DNA from: Takakia lepidozioides
Lineage: Eukaryota > Plantae > Bryophyta
DNA: 64,000 nt
Direction of reading: 5' to 3'
Assembly: GCA_030704615.1 (NCBI GenBank)
Contig: CM060731.1
Span: 5,704,001-5,768,000, forward strand
A program made the position numbers and the translations under genes. Below, in pieces: positions 1-64,000 of this stretch. Every line of letters begins with the position of its first letter. Positions within the stretch are counted from its first letter, which is position 1. The notes under the pieces were generated by a model that was not told the DNA's origin, did not search any database, and saw nothing but the letters and a program-made list of their open reading frames with translations.

Positions 1-3000
1 GCGCGTTGCGGTGTTTCTCCCCAACTTGCTTCCACTTTAAATCCAGAGGTCACAGGAACGAGACCGATTGGACAGGCACAACTCATCAACCATTTCGAGC
101 TCAGGAGAAGGTTCCAAACTCCACATTTAAGTGTGCGCATTGCAAAGAACCACCACACTGCATGTCTGTTTGTAATGCCAAGCAGTTCTCTGTGTTGCAC
201 CGTTTCCCTGACCTCACCCGAGCTTGCATACACGTTGGTTCCCATTGTCACAAATTGGCGAGGGGGAACTCGCGGGAGGCTGCCCACGAAGCAGAGCAGC
301 TCGTTCAGAAGGAGGTTAAGTTGAGACCGGGTGCCAAACCCAAACAGATACAGCTCCAAGCCGCCCATAAGATGGCATTGGCCAGAATTATGTCGGAAGA
401 CAGTTCCGATAGAGTTCCTCTCGATGAGAAGGAAATGGAGGCATTGCTGGAGTCGGTGTCCCACGTATGTTCACCGAATGTCCGAAACCACAGAAAATTG
501 GTCGTGGCTCGGATATGCATTCCATTCTGGAGGTGAAGCGACGATGTGGATATGACTACATTCATGGAAGTAGGTTTCCAGGACAAGGGACTGAGGCAGA
601 TCGTTGTTTCGTATTCAAAATGTCCACGTGTGGACCTGGCAGCGGCGTCGAACTGGTCGACAGGATGACGAGTGGGGACTTGTCAAACAGTTGGGTCATG
701 TTCGACCATATCAAGCGAATTACAAATCACCAGTGGGTGACAATGGGTGCACATGTCTACGACACCCACTGCAGGATGCTAATGACAATTGTTATTTGTG
801 AGATGAAAGGAGAGAACACACAATCGGAGATGCTTCTTTGGCAGGGAATAAACGAACAGATGGCCAAGGCGGGATTGCCCTCTCCCAATTTCCGTGGTTT
901 CATGGCGGACAACGCATAAGCAAATTGGGCTGCCATCCGAAGGGTGTACGGGCAAGACCCCAATGTTCCCATGGAAGGCAAGGAGAGATCTTGTGGGTTC
1001 TATTTTCTGCAGAGCCTTTCGCAGTACACAACCCGGTTCGTGGCGCCAGATTTCAGAGAGGAGCACCGTTCCATGTGCCTTGCGTGGAAGCGCGCTCCCA
1101 CCTTGGATGATGCAGAGACACAATTTGCATGTATACGGGCTTGGTGGACATCATCAGGTGCTGTAAGGAAATCAGACGAGGGAGCAATGGTCAGTTGGCT
1201 AGCATGGTGGCATTATCGTTTCCTCCAGTTTGGCGACTATATGCGGGAGGTGAGTTGCACGAATTCGCGTCCCGTTGAATATTATTCTTGGCCATATTTG
1301 TAACTTGCTTGTAACCTCAACATGTGCTTGTGCAGGAAATGTGTCTCGACTCCGACACCGACATGCCCACGACAAACATGGCCGAATCAGTGCACTCTTC
1401 CTGGCGTGCCTCCTCTGCGGCACATCTGGTGGACATCCTCACTGCCACAACGGAGGACATTGTGAGGTCAATTATGCAGCAAAGCAGGTACAACGAGTTC
1501 TTGAAAGGGAAACAGTGGGGCTTGGGGCCGGACAGGCAGGAAATGCTGATGCGGACTGCCTCTAGATCGAAGAATCCTCGGAAGTGGGCGGCGGCCTTGC
1601 GAGAGGGCCTTCGGGACACGCCATTGCTGCGAAGAGGCCAACATTTGGAAGGAGATGTTCATACCCGTCCAGTGAGACGAAGACTTGACGAGGCACCTGG
1701 CGGAGAAGAGGATTCATGGCGAGCTGACAAGAATATTCGCACGCTCCCTCGTGGTCCGGTGATGTTGCCCGAGGAGGTCTCGTCGAGCACCGCAAGTCCT
1801 GCACGTTCAAGATCGCCATCTCCTTTGAGCACAGGGCGCGTGCCCCGACAACATAACGAGCCATCTGTAGTAAAGCAGTACAACATTCCCATTGTGGAGA
1901 CAAGAGTGTCGGAGTCACAGTGTAGAATTGCGAGGACATTGCCGGCATTTCGAGGGAAGTGCTGCGCCATCCAGGTGGATACGAGAGCACGCTGTGGTGA
2001 GATAATTCGGAGGAACCCACACAGTGCTGTACCTGCACCTTGTTTCAGCGACATATTTTTGACTCCCACATTTGCTCACGCCACAACGCAGACATTTTGG
2101 TTCTGTAGGCACGACATAATGACTTGTGTATTTGGCAAGCCCAAGTACGGGATTCAGGGAATGCCGGAGCCTCCGGGCGTCTGGCCTGTTGCACCGGGTT
2201 GCAGCCTCTCTCAGAATGAGGCGGATGCTCTATCTACAGCAGGATTTCGAATGGTGCAACGCACAGACATCCCAACCCACGCATTTCCGGTTCCTGAGAC
2301 CCAGCCATTGCAGACTGCTCGGTCCAGTAGAGACGGATTGGACAATTCTGCACATCCCACAATGCGATTCGGAAGAGTGAAGAGACGACACCCTCCCAAC
2401 AAGTTGAATGAGACTCGGATTGCCAATGCTCTTGGGATGGCTTGCACTATTCAGAGCTCCGTGGACGTACCCCCACTCGGCCTTGGGCGTGTGTATCGGA
2501 TGGCAACGGCCGGCTCGGCTGTACGCGACGATGTATACACAATTACGATTGGAGTGGAGCCGACTCGCAATTGTACGGACTTCTCGTTGATGGAAGTAAA
2601 GAAGGGTTCGAAGTATTATCCGTGCAAGCATCTGTATTGCATTTACCTGAAGAGGTTGAGGATGAACGTGACTATTGATGACTTTATTCATGCACCGGCG
2701 TTGAGCGTGAATGAGCTGCACAAACTCCTCCTTAGGGATTCCAGAAATCATTGATGGGGCAAAGGGAATCCTCCATATGGATATTTTCAATTGCATTTTG
2801 TTGTATCAGATTTTTTTTTGCAGTGTAATGAAATGCACCCCAAAACTCTTGGAATGAGGCAATATTCCATTCAAACTGAGATCCAATAGAAGCAGTTGTG
2901 GGGCCATTTCTGGAAAAATGACACCGAATTTCTCTTTTTGGGGCCGAAAACTGGTAAGTCCCAACATGCAGTGGTACCTGTGTCTGGGAAAATGGCGCCG

Positions 3001-3419
3001 AATTTCTCTTTTTTGGGCCGAAAACTGGCTAAGTCCCAACATGCACTGGTACCGTGTTTGGAAAAATGACGCCGAATTTCTCTTTTTTGGGCCGAAAACT
3101 GGCTAAGTCCCAACATGCACTGGTACAGTGTCTGGAAAAATGGCGCCGAATTTCCCTATTTTGCGCCGAAAACTGGCTAAGTCCGAACATGCACTGGAAA
3201 AATGGCGCCGAATTACCTGTCATGAGGGGACCTATAGCCGCGGAATTCGGCACCATTTTTTGCCAGAGAGACCTATTACCGCGAAATACGTCGCCGTTTT
3301 TTCAGGTTACGGACCCTATTACCGCGAAATTCGGCGCCATATTTCCACATGTCGCTGGGAATTGGCATGAGATTAAGACGAAATATCGTGAGCACAACTA
3401 TCAAAACTACAATTTTCCC
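1..3419 (+). mobile_element. Mutator-like (MULE) DNA transposon, right part, with decayed SWIM-type transposase; left end lies outside the window
   Basis: ORF pieces 6-536, 467-919, 944-1249 and 1337-2754 join across a frameshift (~470-500), a TAA at 917-919 and a GT-AG intron (~1250-1336). Motifs: WVMFDH, GFMADNA, CGFY (CxxH-like), TTNMAES, and C-terminal SWIM-like xNCTDF...YPCKHLY. Subterminal tandem repeats follow. Right end tentatively at ...caattttccc (3419). Confidence 0.75.
2911..3215 (+). repeat. ~74-bp tandem repeat, about 4 copies (subterminal array of the MULE)
   Basis: Unit tggaaaaatggcgccgaatttctcttttttgggccgaaaactggctaagtcccaacatgcactggtac..; units start near 2911, 2985, 3059, 3133, with a partial copy at 3195. 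Confidence 0.9.
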
Positions 3420-3721
3420 TTCAAGGGGCCAAATAATATATTTGTTTTTCCTGACACATTGCATTAAATTAATGTTTTTAATGTTTTTTTAATGTTTTTT
3501 ATTTTCGAAATTTGTACTTCTGCTCATGAAAACCGATTGTCTTACTACTCCGCTCATGCCGCTCATGCTCATGAAATAGCTAACCTCCCCACCACTGCCC
3601 TGGCCACTCCCTACTGGAGGCGCGACATTGACTTACCAAAGAGGTTATCTACGCCGCTACACACAATCGCTCGATCCGAGCTCTGGCAGATGAAGCTGAT
3701 TAGCGCACAATGCAACGATAG

Positions 3722-3800
3722 AACTAGGGCTTCGCGTTGCTCCGCACTACTAGCGACGAATTCTGAGAACTACGTTCAATTTGCACAAAAAGGGGTGGAC
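3722..3800 (-). repeat. Element tail (putative 3' end), copy 1
   Basis: ~77 bp near-identical to the reverse complement of 9791-9871; also matches 49382-49455. Confidence 0.9.
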
Positions 3801-3824
3801 CATAGGTAGACACCTAAGACTTTC

Positions 3825-4060
3825 AAAAAGAAAAAAATGGAAAAAAAAGGAAAAAACTGGAAGCTACTTCTCACACATCAGGCCCTTCATTATAGTGAGG
3901 GGAAAATAACCTCTTTGATAGATAAATTTTCCTTAATGTCCAATGAATCTACAGAGCCTACTGCTCAACACAGCCCATCGAGAGGCCAATGGTCGGTTTG
4001 AAGGCACATGTTGAAGGATTGAACCCAGGATCACTACCTGAGCACAAGGCTCAAGGGACC
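3825..4060 (-). mobile_element. Degenerate SINE-like repeat inside the element
   Basis: Shares the caggccc...agtgag.ggaaaat.acctcttt core with the SINE at 13517-13720; box-B-like gggttcaatcc on the minus strand near 4016-4027. Confidence 0.45.
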
Positions 4061-4274
4061 CGGGGGGTTGGGGAGAAGATCATACCACACCCCACAAGGT
4101 TGATTTTTCTTTATATATATACGGCAACTCGTATTAAATCAAGGGACATAACCTTGGGAGAACTTTAAGGCCTTACCAGAAGGTGGGTAACATACCCTCG
4201 GGAAAGATATTTTTTAGTCTGGTAGGTGAAACAGCTGTCTGGAGTGTTTTCTGGCTGTTGTATTTACCCTGAGT

Positions 4275-7200
4275 TTACCAATAGTCCCCACAAGAACACA
4301 CCCCATTGTTGAAGTGATGAAAGCAGATGGCATCCCTTGCAATAATTTCTCATGCAACAATTTTGGATATCAAGGCAGTGTGGCAGTCCCTACATACACG
4401 TAGGTTTTTAGTGATGCGGATAGGGTCCCAGGGGGTGTGCTAATGAGCCCAAAAGCAATGGCCTCCTTAATCTGCCAAGTCAATCTAGCATAGATCTCCT
4501 CTGCTCGTGGGTGAGATCTATCTCCAACGGCAGATGTATACACCCTGTTTTCCGCCTCAATCCAAGTGTGGCCTGGTTCCTTTTTCACCTCTGGCGTCCA
4601 TTGCTTTTCTCACTTATCACACTCCTGCACTTGCAATACATACTGACATCCCGAGACCAACATCTGACTCAAATTCAGCTTTGATGATGCTGGCATGGAG
4701 CTGCTTGCCCCGTTCTAAAGCCTCCGGGCCAGCACAAGCGTTGAGGACACTAATAAAGGTGACAATATCTGCCTTCATGCCTTCTCTTTGCATGCGCTGA
4801 AAGAGTTTAAAAGCCTCCTCACCATGACCATGCTGAGCAGATCCTGCAATCATAGCAGTCCATGAGACCCCATCTCGCTTGGGCATTGTGTCAAATACTT
4901 GGGTGGCATCCGTCAAACCCTCACACCTGTAATACATGCTAACAAGGGCAGTCCCCACATGGACATCCCCCTCAAGTCCAGCCTCAATGCACGCACATCT
5001 TGCATACATGTCCACCAGGGCAGTGTTCAGGATGACATCTGGTACAATTCCAGCTTTGACGATGTCACCATGGACCTCTTTCCCCTTTTCCAGAGCTCCC
5101 AGGCTTGCACACACATTGCAAACAAAAACAAACGTTATGTGGTTGGGCTTCAACCCTTTGCACATCATTTGCTCATAGGTCTCCAAAGCCTCCATCCCGT
5201 GCATACATGTCCACCAGGGCAGTGTTCAGGATGACATCTGGTACAATTCCAGCTTTGACGATGTCACCATGGACCTCTTTCCCCTTTTCCAGAGCTCCCA
5301 GGCTTGCACACGCATTGCAAGCAAAAACAAACGTTATGTGGTTGGGCTTCACCCCTTCGCACATCATTTGCTCATAGGTCTCCAAAGCCTCCATCCCGCA
5401 CCCTTGCTGTGCATAGCCTGCAATCATCGCACTCCACGACACCACATCTCGTTCAGCCATACTTTCGAGCACTCCCTTTGGATCCTCGATGCACGCACAT
5501 TTGACATACATTTCCACCAGGGCAGTGTTCAGAGTCACATCTGGTAATCTGACAGGCATTCACTTTTTGCTTTGGTTGTCCCACTATTGACTGGGGTCAG
5601 AGAAGTATTCATTCCACAGCTTCTCCTCATCTCTGTTACCTGTTTTTGGATAGTTTCCTGTTGTCACATTGGCAGTATCATGTCAAAGTCACTACAAACT
5701 AGATTCACTCAACCAGCTAACTCGCAGAATTCAACATGGAAATTTAGGGCCGATTCTGATTAGAGGGAAAAACAGGGCGAAATGTGTTGAAGAAGGTGCC
5801 TTCATTAGCAGTGCCTTCATGAAGCCTTAACCCCATGGGAACTCTGGAAATCTTCATATTTGAAAAATGGGATACATTAGATGTCTTAATATTTTTACTA
5901 GAATGCAGAGCCTCGGGCACCTGACTATCAGTGGGAACAGTCGCTACAAAACTACTAAGTTAATGCCCGCAACAGTTGAACACCATACAAATTGAGCAAC
6001 TTAGGATAATGTGAGTGTGCACCTGCTTTCCAGCTTCTAGACTTCCATCTTGATGCACTTAAGCAAGAGACAGACATACGCATCTCAATCTGCTGAAATG
6101 CCTCCTTGGGTTTAAAGTCTGTAGAGCCTCTGTCAATCTGCCTGCTGGGTATTGTCCAGAATCACATTGGTACAATTCCAGCTTTGGCGATGCAACCATG
6201 CGCCTCTTTTCCTTTTTCCAGGGCTGCCACCTGCTTGCACACGCACTGCAAACGCACACAAACATGATGTGGTCGGGCTTCACCCTTCCCCCATCATTTG
6301 CTCAGAGGTCTCCAAAGCCTCCATCCCGCGCCTCTGATGTGCATACCCTGCAAGCATCGCATTCCACGACACCACATCTCGTTCAGCCATAGTGTTGAAC
6401 ACTCCTTTCGCATCCTCAATGCTCCCACATTTGGCATACCTGTCCACCAGAGCAGTGTTCAGTGTTCCCTGCTCCTTCAGCTCCCGCGCCCTTGCTGTGC
6501 ATATCCTGCAATCAAAGCACTCCACGACACCATATCTGGTTCAACCATACTGTCGAACACTCCCTTCATACATGTCCACGAGGGTATTGTTCAGAATGAC
6601 ATTTGGTACAATTGCAGCTCTGACAATGTCGCCATGGACCTCTTTGCCCTTTTCCAGAGCTGCCAGGCTTGTATACGAATTTGCAAATGCACACAAACGT
6701 GATGTGGTTGGGCTTCACCCCTTCGCGCAACATTTGCTCATAGGTCTCCAAAGCATTAATCCTACCACACCCATGCTTGGTAAATCCTGCCAACATTATA
6801 TTCCACGTGATCAAAGATCGTTGAAGCATTCTGTTGAACACTTGGTGAGCATCCATGATGCTCCCGCAGTTAACATACATGTTGACAAGGGTGTTGAGTA
6901 GAAAAACATTTGGCGGGAATCCACTTTGGATAATGTGAGTGTGCACCTGCTTTAGAGTCTGTAGAGCCTCTGTCAGTCTGCCTGCCGCACAAAGTATCTT
7001 CACATGCCCAGAAGTGCCAGAAGAGGCATTGTGGACTCCCTCTCTTGATCCTCTTTCAGAAGCTGTGGTCATGGTTTAGGTGCCTGATTCCATGAACTGT
7101 GCCGCTGCAGCTGCTGCCTTTAGTTGACCATCTACCCATGCAGGTTTATTGTAGCTATTGATCCACATGGAATCATAGGTCATCTGGAGCTTGAAGTCCG

Positions 7201-7480
7201 TCCCTCTTGGATGAATCTGTCCACCCACACACTATCCCTGCTCCTTCAGCTATCCATGCCTCTGCACAAATCATACATACATCCTTGCCTTGCTGCTATC
7301 AGCTGACAATGACAGCCTAGATTTGTTCTAGGAAACACCCAACTCAACTTATCACACTAGTTCCTATGCTCAATTGCATCTGCTACTCTCTCCAACAAGC
7401 ATTCACCTTTTTGCCTTGATTGTCCCACCATTGACTGGGGTCAGAAAAGTATTCAATCCACAGCTTCTCCTCGTCTCTGT
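4275..7480 (-). pseudogene. Captured, decayed OSB-PDF-motif + PLS-PPR + E/E+/DYW gene with internal duplications
   Basis: PDF motif (DEEKLWIEYFSDPSQWWDNQGKK | intron 7406-7217 | IHPRGTDFKLQMTYDSMWINSYNKPAWV) runs in frame into AGRLTEALQTLKQVHTHIIQSG. Then P/L/S repeats (NTALVDMYAKCGSIEDA, RDVVSWNAM), KKEPGHTWIE...GDRSHP, and KNLRVCRDCH...[15 protein letters not shown]-stop (4275-4277). Stops, frameshifts and a 199-bp tandem duplication (5001-5398) are present. Confidence 0.85.
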
Positions 7481-8267
7481 TACCTGTTTCTGGATACTTC
7501 CCTGTTGTCACATTGGCAGTATCATGTCAAAGTCACTCCAAACTATCAAAGGTTCACTCAACCAGCTAACTTGCAGAATTCAACATGAAAATTTAGGGCC
7601 GATTCTGATAAGAGGGAAAACAGGGTGAAATGTGTTGAAGAAGGTGCCTTCATTAGCAGCGCCTGAATTTATCAATTGTGCCGCTGCTGCTGCGGCTTCC
7701 AGTTGACCATCTACCCATGCAGGTTTCTTGTACCTATCCTTCCACAGGGAATCATAGGTAATCTGCCGTCATATACCCATCACAGGTCCAATCCAAACAG
7801 CAGCCCTAACAGCCACTTTTCGCAAGACCAGACATTTCAAAGACTGCCCTACATAATAAGCTTACACATATACCACTTTTAGCAGCTCAATGAGAATCCT
7901 GTCAGCTTTGGAAGAACACAGAAGAAAAAGGAGCGAGAATAACCTCGGCAGGGGTCTGCTCAGCGCGAAGGCGTCTGCCATCGAAAAGGAAGGCGATCAA
8001 CTGACCGACGGTCGCAGTATGCATGCATCAGCTTTCGAAGTGTGGCTGTGGTCTTAATCCTGAAAAAAACCTCCCCGCCATCCTACACATTGCAGCATCT
8101 CCGGCCATCCGTTACTAGACCCATACAAATTCTCCTTCACAACACCTTCTTCTCCAACCACCCGAAATTACCACAATTCTCGCAGCTTTCTTCACGAGGA
8201 GAATCTACTGAGAGTCCCTGGCATTTGATGTAACCAAATATATTTGTGAACCACATAAGAGGTGTAC

Positions 8268-8478
8268 CTGCGGACCCAGCCATTGTGGGGAAGTACGCAG
8301 CGCATAACGAGCCTGCTTGGGTTTCTTCAACGGGTCAGTCTCGTGCAATGCAGCAGCTGCCTTCATGTAAGAGCTTCCATCAAGAATCCACTCCATGATG
8401 ACTGCTGCCTCCATCTGACCTGGGTGGTGCTTCAGCTTGTGAGTTAATGATCAGCAAACTCTGGCTTTCCTTGCATCA
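8268..8478 (-). pseudogene. PAL: Captured phenylalanine ammonia-lyase fragment (3' half of an exon)
   Basis: [39 protein letters not shown]...[19 protein letters not shown], followed by a GT donor at 8267. Confidence 0.9.
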
Positions 8479-8533
8479 CCCTCTCATTGACTGCATTAAT
8501 GAATTTGAAGTGTCAAAGATCACAAACACTAAC

Positions 8534-8653
8534 CTTGATGAGGCCAGCAAGGCAGTGGAGGTCACTATCTAAGGGCACAATGCCCTTGTTGAGTTGGTCC
8601 CTCACATGTTCTTTATGGCTGTTTTCTGCATTAATCCTGAAGATGCCCTCAGC
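8534..8653 (-). pseudogene. RopGAP: Captured RopGAP (RhoGAP domain) exon
   Basis: AEGIFRINAENSHKEHVRDQLNKGIVPLDSDLHCLAGLIK, bounded by AG and GT splice sites. Confidence 0.85.
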
Positions 8654-9790
8654 CTGCCCAGAGCATCTATGGAGTAAATGTTGGCCATGGCACCAACAGT
8701 TGACTGTTTGATATAGTTGGTAAAGTTGGTTCACCCAGGATGAGGTGAACAACTACCACAACAGTCAATGTTCGTGTCAATGATCACTACATAGGTAACC
8801 TGAGGAGCTATAGTGGAGAAGTGGGTGTGAGGATTAGTTGGGGGTAAGTCTGCAACGAGCTTGGGACAAATGAACCCTGATTAGTGTGTATGGCCAGACT
8901 GAGTGGATCTTCTTAACTGGCCCAGTACAGTTTCATCCATGTGCTCTTTGGTATACTCTGACGGCCCAATGATCTATACCCCCCTTCCCCCCCCCCAAGC
9001 AATCTGCATCGGATCCAGTTACAGAGAAACCATCCCTGAAAGCACATAATTGTCAAGCACCTCACGGGAAAAACAATTTTGACAGCAAGAGCACTTCAGC
9101 TATTACAGCCATCCGATGATGTGACTTGAAACTACTACTATTATGGTCTGTGAGTTCACAATGGTGACTGTCCCCAGTCATCACAAATAGAGAGATTTAT
9201 CCCAATTGTTCACTTTTCATAATTGAACTTCCTCATTCTTTCAAGGAGTAATATCATCATTCAATTCACTAAGCTCTCGAGTGTCATGTTACAATTGCTG
9301 AGAGGCACCAGTGCCGTGTCCAATTGATTGAATCCAACGCTTCTCAACTTTGCATAACCTTCTTACTACAGATCAAGTACCTAATCGATGATGATCCATG
9401 CTTCAAGAATAATTAGGTGAAGGTCTTTCATTACTTGCTGATGTATTCATGAGCATACTCCTCTGCAGCCTTATTCTTAAATTGTCTTTGTCACTATTCT
9501 GTGTTATTCTGACTTTTGTATCTGAAATTTCTCACTAAGGTTGATCTTTGCTTCTATGCTACAGGACGTTTGGTTTCAACATTGATGCGTTGAGGGAATG
9601 GTTTTGCAGAAATCGTACAGGTGTCAAGTCAGGTCAGGTTGTGGTAAGAAGCTTCCAAGCAAATATACATCTTGTAGTATGTGTCTTGTATTATGCTTAA
9701 ATTGTTTGTCAGGGGCAAATCATATGAGAGCAAAATTCTTCTTGCGCGAAACAATGAAACATAGGATCTCTGTATGTAACATTGTGGGGA

Positions 9791-9990
9791 TGATCCACCC
9801 CTTTTTGTGCAAATTGAACGTAGTTCTCAGAATTCGTCGCTAGTAGTGCGGAGCAACGTGAAGCCCTAGTTGTAGCGACGACCGAAGGTCGGAAGCTAGT
9901 TTAGCGTAGAGCAGGAATAGGGTGCCATAGTGCCACATCATCCTCGTCGTCAATTTCTTTGGACCCTGCCCGAAATGCCCGAAATCACCG
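9791..9990 (+). repeat. Tail-to-head junction of two element copies (tail ends 9871, head starts 9873)
   Basis: ...gaagccctagtt g tagcgacgaccgaaggtcggaagctagt...; left half is the reverse complement of 3722-3800, right half the reverse complement of about 13225-13367. Confidence 0.85.
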
Positions 9991-10244
9991 AGCTTGTCCC
10001 TCACGCGCTGCCGCTTCTTTCTCGCTCGCTGTCTCTGTGCGCGTCTGCCTTTGTGCGCTAGGTGTGGTTGCTGGAATCATGGCTGGTGTGGAGGATAGCA
10101 CCAACAATGCAGGAGAAATTCACAACGGGGAGGAGAAGAAGCCTTTTGGAGGGGGGGAGGTCACATTAATCTGAAAGTGAAGGGTCAAGTATAGAAGCCC
10201 GTGGCATTTTTGTATGGGTTGTTTCCCATTTTTGTCAAATGCAG

Positions 10245-10467
10245 GGCTTCTAACTGCTAGGCCCAACCCAAAGCTGTCACTGAGGACGGAGAGGAGATTT
10301 CAGCTGTACAAGCTCTCAAGCTCGCCGGAGTTGAGAAGCCCTTTGAGCTGCAGCCAAAAGAGGGCCTCACCCTTGTTAATGGGATGACAGTGGGGTCAGG
10401 CTTGGCATCAACGGTCTGTTATGATGGAAATGTGTTAGCCCTACTTGCTGAGGTTTTCTCAACCCTT
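10245..10467 (+). pseudogene. PAL: Captured PAL fragment (5' half of the same exon as 8268-8478)
   Basis: After a tgcag acceptor: [73 protein letters not shown]. Confidence 0.9.
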
Positions 10468-10574
10468 AAAGAGGGAAAATAATAAATTCACACCCTTAGT
10501 TCAGGCACATGGTACTCCAAGTCAAAAATCCTAAAGTAGGCTGAACCAATATGTCGATATGGGATTTTTTGCAG

Positions 10575-10710
10575 GCATGGTTTCGAGAGCTTCCTCAAGG
10601 AATATTGGATGCCCCAGAGCAGGTCTTATCATGCCAAATAGAGGAGGAGAGTGTGGCTCTCGTGAAGCTGCTGCCTCCCACACAAGCTGCATTGCTAGAC
10701 TGGGCTGTCA
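10575..10710 (+). pseudogene. RopGAP: Captured RopGAP exon fragment (the exon following 8534-8653)
   Basis: After a ttttgcag acceptor: AWFRELPQGILDAPEQVLSCQIEEESVALVKLLPPTQAALLDWAV. Confidence 0.85.
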
Positions 10711-11900
10711 TCCAAGAGGGCCGGGTTTCAAACACAAGATTACTTTTGATTCCCTATGGATCAATAGCTACAAGAAATCTCTGTGGGTAGATGGTAAACT
10801 GGAAACAACAGCGGCTGCAGCGCAATTGATAGAACAAGACGCTGCTAATGAAGGTACATTCTTCAACACATTTCAGCGTGCTTTTCCCCGTAATCAAAGT
10901 TGGCCCAAAATTATCATGTTGAATTCTGCAAGTTAGCTCGTTGGTGGATCTATGGTGGTTTTGGAGTGATTTTGAAATGTTACTGCCACTGTGGCAACAT
11001 GAAAGTTTAGAAAAACAGATAGCAGAGACGAGGAGAAGCTCTGGAATGAATATGTTTCCGACCCCAGTCAATGGTGGAACAATCCAGGCAAAAAGGTGAA
11101 CGCCTGTTGGAAGCAGACGCAGGTCATCATAGGAACTAGTGTGATAAGTAGGGTTGGGGTGTTTGCTGGAACATTCTAGGCTGTCATTGTGAGCTGCTAG
11201 CAGCAAGACAATGATGCATGCATGATTTGTGCAGAGACATGGATAGCTGAAGGAGCAAGGATAGAGTGTGGGTCCAGATTCATCCAAAGGGCCGGATTTC
11301 AAGCTCCAGATTACCTATGATTCCCTGTGGAAGGATAGCTACAAGAAACTTGCATGGGTAGATGGTCAACTGGAAGCCGCAGCAGCAGCGACACAATTGA
11401 TAAAATCAGGCACTGCTACTCAAAGCACCTTCTTCAACACATTTCACCCGTTTTCTCCTCTTATCAGAAGATGGTTGAACATGATGTGGTATCCTAGAGT
11501 GCGATGATTGCAGGATATGCCCAACATGGGTGTGGGTCGGATGCTTTGGAGACCTATGTGTAAATGATGCAAGAGGGAGTGAAGCCCGACCAGGTCATTT
11601 TCAACCCTCTCTCCTTCCACATGCCCCTCCATAACCAGGATGTTCCAGCTAGTGTCCAAAAACAGCTTCAGTACAAGTATGACAATATCAGGGAGGCAGG
11701 TAACAGAGACGAGGAGAAGTTGTGGAATGAATACTTTTTCTGACCCCAGATAATGGTGGGACAATCAAGGCAAAAAGGTGAATGCCTGTTGGATTACAAA
11801 GAGTAGCAGATGCAATTGAACACATGAACTAGTGTGATAAGTTGAGTTGGGTGTTTCCTAGAAAAATCTAGGTTGTCATTGTCAGCTGCTAGCAGCAAGG
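10708..11900 (+). pseudogene. Repeated OSB-PDF-motif exon/intron fragments plus a short PPR relic
   Basis: HPRGPGFKHKITFDSLWINSYKK, DEEKLWNEYVSDPSQWWNN and GPDFKLQITYDSLWKDSYKKLAWV; inverted homologue of 7100-7760. Confidence 0.75.
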
Positions 11901-12216
11901 AAACCCTCACATGACTATATAGAAGATACTTGGATGCACTCCATATTGGTGCTCTCCTTTTGGATTGTCACGAAGAATGACAGAAAATATCTTTCTGAAA
12001 CCAACCAAACTACAGAAGCATTTGAAAAACTAGAAATTCATATCTTGCGCTTTAATCCCTCACAATCAACAATTAAGGAAACTAAGGGAACAGACTTTCT
12101 TAGCACGACCATTGGCATTGTTCCATGCACCCATGCACAAGACACCAAAACACTGTAGACCTAATTTTCCTAGTCGTAGAGAAGAGGCAAGACGAAAGAA
12201 ATGGAGGGGAGAAAAC

Positions 12217-12299
12217 CTGGCACTGGGCACCCGCCGTGGAATCTCAACCTCAAATTCAGCAGGCAGGCTAAGAAAACCATTGTAACAATCGAAAGCCAG
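12217..12299 (-). pseudogene. RopGAP: Captured RopGAP CRIB-region fragment
   Basis: LAFDCYNGFLSLPAEFEVEIPRRVPSA then a GT donor; resembles the plant RopGAP post-CRIB motif FDRFNGFLGLPVEFEPEVPRRxPSAS. Confidence 0.75.
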
Positions 12300-12770
12300 G
12301 GCATCGGAAACGTATTTATTCCAAAGCTTCTCCTCGTCTCTGTTATCTGTTTTCCGATACTTTCCTGTTGCCACATTGGCAGTAACATGTCAACATCACT
12401 CCAACCACCATAGATCCACCAACGAGCTAACTTGCAGAATTCAAAATGAAAATTTAGGGACGACTCTGATAACAGGGAAAAACAGGCTGAAATGTGTTTA
12501 AGAAGGTGCCTTCATGCATTCAATTGTGCTGCTGCCGCTGCTTTTTCCAGTTGACCATCTACCCACATGTCCAGGTCAGGGCAGTGTCCAGAATGACATT
12601 TGGTACAATTCCAACTTTGATGATGTCACCATGCACCTCTTTGCCCTTTTCCAGGGCTGCCAGGCTTGCACAAGCATTGCCAACGTACACAAACGTGATG
12701 TGGTTGCATTTCACCCCTTCCCTCATCATTTTCTCATAGGTCTCCAAGGCCTCCATCCCGCGCCCCTACT
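12300..12770 (-). pseudogene. PPR and PDF-motif fragments
   Basis: MEALETYEKMMREGVKCNHITFVYVGNACASLAALEKGKEVH (12570-12756) and DEEKLWNKYVSD (12305-12340); homologous to parts of 5000-5820. Confidence 0.8.
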
Positions 12771-13224
12771 GTGACTTCAAACCAACTTTGAAATGAAGGC
12801 CATTGAAAGCAGAGTCAAACAGTTTTGTTCAAATTTCAACTTTTGTTTTCTCACTTCAATGTGGGTTCTATTCACAAGACCTCAACTTCAGTTAATACCT
12901 TCTCCATGACAGATCCCCTCCACTACACTTCTCCATAGTGTTCACCATCCAGTTGTTTTCTGTTTCCGTAACACTCAAATTCTTGAACTCACAACCCTTA
13001 CTGGCTCACCCAATGTCAAAAGCCACATTAAGACATTTCTATGCATGATCCTTCATCTGCCAAGATGATCTCTTCAACTCAGCATGGATGTCCTCATTTC
13101 GTTGAGAGCTTGCAGCTTGCAAGGTGAACTATGGCGGAAAACGCAGAGCTTCTGCAGTTCAAGAAATCAAGATCCGGGCATTGCGGGCAGTTCCGAAAAA
13201 GTTGGCGCGGCGATTTCTATTGGC

Positions 13225-13367
13225 ATATTTCGGGCAGGCAGTCCGGGCAGATTCCAAAGAATTTGACGACGAAACGTGGCGGCGATGATGTGGCGATGAA
13301 AACGTGGCACTATGGCACCCTATTCCTGTTCTACGCTAAACTAGCTTCCGACATTCGGTTGTCGCTA
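13225..13367 (-). repeat. Element head (putative 5' end)
   Basis: Minus strand reads ttc-tagcgacaaccgaatgtcggaagctagtttagcgtagaacaggaatagggtgccatagtgccac, matching 9873-9935. Confidence 0.9.
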
Positions 13368-13516
13368 GAATCATAAATGTACCATGATACTACATCTGGG
13401 CTTCCTAGACCTCACAAAACGAATGGATGCTACCGGAATGGATGAGATCATGTTCCCATCACAACATATGCCACTTGGTCAACACCGAGTTTGGCAACGC
13501 GGAATGCTCCTAAGGT

Positions 13517-13720
13517 ATTATTTATTTATTTATTTATTTTATAAAGGGAAACACCTGGGAGCGACACTCACAAATCAGGCCCCTTAGTAGTGAGAGGAGA
13601 AAATGACCTCTTTCATTTATGCGCCATGGAGGGCGAATGAGTGGGACACCGCCCGGGAAACATACCACACCCGTCGGTAGCAAGATTTGACCCCAAATCT
13701 GGGTGGCACTCTGACTGTTG
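13517..13720 (-). mobile_element. tRNA-derived SINE
   Basis: Minus strand: acagtcagagtgccac...gggtcaaatc (box B)...ggggcctgatttgtgagtgtcgctcccaggtgtttccc, then a (TAAA)n tail; same family as 33411 and 35430. Confidence 0.7.
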
Positions 13721-13859
13721 GTGGTATTCTGCTCTTCAATAAGGTCACGATAAATACAAAGGAAATATTACGGCAAAAAAAAAACTCTCCCAGATTTGGT
13801 AGGTATATCCAGGTGCTGTTTTAGGGTGGGAAAAGTTAACTTTATTTCCTGCCCCACAC

Positions 13860-14145
13860 CAGTGTTTTTATTTCTGGCGAAATTTTGCACTTTTTCGACC
13901 TCCAAAAAAACAATGGAATATTCTGTCTTAAATTCCCTATTTCCTCATGGATAAAATCGCCAAAATTCTCTAAAAAAAATATAAATCTTGGATGAATTCG
14001 CCTAATATGGATTAGATACATGGATGAAAGTGTAGAGGAGGATGATTCTGTCCAAATTTCAGTGGATGAACAGAAAATATGGCTATTTCCTGCAAAACTC
14101 AGTAGCCACTCCTGTTCTTTTCCAAATTTGAAAAAAAAAACACTG
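13860..14145. mobile_element. hAT-type MITE
   Basis: TIR CAGTGTTTTT...AAAAACACTG with a perfect 8-bp TSD CCCCACAC (13852-13859 and 14146-14153). Confidence 0.85.
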
Positions 14146-15611
14146 CCCCACACTCTCTGGTCTAGAAGCGAAGGGATGAACAGAAATAGATGGATGGATA
14201 GATAAATGGATGAGGAGGGGGCAGGAGAACGGCAGTGAAACCTAATTACGGCGGAGGATAGCGAGAGCCGGAAACGGACGGCGGCAGAGCGGCCGGGCGG
14301 CGCCGCCCGGCCGGGGAGAGGAAGGGAGGGAGAACATGGCACGTACCCCCGGTCGGGGAAGTGGGCCCGTTAGGCGCAAGGCCGCAGAGAGTGTGAGCTG
14401 CCGCTCAAGCCCTGCCTTGGTCGGGCCGCAGAGGCGTGTGGAGATGGTGGGGTATGGTGGTGGCAAGGCTGTGTTACGTGGCCCTGCTCCTGCTTGCTGA
14501 GTGCTGCCCTCTTTGACATTGTCTTTGGGAAGCTGTTGGCAAGGCTGCGAGTTCAGTCTTCGTCTGCTGCATTTTGGGGAGGCAGGGCAAGGTAGGGCAG
14601 GAGGGAGTGATTCAGCCCACTGATGCTGAAGCGGAGGGAGCCCAGGCCACGGACTAGCTCGTCTCGTCTTACCCTGGGAGTGCGAAGGATGAGTAGGTGA
14701 AGATTCTCTGGCAGATCAGAGCAGGGGGAAGCTCGTTGCGTTGGCTGGCTAGCCGTTATATGGTCGACAGTCGCTTAAGCTGCAGGGTTACGTTGCCGGG
14801 TGATCGATATTGTTTCCAGGTCTTCATTTGGTGGGCATGCCGGGAGCGTGGAGGTGTGAGGAGTGGCAGGGCTCTCATCAGTTGCATCTTTCTTAGCTGC
14901 TGTGTGTTTCACTAGTTGAACATCTTCGAGGCTGAATTACGGCTTAATTGGAAACCCGTACCCTGCTACTTCTGCCTATCGAGGTTATGGTGGGGGTGGA
15001 TCAGGAGGGCAGGTGTTCCAGCTCCAGTTGTGTGCATATGTAACCTACTTCAGGTAATCTCGTTTAGTTCTCCTCTAGAAGAGGTTACTTACTTGGACTG
15101 ACAGGACCTGGATCAGTCTGGAAGAAAGTTTGACCTACGACTATGTGCTTAAGCGGAGGTCATGCCGTTGAAGCCTGACCGAGGTTCTTTTTCCTTCTGC
15201 AACGTCCCCGTCGTTCATGTGACAACATCGATCGGATCTGGGAAGACGAGATATATACGTCAAACTAGGAAGATTTTCCATTCTGGGTAAGTCATGTTGG
15301 TTGCCAATTCTTGTACAGTAGTTGTCTGCATCACTTCATGGATTATTGGTGTTCGCTGAAGTTCTCAGGTCTATCGGAGAAGTTTATAGCGTATGGGTAA
15401 TCTATAGCTCTTGAACATAACATTGCCAGGGCGGGTGACATTTAAGTTAACATGTTATCGTCTGTCATCTTGACTATCCAGGGTGTGGGAGCGCCAGCTG
15501 ATAAGGGCAAGGATGTGGAGACGAAACGGCTGAAAAGGATCCTATCAGCTGGTTTATGGAGGAATAGTAGGAACAGATTAGGGTGGTATCAAACGGGCAG
15601 GGCGGAATGCA

Positions 15612-18600
15612 ATGGGCCAGTGTTATGGAAAGGGGATTTCAGCAGAAGACGCTTTCAAGCAGGATGAGATCGAAAGCAGGCACAAAGAGCGCAGCAACCG
15701 GAGCTTCAACAATGGTGGAACTTCTCCTTTTCCTATAAAAACTTCATTTAGCCATCCTTCACCTAAGCATCCCTCAGCCAGCCCTCTACATAGTTATGCT
15801 GGTTCACCTGCCCCTTCCACCCCCCGCCGTCTTTTCAAGCGCCCATTTCCTCCACCTTCCCCTGCAAAACACATTCAGTCTTCTCTTGTTAAGAGGCATG
15901 GGACTGTGAAACCGAAGGAAGGAGGACTGATTTCTGATGCAGTTGAGAATGAAAAACCTCTGGATAAGCTTTTTGGATACCCCAAAAACTTTACTTCAAA
16001 GTATGAGCTCGGCCGCGAAGTTGGCCGAGGCCACTTTGGCCACACCTGTCTTGCCAAAGTTCGCAAGGGAGAGCTCAAGGGGCAGCCTGTTGCTGTCAAA
16101 ATCATCTCCAAAGCCAAGGTGATTCCGTCTCAATTCTCTTGCTATCTCTTCTTTTTGGTGCATAAGCTTATTTGAGTTGAGTTGGCAGGAGTCTCTTCCA
16201 GTTTCAGTCACTAACGCGGTTGAATGTGGCTGGCAAGAGGCCTCAAAGAAATCACCGGGATGCTTGGATGAACAAGTCCTGGTGAAGTAGTTGGATAAGT
16301 TTAGATATTTGCTAATTTTAATCGCAGGCTATGTCTTTGGCCCAGAGTTGTGTGGTAGTTGTTACCTTGTACCTGCTGTATCTGTGGTGATGAAGGCACT
16401 CCAGAACCCAGGGTTATTGTCACTTTCGCATACAAGATAGCAGATGTATTTTTATGCAAGAAAGGTTTTTCCATTTCCAGACCTTGAGGGCAAAGATAAC
16501 CTTGTGTGCAAGATGGCTGATATAGTTGCACTATATTTGTCGATGGGAGTGTCTTTTGTCTAGAGATTTACTTAGTGAGCATGGTTTATGAACTGTCTTA
16601 GGTGTTGTTGATGTGCCTTGTAAACCTGGAGGGAATAGACCAAGCTTTCGCCTTCTCTGTTGATTGGAAAGTGAGGGCAGGTCAGATCAGATATAAAAAC
16701 CGTCAATATTGCAGGCACAACCTGAAAGATGCAGTTTTCAATAAACTTAATAGCATGTGCTGAGACATAAGTAATGTAGTTTGTTGATTTAGAACCTGAT
16801 GCTTTGCAGACTAAGCCCCTCACAGACTGACAATGCATGGTTGAACGATCATGCAATATAACATGATTATTCCACAACCTAAACCGGCAAATTATTCACA
16901 TGCCTTCTGCACAACTCCTAGTGTCTGCTTCCACGGTATGGATGGAGTGTAAGCTTGTGCCTGACACAATGTGTTACAAGTTTGGTTATTGCTAGAGTTC
17001 AAAATGAATCTCATTACTTGGCAGGTTATGCAGTGAATAGGAAAATCATTTCGAACTCGTGCAGATGTTTTGGATGGAGGTTTACACCAGCTGCGTACAT
17101 AGACTTGCCTCAGGCATGCACCGTGGCAAGAACTATAATGATGACTAAATGAGATTTGTCTTATGGCAGATGACGACAGCCATAGCCATAGAGGATGTGC
17201 GAAGAGAGGTGAAAATCTTGAGAGCGTTGACAGGCCATCACAATTTGGTCCGCTTTTATGATGCGTGCGAGGACAACTTGAATGTGTACATTATTATGGA
17301 GTATGTGAACACCCACCTTTGTATCTCCATCCCACCAGGTCATTCAAAAGTGTTGTAGTGTGAACAGGAGACCTTGTTAGCATTGACTGGTATCTGTGGA
17401 CCCCAGATATGGTAACCAGAAGTCCTAATATGAGTTTCTCTACCCAGTATTGAGTGTGACTGACCCCCCAATGAGTGCCTCCGCCGCCTGGGCTGACTTT
17501 GCCACCCAAGGGTTGTTCAGCCCCCACTCCTACTACTGTCAACCAGAGAAGTAATGCTGTGGGCTGGATCATATGGGTTTGGTATAGTTCTGAATTTCAT
17601 CAGACATGTATGGCACTCATTGGACCATGCAGCTCAATTTGTAGCCTCTGTCCCCAAGAATGACCATTGTGATTGTATGCGGGATGTGCAAACTTATGAC
17701 TGACCCCCTGCAAGGTTTCTCTATGTTTTGCTGTACAAGGGTTTTACTTCTGTGACCTGTGTTAAAGTCATCCGTCAAGCATGCTTGTAGACAGTGTCTA
17801 TTTAAATATCAGTGTCTACATGTGACTTTCTCATTATTGGAGTTCTTTTTGGACTGTTTTAGGTTATGTGAAGGAGGTGAGCTCCTGGATCGAATTTTGT
17901 CCAGGTGTGTTCTTTCTTGACCTTTTCTGGGTGGTACTCAAAGAGGACCTCTTGGTTGTGATCCCAGGCCCAGTGGACCTTAGTGGGATTAATATCAATT
18001 CCCTCTTCACCACCTTGTCTAGCTTTGTGAGATGTTCAAGATTTAGCAGTTGCGGTGTTATTCATGAGATCGTAGGGTGGCAGTTTGGACTTGAAATTTT
18101 CACTCTGGCTGCTATCTAGAAAGACTGGCAAAGGCGGGGAGTCATTCCATTCTACTGCTGGTGAAACTTGTGCAGAGGAGGGAGGTACGCAGAGGAAGAT
18201 GCGAAGGTGGTGGTGAAGCAGATACTCAGCATTGTAGCTTTTTGTCATCTGCAAGGGGTCGTGCATCGGGATCTCAAGCCTGAGGTGTCTATTTTCTCTT
18301 CCCTACCACTGACAACGCTCGAAATATCTGTGCACACCTCCGTCTCATTCAACCACCACTGTGATGGTTTTTTTAATTTGTACACAACCCAGCCGCGAGG
18401 GGAAATTACTCTTTTTACTGGCTTTGGCAATTCAAGCTAATTCAGGGCCCCTGTTTCTTCTGCGATATCACATGGCTTCACCAGTTTGGTCACGTGGAAA
18501 AATGCGTCAGTCTGATCCACGAGCATGAGAATTGCACTTCTTCTCAGTCTGTGTACTAGTTATCGTTTTAGAATACTGTCTTTCAATGTAGGACTTCCTG

Positions 18601-21600
18601 ACATTCATTGGGATGGCTGCAGAATTTTTTGTTTACAACCAAGGATGAGCATGCACAGTTGAAGGCCATTGATTTTGGACTTTCGGATTTCATCAAACCA
18701 GGTGTGTATCATGAAGCTGTGTTCTAGTGCTCTGTCCAGTTTTGTATGCTATGAATTGCCAGTCATCTTACTTGGTTGCACAGTGGTACCTCGCCACGCC
18801 ATCAAGCAGAGAGACTCTTCCTATGGCAATCATGTATGGTGAAATCCTTTTCACTCATGCTAATGATGGTAATTACTTGTTTTTTGCTAAGACAATCCAC
18901 AATTGAACTTATGAAGCATGTTTATGCTGACATAATGATGCAAAGTTCTGGTTGCATTGTGCATGTAACTGTCGATTGTGACTCTGACACTGCCTAGGCA
19001 GCTCGCGAGTTGCCGTACCTAGTGTACATTCTTTTGCAACTGGTTAAAGCATGTTTCCAATTTCATTGACCTCAATTTATGCTAAATAGTCTGTGGATGC
19101 TGGACTATATTGCTACAATCGAACATGGCAATGTCATTCCCCTCTGAGCATTGCTTTCATGCCATGATGTCAACCAGACATTGAATTGAGGGTGCAGATG
19201 AGAGGCTTAATGACATTGTGGGGAGTGCGTACTACGTGGCCCCTGAGGTGCTGCACCGGTCATATTCCATGGAAGCAGATGTGTGGAGCATTGGTGTGAT
19301 AACCTACATTTTGCTTTGCGGTAGCCGCCCCTTCTGGGCCCGCACAGAGTCAGGCATCTTCCGGGCTGTGCTGCGTGCTGACCCTAGTTTTGAAGAAGTC
19401 CCGTGGCCATCGGTCTCCCCAGAGGCCAAGGACTTTGTCAAACGACTCCTGAACAAGGACCTCCGCCGGCGCATGACTGCTGCCCAGGCACTCAGTATGT
19501 TCCTTTTTGGCATAGTGCCCATTGAGTGTTATGTGCCCCCCTTCAATGAGAGGAACTGGGTTACCGTCATCATCACAATTTTTATGGCCCACTAAATACT
19601 GGGTATGCAATAGCCTAAAGGGCGGATCCCCTGTCGGATACCAACCCTCTGAGAGTCAGTTGTGGGTTTCAACCAACGAATGTTTATGTAGCTCAATTTA
19701 AACTTCCCGTAGAAGTTTGCACTGCTCAATTGATGTTGATACGAGCTTGTACATCAACGATGTGATCTCTGAAATCTGATTGGTATCAGCTATGACAACA
19801 GGGAATTAACTCATTGTTTGATGGACATGCTGGTATCGACCTCATAATTGAAAGGTGGTGGGTCTTTCCAGCACTGCTGCTTTAGACCTCTAGCTGGGGG
19901 GAGGTACATTCGTTGACCATGTGTTTGGGGGTTGCAGCGCATCCATGGATTCGAAGCAATCAGAAGATACCACTCGATATATTGGTTTTCAAACTCGTCC
20001 GTGCCTATCTTCGGTCATCCCCCATGAAGAAGTCTGCCCTGAAGGTTAGGCTCAAATGTGAGGCCGTGGGACTATGCAAGACTCGTGAGCATTTGGCCGA
20101 GTCATTGACTTGGGAGCACATTGGTCAGAGTAGCTGAGCTGATTGACCTGTTTGTAGCTTAGCCATTTACTCTTCAGCTTCTTTGCTTAGATGTGTGAAA
20201 TTGGAAGATCATGTATGCTTGATAAGAGGATACAACAAATGTGTAGATTCATGTAAGGTCCAGACCAGACTTTTCTTTCTTGTTGGGTTTGTATTGTAGT
20301 TTTCTTGTCCTAGGCTCTCATCTGCAGGTTTTTGAGGGTCAACTACGGTGGAAGTTTGATTGTTTTGCTGGTGAACTCGAATACACAGGCCTTGAAACAG
20401 GAGAGGAAAATCTTTGGGGATTTAAAAATGGCTGGGTTGCATTGCAGGCACTATCAAAAACTTTGACAGAGGATGAGTTGTATTACCTCCGGGAGCAATT
20501 TATGCTGCTGGAACCCAATAGGAGTGGTCGTGTTGCTTTTGAAAACTTCAGAACGGTCAGTTTGTATGCCAATTCTAAGGCAGACCTTTGAAAGCATTTG
20601 ATGAAGTTTGTCTGCTTTTAATGCTCTTTGATTGGAATAACACATGTATGAACATGTAATGTAGAGTCTGCAGGAATCATCTCAACCTTTTGATGTCATC
20701 TTGACTTGACATGCAGAGGTATTGTACTGTTTTTGGTGCTTTGGAGCAGGCATTGGTAAAGAACGCAACAGAAGCGATGAAGGAGTCTCGGGTTTTTGAG
20801 ATTTTATCCTCGGTAAATTGCTGAGCTGTGTGATCTATGATGAGCAGTGTTCATTGGGTGAACTCAATATAGCACATTCTTGTTGTGAAAGTTTTTTTCA
20901 GAACTTCTCACAGGAGCTAGAAAAGAAAGGAAGACCAAGGAGTAGTCTCAAGAGCTCCAGCATGCCTGCTGTAGACTCACTATTTTTCTTTTTTCCTCAG
21001 TAGGTTAGCTAGAGAAGATAGCATCTCAGATTGCAGGTCCACGATGCTAGAGCCTGCACTGATCTCACTACATCCAAGAGGCGGTTGCTTCATCCTTGAA
21101 AACCTGCCTGAAAATTATTTCTGAGGAACATGAGGTTGTTTGCTTGCCAACAGATGGATATTCTGTCATTCAAAAAGATGGACTTTCCAGAGTTCTGTGC
21201 AGCTGGCATAAGTGTGCATCAGCTGGAGGGCACAGATCGGTGGGAGCATCATGCCCGATCTGCCTATGAATTGTTTGAAAAGGAGGGTAACCGTGTTATC
21301 ACTGTGGAGGAACTCGCACGCGTATGCTCTCTCTCTTTAACTCATGGCTGATAAAGCCATATTGCTTGCCGTATGCTTTGTTTTGGCTCTTCAATGCGTT
21401 GTGCTGACTAGAATCACTCAACTGAGAGCATGTTGGGAAGCTAATGTTGCATAATTAGCCACCCCGCAAGTGATGCTCAGCATTCCAGGTAAACAAGGGC
21501 ATTTATGTAGGAGTGTGGGTTTTCATTGTCACCAGCATGTTAAATCTGATGAGGGGCCTCATAGGCTGTGGGCAAGTGCAGGAGGTCGGACTAGCACCTA

Positions 21601-21719
21601 CTGTACCGGCACAGGTGTTTCATGAGTGGGTGAGGCATTCGGACGGTAAACTGAGTTTCGTTGGCTTCACGAAGCTGCTCCATGGTGTAACCACCCGCGC
21701 CAGCAGTCGAACTCAATAG
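15612..21719 (+). CDS. CRK: CDPK-related protein kinase, 11 coding exons
   Basis: MGQCYGK acylation start; [11 protein letters not shown]; GRGHFGHT; VAVKII; HRDLKPENF; DFG; GSAYYVAPE; degenerate EF-hand C-terminus. Exons, all GT-AG: 15612-16118, 17170-17300, 17863-17904, 18176-18284, 18623-18701, 19198-19494, 19938-20044, 20448-20555, 20750-20812, 21154-21321, 21582-21719. Confidence 0.95.
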
Positions 21720-22171
21720 CGAGTTGTTCTTGTTGTGTTGCTTGCTGTTCAAAAGACTCCATTGTTCATCAATGTGATACTAGTGGGCTTGTGTCGGCTG
21801 TCTTGTTGGGAGGGTTGGAGCCCCCTGGCTCAGAAAACTCGCTAAATCATCACTTGCAAGTTTGTTCCCATTTTCTTGTCATACATGCGTTGTGGGTGTG
21901 AAGCTGACACGTTCTTAAGTTTCTTTACTGTTATGTTGGAGAGGCACCATTAGCCTTCATGTTTCTTAGCAAATCATTTAATCCATGTCCCAAAAAGCTG
22001 TAGCACTTACACCGCCTAGGCTTATTTTTGCACACAATTCAGTGCTTATTTGGAGAGGAGAGTGAGAAAGTTGAGATTTGAGAATTCTCTTAGTACTACT
22101 GGTAGTGGTTTGTACAGTCCAACAGGAACGTTGTTCCTTTTGATTAAGCAGTCCTCTGTAGGACATTGTAT

Positions 22172-23116
22172 TGGGGACAGACATGAACCTTATGGGAATG
22201 TCTCAAATAAGTGACATTTTTCCTTGACTGAGCATCATGGTCTCGCAAGCAGGGACCTCAACCCTGAGAACCCCTGGTCGATAAAGTCTTGTTTCTATCT
22301 ATTGTCCCAGTTATGTAGTCTGTTGGGGGAGGGTTAGCAGGCTAGACCTGTATAGTGTTTACATTTGGGAAGTTCATTTCATTTGGATTCTCACACTGTC
22401 CCTCTTCCAATTGGCCCCACAGATTTACCACCTCCTTGTGCAAGGGCCCCCCCCTCAGGTCCTTGGATACTGGAGTCACAGTTCAATTAAAGTAGGGGAG
22501 ACCAAAGCAGTTCACAGTTGCTGGGATTGTGTAGCCTCTGGGGCTTTCCCTCTCCATGAACTGGATACAAGGCAGGATATTTCCCCTCCTCTCGCGGAAG
22601 TTGGGAAAGCCTCCAAAGTCAGTGACATGCATGTCTTTCTTCAGCGCTGACAAGCTCCACTTGGGAGCGACAACTGTCTTCTGCTCCATCCCAACTAAAC
22701 TTGGTCTCTGAAATCGTTGCTCAAGCAGAGCAGCAGGGCTCCCAAACCTTGCCTCCCCAGCAGCACTCGAAAGAGCAAAGAGCAAAGAGCAGTATGATGC
22801 AGAGGAGGCTCCAGGAAGCAGGGAAGACAGAAGAGAAGTGATGAGAAGGGAAGGAAGAGAAGGGAAGGGCAGAGAAGAGAGGGATGAGCGCGGCAATGAT
22901 TTGTAGCGACCATCGAATCGTTGCAGTTTTGGGTTCCCTAGGGTCACGTGCCAAGGTTCCAAGCTGGGCACGTGTCCACGCTGTTCGCACGTGTGTGGCG
23001 TCGTGCATCGAGGCTCCCGCACGTGTGTATGCCGAGCAATGGGTGTACGCAATATTAGTTTAGGGTTTAATTATTCTTATTATTAGGTCCGGGTCGTGTG
23101 CCGGCACGCGTCCCAA
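22172..23116. mobile_element. Probable solo LTR (~945 bp)
   Basis: Starts TGGGGAC and ends GTCCCAA (imperfect inverted termini); flanked by the 5-bp direct repeat TGTAT (22167-22171 and 23117-23121); no credible protein. Confidence 0.55.
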
Positions 23117-25248
23117 TGTATATATTTACGTAAATAATACTTTATTTCCACGACCGTTATTGCGATGCGATGAAATATATTACTTTTCTGTGAGGAGATT
23201 TGGTCACGACTGCGGTGGATGGACGAGAGCCCCGACATTCATCCACGGATGCACGGGAATGCCAGTCTGCACACCCATCGACGAAGTGAGCTTAATGCAT
23301 GGGAGGCGGTACCGCGGGGAAGGACACCACGTGTCATAAATGGGAGCGGATAGAGGTGGCAGCGATTAGTGTCAGAGTGCGCGATTAGTGAGCCTGATTA
23401 GTGACTAGGAAATATGCGGAGGGCAGCGTGGCGGTTTCAGGGCCGTCAGATTCTCGGGGGTGGTTGCAGATTGGTGGAATTAGGGATAGTTAGGGTGGCG
23501 GCGTGGCGGGGCGGCTGCGCGCCGCGTCGCCGAATTGACCTTTGGCATCGCCTTTTCGTGTGCCAGTTTCGGCAAACGTCGGCTTTTTGGATGGATGGAC
23601 TAGAAAGCGGGTGGATGGATGGATGGGGGGGCCGTCTCTCTCTCTCACACTCTCTCTCGCGGAGGGGATGCAACAGTGTAGGCGAGGGGGGCATCTTTGA
23701 GAATCAAGAGGGTTTGACTGCATCTCATCAGCGCTCGATGAGCGTGTAGAGAGCGCAGTGGATCAGTGGATCTGGTCATGAATCCGAATCTGGGCTGGGG
23801 TTGGTGCAATTTGGCAAGGGAAGAGACAAAACTATCAACGAAGATTTTCCGCCGCCATTGCAGGGTGCGATTACTCGAAGTGGTCGGGAATTGTCTGCTT
23901 TCTGGCAGGCTTACATGAGCACGGGATCATAATATAGTCTGGCTGAGATACGGACGGGATAATTCTCGGGGAAGGTTTCAAATGGTTGGAGGCGTTTACA
24001 GTCGAATTTGCAGCGAGTGGGTTTCATCCCAGAGCGGTGTGTGATAGCTCCCCGAGCCAATATATCCACGACATGATCCAGCAGATGTTGAACACCTAAT
24101 CCCTGCCTCCAGCTTTTAGCTCTAGGAGCCCTTCTACATGTTGCGTTACTACGATCGGCTATGAAGAACTTAGAATGGTACTTAACCGAGCCTTTGTCCA
24201 AAGTCAAATTCAGGCCCACAAACACAAATGGAACAAGGAACAGATATGGAGCACTGAGCACTGAGCCTTTACCCGGCTGCTATGTAGAAGCTCCTGGACA
24301 TGTCCCGGAACTAGGATCGGCTACCCAAGGACTGAAACTGAGCCCAGAATCAAATTCAAACCCGCCTACAGAATGACACAAACAGCAAGAGGAAAGGATA
24401 CAACTGCTAAGCCTGCCTCCAGCTGCTAGTTCTACAAGCCCCTCTAGACAAGTCTCAAGACTACGGGAACTGCTATGGAGAACTCAAATGAAATCTACCA
24501 TCATACTGAAAACCATATTCAAACCCACAAACAGAGTGACAAGGAGCAACACAAAAAGGACAGAACAGAAGAAACAGACAGCTTCTCGAAATTGTAAAGA
24601 AAAATGATAGAGCACAATGATTTTCAAATGGCAACGAGGCCTGTGAGTCTGAACAAATGTGTCAATAAAAAAAAATCATTGTGATGTGTTCTATATGGGC
24701 AATTCAATGAATGATGAGATCTAAAGAAATTCTTTCAAGCAAGCTGGCCTCCAACCTCCTCATTCCGCAGCAGCTATGGCTGCCATGCCTGACTCTCTCC
24801 TCAAAAAACAACAGTTCGTGTTATCCAGAATTTGATCATTACCATCACTTCCAAGTTTAGGTGGTTTTGCCACTGAAGGAAGTGATCTGTGGATTCCTTG
24901 CTACTTGACTACCACTACCACTAGTCATGAGCCAAGGGATGGGCCTAGGGTGCAGGTTTGGGATCTGCTCAGTAGCCCCAGTGAATAAAGCGCCCCCGGC
25001 CTCTTCCTGGACTCCCCCAATTGCAGATGGAGGGGTATCCATATGTTTCAGTAAGAGGCCTCGTAACCTGAATTAGCCGATGCATCTTCTCCATTACAGT
25101 AGTAGATGCCTTGACAGAGAATTTGTAAACTGATATACATACATGTGTTGTGCACCATGTGTCTGAGAAGGGAAAAGACAGTGGCTGAAGCCAGCACTGG
25201 AAGCTTTCTGTGAGTATGCCGCCACTCCGTAAGTGCCCGCCATCAGGG

Positions 25249-26727
25249 TTACATAGGGACAAAACTTGCGTTGCTCTGGTCGGTAAAGGCACAGGGCACT
25301 CGAATCACAGCACAGTTGTAACAAAATCCATTCCCCCGGATCTCTATCACGCGTCGCCAGCTGACAGCATCCGTCACCGGGTTCACCAGGCAAGCATCAA
25401 TAAGGGCACCCCCTGCCGGATTTGAACCACCAATAACCCACAACTCCCCCTCAACTGCCTTAAATCCAAGGCCCCAGCCAGTTGAGCGTGGGTTGACGAA
25501 GGGCAACCCACAAAGAATTGACCAAGTGTTATCCTGCTTGTTATACTTCTTCAACTCATTGTTGAAGGCATCGAGGGCGTAGAGCTGGTTGTCAACCACC
25601 GCTACTAGAGGGGGGGATGGGTGGGGTGAGGGTGTGTGTATCCAACCAGGCCACATATCTGGGACTAGCCTCCAAGAGTCAGATGCAGGGTCATATATTT
25701 CCCCGGAGGTGAGGGGCGCTCGATTTGGAGAGATGCCTCCTATCACGCAGAAACAGCCGTCCATGATAAATCCTGAGCACTCCTTGCGCGGCCGATTCAT
25801 GTCAGCTATATTCTGCCACCTGTTCACAACTTTCACAGATTCATTACAGTATCCACTGAAATGCCCAAAAGAAAGAGACGGTAGGTCTTTGAAGCATGCA
25901 ATCCGGGATGTCTGCCAGTGGTAGTGACCCCATACTCACCCCCAAGTCACCTAAGCATTCAAGCTTTCCTAAGCTCGGAGACATATCTGATGAGGTTGAA
26001 CAGCGCTGGCAGTATTTCGCTTCGCTCACCCAATTCTGCCCTTAACTCTCAACGACTAAAACGCTGAATTCACGACCTAATGACAGAATCTGAAAAATGC
26101 TTCCAGTGCTGGTGTTTGTTACCTGTCAGCCAGCGAGTCGAAACACTCGGCCGAGGTCAAGCCGCGCCGTCCATCGTACTCCGACCCTCCTGCCACAAAT
26201 GCGACATTTCCCATAGTAGCCGATGCAAAGAGACACCTGCGTGTCTGCATTGGCGGTGCCACAGACCACTCAGAGGTGGAAATGTCGAGACTCCAAATCA
26301 AGGGCTCAATCCTGCGTGTTTCCTCATTCACGTGGAGTCCCACAACCATGAGCTTGAGTCCTGCTCCGAAGCACTCACGATCTCCATTCGTGAAAGCATA
26401 ATCAGCAGGCATATCAGGAACTGAATGCCACCTTGTCAAGATGGGGTCGAGCTTGTGCCACTTGGGTGCGCCACTCAGGATCATGTATGGCCAGTCCTCA
26501 CAAAGGCCAAGCTCAGCCCGCTTTGCCCGAAAGTCTGCACTACCCACCTCCGCTCTCCAGGCCTTCGATACAAGTCGGCAGCGTCCGTGTTGCGCTCGTG
26601 GGACGCGTATCAGGATGAGTAATGCGATGTCATTGGGTAGGCCGGTAATGAGCGTTCGAGACTGGGCTTGGTTCGAAGACTCTCCCCTTTCTGGTCGGCT
26701 TTGTACTGCGAGCTGGTTCTGAGCCAT
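25249..26727 (-). CDS. F-box/kelch-repeat protein, 2 coding exons
   Basis: F-box LITGLPNDIALLILIRVP; kelch repeats (PPMQTRRCLFASA...FVAGG; ADMNRPRKECSG...CVIGG; LWVIGG; CYNCAV). Exons 26727-26123 and 25819-25249, GT-AG. Confidence 0.92.
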
Positions 26728-29700
26728 GGAACAGACTGTACCCTAATCTTCAGAGTCACCCACGTCTGGCTTGTGCTCGATCTTCGATCAAGACAGGCTC
26801 CTTGCTTTTCTAATACTTCACAGTCGGGCCTGAAATCCCAGCAATTCGGACTTGGTGGGGGATTGCTGGGCATTCGTCAATCCAGGTGGGTCCTTGACAC
26901 TGTTGTTCCAGTTCTGAGCTTCGAATTGTGTGGGGAATGCCGTCCAGAGAATGAGAAAAATGATGTGAAGCTCAATCTCATATTCGAAATCGTGGCTCAG
27001 TAGCTTGAGTTGAAGCCGGACTTGCGTCTGGATTACGCCAGAGCTCACACCACAACATCTGCTGACATCTCCCCACCTGTGACAATCTCACGTCAGTTCC
27101 TACAGTCTGCCATGGCTGCTCTATCACTTCAGGATCGCTAGTGATCTCATTCACGCTCATCTGTCCTCGAAATGCAAGCAGTTTGACCCCCCAGGTAAGG
27201 TAAGATTGAAGTTCAAAGACTTATGTCACGCTGTTCCTCTAGGTATTCCACCAAAAATTCAGACCTGAAAAAGTGCTCAAGAGCTCGAAACTACTGTGTC
27301 ATTATCCGCAGAAGGCATGATCAACTCAATTTCAGTAGCATGTCAAAAAACAAGGGTAACATTGTGTCGACTGGGTAGTTAGGTGGTCAGACAGGGAATT
27401 CGTGAACTGTGAAATGTAGGTCCAGCAGAAGGGCATTCGTGAAAGTCTCATGAGAGGTGTATTAGAGTGACAGACAGTGAGATAGGCCCTTGAACTTGAG
27501 ACCTGCTTCAGTTAGAAAATCACACCTACCTCCCTGGTACTCAAAGCGAGACAGCCACATTCACGAAATTTTAATTTAGCGACTTCGAAACAGGCGTAAG
27601 CAATGCATTACAAGCAGATTCTCCAGAGAGCTAGCTACTTCTGAGTTGCTGCAGCCCTTTCTGTGTCCACTTAAGCACCAGAACCTGGGCTGGATGAAGA
27701 GATTACACCTAGATGGGGTCAACAAGCAAACTGTTATACTGGCCAGCGCCCACCAACTTCAAGATTACGACACATTGGGCAATGTATATATCCAGATTTA
27801 AGGTTCTTAAGACCTCCTGATCCTTGCGCTCCCACACCAATTTTTAGGAGCTGCAGGGATGCTCTAGAGGCCTCAAGACGAGTCAGCCATAAACTTCTTC
27901 TTTTACGAGACACGAAATTTCCAACAGTAACTTGAAGCCAACCTGACCCAAAAGAGCCCGTGCCTTAATCTCCCAATGTCTCCCCCGCTGTAGACTCCGA
28001 GAGAGGCGAAGAATGACGTGTGAAGTAAAGATTGAGGACCCGCTGAGGATCCTTCAAGAAGCACTGAATTTCCTGCCCGCTGTACACACCCAATCCCACT
28101 TCCCCTTTGTAAGCACACCACTCACTGGACCAAGTTCAATCACCTCGGTCCTACTGCTACACCACCCGAACGCATCAAAAATTCCGCTCAGGAAAGAAAC
28201 ACATTCATATCCCTGGAATGCACATTCAACCCACACCACTGTCAGAGAATAATTACAGCCAGCACTAGACTGATGCACCCTTCCTCCAACATGTTCTACA
28301 ACAAAACGCTTTGACAGCCAGCCGTCGCTCTCCCCTCCGATTCCTCCCTCTCTCACCCATTCGAACTTCAACCTCACCCCCGACTCCTCTCACAACCTAG
28401 CCAGCACTCAAATCGCGCCAACACCAAATTCCGCTCTCTAATTTCAACCTCGACTACGCACAGCTGCAGACTGTATCTTACCGCACACTCTCCACTCCTC
28501 TGCAACTGCCCCCCGCAACCTCCACCACACTACTCCCACTCCTCCCCACTCGAAGAGTCTAGCTCCGCAGCAGCACACACAGAGAGCGCAGGCCGAGAGG
28601 CCCTCCCTCTCTCTCTCTCACTCTCACAGTCTCTCGCGCTCTCTCTCACTCGCAGACGCTAGTCACACACTCACACACAGGCTGGGGTTGCACAAGAGAA
28701 GGATGAGTAGCAGCAGGCGACGCCCCCCTTTTTAGCCTCTCACGAGCGGGGACAGTTGCCAGTCCCGGTCGGGATTCCACGGCCCCGCCCGCCCTTCCTT
28801 TCTCGGCCCGGCCCGGGCCCCCCCCGTCGCGCGCGTACCGCGCTGCGCCAGCCCACCCTTTACTCCCCCGTTACCGCCCGTCAGACCGCGCACCCACCCA
28901 GGGTTCAACTCCCCGCGCGCGCGTCCCCTCCCTGGTTTCCCGTAATTAATCGGGGTTCCAACAACATAACGGAAGGCGGGTCCTCGCATCGGGGCCCACC
29001 GGGCGACGCTGACCCGTGTGGTCGCACGCAGCCGCTGCCAAAGCGGCGCCCACGCTGGCAGCCTGCGCGACTTACTAGTCACTTACTCGTCACTTACTAC
29101 TGCCTTACTAGTGAGCCGTGCACCGCGGGCACGCCATCGTCGGCCGGAAGTGGTGAGCCGGTTAGCGGCCACGTATAAAGTGCAGTATACGCCACCCAGT
29201 ACACGTGGCTGCGGTGGCTATACCGTGTGGCGATACCCTCTTCTTTGGTTTAAAAAACAGAGAACAATTATGTTGGTGGGGTGGGTGATGCGACCCTGCC
29301 AGCACTTTGCCTTATATTAAAACCCTCTCACATCCTGCAGACGGTGAGAGCGACTAGCGAACCCCTCTGCTCCATGCGTTGTTTAGGTCACCAGTTTTTC
29401 GTCTATTTGTTGGTACACCCGGTTGACTCCGAACTGCAAAACTGCATGGACCCACGTCTCAGCATCTTAATAATAAATTTGCCACTAACTTGCATTTTCC
29501 GGGTGGCTGTGATTTGGTGGTGCACTCGACCGAACCGGACGACCCATGGATGTTGTAAATACATCACAACTGTTCAAGCGGCCAACCCCCCTCTTGCGTG
29601 TGCCGGTGATGGGATGGAGGCCTGTTCGCATTTTTCTAAGTGTGTGACATGACTTGCCCATGGTGACTCGGCCGCGCTGCTTACAAAAAAAACCCATTTT

Positions 29701-31435
29701 CCGTTGATATTTGAAGATGACTACCAATCATGTATCAATATCAATTTCAACCACCCCTTCAACAGCCCAGGGGGTGTGGCAAAGAGGATGGGAAGATGCT
29801 TGGGTGTGGTAGGAATTTTTTCCCGTTGGAGTAGTGTGGTAGTGCATGAGTGGGTAGTGGAGGAAGGGAAAGGAAAGGACAGGGAAGGAGAGGCGGTGGG
29901 GGCAGGGAGGGGGAGGGGAGAGTGCCCCCCTAGATTTCTGGCGTGAAACTTGTGCAAAACTCACAGACAGCACTTGGCAGGGTGGGGACGGGGAGGGGGT
30001 GGGGGGGTGGGTGATAATGGCAGGGCAGAGTGTCGGCCAGTCTTCACAGGCATACATCATGTCTCTAACGAGCCTTCTAATCTGATGATTAAGGGCCCTA
30101 ATTACTGGGGGTGCTAAGCTCTAAGCACTCCAGGCCCCTTCTTCCTCCAATGCCATGCCTCCAACAGATGAAAGAAAAAGACAGCGCCAGCCTTTTTCCC
30201 CTTTTTCCACTGTATAGTGTGTGACCCACCTCGCACCATCTCTTGCTCCGGGGGTCACTTTACATCCTCTTCAAAGCACCAGGGCTTCATCTTTGTCTTG
30301 TTACAATCTCTGTCAGTTGTTTTCTTCGTTACTTTTAAACGTGATACTTACCCAGAAAATTGTTGTGTAATTCCCCGTGGGGGTATTCATGGAAAGTTGT
30401 AGTTATAATAATCCACAGATCTCAGTTTCAGATTTTCTCACAAAAATTGAAGTGGGGGTTCTTTTTTAATTACCATGCATTCCAAAAATAGAAACAGACC
30501 CAGTTTGTTGAGAACTTGGTCAAAGTGGGTAGATTCTGATGAGTCCATCATCCAAACGTTTTTTTTACAGTGCTGCTGTCCTTTCCTTTCTGAGCTTGCC
30601 AATCAGACAGTATGGAAACTTGTCATAAATACCTCTGTGGGGTTATTGCTTGAAAAACTTGCCATGAATGTTAAGGGATATCACCACATTTAAAATGTGT
30701 CAGGTCACTGCCCCTCTCCATGAGAGCAGACTTTGTTTGTTGGAGAGGGGTTAAATATATTTTTCCGGTCACCACAAACAATGAATGCTGTTAAAACAAA
30801 TTAAAATTAAAATTTTACAAAAAAATATATGCATGCACGAATAATGTTGAATTCATGGAGGGGTGATAATATCGAGACTAGAATTTCAAGGGTTTCATGT
30901 GCAAGTTACATACAACCCACTTCACCCACAAATCTGCAAAAGGGCAGTTAACAGTCAAAGAGACGTTAAGGGCAGTCAACAGGCCCAATAAGGCACCATA
31001 AATGCAGAAAGGTATTTGCTGAACGTGGACTCTGGTCTTCCTGCCCCACCTTTACTTATTACTGCCCAAATCTAGCCATCCTCTTCCTGACACTCCCCCT
31101 CCCTCCCAATCTTGTACTCCTCGAAGTTCACTCTGCCTTACCTCAATGAAGGTAATTCCCACCTTTGGCTCCAAACGTGTAAAGACACCCCAGCTTGCCG
31201 GAGATGATTGTGTTTGGTTGGACCGGCCTGAGTTATACCCTAAAAAGCAAAGCCTAAGTTGTGACCTAAAGATGGGATTCCCGGCCCAGCACTGCCACGT
31301 CACCAAAAGATGTCGCGCTAAGGAAAAAGACGGGCCAGGTGGCCAGGTGGCCACCAGCTCATTTCCCCGCGGCGTGACGTGACGCGGCGAAACTCGCAGG
31401 CCGTGGCGAATCTGGCCGCCACCTTCTTCCACTCA

Positions 31436-31555
31436 TCAGCCGTCGTCTCTCTCGGCTCTCCTAAATTTGACCGAGACGAAGGTGATGAAGAAGATGATGG
31501 AGGTGATCAGGGCCATGAGCAACAGCAACGGCCTACCTACCTGCATGTCCTTCAT
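31436..31555 (-). CDS. Candidate 39-aa single-pass membrane micropeptide
   Basis: MKDMQVGRPLLLLMALITSIIFFITFVSVKFRRAERDDG with a TGA-TGA double stop; gccATG context; CT-rich leader; TATAAAT about 190 bp upstream. No homology recognised. Confidence 0.4.
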   Translation of the reverse strand: MKDMQVGRPLLLLMALITSIIFFITFVSVKFRRAERDDG

Positions 31556-31734
31556 GGCTACTCCTCCAGCGTCACGGAAGGTTGGCAAAAATATCACTCC
31601 ACAGAGCGAGCGAGAGAGAGAGAGATCAGAGGAGGAGAGAGAGAGACTAAAGTTAGTTCTCCACCCCATTTGCGGTGAGTTTGGCGTTGCCTGCGCGCAG
31701 GCTTCCCGCGCACATGTCTGAAGAAGGAAGAAAT

Positions 31735-31750
31735 AAATAATTTATAAAGC
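31735..31750 (-). promoter_or_regulatory. TATA box upstream of the CT-rich leader
   Basis: Minus strand gctttataaattattt, followed by a (CT)n-rich stretch at about 31605-31650. Confidence 0.45.
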
Positions 31751-33410
31751 TCAAAAATCTGCAGAATGGCGGCCAGTAGCAGAGCTCACGGGCCCGAGTT
31801 TGTAGCATGGCCAACTCGAGCCTCTCTTACAAATATCTCTCCTGCTTTCAGACCCCGGAATGTGGGGGAATTTCAGTCTGCCCTGCGCCGCCACACTTCT
31901 TTATGACCCCTGCTCTTCAAGGCTCACTGCCCTAGCCCCCCTCCAAATTAGCTGTACTCTCCCCACCCGATCCCTTCCACTGACCCCCACATTTCCAAAT
32001 ATGGAACACCCACAGTCCACCACTCTTACTATTATCATAACCCACCACGCTTGTAATCACCTCTCCCACACACTCGCTTTTCTAAATTCTCTTCAACCGT
32101 GAAGGCAAGTCTTGCCGAGCCCCTAGTGGTCCACAATTGCGATTCGCAAGGGAGCAGAAGATGTGCGAGCGAGAAATGGTTGAAGAAATGCCACCACGCG
32201 CCAGCTCACAGCGTTGACCCTCTGGCGCGCAACCAAAACCCATTTGCTCGCTGGGCGTACTTGGCATGTATGAATATAATTGCGTGTACCGGGCCCTTTT
32301 CCCTCTGCAGCGCGGCCTGCCTCATCATCGCTCTGCATTCTCGCTCCACAAATGCCATCGCTTTACTGCCCCGTACCTCCGCCCGCGCTCTCACGTGCTA
32401 CGTGCTGCACCACCTTCCCGCGCCCCCTGGATGAACCCCATCTGTCGCCGGATGAAAGCTGCGTACCCGCGCCTGCCCAAAAGTGTGGTAACTTACCCGC
32501 TCTAATTTTAGCCCCGACCTTTACTCCGACCCCTTTGCACGTGCTAACTTGTTACCCTTCTCACCCCAAGTTCTTTTCTGATTTGTTTGAATCCCGACTT
32601 ACTACCCAAGGCTTTTCTTCTCAAAGCTTATCGATGAAGCTCCTTACTTCTATATATAGATATAGAAGATAATGCAAATCGGAATATTCAAATATGCAAC
32701 CCCAAAAGAGGAGGAAGGAACAGAAAATAGAACCCAGAATCCCTGTTTTTGTTGGCTCATTGAGGCACATAATACTTGCGTCGCCGGTTTCACGCAATGG
32801 TAAGCTAGTGGAGAGAGGCAGGCTTGCGGATGAAGCTACTAAGTTACGGTAGCGGGCAAGCGGTGGGGGGAGGAGTGAGGGGGAAGGGTAATGAAGGCGG
32901 CAGCACGTAGGCGGTGCGGGGGCGTTAATGCAGCCTCCGGCTACGTCACAATCCTTCTCTTAACTCCTCCCCTCCTTATTACCCTTCCCTTTACTCTGTT
33001 AAGTTCCACGGCTTGGGAGATGTGGATGAATGTGAAATCTCGTCCGCCGCCAGTTGGCTGCACACAATTTTGTTTTGTTTTGTTTTTTTTTTACCAACGG
33101 GGGACAGAGGCCCTGATAACTTTATTTAAAAGAGAGCACAATTGCTTTGAGAAACAATAATTTTAAAATTTTGTGAGTGTAATATATTTTTGATTTTTGA
33201 TTTTTGATTTTATGAAGGAACCCTGGAGTGACATTTGTTTCCTGTCGCTCCCAGGATTCCTTTGATTATAAAAATTAAAATAAAACAGAATAAACCAAGC
33301 TATTTGACCCAAATTATAATACTTGTTTTTGGGATCTAAAGTTATGTATGATCCCCACAAAAAAAAACCCATCCCATTACCAAATTGGTAAGGCCAATTG
33401 GCAGCTACCA

Positions 33411-33585
33411 ACAGTCAGTAGCTCAGTTGGTAAAGTGCTCTTCCCCCTTTCTCTGCGCAGTGTCGCATCGGAAAGCCTTACGGCGAAGTTACTGAGAGGT
33501 TATTTTCTCCTCTCACTACTAAGGAAGGGGCCTGATTTGTGAGCTGTCGCTCCCAGGTGTTTCCCTTTGAAAACAAATAAAAATT
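33411..33585 (+). mobile_element. tRNA-derived SINE (internally deleted)
   Basis: Box A tagctcagttggtaaag; conserved 3' body ggggcctgatttgtgagctgtcgctcccaggtgtttccc; A-rich tail. Confidence 0.7.
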
Positions 33586-35429
33586 GGCAGCTTCTTTTGT
33601 AGGGTACATGCTCATTTCATAGATTTGTAGAAATCTCCCACAAGTTACCACTTTCGTAATATGGTTATACAGCTTTTGTTTTTTCCCCCAGAAAACAGGG
33701 GACAGTGGCCCTGGATATTATGTTTGGAATTATTTTGGGGGAAAAAAAAAACCCCTGAGTACACCATGAGGCACACACACGGTAGTCAGTGAAGGGAGAA
33801 ACGAGCCTCTACAGATTATTTATGTTCCCGCTGATTTTTTATTTTTTATTTTAAGGAAAAGGGTAGGAAGCCCTTGAGAGCTTTATTAAAATTATTGAAG
33901 GGATCATTCCCGCTGAAACATTCTTAAGCATGCAGATTAAATATGTGATGTTACACATTAAAATTTTGATGGATGTGCACACAAAAGATGCCAACTAAAT
34001 GTGTTTGTCTCCCATAATTATCATTTCTCTTCATCCCAAAAGTAATCAGGCATACCATCTGTGTGTCCAACTTCATTTGTAGCTTGTGGAAGCCAATTTT
34101 CTTTAAAATGCAGATTAAGCTGCCTTGAATTAGTGCAAATAATTTGAACAATAGCATATTATAGATATTCGAAGAGAATGTATTTGATCCCCAAAGTTAA
34201 CATTTTTCTTTATTCCAACAATAAAAGAACTAAACATATGAAATGTTTTTTGAAAGTTGTTCTGTTCCTGTACAAAATCCGGATGGCAAGTACAATCTAT
34301 TCTAACAGTAGATTTCATGATTTTGCATCCATCCAAAAACTTATGTGAAATTGAAGTACACGCCACAGTCATTGGCTGGACCCAGTTCCTTCCCTAAGTA
34401 ACACCTCCTTGGTTGAACCAAACCCATAGATGAGAATGTGAACATGGAAGGGGATGAAATTGATAAGGTGATACCCATAAGGGGATATGGATAAGTTATG
34501 TGTTTTTCAGTTCACAGATATATCTCCAGGACATAGGCCCTGGAAGTGGAAACAAGTAAATCTCCTTATGCATATTCTTATCTTCTAATTTTTAAATTGT
34601 TTTTCAAAAGGGAAACCCGCAGTGAAATTTCTTTTTCCATTTTACAAAAACCATCACAAGGGCGACATGTAAAATATAACCAGCGCCCATGTGGCAAGAA
34701 TAACGAGGTGGCAGGGTTAGAAAAGTGGCTATATAACAGGTGATACCATTTAACAGTTCCACATGAGGCAAAATCAGGCTCCTGATAATCAACTACTGCC
34801 GCTTCAATCTGGCCAATTTTTTTATTTTTACCTCCCCAAAGTACAAGTAGCTGATACAGAGTAACCATATACATAGGCACAATATACATAGGTACAATTC
34901 AAATTTATTTAAAACATATATATGTGTGTCGGTATGCAGGCTTACTTAAGAGAGAAGGGGAGAAATATCCCCCTTTCATTCAGTAGCCATGGAGGCAAAC
35001 AGGAAGAGCCCCAGGCCTTTGCCAGACCCAAAGGCCACGAGACCAAGAGGATTATTTGAACCCAGACACACCTAGGTGGAATATAGTGCGCTGGTGGTAT
35101 TTGGCTTGTTGAGTCGAAAACACATTGACAAGTGTGGCTAAATAAAACCCTGTAAAAATGTAAATAGTATAAATGTCAATTTTTTTCCAGAATAATTTGA
35201 GAGAAAAATATCTTTAAAAAATTGGTCAATTTCTTAATTAGTTGACTGCAGGTTTACCACACAAATAAAGATGGTCAACTATGAAGAAATGTTGGGTAGG
35301 GTAATTAACCCCCTAATGCCTATGAATTTTTCCAACCTAAGAACAGAGTTCAATGAGGCCTTCATTGTGATAGAAACACAAGGGCGCCAGTCCTTTTTGT
35401 TTATTTTTGAAAAAGGGAAAAAGAACTAA

Positions 35430-35665
35430 CAGTCAGTAGTAGCGCACTGAGTGCCACTCAGATGATTCTGGGGTCAAATCCTGCTGCCTTGACTGGTGTG
35501 GCATGTTCTTCTACCCCTTCCCGTGGATGCGAAAGCCTTCGAGGTTACTGTGAAAGAGGGTATTTTCTCTCCTCTCACTATAATTAAGGGGGCCTGATTT
35601 GTGAGCTGTCACTCCCAGGTGTTTCCCTTGAAAAAGAAAAAAAAGAAAAGAAAAAGAAAAGAAAA
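35430..35665 (+). mobile_element. tRNA-derived SINE
   Basis: acagtcagtag head, box B gggtcaaatcc, same 3' body as 33411, (AAAAG)n tail. Confidence 0.7.
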
Positions 35666-38142
35666 TTGTTGTGGTATCAATGAACCAAATCAAATCATGA
35701 GATAAAAGAAATTCATAGTCACACACCTATCACATATAAAAAATCTCTCTATAAACTGTATTCCGGATTTGGCAGATGTGCTTAGAAGTGCAACCGAACT
35801 TCTTATACAAGGGAACACAAACCAAACATGTATGCTCTCAAGGGTATAAAACAACTAGTCATTGAAATCAGTAATTATAACTGAAAGAGCTCATGCTAAC
35901 TAATTGCTTACTTTTAAAAACTATTATTAGTATGCAAAATCCTAAAACTCATTAACAGCATTTTTCCTCACCAAATGTACTGTTCACATACTTTTTTTTC
36001 AGCAAAATATGTAATACTTTCTGTAAGCAGATTCCAAGTGACAAAGAAAAAAGAGTAACGTCTTTGTTACAATTTGAAGTTATAACTGTTCAATGATAAG
36101 AAGTTATATATATATGCACACTCACACCATTTAAAGAGTGCAACTTACATCAATTCATAGCTAGCTTCTTAACTGAAAGCCAGTTACTAGTTACTAGTTA
36201 CTACGCTGAGGAGTAAATTCTGAAGTAGTGACCTAGATTAGTAATCCCCAGCGAACGGCTTGTTTTGTTGCTGGAGGGAGGTGCTGATGAGGAAGGCAGT
36301 TGCAGGCAGAGAGTGTGGGACACCCTCTCGAGTCTCAATCCGAGGCAGTGACAAACGATTAAAGTGGAGGCCGTAACCGCTCTGGACATCATGTTCTTTG
36401 TACAGGCCGTATCTGGCACATACGATTCAAATTTAGTGCTATGATCAAATCAGACTGCTTGATGCAACCCGACTAGTGACGGGCGATCAAATAAAATCAG
36501 AGCTGGCTGCTTGATGCAACAAGTCACTTGGTACTGATCAAATACGATCAGAAATAAGGCTGCTTCATGCATCAGAACCTCACTTCACACAGCTCACAGG
36601 CTTGTAGAGTCCCTGCGACGTCTACATCAATCCACGGACTAGAGGAGCTGGAGGGATCATGACGGTTTTCTTATCACTGCACCTTGCTTGGAATAACGGC
36701 AAGGTTATGCAAGCTGGCCCCTGTCAATAAGTGCGCTTGACATTCATCCTCGTATGGGCAAGCTGGTGATGGGAGGCCTTCCCTATCAACAACTGCTTGC
36801 CTTCATACTCGTTAGGAGTTAATGTTAAAGCTCTTGATCTGTAATCTAGATCAGGAATGTATCCAGGTAACTAGAGACGTCTAACTCTTAGTCATTATCA
36901 CAACCATCATATGAACTTTTGGTCGTCTCAAAGTTAGAAATCGAATGTTGGATTGCAGATCAGAGAGATCTACGGATATTTAGAGACTAGAGACTTCGTA
37001 GTCTTAAAACCAACCAGATGAAAGAGCTGGAGCACTCCATGATATATACATCGAATATTCGGGGAGGGATGATCATGATCTTTTCAGATGATGTCAATAT
37101 ACTGATACGAGAATGACATTGAATCGAATGTTGGATTGCATATCAGAGATATCTACGGGTACCTAGAGATGTGTTACTCTTGGTTATTCTCAAAACCAAT
37201 CAGATGATCCTCTCAATGTTATAAATGGAATGTTGGATTGCAGATCAGAACATACGGGTACTCCTGAAGTCAATATTCAATCAGACCAAAAATCGAATGT
37301 TGGGGGAGGAATGATCGTGATCTTTTCAGTAAAGAAATACCAGAGTTTGCTTGTCCCCCCTCAATGACTGATTGGAGCGACTTGGTCCTCTCAACGTCGT
37401 AAATCGAATGTATGAGATCTCGTGATCTCGTGCTAATGACATTATGAAAGCTTTCCACGCCAGTCCCGCTATGTGAGGCACCGTTTTGGATGTTTTAAAA
37501 AACTAGTACGAGAACTCAACATCCGTAGAACTCCTGTCTAAATTCCTTGCTGCAATCAGAGAGATGTCTGCCTGGTGTCAGCCTGACATCCTCTCTGTCA
37601 AAAGAGAACTCACATCCCTTTGTGTCTTGCTGTTTCTCTGAAACAGCAGAACATCACATCCTCTTTGTGTCTTGATCTACTGCAGAGACATGTCATGCCC
37701 TCCATGTGCGGCACGTTTTTCGCCTCCCATTTATTTTCAAAACTGGACATCCTGAGTGCTAAACTCTAGCTGGCATGTACTATCTAAATTCCCTCAGTTG
37801 TCATAGAGATTGATATCTGCAGCTGTCCAAATTCCTTCAGTTGTCATTGAGATGATATGTCCTCTCTGTGCGGCACGTTTTGCTCCTCCCACTAAATTTG
37901 TCATATAGAGGTGACAAGTCCTGTCTAAATCTCATCAGCTGTCATAGAGATGACATGTACTGTATGCGCGGCGCGCTTTGCGCCTCACAATTGTTTTTCC
38001 AAGTTAATAATGGAGTGTCACATCCTCTCAAGTGATTTCTAAAGCCATTGATCTATGTGGGGCAGGACAATAACCCACTGTTGGCCATCTGTGTGTAGTA
38101 GCACGTTTTCTCTAGTCCGAGGTATTATTGATCAAAACTAGT

Positions 38143-38625
38143 TTGAGAATCCGACATCCTCTTGATGGTCCAGTTGCGTTAAGAATGAATCCGAGATTTC
38201 GGCATGCTCTTGATGGTGCAGTTGTTGTTAAAAATCTCGGTGGTGCCTGCAGTTGCTGCTAAGCCTAATCCGAGAATTGGACATCCTCTTGATGGGGCAG
38301 TTGCTGTCAAGACTAATCCGAGAATTCAACTGCATCCTCTTGATGGTGCAGTGCTGTTAAGACTTATCCGAGTTCGACATCCTCTTGATGGCGCAGTTGC
38401 TGTTAAGACTAATCCGAGAATTCGACATCCTCTTGATGGTGCAGTTGCTGTTAAGACTAATCCGGGAGTTCGACATCCTCTCGACGGTGTAGTTGCTGTT
38501 AAGACTAATCCGAGACCTCAGACATCCTCTGGATGGTGCAGTTGCTGCTAAGATTAATCCAAGAATTCGCATACTCTTGATGGTGCAGTTGCGGTTAACA
38601 CTAATCCGAGAGTTCAACATCCTCT
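38143..38625. repeat. 48-bp minisatellite, about 10 copies
   Basis: Unit ccgagaattcgacatcctcttgatggtgcagttgctgttaagactaat, head to tail with no spacers. Confidence 0.92.
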
Positions 38626-41600
38626 TTAGATCTAGAGCTATTATACAATAGAAGCTGACAGGTTTCTCATATCAGGCCTTCCCCTTGCAACACGTGGTTC
38701 GTGATCGACCGACCTTGAGTTACTCCAATCCTATTTGAAAGAGACTGTCCCCTACATTGTGGGTAATAAGAGAAACTATCCCTCTCTTTCTCCATACGAG
38801 GCGCAAAAGTGCTTAGTCTTCGTAGTATGGGGAGTCAATCGATTCTGTGCGCAGTTCCAGATCCTTAAACGCTACACGCAGTGCTTTCCTTTTGCAACAC
38901 GTGGCTTCGGTGTCAAACCAATCCAACAACTCAACGCTTTTATCCTCTCCAAGCCTGATTGATCAAAGAGTATGGTGGGAGATAAAGACCGCGAGCCCGA
39001 ATTAATCGATCCAACTTGTTAGTACGAGGCCTGATTCATGAAACACGTGCTGTTTGGCCTTCATACTTGTGCAGAGAGTCACTCTCAAATTAAGACATTT
39101 TCCGTGCAATACTGGAGCTGCAGCCTGCAATGATAGCACTAGCAACTCAAGGACTCAACATCCAAGCTTGCTTGAGAGAGATGTCCCTTACACACTTGCC
39201 ATGGGGGACAAATAATGTGAACTAATCTGTCCAAGTCCTGGGTACTGAGCCTTACACGTGCTCAGCATGCATACTCTTGGGAGTCACTCTCAAATGAAGG
39301 CCAGCTTTCCATGCGATATAGGAACTCAAGCTTGCTCCTTTGAGGCACTGTCAGCACCAGTACCCAATTACTAGGTTGTTCTTGGCTCCAAATCATACAC
39401 CAGATCTGTTGGAGGGATGATCATACTCAAGTTTGTTACTAAGAGGAACTATCAATATAATGCAGCTTCACGTTCTGTTTGTCCGAGGCCTCCGTTGTGC
39501 AACACATTACACACCAGCGCAGATAGTCAACATTAATATCGAACTTGTCCTCTTGTTGTCTTCATCCACCGATGGTCTTTGCAAAATCAATTTACTTTGC
39601 AGAGTTTAAAACAGCTGCCTGCGTTGCCGCAGGTGGGTCAGTTTACAACGCCTTAATTGATATCACAACTCAAACTACAACTGCCGCAGAGAGACTAAAT
39701 GCCGTCGTTTGATGCAGAAGCTCTAACGTCATTCCCGCCCCTTGAAATCCCAAAAGACTACTGCTCATCAACACTGAAGGTTTGCAGTAGACTGCATGCC
39801 CGCTTTTTGATGTTGGTCTTTGGAAAAACACTGCCACTTCATAAATGGCTCGTATGCCCTTGGCTTCCAGCCCAGTCTTGTATCTGACATACTACACACT
39901 CTTAAAGGCCAAGCAACATACTACCTACACTTTATAGGTCAAATCATTTGTCATAATAATGAGTACCAAATTAAGGAAGCCACTAAATGGAATATTAGGA
40001 AACCAGGCCCAGATTGAGAGGAAAAACCCTCAGCTAAGTTACAAAGCGGATTAAGTTTCCCTTATCATCACTCTTACGAACCCCCTGAGAGGGCACAGTG
40101 TTCCTCCTATGGACTATTTTTCCATCTTTGCTTTGGACTGCAATAATCTAAAATGTTGGGACCTCATTTCAAGCAGAGATCATCACATGGGGAAACAGGT
40201 GTTTTTGCAGAAATGTAGACACAATGGGGATCTTTGCTAGGTAAATTATAATTTTAAACTAAAACTAAATTCAAAGTAACTAACTCTGTGGCCTGGGAAG
40301 TAACAAGTAACCCCAAAAACTAACATCTACAGATGACTAACATTTTTTAACATAAAAAGAGGTTATGAATAATTGAAACGACGGTTAGCTATGCAACAAC
40401 AAACCGTCCAGTACTGGTAGAGTGATAACGGCCAGAGGTCGCAAAAATAAGATTTTGTTTATCACTTATCCCCTCCACATTGATCAAATGCACCACTACA
40501 AATAATCTACATTGCGGTATACTTACAATCTTCATCTGAAGACTTTTTGGTCAGGGGGTGGTATCCCCACAGTAAGCCTTCGTGGCCCGGGGTGGTTATT
40601 TTTTCCACTTCTTTGTACCTTCATCCATCCATTAATAAATTCCCAGGGCCACTGTCCCCTGTTCTGTAAATTTTATAAGAAAAAACTTGAATTAAGGAAA
40701 TAAGTGAGGAAAAGAATTAGATTTTCTTACATTGAAATATTATTTAAAGAGTATGGCATTAAAAAGCTCACATGGACCTGTAACTTTTGTATTAGGATCT
40801 ACCCTAATATATGCATACAAGGTTGTTAGTTGTTAGTTGTTAGTTGTTAGCTTGCTATTATCGTGAATCTGAGGTTTTCCTTAGACTGGCCCCCGGTGGC
40901 ATGTCTAGGGTGTTACTCATCTGTCAAGCTATAAGCTATGACCACCTGTCATGGTTGTTTTCTCCACAAATAATATGAGTATGAATTGCAGGGCCTCCGT
41001 CCTCCCAAATTTTTAATCCCTTCTCTTTTATCAGGGTCGTTTGGTGAAAGAGGGAGTAAAATTTGTTAACATCCAACATCAAATAAAAAATAAAAATGGC
41101 AATATCAAACCTGATGCCTGAGAACAATGTTTCTGCTGTGGATGCCAACACAGTCTCTTGAACAAGCCTCATGGGAGGGCCTTCAAAAAACAACTAAGAG
41201 TGAGATATCATCCCATTAGTATAAAAGAAAAACAACTTTCATGCCTCTCTATGGCTGACACCTATTTCCAATGGAAGGTTCAGACTACATTTACATCAAT
41301 AAACTGGTTACATGTTTTGATGCAAAATGGCTTCATCTTGGACCCCAGTAGCATCTGACATCAAGAAGTGAGTGAACGCACGACAATGATGGTATAGTTC
41401 ACTACTACAACTGGCCTCTGGATTTCTATATACACATGTATCATGTAGAGTTCTTAATCCTTCCATCAACCACACATCAGTTGAGTTATTCAAGCCGGCA
41501 ATCTGGCCTGTAGTAGGTAACCCACAGAAAGAGGGAGACAGACAGCTAGGCTTAAACATTTGTCTCTACTGACCCTGAACAATGGATTCACCAAGAGTCT

Positions 41601-42392
41601 TGAAAGGTGGAGGTGTCATGTCAGAGTTCTTTAATCAGTCTCTCAACCACACACATCAGTAAAGTTATTCAAGCAGGTGACCCAAAGAAAGAGGGAGCCA
41701 GACACCTAGGGCTTGATCGGTCTCTCTACCTAACCGCAAGAATGGATTTACCAGCAGTCTTCATTATCACCTGTCTTTTTGTATCTTTTGGACAAATGAA
41801 AAAGAACTCAGGGAGACACCTCTAATACATGCTTCTCCCAATTCCGACTCCACCTCAATCTGATCACATATTTCCCAAACTGTCAGAATGGATGCTTACA
41901 GGGGTTTTCAGTTAAACACACCTTACCTCTAACTGAAACGTGCATAGGCCTAATTTTCTTGCTATGGTACAGATTTTTCAAACAGTCCTAAACCTAAACT
42001 CTCTCCACACTCGGCCATCTGATGGGGCTTTTTCTTCCCCTTATTAGTGATGCCCTTTGGCAGGTCCCATTGATTCATTCCTACTGTTGAAAGCCTCTCT
42101 CCACCCAAGACTCTTGCTAGGAATGGAATTTGCAGATGGTGTGGATCAAGAACATCCTCTTTCACACGTGCTTTTCAGTTATCCACCATGTCTCTTGACA
42201 CGGAATTACACTCTCTTCATCTATGCTTATTCTCTAAAAACTTCTACTGTATATTACAGAGTAACCCACATCACATTGGGCATCTTGGATCCTGATATCC
42301 AATCTGACAGCTTATAGGAAACAAAGAAAGACACACAAGAGAGACCTCAACCCTCCACTTTGGGGAAGAGGGCAGGCTGAGGGGAGTGTAGC

Positions 42393-42576
42393 AGCTAAAG
42401 ATGGTCAACTTTCTGTGCAGAATTTCATAAGCTACTGTGCAGGCTGCCCGAAATCTTCCCAGGATAAATAATACTACAGGGAGAGCTAAAGATGGTCAAC
42501 TTTCTGTGCAGAATTTCTTAAGCTACTGTGCAGGCTGCCCGAAATCTTCCCAGGATAAATAATACTACAGGGAGAG
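42393..42576. repeat. ~91-bp tandem duplication downstream of the GSTH stop
   Basis: agctaaagatggtcaactttctgtgcagaattt...aataatactacagggag twice; ccactttggggaagagggcaggctgagggga occurs on both sides. Confidence 0.85.
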
Positions 42577-42830
42577 ACATGAGAGAGACCTCAACTCCCA
42601 CTTTGGGGAAGAGGGCAGGCTGAGGGGAAGAGTAACAAGATTGTTGACTTTCTATACAAAATTTCTTAATGTATCTGCAGCTTGCACAAAATCTTCCCCG
42701 TAAACTATAGGATAGCCTATTATTTTGTGTAGGCTGCACGGAATCTTTCGAGTATAAACAAAGACGCCAAGAGGACATAACTCGCACACTGGACGAAGTG
42801 AGACTGTTCTCCCAGGCAAGAAAAGGATGT

Positions 42831-45650
42831 TTACCCTCCAGCAGCATTGTCCAGTCTTGCGAGTACTGGCATCCTCTCCTGGGCCACTCTCCAAACAGAC
42901 TCAAAGTCATCTGCAGCATTCCTTAAAACATTGGCTGTTTTTGTAATAAAAGAGTTTCCTGCTCCCTCAGACGAACATTGCATTACCCCTAGGTATTGCT
43001 GAATTTCATGAGGCTGCAACCCTTGAAGCAAATAAGGTAATAAATTTGCATGGGAGGACTCCATCGTTGCTAAGCACTGCCCCACCACTGCTTCTTGTTT
43101 CTTGCTGCCAAGGCCCACCCCTTCAAGCAATGGCAGCAGATCTTTCTCTTCTTCGTGATAATGTTCCACGCTATATGTCTGCTATCATTTTAATTGACAG
43201 CGCACATCAGTGTTAGAAATGGTGAGCCCTCCCTCTTATTTTCTCGAATAATCCTCTCAACATGCTTGTCCTCAGTTATAGGACAAACTCTTTCTACTGC
43301 TGTCCAAAATATCAGGTCGATCCCTTAGCTCGCATATTTCTAAGAGATATCTCTTCAGAAGCTATAGATGCCACAAAGTAGAACTCCATTGACAACAGCT
43401 GACAATGCAGTGTTAGAAATGCTGAGCCCTCCCTCTCTCTGTCTCAAATACTCAACTCTACATGCTTGTCCAAAACTGTAAAAACAACTCTTTCTGCTGC
43501 TACCCAGCAGATCTGGTTGGTCCCTGAGGTCACATACTTATAAAAAAACATCTATAGAAGTAACAGTAGTACACTTGTAAAAATGAAGGGAGAGTAGACT
43601 TTTTAAGGGACCCAAACGTAGTGCAGACAAGCATTGAGGGGTGGCCGTTTACTTGAGAACAAGATATTTGATTCAAGTGAGGTCCAGACTTAAAACTATT
43701 GACTTGGCAAAAGGCTAGCTACTGACCTGGAGGGTGTGCAAACGAATGGCAAGAGCCAATAGAGCTTCAAAGTACATAGCACTGCCTGGTTTCATAGCCA
43801 TGAGCCCCTTTATGTCCTCCCGAATCCCATTCATCAATGGCAAGTCTCGTGCATGGTCTCTGAGTGCTGCCTCACTCAACCCTATAGTAAAAGAAACTAG
43901 ACAGTAATTCAGTGATTGAAATCGCACAACACTTGCACATAGCAGAAAGTGCAGGGCCGATGTATATTCACATGATCATAATCGGTGTACTCAAAGATCA
44001 AGAGAAAAGAAAGAAAGAAGTTTATATATGTCAAAGTAAGACCCAAAAAGACAGAGGACACAAACCTACAACCATCAAAAAGAGAGAGAAAGACGGTCAA
44101 CATGGGAGTCAAAGCCAGCTTCTCTTGCAAAAGAAGCTTTTGGACTAGAGACAGAGACAGCTCAGCAAAGAGCATTGCAGAGATGAAGGTGTTTGTTACC
44201 GGTGTCAGCCTTCTCAAGTACAGGAAAGATAATCCTCTCCTCCATCTGTGCATGCTCTTGCATCAACTCCAAAAGATGTCCATAGCCTTTCCAAAGTGCT
44301 CGAATTTGCATCCCAACTGTCCCTTTCAAAGGATCTACTGCTGTTGCTCCAGATGTGGCCACCGCCAGCCCATCCGCAAGCTCCACAAGTCCCCCCAAGT
44401 GCCAAAGAATACTATGGTGCTGCAGCATGCTCATGACTACAACTGGCGGTGGTGCCCTTTCCAACAAGGTTTTAGCCACTGCTGTCTTTAGAAGGTCATA
44501 ATCTAACTTCACAGGATTATAGCTGGGGAAAGACTGCATGGTTCGGCTATAAGAATGGAGGTTTGAGTGCTCAGAACTCATTTTGAGCCCACGAAAATAT
44601 GTGAGAAGATCAACCAGAGCAAGGAATGGAACTAGGTAGACATCTGCGAGGGTGAATTGAGGCCCAAAGAAATAGGGACCCTCCCTTCCATGTTCCCAAA
44701 TACCACTGTCCAGTCTTGCAAAGGCAGCATTCAGCTTTGGCTCCAATTCTTGTTGAACAAATGGGTTCCCATCATACAACAGCTGCCCAATGAGGGGTGT
44801 GAAAGTATCTCGTATGTACATCACCCACAGCTGCACCTGCTTCTCTATATCACCGGGAACCAATGGCGGACCCTCAATGGCCTCCTCAATGTAGTCTAAA
44901 ATGGCATCGCTTGATCCACTGAGCGTATGGTTACCATGCTGCAGCACAGGGATTTTTCCATTGCGGCTGACCGTTGCTAATAACTCGAGCTTGTGGTTGT
45001 TCAAGTCATTGAGGCTCAACCAGGTAGGCTCCACAAGCACACCCTATGAGCAGGGCACAAGCAAAATGAGCTTTCTGTAACAACATGAAGACATTTCCCT
45101 TGTGATTTTGTATTTCATGGACCTGAATAATGTGAAGGCATCTACTACTACTGCGGGCTTGTGCTCAAACCTAGTCAGTTCAAACTGCAGCACAAGAGTG
45201 CATAGAAGAGTTATTCTAATTTCTATGAATAAGACCTGACACAAGGCACCCTGCAAAGTAGATTGGATGCATTCACTGAGAGAATGCAACCTCTGGTAAA
45301 TGCAACACTCACAGGGGAAACCAAGGGTAATTGCAGCTCAAAGTGAGCCCATGGTGAATGAATAATCCTCTGTTACCGCCAATTGAAACTTAAAACCAGC
45401 TTCCTCAAAATCTTAGGTGACACAAGATTTCCCATTATACTGCAGGTCATGCTAATCTTACCTTATGCTGCAGAGCAATTCTTATACGCAGTGTGAATGG
45501 GCACAGCATATCTCCAAATAATTGCACGCCTCCATTGTCTATGTCTTTGTGTGTGGGAGAGGCCCAATCAGGCACCACTGCAGAAGGTTTGGGAGTTTCA
45601 ACATTGCTCTTTTGTCCAAGCCTCTCATGCTTTCCTAGACACGCTCCCAT
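42831..45650 (-). CDS. GSTH: Hemerythrin-class glutathione transferase (GST-N, GST-C, hemerythrin domain), 4 exons
   Basis: CPF motif (LCPFTLRIRIAL), GKIPVL cis-Pro loop, GPYFFGPQFTLADV, hemerythrin motifs EHAQMEERIIFP and EHYHEEEKDLLP. Exons 45650-45462, 45043-44200, 43881-43727, 43178-42831. Confidence 0.9.
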
Positions 45651-48600
45651 AATTTCTTCTTCTCTTGCTTCACAGCGGCCTCTTGATCTCTCATCAATAA
45701 GAGCATGCACGAATGTGCATGTTAATCTTGCATTGGACTCGCTGATAGGTGCAAATGGTTGGATGCAGGCCTGGTAGAAACCTCTCTTTCTTTTGCAAAA
45801 AACAGAAATCCTCTATAAATTGCAAGTCCTCCCGTCATATGATGCTTGATACCTGAAGCAAAGCTGATGATCAACTTCTCCTTAGAGGGAGAATTTCAGA
45901 CCTCCAGAAAAAACTCAGCCTGTGCTTTGAATTTGTCATTCGTTCTCATGGAGTCCAACATATTTGAAGCGAAAATAATATTGCTCACTACTCTCCTATG
46001 GTTGGATCATAAGTCCAAAATTAAGCAGCATCCCTCCAGCCAGGGACGAATGCACATCACTCCGTTCTGCCGGGCAAGTAATGCGGCTGCAGAATACCCT
46101 CGGAGCTGTACTCAAAGCCCACTATCGGCTTCAATTGTAACATTGTGGCTTCCAGAAACTGTCACCCTGCCACCAAGCTGCCATGCAAAGCTAATCGGTC
46201 AACGAGACTCTCACGTTGAAGTTTTATTTGAATGCTTTCTTCAGTCTAGAACGCTGTGGGGCCGCACTACTGTAATCCAAAACAATACTGTCGCTGTTCT
46301 TTGGGCTCTCTCTCTCTAGGGCCCTTTGCCTCAAATTTGTTCTTTTTCCCTCTCTCATCCGTAGAAATCCAGCGCTTGCTTGTATCGTTTTGATAGTTTT
46401 CCACGTCTATGTCTGTAGTTGGAAGGCAGACACTCAAGTATCAGTCCACTGTATGAATTAAAAATCAGTTCTTCCCAAAGATAAATGCAGCAGAGGGACG
46501 GAGAGAGAGAGAGACAGATTTCAATACAGCTTGAGAAAATTACAAGAGCGACTGCTGAACACAAGGATCGCACAATCGTAACTGGCTTGCTGAATTGACC
46601 ATCCGACTTGCCAATTATGTTTGCGAATATCTTCATTGTGTTTCGATTAACAGAATGAGTTTTAGTGTCAGAACACAAAAGCGAAGCACAACAAAAGGAC
46701 TGATGACCGTGCAAATACTTGTGCACAATCGTCACCATCGCTTGTGGCATCCATTAATATCATAACCACTGTATACATAAAACTTTAATTGAAAAACGAA
46801 GTTCTCGACAGGAACCACCACCGAAGTTCAATCAAAAGTGAAAAAAGAGTTCAGTTGCCAGATTCTCAGAAAGGCGTACATAAAAAGAAAGAAAAATGAA
46901 TGAAAATGAGTTAATTATTTATCGATTGGTAGGCGGTTTATAGTCAATGAGAAACATGACTGGTAAGTAAGCAAAAAATCAATCAATCGGAGAACCTACT
47001 CAGAGGCCTGCAAGACTCAAGGAGTGAGAAAAATGAGTACGGGCGAACCGGCCTCTGCCTCTCAATCCAAACTCGGAGTCACAGTCAGAGTAGGTTTAAT
47101 TCGTTCTGTGGGATCTGAAGCTCTTGGGAACAAGAAGTACCGAGCGAGAGACACACTTGCGATTTGCAATTGCCTATGCTCAGAGAGAGAGAGACTTCAC
47201 TTCATTGATCAAATTGGGCATCCTCAGTAGCGACCCTCACAATAAACGTAATAACCTAATCAGGGAAAATGTACTCGTAAGACGTTGATTGCCGGGACGT
47301 TGTGGCCATAGACCCCCGCGCCAGTTTTGGAGGAACAAAAGGGAACACACACGACCGTTGAGGGGCTCACTCCAGTAGTTTGACTTACCTTGGTAAAAAC
47401 AACTGGTTCGGGCTTTCCCGATTTCCTCTAGCCCTTCACACAAGCATCAATCTGCCATGGTGAGCTCCCCAGCAATTAGACCCCAACAGGACCGGGGGTA
47501 TAGGCTCCGCCTCGAGATTTTGAAAGTTGATGAACAGAGGTGCAGGGACTCCGTTCTTGATTGTACTTAAGAGAGTCGCTCCCTGATGGGAATACCCGGA
47601 CATCGTATCAGATATGGATCTCGTCTTCAGGACTGCAGGGAGAGAGAGATTCTAAGGATGCTTACTGGATCTCAAATTCAATTACGTTTGATTCTGAGAG
47701 AGAGAGATCACAGAGCGAGAAAGTTAACAACTTCAAGAGTCCAGAGTGCAACAAAGAGGAAAAAGATAACGCAAGAATTACAGAACGAATTTCCATACAG
47801 TATACTCAGCTTGAAAATCTGCTTAATTATGAATCTTACGATTCAGAGAGGTGTGACAGACTAAGGATACAGACTACGGACACCAAGAGTCCAGAGTGAA
47901 GCTAAGAGAAAAGAGCCTGAAAAGAGATAACGAAAGACTTACAGAACGAATTTCCAGGCAGGATAGGTACTCGGTTTGAAATTCTGCGGGAAATCGGGAA
48001 GAGTGCGGCACTGTAGGGAACATCCCCCTGTGAATTACCGACTAAACGGAGAAAGAAAAATTGATAGACTGCGATGTTTCACCTTGAAAACCACAGGTAA
48101 AGATAATCTTGAAGAGAACTCAGCGGACATAAATCATAGAGGAGAATTCAAATACAATCTCCCTGGATGTACAGAGTATACAAACAGTAGCTTGCGATCG
48201 CAGATAACTTTCAGATTCCGCATAAATCTCACTGGACATCGGAACACAGACTGCCGAGGAGAGGGAGAGAAGGTTTCGCCATTTATCCCGCAAAACATTG
48301 AATTGAGCGGTGGCCGAGTAACGCCAATAAGTCGTCTCCTTCCACATCGCCCGGATACACACAACGCAAGGCCCTGCATCCATTGCATCCACGCCACGTG
48401 GGAGAGACGGCCTCGATTTTAGAACGAGCTTGCGTGCCATGGCAGTGCGCTCTCCACCACCTTCGGATGCGCAGCCCGGTGCAGCCACCCCCATGACTGC
48501 TCCTCACTCCGATTATTAGGGTAACCGCCGGGCCGTGGGCATCAACCGGCACCCTGCCAGCTGACTCTTATTATACATTTTTGGGTATGCAGTTGCGGGC

Positions 48601-49116
48601 AAACATTATGGGATAATGCTGACCCGTTAGTGGATATTTTTTAAAGGGCCCGCAATGGGTTGAATGGGTCAATTGATTCTTATTCCGGGGCCACTTTGGA
48701 ACCTTCCCCTCCCTACATGTTATTGCATGACATGAACACTTGGCAGACTTTGGAATCAAAGAAGAGCACGTCGCAGTAACGAGGTCTTAGTGATGAGAGA
48801 AGGAGCCGTTGCAGCCCTGCACTAACTTACAGCACCCACACACAACGACTACATTTGTGTTCGCTGTAATAACTCATACTGCTCACCCAATTCTTCAGAC
48901 ATGAATGATTCTTTCTTTCTTCCAGTCTGATGATGATGATATTGTTGCCTTCCCAATACCAACTCTGAGAGCGGAGTCCTTTGTACTGTCAGTGACGTCA
49001 CAGCTTTGGTTAGATATGTGTTCAAATATAACTTGCATTGAACAGAAATAAAAATGTCGATAATTTTACACTATAAAAACCATCTATCTTAAAAAAAATA
49101 AAAATAAAATAAAAAA

Positions 49117-49348
49117 CTTTTTTTCTTTTTTTTTTCTTTTTTTTTCTTTTAAAGCGACCTGCTCACAATTCATGCCCTTGAGGAGGGGGAAAAATTAACC
49201 CCCTTTCACATAAGCCATTAGGCACATAGGTGGGAAACGCCACCACCAACCGGTCACAAACGATCCACACACCAGGCAGGGCAGCGGGTTTGAACCCCAA
49301 ACCACCAGGACAACACACTGTGCACTTACCAGCTGAGCTACCAGCTGC
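49117..49348 (-). mobile_element. tRNA-derived SINE with clear Pol III boxes
   Basis: Minus strand gcagctggtagctcagctggtaagtgc (box A)...ggggttcaaaccc (box B); poly(A) tail seen as a T-run at 49117-49150. Confidence 0.75.
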
Positions 49349-49381
49349 TGTGCTTATATTTCAATATGGAAACCAAAAACA

Positions 49382-50415
49382 AACTAGGGCTTCGCGTTGC
49401 TCCGCACTACTAGCGACAACTTCTCATAACTATGTTCAATTTTCACAAAAAGGGCTGGGTCATCCCCATGGTGTTCCATACATACACCCCGTATATTCAT
49501 TGTTTTTCGGAAGAAGAACAGAGGAGTGAGCAGTGTTGCTAAAGCTATCATGTTATTTTTATTTTTCAAAGAAAAGAGGGCCGAAATTCTGCTGGTCCCT
49601 CCCCTTGGGCATCCCCAAAGTTTGACAAGTTTGATAAAGATTGCCACTAAGACTAAGTTGCACCATAGGTAGACACCTAAGACTTTCAAAAGAAAAAAAT
49701 GGAAAAAAAAAAGGAAAAAACTGGAAGCTACTTCTCACACATCATGCCCTTCATTATAGTGAGGGGAAAATAACCTCTTTGATAGATAAAGGTAAATTTT
49801 CCTTAATGTCCAATGAATCTACAGAGCCTACTGCTCAACACAGCCCATCGAGAGGCCAATGGTCGGTTTGAAGGCACATGTTGAAGGATTGAACCCAAGA
49901 TCACTACCTGAGCACAAGGCTCAAGGGACCCCGGGGGTTGGGGAGAAGATCATACCACCCCCCACAAGGTTGATTTTTCTTTATATATATACGGCAACTC
50001 GTATTAAATCAAGGGACATAACCTTGGGAGAACTTTAAGGCCTTACCAGAAGGTGGGTAACAAACCCTTGGGAAAGATATTTTTTAGTCCGGTAGGTGAA
50101 ACAGCTGTCTGGAGTGTTTTCTGGCTGTTGTATTTACCCGGAGTTTACCAGTAGTCCCCACAAGAACACACCCCATTGTTGAAGTGATGAAAGCAGATGG
50201 CATCCCTTGCAATAATTTCTCGTGCAACCATTTTGGATATCAACTTGGTGGCAGTGTGGCAGTCCCTACATACACACGTAGGTTTTTAATGATGCGGATA
50301 GGGTCCCAGGGGGTGTGCTAATGAGCCCAAAAGCAATGGCCTCCTTAATCTGCCAAGTCAATCTAGCATAGATCTCCTCTGCTCGTGGGTGAGATCTATC
50401 TCCAATGGCAAATGT
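49382..50415 (-). mobile_element. Third tail of the Helentron-like family with the same SINE and DYW cargo (paralogue of 3722-4530)
   Basis: Tail motif at 49382-49455; 49662-50415 near-identical to 3799-4530; DYW relic with stop at 50145-50147; no matching head found to the right. Confidence 0.8.
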
Positions 50416-51479
50416 ATAAGGTAGGCTGCCCTGATATGGTGAGCTGGTTGGGTCATGGTGTGGGGTTGTCTTGATATGGAGCTCTATAGAACACGGAACC
50501 ATAGGGTTCTCTGAGTTCTCTTTAACCTGGACAGGTCAGTTTCTACTCCCCTCCAAAATAGGGCTCGTAAGTGTCATAAATGGATAAAAACATTATCAAT
50601 AAAATGATTTTTGGATGACATTCTCAAAAACGTATTTTATCATCCAAAGAAATTATTGCCATCCATGCGACGTGTCACCTAGAGCGTGTTCCGAACAAGG
50701 ACATCTCAAATTCAAAATGGGTTCTAGAACCTTTCAGAACCTCCTTGAGGTGAAAAATAGAGATTCCTTAGGTTCCAAATGGATCAGTAAGGTGTTCTTC
50801 CACCATTCTCTAGTCCTCTACGTACAAACAGTCTTTGCTGGAGACATGCATTGGATTTTCAACATTAGACAATACTTTGAGGTACAAGCTTCACTAAACT
50901 CTCTTGCTTTTTGGTTGCTCTTTTGTAATTAACTTGTCAATGCTGCACTATAATCTGCCTTTTGCATATTTGCAAATCTGAACTGAATTATACTTGTGTT
51001 GCTATCATTCACTAAAAGGTTAGTGTGCAACAATATTGAGTGGACACATTGGTCATGCTTGCGCTTTGTTTTTTCTATTGCAGAATCACCAGTAGACTGC
51101 AACCATGGCCTCTCCACCATCGTTTAGTCTAGGGATCTCTTCCATGCCATCTGGGACATTACACATTCCAAGATAGTCAAGAGGACAGCCAAGAGTTTGA
51201 CATAAACACATTTCAGTTTGCTCAATCTCAAAACCCCTCTTATATTCCTTTGCAAGACATTACCAACTTGCCCAATGCTTCTCCCAATGTTGAGATCACC
51301 TATCTCTACTTGTTCCCAACCTTTGCGTCCTCAACCTGCAAGGTTCAACCCTCATCATTTTCAGCCAACAGAATCTCAACATCCTTGTCCCTCTCCACAA
51401 CTAGCATGTCAACCTCCCTCAAACACCCAACCTACCAATAGAGATAGACGACCTCTTCATTCTCAATTCCAAATTCCAA

Positions 51480-52468
51480 GCATCAAGAGCAAAAGAAGAA
51501 AGAGAGCTGAATGGACTGATGAAGACCTGAAGGCAGCCATAAATGCTGTTGATGATGGCTGCCCAATCAACGTTGCTGCTCGCCAATGGAACATTCCTCC
51601 AGCTTCTCTTAGAAATCATCTTTAGGGGAGGGTGCATGGTCGCAAGCAAGGAGGTCCAACAGTGCTATCCAAAGATGAGGAGGATATCATTGTCAAATGG
51701 ATTTTCGATATGCAAGAATTGGGACATGGCATCAATGTCGGACAACTGAAATTGAAAGTTGTTGAAATCACACAAGAGCGCGCAACACCATTTGTTGAGG
51801 GTATACTTGGGAACTCGTGGTGGAGATGGTTCAAGCGACGTCATCCTGATATATCTTTGCGCTCTGCTCAAGGTTTGGAGGTAAGTAGAGCAAAAGCTGT
51901 AAATGTTGAAAATTGTAAATCTTTCTATGCCAACCTACAAGGCATGTATGATCTCCATAAGTATCCCCCATCACAAATCTGGAATTGTGATGAAACGGGA
52001 GTGCAAGCTGGTCGCACAAGTGGAGCAAAGGTATTGGCAAAGAAGGGCACACATTATGTGTATGGTATCATATCTCAAAGCAGAGAATGGATGTCTGTAC
52101 TTGTATGCGTAAATGCAGCAGGTCTCTCCATACCGAACTTTTATATCTTCAAAGACAGACAGAAAAAGAAGAATTACATTGCAAAATGTGAGCCGGGGTC
52201 TCTTATGGCAATGCAAGACAAAACATGGATTAACAAGTCATTATTCACTTGCTGGCTAGACCACTTCCAGAAGCACACACAAGGAATTTCACCTACCAAT
52301 CGACATCTACTGATTTTGGGGCATGGATCTCATGTTTCAAAAGAAGCAGTCTTGAAAGCACAAATAATGGGTTTGGATATGGTCACATTATCTGCTCACA
52401 CAAGCCATGTGCTCCAGCCTCTTGATGTGGCATGCTTTGGTCCCTTCAAGAAGACATTCAGGTTGGAT
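51480..52468 (+). mobile_element. pogo/Fot1-like (Tc1/mariner superfamily) transposase pseudogene, 3'-truncated
   Basis: Psq-type HTH (WTDEDLKAAINAVDDG...AARQWNIP), in-frame TAG at 51623-51625, CENP-B-type HTH, IWNCDETG, HLLIL-GHGSH (second Asp missing), HVLQPLDVACFGPFK; similarity stops at about 52468. Confidence 0.88.
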
Positions 52469-54168
52469 TGTGGGGGAGGAAATGCATGCTTAGCCCGGCT
52501 TAGCTAGCTCAGGAATCCGATTGAAAAACTTGTGTTGTACAAATTTTGTTATAAATGAAATGGTTTCCAAATGTTGCGCCTCCTTTTTTGTTTGGAATGG
52601 TGATGCATGGTATGGTTGGCTAGTGTGTAGAATGCATGCTAGCTTAGAAAAGTAGGAGAGGTAAATTGGATTAATCGTGTGTTTGCGCAGTGCCGAAATC
52701 GGGTGACTCCTATCCAAGGGGCAAAGAAACTTGCGCCTTCTTGGGGAGTTCACGTGCTAGTGCGCACCTGGCGCGTGCGCGTACTATAACTGCGCTACCG
52801 AGGGGGTTGCCTTGTAGTGCGGGCCAACGCGGAAGCTACGTGCTTCCGTTCACGTACTATAATCGTGTAGCCTCGGGACGAAGTCGTAGTGCGGCTTCGG
52901 CGTGTTCCCGTACCTCAGGCCAGCATTCCAAGGCGGACCCAATTGTAGTGTTGGGGCGCACGGTTGGTTCAAGGTTATCTTCCTAGTCAAAAAGGGTACC
53001 CACTAGTATCGCTGGTGCTTGTACCGGCACTCCCCTCAGCAGCTGGTGGCACCTTCGTGATGAAAACTCTCATGGGGCGGAGACCTTGTGGTGGGAGTCG
53101 TGGGGAATCTTGGGACTCACCACGGTCCAATGGGGCCGTGGTGGGTGGGCCAAGACTCACCGCGACTCATCACCGGGAATCGAGGGTCTTCGTGGTGGTT
53201 CACCATAAAATGGCATGGTTGTTTGTGAAACCCCCACGGACAGTCACAGAAGTATATATAGGGAGTAGTAACCCCGAGAACGGTGCAAGCCCGTTGGTGA
53301 CCAAAAACTAGTGAGTAAGCGAGCGAGCCAGAAAACGACCAAGGAGTGGGGAGCTATTCCGGACTGTCATCTACCAAAGAGAATTTCCACTAGGCCCAAA
53401 TTGGTGGAGGGTCTGTTGGGGGAAGAAAGGGGGACCGTTATGTCCCGGTGAGCAGCCGAAGCTCCGAGTTGGCCCGGCGGCCAGGTTGGGAGTTAGGCGC
53501 GCGCATCAAAGCGAGTAACTATGACTTGAAGGGGAGCTTACCGAAGTGAGGTGTGCGACAGCATGACAAGGCACACACCTTGCAATGAAAGCCGAGACAT
53601 CTTTAACTAAGCCTTTCCAATGATACTGCTCATGTAATCTCTTGACAGTTTTAGCAGCCCCCAAATGGCCAGCATAAGTAGAAGCATGGTATAATTCAAG
53701 TAAGCAGGGACAACGGACCTAGAAGGGACTTCCACAGCAGAGGTACCTTCCAAAGCAGTGACTCTGAACAATCTCCCTTCATTTTCCCGGTGGCTGGGTA
53801 AGTGATAGTTGACTTGCCTCATGAGCAGCTTGGATATGCCCACTAAGGTGGGTGCCGGTTTTGCACCTATGGAGGAGAGCATCGTATAATAGATCATCCA
53901 TGCCTACATCACTCATGGCCACACAACAGCAGGTTAGTGCAGACGAGAAGAAAGTGGCAGCCCCCGTTCTCTTTCTTTCGGAATCCTGACTTCATTTTCA
54001 GTTGGCCGCCTATGAGGAGGCAAGCAGGCTGTAAGGCACAGCTCAGTCCCTCGGTCAGAAAACAAACCAAGGCAGGTGCCAGACAAGATGGGCAGTGCTA
54101 AGGTAGGGAAGAGTACCAGACTAAACTGCAGGATACCAGACCAAAATTCATGCCAATACCAGGGAAGT

Positions 54169-55700
54169 TCAGCCAACATCAAACTGTAGAAGATCCCAAG
54201 TATCAAGTAAATCAGGAGGAATATAAGGATAATCCAGCAAATGACACAAGGCATAGGGGTCGGAAACAGGTATAGCAGGTGAGGGAGATCGTTCAGCAGG
54301 GGAGACAAGATCACTTAAGGTAGTATAGGGTGCAGGGATTTTGGATTTGCCTCTAGTTAAAGCATCTGCATTGACATTGTCTTTCCCACGCTTGTATGAG
54401 ATGGTGAAGTCATAGCCTTGCAAGATTAGAGCCCATCTGGCTAACCTGCCAGTGAGTTCACGAGGAGTTAGCAAGGCTTTTAAAAGAAGATGGTCAGTTT
54501 CAACGGTAAAATGACAGCCATGCAAATACTGCCTAAAATATTTGACGCCAAAGATTACGGCAAGGCCTTCCTTGTCAGTGATGGAGTAATTGCGTTCATG
54601 TTTATCAAGGCGGCGAGATGCATAGGCGATGGCATGTTCCTGACCATCTTGAATTTGGCTTAACACAGCAGAGATAGCGAGATCACTGGCATCAGTTTGC
54701 AAGAGAAAGGGCAAGGTAAAATCAGGATAGGCAAGCACAGGGGCAGAGGTAAGTGCAATTTTGAGCTTCTCAAATGCTGACGTTTCTGCAGTACCCCAGA
54801 CAAAACGAGCATCCTTGGATAACAAGCGAGTGAGGGGAGCAGCTAACTTGACAAACTGAAAAATGAAGCGACGATAGTAAGAACCCAAGCCTAAGAAGGC
54901 TTTAACGCATGTCTTATCCCGAGGGGCTGGATAGTTCCACACAGCTTGGATCTTGGCAGGGTCGGGACTGATGCCAGCAGCAGAAAGCAGATGGCCCAAG
55001 AAATGTAGCTGTTCCATACAAAAATCACACTTCTTGGCCTTAACCTTAAGCCCAATGGTACGAAGTCTGCACACAACCCGTTGTAAATCCAACAGATGAG
55101 CATCAAACGTTGTAGAGTAAATGTTGATGTCATCGATGTAAACCAAGGCACATTCCCAACGAAGGTTTTCTAAAATGATATCCATTAAGCGCTGAAATGT
55201 GGCAATGGCGTTGCAAAGACCAAAAGGCATGGTTTCAAATTGAAAGAGGCCCATCCTGCAGGTGCAGTTTTCTCTTTAGCAGCAGTAGTTAGAGGAACTT
55301 GCCAAAAGCCAGAGGCTAAATCTAAGGAAGAGAAGATAGTGGCCCCATTAAGTTGATCTAGCGTTTCATTGATACGTGGCAAAGGGTAAACATCCCTCTT
55401 GGTGATGGCATTTAATCTCCGAAAATCTACGCAAAAGCGGGTTGAGCCATTCTTTTTACCCACCAAGACAATGGGACTGGCCCACGGGGATATGGAGGGG
55501 GTGATGACACCAACATCAAGCATTTTTGTAATCTCCTCCTGAATGACCTTGCGCTTACGTACACTCTCCCTGTAGGTATGTTGTTTGATAGGCTTACCAT
55601 CCGTGATGATGTCATGATCCAGAAGGGTTGTTCTGCCCAAGTCATGAAGCCCTTGACTAAAGATGTCGAGATTGTCACGTAAAAACTGGTGCAGGCGACT
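54169..55700 (-). pseudogene. Reverse transcriptase and RNase H (frameshift near 55255)
   Basis: SPWASPIVLVGKKNGSTRFCVDFRRLN, LDLASGFWQ, MPFGLCNA, YIDD, FLGH, TDASD, NYSITDKEGLAV, TDH, RLARWAL, NADAL. Confidence 0.95.
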
Positions 55701-55899
55701 AATCTGCTGGGGTTTAAGGTGATCACCCACCTTGATATCCTTCAAGACTTGCTGGAAATGTTGTTCTGCCTTAGGAGTAAGCGGGCCTTTGTCAGTGAAA
55801 CCAGAATGAGAGGCAAATGCCTGCAGTTGGTCTACAGGGGAGTCCACCAGCCCAATATTATGAAGACTGAGACCGTGCTGTACAGAGGTTAGCTCAGAC

Positions 55900-56170
55900 A
55901 AAGGAGTAGCAGTGAGTCTAGCCAAGACTTGACCCCTACGGATACAGATGCTGATGCGTTCAGGATTAGCAAGAAGTAACCTGACCTCACCTTTAAACCC
56001 TTGGTCTAAAACCCCAGAAGCAATCAGACAGTGCTTTTGGAGGGTAAGTTTCTTCCAGCCCTCAATCTCAAGGAAATGACCTGCAGGGCAAGCAAAAGCT
56101 AGACCCGTAGGTATTATGCGCTGAGAAAAAGTAGGGATGATGAAGTCAACAGGAGAACGTAGCAAAAGAG
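55900..56170 (-). pseudogene. Degenerate trimeric-dUTPase-like domain in pol
   Basis: LRSPVDFIIP...RIIPTGLAFACPAGHFLEIEG...ASGVLDQGFKGEVRLLLAN...IRRGQVLARL follows the dUTPase pattern (PTGL; GVIDxDYxGE; GDRIAQL). Confidence 0.8.
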
Positions 56171-56258
56171 AGTTCTTTGCAACGGGCAGTGGAGGTCCAG
56201 ACTTCTTACCTGGTGGAGGGAAATGCCATTGATACAAGGTATCATCAATTGGGTGAAA

Positions 56259-56849
56259 CTAGCTGAACCTGGCCCAATTATAGTGCAAACCCACCTGCTC
56301 CTTCATTTGCTCAGCTTGAAGCTTGAGACGAGAATAGTTGGCCATAGAGGTCCCAGCAGCAATGGTAACATGGTTTAGTTTCACCTTGTAGGGTTGCCCT
56401 TCACCATTGTGAAGACACATAATGTTATTCATGATGTCTATGCTAGCCTCTGCACCCTTCATCCAATCCAGACCCAACAAGACTTGCTCACCCATGGTGA
56501 CAATGCAGGTTAGCAAGACACTTTTCCCACTAATGCGGATAGGCAAGGTGACTACCCCAATAGGTTCATAAGCCGTGCCATCACCTATGGTGACCACAAG
56601 GCCATGAGCAGAGCCAATCTTTAATCCAAGAATGCGAACTGTGCTAAGTGGAATGGCAGACATGGTACAGCCCGTATCAATGACACATGGAAAGGAAAGG
56701 TGGCCTACATGGCATTGTGTCATTAATGGGTGGATACGGTCCCGACTGACACGTTTATAGGCTTCACAATGCATGAGTTTGAAATCACGAGAAAGAACAG
56801 CACTCACCAACGTGTTGGGGTTCTTACCACGGTCATCTGGCACCCTCAC
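56259..56849 (-). pseudogene. Retroviral-type aspartic protease
   Basis: CVIDTGCTMSAI and VLLGLDWM; an in-frame TAG at 56259-56261 separates it from the dUTPase-RT ORF. Confidence 0.9.
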
Positions 56850-58048
56850 AGACGACCTGGTTCGTTTAAAGTACCTTGCTGTTTCTTATCCCTTTGTAAT
56901 TGTTCAATCAGGGCAGGCAAGTCAGATTGGTAAGGGCGCCACCTGGTGTAATGCTTGGTGGACTTGCAAATCATGCAAGCCACCATTGAGGTCCTGGTGT
57001 CATGACGCATGCCGGCATAGGCTTTGCTTTGAGTCCCGGATTTGGCAGGGACTGCAGGGTTCCAGCCTACCTCAGCCTTGAAGGCTTGCAGCTCACCCTG
57101 GATTTCATTACGAAAGGATGACAATTCATGCACAATGGAAGGGACTAGATCTGCTGCAATACCTTTCACCCCAGGGTCCCCATCAGTAGGCTCTACACAG
57201 TGACTCTCAGTAGCGAGATGAGTGTGTTTCGTGGTGGAAACTTTAGACAGTCCTGCCTTGGCAGCTTTGAGATGTAATCGTTCTTCAATCAATTCCACCA
57301 TCTCATCTTCAGTGGTGTAAGACTGTTTTTGCAAAAACACTTTCTCAGCAGGTGACAAGCCTTTTACAAAACAATGTTTCAAAATAGCAGGTCTCTCTGA
57401 TGCAATCAAAACTGACTTACAAATGGTAGTTCGTAAATCAGTGCAGTATTTCCACACACTGTCGCCATAATGAAATTTTAAGTCTGGTGTGGTGTAAGCT
57501 ATGGGTTTTTCTTCACGAAAGAGCTTGCGAGCCAACTCTCTAGCCTTGACCCACGTAAGACTAGTTTTGTCCTTAATGTTGGACTCAAATAGTTGCATGG
57601 CCTCTCCCTTGAGACAGATCCAAAATGACTTGACTTGGAATCGTGGAGGAACCCCATTCATTTCAGTGCTGATTTCAAAAAATTCCAAGAAGGACTCAAA
57701 ATCCTCCCCTATGTTGTACTCAGGCATTGCTGCTTATGCATTCGCTCTCCATGATCAGATTTTCGTGGAGTAGTGTCCGGAGCCTCAGATTGTTTCAGCA
57801 ACATCTTCAAAAGGGGGGGGGCAATTTGAAATAACCCCCATGGCTTCATACAGCTCGTCCAAATCAAATGTGGGCTGAGGCACAGTCGTCGGGTCTTTGT
57901 GATCTCCGGACGACTCTCCCCTTTCCATATTATTCTTTTCATTAGTTGCTGTCTCTTCCCTCTCCTCCGCTGCACGTTTTTCCAACTCACTCAGTCCCAT
58001 TGTTTCTTCTGCTTCCCTTTCTAGCATAGATCTTGTAAATACAGGCAT
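56846..58048 (-). pseudogene. gag-like ORF (frameshifted)
   Basis: MPVFTRS start; capsid-like PEYNIGEDFESFLEFFE...LKGEAMQ; decayed knuckle CMICKSTKHYTRWRP; sits directly before the protease. Confidence 0.75.
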
Positions 58049-58069
58049 GAGAAGAGAAGGACACGGCTA

Positions 58070-58985
58070 CCTGTCCGAAGGAGCACTGAGCTGCGAGTCC
58101 CACCCAGACACACAGTGGGAGGTGATGAAGCGGTGCTTGTGCAGCAGGTACACTCCTTCGCCCAAGAATGCCCATAGCTATTCTTCTCCCTTGAGCCAAA
58201 AAGCCACGCGTACAATGCTGCGCACCATCTTCTCTTTCACCAACAGCGTGTGTGCAGGATAGGTTCGAGCTTCCTCGGCCTTGTATAGACCTACCGTTTC
58301 ACGCCGAAAACACACCCCCGGAAAGATCAACACATCACTAGGACAAAAAGGAAATTCAGAGTCAATGATACCCGTGATGAGCTCTTCCCAAGTGGGATCC
58401 CGGGTCGGGACTGGCGAAACTCGAGGTCTCAAATTAGCAAGCAGGATAGATGTTCCTCCCTTAACCAGTTCCTACAAGCGTAGAGGGCTCGGCTTGTCAG
58501 GAGGTAGGAAACTCTCCAGCTCCACACCCAATTCTTGACTCACAGAGAATTGTGGGATGCCCAAGACAGCCCAGCTATGCTTCTCACCAGCCTCCAACTA
58601 TTCCTTACTAGCAAGGGGGATTTGTAGAGTGACTTCTCTGGAGTGAAGTTTGAGGAGCAGGTGCGCAACATAAGCCCCCTGAAGCGATTCATGAATGCGC
58701 TTGCTCTGCTCCCGCTGCTCTGCTTTGGTGCGTATGGGCTTGCAGGCTTCCTTGCGCGCAGTTTCCTCAAACGTTTTGGCCCAGAACTCCGAGGGCGTAT
58801 CCAACAGGAGCTTAGGGCGCGGAAGAGGTTCTCCTTCCGGGTAATCAACAAAAACCAATTGCTCAGGCAACAGGTTGCGCGCAAGCTCGCAAATGTAGCA
58901 AGATTCCAAAGTCAGCGTCTCCTTCAAGCGCGGGACCTCAACTTGACCAAGTTCAAACCAACCATGCTCAGAACTGGAAGCCATC
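58070..58985 (-). pseudogene. Extra ORF of unknown function upstream of gag
   Basis: ORFs 58598-59128 and 58178-58432 share one frame; about 300 codons from MASSSEHGWF with a few in-frame stops. Confidence 0.5.
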
Positions 58986-61849
58986 GTGCTTGTTTGCCAA
59001 ACTCTCAAAACACAAGAAAATACAAGCAGGAAAACTCTCTCTCTCTCTCTCTCTCTCTCTGCGTGTGAGACAACAGCTGCCATTTTGCCACCCCTCTCCC
59101 TGCAATCATGCAGGATCCCTGTATCCAATCTACTGTTCTCAGGTGCTCCGTACCCACTAAATCCTCTGTTAACAACTTTAGTTACCCCGCATCTCCACCA
59201 TGATTCCGGCGCTATGGGTTTGTTCCCCTTCCTCTACCGGGCTTGACCCTATTTGGGGAATGTAGTCAGTAGAAGGGCCTGGCAGAGAAGACAGAATCTT
59301 TCTAAGAGGACGCCACAGACCCAGACCTCCAACACTTTCATCCAACTACTTAGGCACACCGTTACGCCCAACGTACGCTTGCATAAGACTCAAAAGCCAC
59401 CACCCTCACTGCCACGGCAGTGAGGCTTAAATAGCATTAGGTCATAATCTAATCTTAGTGCCATGTGGCACTTACACATAGGTCAACCAGATGTCCTTCC
59501 AGCATAGCCATAGAAAGAAGCCAGTTCACCTAGTCTCATCCTAATCTGATCCTAAACTAGCTGTTAGAATAAGACAGCCCCCTTAATAAAGCCATCAGCT
59601 GTTGCTAGCTCATCCTCATGCGCAAGGTATAAGTCCATCCAGCTCTCATCCTAGCTTCATCCATCCCTTAAATCATCCGGAGCACATCCCTCCTCCATCC
59701 ATCCATGTCGAAAAGTAAGGTGAGAAGGAATCCCAGCTCCACAATTTGAAGTAGTCCTAGATTTTATTATTTAGGCACCTCACCTAGGTAATTTCCAAAC
59801 ATTAGGCATGTATTACAGTCGACCCTGGATAAATGTTACCTGCTTTTTTGTTATGTCGCCCTTAGTGTTATGAAATCTTTGCTCTATAAAAATTTACACT
59901 TGAAAATGGCATGACTAGAGCGTTATTTGATATGTGTTATGAAAATATGGCTCTCCTCTTTGTTAGCACACGTCCATAGTTGTTAGATCTTATGCTGAGC
60001 CTTAATAGTTGGTTTGAGAAAACATTCATCCACTCTTAGCAAGCATCTACGGTTCTTTTCCAAAGACACCACGTCCACAACAAAATAACATAATGAACAA
60101 TTATTTTTGACCTCCCTCAAAAACTATTGTTGAGGTAATTTTTTTTAAAAACAAATACTAAGAAGATTCACATGAGATAGGTGATTCTACTTATGAGGAT
60201 GTAGTTGCATCAATGTAGGGCCCTTTGGAAGTTGTGTGGACATGAAATTTTAAATTGTAGGCATTTTTGCCATTTTTTTGGACTTTAAATAGTACAATTT
60301 AGGCAATTTTCCACATATTTGGACATTTTGGTATTTTCCCACAATTTTTGAGCAATTAGGCACTTCTCAGGAATTTTTTCCAAGTTTTAGGCACATTTTC
60401 TAAAAACGTTCTAATTTAATTAGGCACTTGATTTTGAATTAATTATTGCCTAATTAGCTAGGTAAGTATGATAGACTGTCCATATTAATCTAGCTTTGTT
60501 ATTTTATAAGCTACACACATGGTTTTTTCTTGAGACAATAACCCGTTTCGGCACTCCAAGATTCAAGCTTATCTTAATTTTGAGCCCTGTAGTTCAGCCT
60601 TCTTGTTGGTCTGTGCTTCTTCTGTAGTCCCTGCGGGGATTTGTTCCTTGCTCACTTGTTTAAAACCCTCAACGACGCTAGTTTTGAGATACCTCAAAAC
60701 ACTGTTGCTGGGGATTTAGTTGTTAGCGGGTTCGTTCCTAGCTTTTTGGCTTCAGCCTAGTGACATTAATTTGATTAATCAGGGCCTATTAATTTTGATT
60801 AAAAAAATTTATTGCATTAAAGCTTAAAAGAAAATATTTTCAACTGGCATCATAATTTTTCTGGCATAAGCCCTAAAATTCTGAATTATCAGGAAAAAAA
60901 ATTGTTGATTTATTTCTAATTCACCAATCACACTGATGCTATGACTCGATATTTTAACTAGATGACATCCACCTCAACTTAGTTATACACATACAGGTTC
61001 CAGAGGAAGTGCATATCAGAGCTTATTTTCATTCTAGTAGAGAAGACTCGGCGGCCTTTTGACTGTTTAATGTAATTTGAATCTCTACTGCACCCAAATT
61101 GACTGACACGACCAAGAAGGTTGACAGTGCTGCCAAAATGTTGGAATGAGGCCATGATCAGGCTCACACTAGTTCAATTCAACCAAACTAAGCATCCTTC
61201 ATTCACACGACGCACATGACCGGCTAAAAGTAGGTGCAGACAAACAGGGCACTTCTGTTGTTGTTCATTCTTGAAAGGTAACAAGAATGTGTGAAGTCAG
61301 ATTTGGTATTATCTTCACTTTCTGTAACCACTTCATAGTTTCGGGAAGACCCGGCCTGCTTGCTTGTTTCCAGCATATTTCAGAGCGACTTTATGAGCTT
61401 GGTGAGAGAGTGAAACCCCATGCTTAATGTTGCCTTGAGTGCAATTTTTCTTCAGTTCTGATCCTCAAAGAGCAGTTGGTTGCAGTGATTAAATAAATAA
61501 CTGATGTTAGGCCAGTGGTCATCAGAGAGAGCTGGACCAATTCCATCTTCCCATAAGAAGACGGTGCCTTGCGCCCCCCATCACTGCAGATATCTCAACA
61601 CATCACAGGTGTTTGGGTGCCCAGAGTCCAGGGTCCCATTAGCAAGAGTCCAGCTGTCTTTCAGGTTCAGACAGGGTGTATGAAGTAAATGTCTTCACTT
61701 CAGCATCCTTGACATCTTTCCCTTGTACTTTTGTTTTGTCCTTTGTCACTCAAAGATGAGGAAAGACAATCAATCTGAAAGATGTTAAGCAACTGACATT
61801 TAAGACCCTGAAGTACTGCAGCCTGTAATGTCCTCTGGACTCAGAAAAG

Positions 61850-61960
61850 CTCTTCAGCTCGGCGTGGATTTCCCCCATTTGTGGATGCAATTTGCCTGCA
61901 ACAACAAATGTATGCTGCTTGCTGTCAACTTCAATTGGTACAGTTGGACATGGCATTGAA
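61850..61960 (-). pseudogene. Isolated PPR E/E+ relic
   Basis: IEVDSKQHTFVVAGKLHPQMGEIHAELK resembles the E+/PG-box region. Confidence 0.55.
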
Positions 61961-63259
61961 ACATCTCTTTGTGCTTAAATTTACTCACAGCATGGATGTG
62001 TTGATAGCAGCAGATTAGCTGCAAGGTGCTGTGGATCAGGTCTACGAACAAGAGGCCACACCTTTCAACAAACCCACTTCACTGCTGTTTTCGATTTTTA
62101 AGAACCACTACAGCAGGTGAAGATTCTAATCTTTGGTCATCCTACCAAGGAAGACTGTGCTCCATTGTACAACAACAGCTTCAGAGTAAGATTCAAGTAA
62201 GAAGAGTATCAATGTCCTCTTTATTTCTCTAGCACAGCCACCAGTCAGATATTTATCATCGCCTCATACCTCTCAGCTAGTCTCGAGCTCCCTCTCACGA
62301 GCCCTCCGCAAATTCTCAGTGGGTGAATTGAGACAGGAGGATGGACCAGCACCACCAGAGAATATCGCATATTGCCCAAATTACAATACAAGCCAAGTGG
62401 AAATAGAACACCATTTCTTCTTCTCTTCCCCTGCCTACTATGAAATCTGGGGCAGATATTGGTGCTTCTTCAGAGACTCCCCCATCAACAAACCCACTTC
62501 ACTGCTGTTTTCGATTTATAACTGGCTGGTCCAACAATAAGAACAAAAACAATAACAATAAGAACCACTCAAAAACAAGCTTGCCGAACGAATCAGACAA
62601 TGCAAGTCTTCTCACATCAGAGAGTTGCAGTGGTCAACATCAGCTCCGTCCACGACGAACATCTGCAGGACTTCAACTGTAGCAGGATATCCAAATTGTG
62701 GTAAGAGACCCCCCTCGTCAAGCTTCGGAAGTAAGCACAACAAAACATGACAGACCCCTCTGCCACCTCTTTCCTATCAAGCTAGTTTCTCATGCAGTAG
62801 AAGAAAGAATCCCAGTGGGGAAAGCAGGTTGCAAGAGCACATGTCAGCATCTCCATCTGTCAGTGGCGAATCTCGCCTCACATGCCACTGAAGGAAATAA
62901 GAGAAACTTGTACTATACCAAAATTTATCCATCCTTCCATATTCCAGATCCACATGTCCAAGTGGACAATTTTACATGAATTCCTCTAACAACTCCTCGT
63001 GCAATTATTCATGTGCGCCAACAGCCTATCTTTGCTACAAACGACCTTCTGTCAACACATCCTGCACAATGATCCCCTTAACAAGCATGCACCAGACCAG
63101 TAATGCTGGACCATCACTTCCTGGGCAAAACTTGGTGGGCACTGTCACCTTTTCAAGGGAAATGAGATGAACACCTCAACATGCTATGCCAGATCTGTCA
63201 CGATCTAGCTCCATCTCTCCTTGGCTCTTTGAATAGAACAAACAGGAAACCAGCATCCT

Positions 63260-63772
63260 TCAAGATCTGAAAGAGATTGAGCCATCAAGAGTATTCACCA
63301 AAAGTTCCCGCAAATTGTGTGTTGCATCCTTGACGTCAGACTGGTCAAACAACGCCGAGACAACAGCCACCCCCTTCAGGTTTGCCGGCCGGGGTCCCTG
63401 CATAACAGCAACTACATTGGCAGCCGATATTCCACCAATTGCCACTACTGGAAGCGGGCTTCCCTCGCAGACAAGTCTCAAACCATCAAGCCCTATGGTT
63501 TTGTTGTTCTCTTTGGTGTTGGTTGGGAATACACCTCCAGAGCCTATGTAATCTGCACCTTCCTTCCAGGCCATCTTTGCTTGTTCAGGGGTCTTACAAG
63601 AGACCCCGATTATCTTGTTGGGTCCTAAGAGTGAACGTGCCCGTGCAACCGGTAAGTCTGTTTGCCCCAAGTGGACACCATCTGCATTGCAGGCTAGGGC
63701 TATGTCAATGCGATCATTGATCAAGAGGGGGACCCCATGTTCTCGTGCTATTTTCAGTGAGGCTTCAGCTTC
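63260..63772 (-). CDS. TH1: Last exon of thiamine biosynthetic enzyme TH1 (ThiE / TMP synthase domain); upstream exons lie beyond the window
   Basis: [61 protein letters not shown]; AG acceptor at 63774-63773. Confidence 0.93.
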
Positions 63773-64000
63773 CTGCATTCAGTGCATATAATCTGGTTCA
63801 GAGCATTAACATTGCTCTCTATAGTTTGCTGTACAGAAAGACCTAGCTCTCTCTCTTTAATCACCCTCTTTTACCCTTCCCTCACTAATGTGATTGACAG
63901 TGCACCACTTTCAAGTGTCACACTGTGTATTAATGCTGGAATGGTCGTCATGTCCTCTACTACGATGTCAGTGCCAGCACTTCATTGGTCACACAAGCAA

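Follow-up and report, generated by a model that had tools for sequence, protein, structure and literature searches.

Inverted repeats at a Takakia lepidozioides locus probably conceal a tandem of gene-capturing elements with Helitron2/Helentron-type ends

The DNA between positions 3722 and 13369 of the window, by which we mean the whole 64,000-nucleotide stretch analysed, has the look of two neighboring elements that are each bounded by inverted repeats. The question raised by this locus is whether that look reflects how the elements were built. In the assembly the order is reverse-complemented tail, tail, head, reverse-complemented head, so that 3722-3803 is paired with 9790-9871 (the tail pair, with arms of 88 nt, 95%) and 9871-9946 with 13294-13369 (the head pair, 77 nt, 90%). 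We consider it probable that 3722-13369 instead consists of two elements, both non-autonomous, from a single very high-copy family with Helitron2/Helentron-type ends, in a tandem that was later inverted in part. The parts of the two units, the inverted segment, and a third family member are as follows.

13294..13369, minus strand: unit 1 head (5' end), inverted partner of the unit 2 head; boundary by alignment; it starts TCTAGCGACAACCGAATGTCGG..., with host flank up to ...ATGAT at 13370
10470..13293, minus strand: unit 1 5' body, with a stretch without assigned content, PPR repeat pieces, unnamed-gene repeats, and the downstream RopGAP exon
8487..9789, plus strand: unit 1 3' body, now within the inverted segment, with the upstream RopGAP exon and then low-copy sequence
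9790..9870, plus strand: unit 1 tail (3' end), ...TTCGTCGCTAGTAGTGCGGAGCAACGTGAAGCCCTAGT, with the 3' arm TCGTCGCTAG at 9834-9843; boundary by alignment
9871..9946, plus strand: unit 2 head, T-G (C in the family consensus)-TAGCGACGACCGAAGGTCGGAAGCTAG..., with the 5' arm at 9872-9881 and a hairpin at 9879-9891
9947..10469, plus strand: unit 2 5' body, with the upstream PAL piece preceded by a putative SUMO-like 5' region and first exon
3804..8486, minus strand: remaining body of unit 2, with PAL, SUMO-like, unnamed-gene, PPR, E+, and DYW pieces, all in the unit's sense
3722..3803, minus strand: unit 2 tail, with the reverse complement of the 3' arm at 3750-3759; its last T is 3723 or 3722
8487..10469, no strand assigned: inverted segment of 1,983 bp across the tail/head junction; both breaks read directly in the sequence
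49382..50418, minus strand: third family member, with its tail (49382-49458) in a different flank

An exact-match search of the window confirmed the two distinct end motifs, and their positions, that had been described in a first-pass annotation. The sequence TAGCGACGA was matched exactly three times, at 3751(+), 9834(-), and 9873(+), and a copy with one mismatch was present at 13359(-). Similarity among the three tails stops after CCCTAGT(T), and that between the two heads begins at T(C/G)TAGCGAC, which places the abutment of tail and head, also claimed earlier, at 9870/9871. Each unit starts T-CTAGCGACGA..., so that the 10-nt 5' arm CTAGCGACGA begins 1 nt from the 5' end. The 3' arm of unit 1 lies 26-27 nt (...GAAGCCCTAGT) from the tail end at 9869/9870, with the same spacing in the 3722 copy, and the 49382 copy carries the variant TTGTCGCTAG. 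Over the 5' arm of unit 2, folding reproduced the reported hairpin CGACC-GAA-GGTCG, in which GAA forms the loop of a 5-bp stem. The 13369 head likewise keeps a 5-bp stem, CGACA/TGTCG, in another register despite two changes. Against shuffled sequence these 5' hairpins scored a modest z of -1.6 and -1.9. A weak stem had been attributed to the tail, but the three tails folded no better than shuffled sequence (z of +0.8, +0.8, and -0.3); the sole motif there is GCGAAGC, which we take to be a stable DNA mini-hairpin. The earlier statement that there is no target-site duplication was correct in that, however the element ends are read, no direct repeat of at least 6 nt lies beside them. All 4 aligned boundaries read T/T; the boundaries and the T/T come from a small sample of five ends at two loci, with no empty site among them. 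Base-pairing between the 5' and 3' arms would mark the unit end.

These ends were compared with the definition of Helitron2 by Bao and Jurka (2013, PMC3627910). Its arms measure 8-15 bp and lie 0-2 bp (5' arm) and 20-30 bp (3' arm) from their respective ends, and it further has a 5' hairpin involving the 5' arm, a 3' hairpin, and a 5' T. Members of the Helitron2/Helentron clade insert between T and T with no target-site duplication. Here, the arms are 10 bp with spacings of 1 and 26-27, and a 5' hairpin, a 5' T, and T/T without duplication are all present. The ends also resemble those of Helitron1, which has 5' TC, 3' CTRR, a hairpin of 16-20 nt about 11 nt from the 3' end, and insertion between A and T. 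In the consensus, the family begins with TC and closes with CTAG before a T, and Helitron1 is the classic gene-capturing group of plants; the units could then be canonical Helitron1 members with an incidental 10-nt inverted repeat. However, T rather than A precedes both heads, no such 3' hairpin folds, the arm positions are exactly those of the Helitron2 definition, and a 5' hairpin is a Helitron2 trait. We therefore consider a Helitron1 origin unlikely, although it is the strongest of the alternatives to Helitron2/Helentron-type ends in an inverted tandem.

Host-gene fragments make up the cargo, and their order bears on how heads and tails belong together. PAL, RopGAP (RhoGAP-domain), SUMO-like, and PPR-E+-DYW genes are the sources, and one GT...AG intron is retained. 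The pieces are listed below.

10261-10469, plus strand: PAL upstream piece, matching Pfam Lyase_aromatic profile positions 153-213 at 10261-10467
8486-8208, minus strand: PAL downstream piece, matching Lyase_aromatic profile positions 231-285 at 8208-8450
about 8540-8665, minus strand: RopGAP upstream exon, followed by a GT intron start
10575-10715, antisense to unit 1: RopGAP downstream exon
about 10090-10183, plus strand: putative SUMO-like first exon, from reading of the sequence only
8082-7905, minus strand: SUMO-like exons, matching Pfam Rad60-SLD
about 7770-7080, minus strand: unnamed-gene pieces, in unit 2 sense
7072-4617, minus strand: PPR repeats, matching Pfam PPR families
4609-4353, minus strand: remnants of the E+ motif and DYW deaminase (Pfam Eplus_motif, DYW_deaminase), then about 550 nt up to the tail

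The upstream RopGAP piece has a weak Pfam RhoGAP match; 8516-8752(-) aligns to residues 214-263 of RhoGAP protein P0015, and 10545-10748(+) to residues 261-310 of the same protein, which assigns residues 214-263 to one side of the split and 264-310 to the other. Unit 2 carries SUMO exon 1, PAL, SUMO exons 2-3, the unnamed gene, and PPR with E+ and DYW remnants, in that order and all oriented with the unit. In unit 1 the cargo is the antisense RopGAP piece and PPR pieces, and PPR-like repeats are common to both units. To judge from its intron borders, the cargo is a mosaic evidently copied at the DNA level, introns included, from several host genes, in agreement with the first-pass annotation.

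The PAL and RopGAP genes are each split between the two apparent elements. One break of the 1,983-bp segment lies within a PAL exon (...CCCTTAA/TGAGAGGG) and the other within a RopGAP intron (...GCAGTCAA/AGAGGGAAAA); the short words AATGAGAG and AA are common to the breaks. When 8487-10469 was re-inverted, the PAL and RopGAP fragments both became whole, profile and residue numbering ran contiguously over the breaks, the PAL reading frame continued across the restored join (EVFSTL/NERVMQGKPEF), and two tandem head-to-tail units resulted. Both units then have a head of 64 nt (95%) and a tail of 82 nt (97.6%) in common, arranged in one order, but their cargo differs. The reciprocal PAL and RopGAP splits show that each head was originally paired with a tail in direct orientation. 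Taken together, the gene pieces show the two-inverted-repeat look of the locus to be secondary. The head-to-tail dimer proposed earlier is not present in the DNA as it stands, where the pairs are inverted; it appears once the inversion, which that annotation had not mentioned, is undone. Pairing of heads with heads and tails with tails, together with a target-site duplication, had been named beforehand as evidence against asymmetric ends. Inverted self-pairs are indeed seen, but no duplication accompanies them and the cargo marks the pairing as secondary. We propose that the two units originally lay head to tail with zero host bases between them, and that a double-strand-break repair event later inverted 1,983 bp over the unit 1/unit 2 junction, which would have produced the present look of symmetric inverted repeats.

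The inversion could instead be an assembly error, the true locus being a plain head-to-tail dimer. Among the public contigs listed for the same organism, only un-inverted joins were found (10466 to 8480 and 8481 to 10468, at about 5x single-copy depth for PAL and about 2x for RopGAP in public runs), and none crosses the inverted joins at 8486/8487 or 10469/10470; the inversion is for this reason taken from the assembly. However, a divergence of 2.5-4% from the window on one side suggests that the un-inverted contigs are paralogous copies, single-copy depth was found for 10530-10639 as it reads in the window, and the breaks fall at short microhomology rather than in long inverted repeats of the kind that mislead assemblers. 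An assembly error is accordingly improbable, a little more so than a Helitron1 origin.

Copy number was estimated from the depth of public runs of the same organism. The bin containing the termini (9773-9969) had a depth of about 174,000 compared to a single-copy depth of about 60, or approximately 2,800x, whereas the adjoining bins had only 4x and 27x. The tail-T/TC-head junction itself was present at about 450x and the PPR-like cargo at about 27,000x single-copy depth. The junction was crossed by 42 contigs reading ...CCCTAGT/TCTAGCG...; at position 9872, where the window has G, these contigs have C, which accounts for 98% of the depth there. Tandem insertions have been documented for Helitrons and Helentron-derived elements, and tandems may come about through read-through or when an element inserts into the T/T offered at every element boundary. 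The third member, at 49382, matches the tail region of unit 1 over 60 nt and the 3', DYW-containing region of unit 2 over 760 nt (96%); no head belonging to it was found within the window.

The abundance of the tail-head junction could also mean that the junction is itself functional, for example the circle junction of a site-specific recombinase, in some other mobile or recombining unit that has not been described and whose likeness to Helitron2 is convergent. The lack of a Rep/helicase linked to the ends and of a convincing 3' hairpin would suit such a unit. Against it, solitary tails and heads lie beside unrelated flanks at 49382, 13369, and 3722, the end anatomy agrees with the published definition point by point, and no recombinase gene is associated, and we give it little credence. 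Least credible are two side-by-side independent cut-and-paste elements of Pack-MULE or hAT-like type (3722-9871 and 9873-13367), since, even though the inverted-repeat pairs coincide exactly with these bounds and the ends of both begin like hAT ends (TAG.G), a target-site duplication fits at no offset, each of the two would own one part of the reciprocally divided PAL, RopGAP, and SUMO fragments, which are collinear only with tail-head pairing, and a tail-head junction at some 450 times single-copy depth is not expected of independent inverted-repeat elements.

An inverted tandem with Helitron2/Helentron-type ends thus remains the preferred reading. As noted earlier by others from the same sequence, no Rep/helicase domain is present, here among the 38 long ORFs of the window. 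The core of the first-pass proposal, an asymmetric-ended, Helentron/Helitron2-like gene-capturing family in tandem, is supported by end structure, junction depth, and cargo; its mechanism is inferred from end anatomy alone because no Rep/helicase is in the window or linked to these ends. Movement of the family would be of the rolling-circle type, with a Rep/helicase element at another place in the genome acting in trans. Such mobility would hinge on that partner, and so would assignment to Helentron or to Helitron2. Helentron status requires an endonuclease domain in the partner (Thomas et al. 2014, PMC4067079).

The locus offers an internally controlled proof of unlike unit ends, because no other pairing makes the captured gene pieces collinear. 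A further lesson is that a small inversion over a tandem junction can disguise rolling-circle-type elements as terminal-inverted-repeat elements. The family appears to be non-autonomous, with thousands of copies and with chimeric SUMO/PAL/PPR-DYW sequences packaged in one orientation, and could plausibly drive exon shuffling in a land plant, along with the amplification of PPR-DYW fragments. The 3' end of a DYW gene lies next to the tail in both unit 2 and the 49382 copy. Given this and the depth of the PPR-like cargo, the family might be a main vehicle that spread copied and reshuffled PPR-E-DYW RNA-editing-factor modules through this genome as fragments numbering tens of thousands, a suggestion we make tentatively and think doubtful; if true, the raw material for growth of the editing-factor gene family came largely from a Helitron2/Helentron-type transposon. 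Our literature search returned no report linking Helitrons with PPR-DYW capture. We regard the locus as a clear illustration of an element type that is already known; its interest lies mostly in the PPR-DYW cargo and the copy number.

Among known systems, Pack-MULEs are similar as non-autonomous DNA elements that carry several host-gene fragments, and the long-inverted-repeat look of the present locus is also theirs. They differ in having true symmetric inverted repeats and duplications of 9-10 bp. Here, inverted pairs are present but are explained by inversion, and there is no duplication, which likewise sets the locus apart from other cut-and-paste elements with symmetric terminal inverted repeats and a duplication of fixed length (MULE, hAT, and others). 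The gene-capturing Helitron1 elements of maize and other plants share the chimeric multi-gene cargo with introns retained, mostly in element sense, and the 5' TC and 3' CTAG. In contrast to the present units, they insert between A and T and have a clear 3' hairpin, with no terminal inverted repeat or 5' hairpin. Helentrons and the non-autonomous HINE/DINE-1 elements derived from them resemble the family in their subterminal inverted repeats, terminal Ts within the element, TT insertion, very many non-autonomous copies, and tandem arrangements, whereas HINEs are short, mostly lack gene cargo, and place their inverted repeats 38-60 bp inside the 3' end (Thomas et al. 2014, PMC4067079). The novelty that had been seen in a Helitron2/Helentron of land plants does not hold: Bao and Jurka (2013, PMC3627910) include a land-plant entry, Helitron-5_SMo, and the clade (HLE2) was found in 13 land-plant species in HELIANO 2024 (PMC11417382). 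Those members, such as HelenSM92 of Sphagnum magellanicum, share the land-plant host, short terminal inverted repeats, and TT sites, but they are autonomous and code for Rep/helicase; this comparison is by description and not by terminal sequence (PMC11417382). The closest likeness in end structure is to the Helitron2 group (e.g., Helitron-1_CRe and Helitron-5_SMo), which has the same asymmetric arms, 5' hairpin on the 5' arm, 5' T, and T-rich target without duplication. Compared to that group, the present family has an unconvincing 3' hairpin, TC...CTAG ends as in Helitron1, and a multi-gene mosaic as cargo. On this evidence it appears to be a new family of a known kind, Helitron2/Helentron-like.

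Two end motifs, a head (end B, the 5' end of a unit) and a tail (end A, the 3' end), proved to be real and to lie where the first-pass annotation had placed them. The copies were as follows.

3722-3803, end A (AACTAGGGCTTCGCGTTGCTCCGCACTACTAGCGACGAATTC...), with its reverse complement at 9790-9871
9873-9946, end B (TAGCGACGACCGAAGGTCGGAAGCTAG...), with its reverse complement at 13294-13367
49382, a third end A, with a flank unlike those of the other copies

A repeat finder returned an 88-nt inverted pair (95%) for end A and a 77-nt inverted pair (90%) for end B. Because each end motif pairs with its own inverted copy, the locus was initially read as two adjacent Pack-type cut-and-paste elements with terminal inverted repeats; this reading was dropped after the cargo and public reads had been mapped to the sequence. 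The first-pass annotation had proposed a head-to-tail dimer and had named symmetric pairing of the ends as contrary to it. In the present DNA order, heads do pair with inverted heads and tails with inverted tails, but the reciprocally split cargo shows that this pairing is secondary, and the dimer is restored by undoing one inversion. The locus is best described as two gene-carrying Helitron2-like elements that once stood head to tail, of which an inverted remnant is left.

The cargo was searched as single exons and pieces, with no joined or spliced protein model used as a query. The upstream piece of PAL, 10261-10467(+), corresponds to positions 153-213 of the Pfam aromatic-lyase profile, and the downstream piece, 8208-8450(-), corresponds to positions 231-285. 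The residues missing between the two profile matches are supplied by 36 nt at 8451-8486(-), and when 10469 is joined to 8486 a single PAL frame can be read from the sequence (...EVFSTL followed by NERVMQGKPEF...). The upstream piece of RopGAP, 8516-8752(-), aligned pairwise with the RhoGAP-domain protein P0015 over residues 214-263, and its last residues (...LHCLAGLIK) are followed by a GT intron start. The downstream piece, 10545-10748(+), aligned in the same manner with residues 261-310, and an ...AG intron end stands directly before AWFRELP. RopGAP identity was settled by a search of protein representatives together with the pairwise alignment to P0015; PDB sequence searches with both pieces gave chance matches only, and the downstream piece was not detected by Pfam. 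A SUMO-like first exon in 10090-10183(+) and later SUMO-like exons in 8082-7905(-) were read by eye, with Pfam backing one of the later exons only (Rad60-SLD). The PAL, RopGAP, and SUMO pieces are divided reciprocally between the two halves, and a single 1,983-bp inversion (8487-10469) accounts for every one of these splits. One break lies inside the PAL exon and the other inside the RopGAP intron; the break points share the short words AATGAGAG and AA, with AGAGGG close by. This pattern fits break repair and is inconsistent with a transposase acting at the element ends.

Contigs of four public runs, three from one sample of the same organism and the fourth a plant metagenome, were placed on 8000-13900 (5,901 letters). 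Single-copy depth in run X1, taken from error-free contigs, was approximately 40-70. Positions 10466 and 8480 were joined, on opposite strands, in contigs with a depth of approximately 330, with about 9 letters between the two sides, the number required by the restored PAL frame. One 488-nt contig (depth 121) consists of rc(8657-8481), one letter, and then 10468-10739, and is the un-inverted RopGAP exon-intron-exon form. Since each of the two un-inverted joins is present in contigs, both exist elsewhere in the genome; these contigs are 2.5-4% off the window on one side and therefore represent sister copies or parent genes. The inverted joins were absent among the public contigs listed, so the apparent inversion could be a mis-assembly, an explanation that we regard as improbable.

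The inversion was undone in a script solely to compare unit with unit, which gave the following.

rc(10470-13369) then 8487-9870, unit 1 restored, 4.28 kb
9871-10469 then rc(3722-8486), unit 2 restored, 5.36 kb

The restored units have the same orientation (window minus strand) with zero host bases between them. Common to both, and in the same order, are a head of 64 nt (95%) and a tail of 82 nt (97.6%). The unit interiors are unlike, with only rearranged PPR-type pieces in common. From 5' to 3', unit 2 carries SUMO exon 1, the PAL piece, SUMO exons 2-3, pieces of another gene, PPR repeats, an E+ motif, and DYW deaminase remnants, all in the sense of the unit, and approximately 550 nt separate the DYW remnants from the tail. 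The DYW-bearing 3' region recurs in the 49382 copy at 96%. Pfam gave no match for the repeated cargo pieces at 7079-7768 and 10559-10936. Just past the unit 2 tail, at 3714-3721, the flank on the unit strand (TCTATCGT) agrees with the head start (TCTAGCGA) at 6 of 8 letters; with the terminal T of the tail (3722), its first four letters equal the consensus junction (...CCCTAGT/TCTA). This likeness may be what is left of a third unit truncated by the neighboring element, or may reflect target preference.

Boundaries were aligned for the junction, two solitary tails, and the solitary head. Conservation of the tail extends to CCCTAGT(T), that of the head begins at T(C/G)TAGCGAC, and the boundary TT was invariant in all 4 aligned sequences. 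The simplest reading of these five ends at two loci is that an element T-CTAG...CTAG-T is inserted between T and T and that the two units abut directly. As had been claimed, there was no TSD; a direct repeat of at least 6 nt was absent around every version of the ends. Of the two inverted-repeat arms, CTAGCGACGA lies 1 nt in from the 5' end and TCGTCGCTAG lies 26-27 nt in from the 3' end; by our own arithmetic the chance of a 10-nt match at exactly these positions is about 3 in 100,000. The fold of the head is a 5-bp stem with a GAA loop, overlapping the 5' arm, and the second head retains its 5-bp stem despite two changes. For the 3' hairpin, all three tails folded no better than shuffled sequence, so the tail stem described previously was not supported. 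In the tail at 49382, the 3' arm is a variant (TTGTCGCTAG, 49410-49419), and the unit 1 head has a matching 5' variant (CTAGCGACAA, 13360-13369). The same arm position varying complementarily in one head and one tail (n = 1 each) hints at co-varying arm subfamilies.

Read depth in the bin containing tail and head (9773-9969) was approximately 174,000, as opposed to 233 and 1,691 in the adjoining bins; the termini are therefore present thousands of times and the interiors only a few. Position 9872 is C in 42 junction-crossing contigs versus G in the window, with C accounting for 98% of a depth of approximately 28,000. The junction ...GAAGCCCTAGT/TCTAGCGACGA... is therefore common in its own right, with TC as the start of the consensus head. 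Summed contig depth over the PPR-like and neighboring cargo (10758-12924) was 100,000 to 1.7 million versus a single-copy depth of approximately 60, corresponding to thousands to tens of thousands of copies, with at least 85% similarity, in the organism.

Long ORFs in 1-2800 (e.g., 1315-2751, 479 aa) had no Pfam match at E 0.001-0.01 and are followed by tandem repeats of 74 bp (2925-3221) and approximately 41 bp (3231-3347). A short dispersed repeat that begins after a (TTTA)n run is found at 13520-13711, 33495-33581, 35449-35648, and 3845-3914, and has a read depth approximately 1,100 times that of single-copy sequence. A pogo-like transposase ORF that combines a Tc5-type DNA-binding domain with a DDE_1 endonuclease domain occupies 51626-52504 and lies just past the point where similarity of the 49382 copy to unit 2 ends. 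A retrotransposon pol with aspartyl protease, dUTPase domain, reverse transcriptase, and RNase H lies at 54172-57733 (-). ARAGORN called no tRNA in the window. Apparent host genes were as follows.

19185-19592, protein kinase exon
25252-26742, F-box/Kelch
44165-45043, glutathione S-transferase
63263-63778, thiamine-phosphate synthase domain (best public protein match 79% identical)

None of the 38 long ORFs of the window had a Rep or helicase domain, in agreement with the first-pass annotation. Neither the head nor the tail had a match when metagenome contigs were scanned with each, and the open frame that crosses the head had none in a protein search; contigs encoding RopGAP-like matches belonged to other species and were without the termini. 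A literature search for the terminal sequence words matched only unrelated primers, and nothing in the literature searched connected PPR-DYW gene capture with Helitron-type elements.

Taken together, the earlier observation was largely right and its interpretation right in kind, but its novelty was overstated. Helitron-5_SMo has been named as a Helitron2 member (Bao and Jurka 2013, PMC3627910), and HELIANO found HLE2, the clade of Helitron2 and Helentron, in 13 species belonging to six land-plant classes (PMC11417382); the earlier statement that placed such elements mainly outside land plants is thus outdated. In Helitron2, as defined by Bao and Jurka (2013, PMC3627910), the terminal inverted repeats are asymmetric and 8-15 bp long, and there is a 5' T; the 5' arm, part of the 5' hairpin, lies 0-2 bp from its end, and the 3' arm, immediately upstream of the 3' hairpin, lies 20-30 bp from its own. 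HLE2 inserts between T and T, and HLE1 (canonical Helitrons, or Helitron1) between A and T (HELIANO, PMC11417382). Tandem insertions are on record for Helitrons and Helentron-derived elements. Judged on structure, the present family fits Helitron2/HLE2 in 5 of 6 testable features, and the anatomy of its ends suggests that it would move by a rolling-circle mechanism. It resembles Helitron1 in its TC...CTAG ends; however, the base before the head is T here and A in Helitron1.
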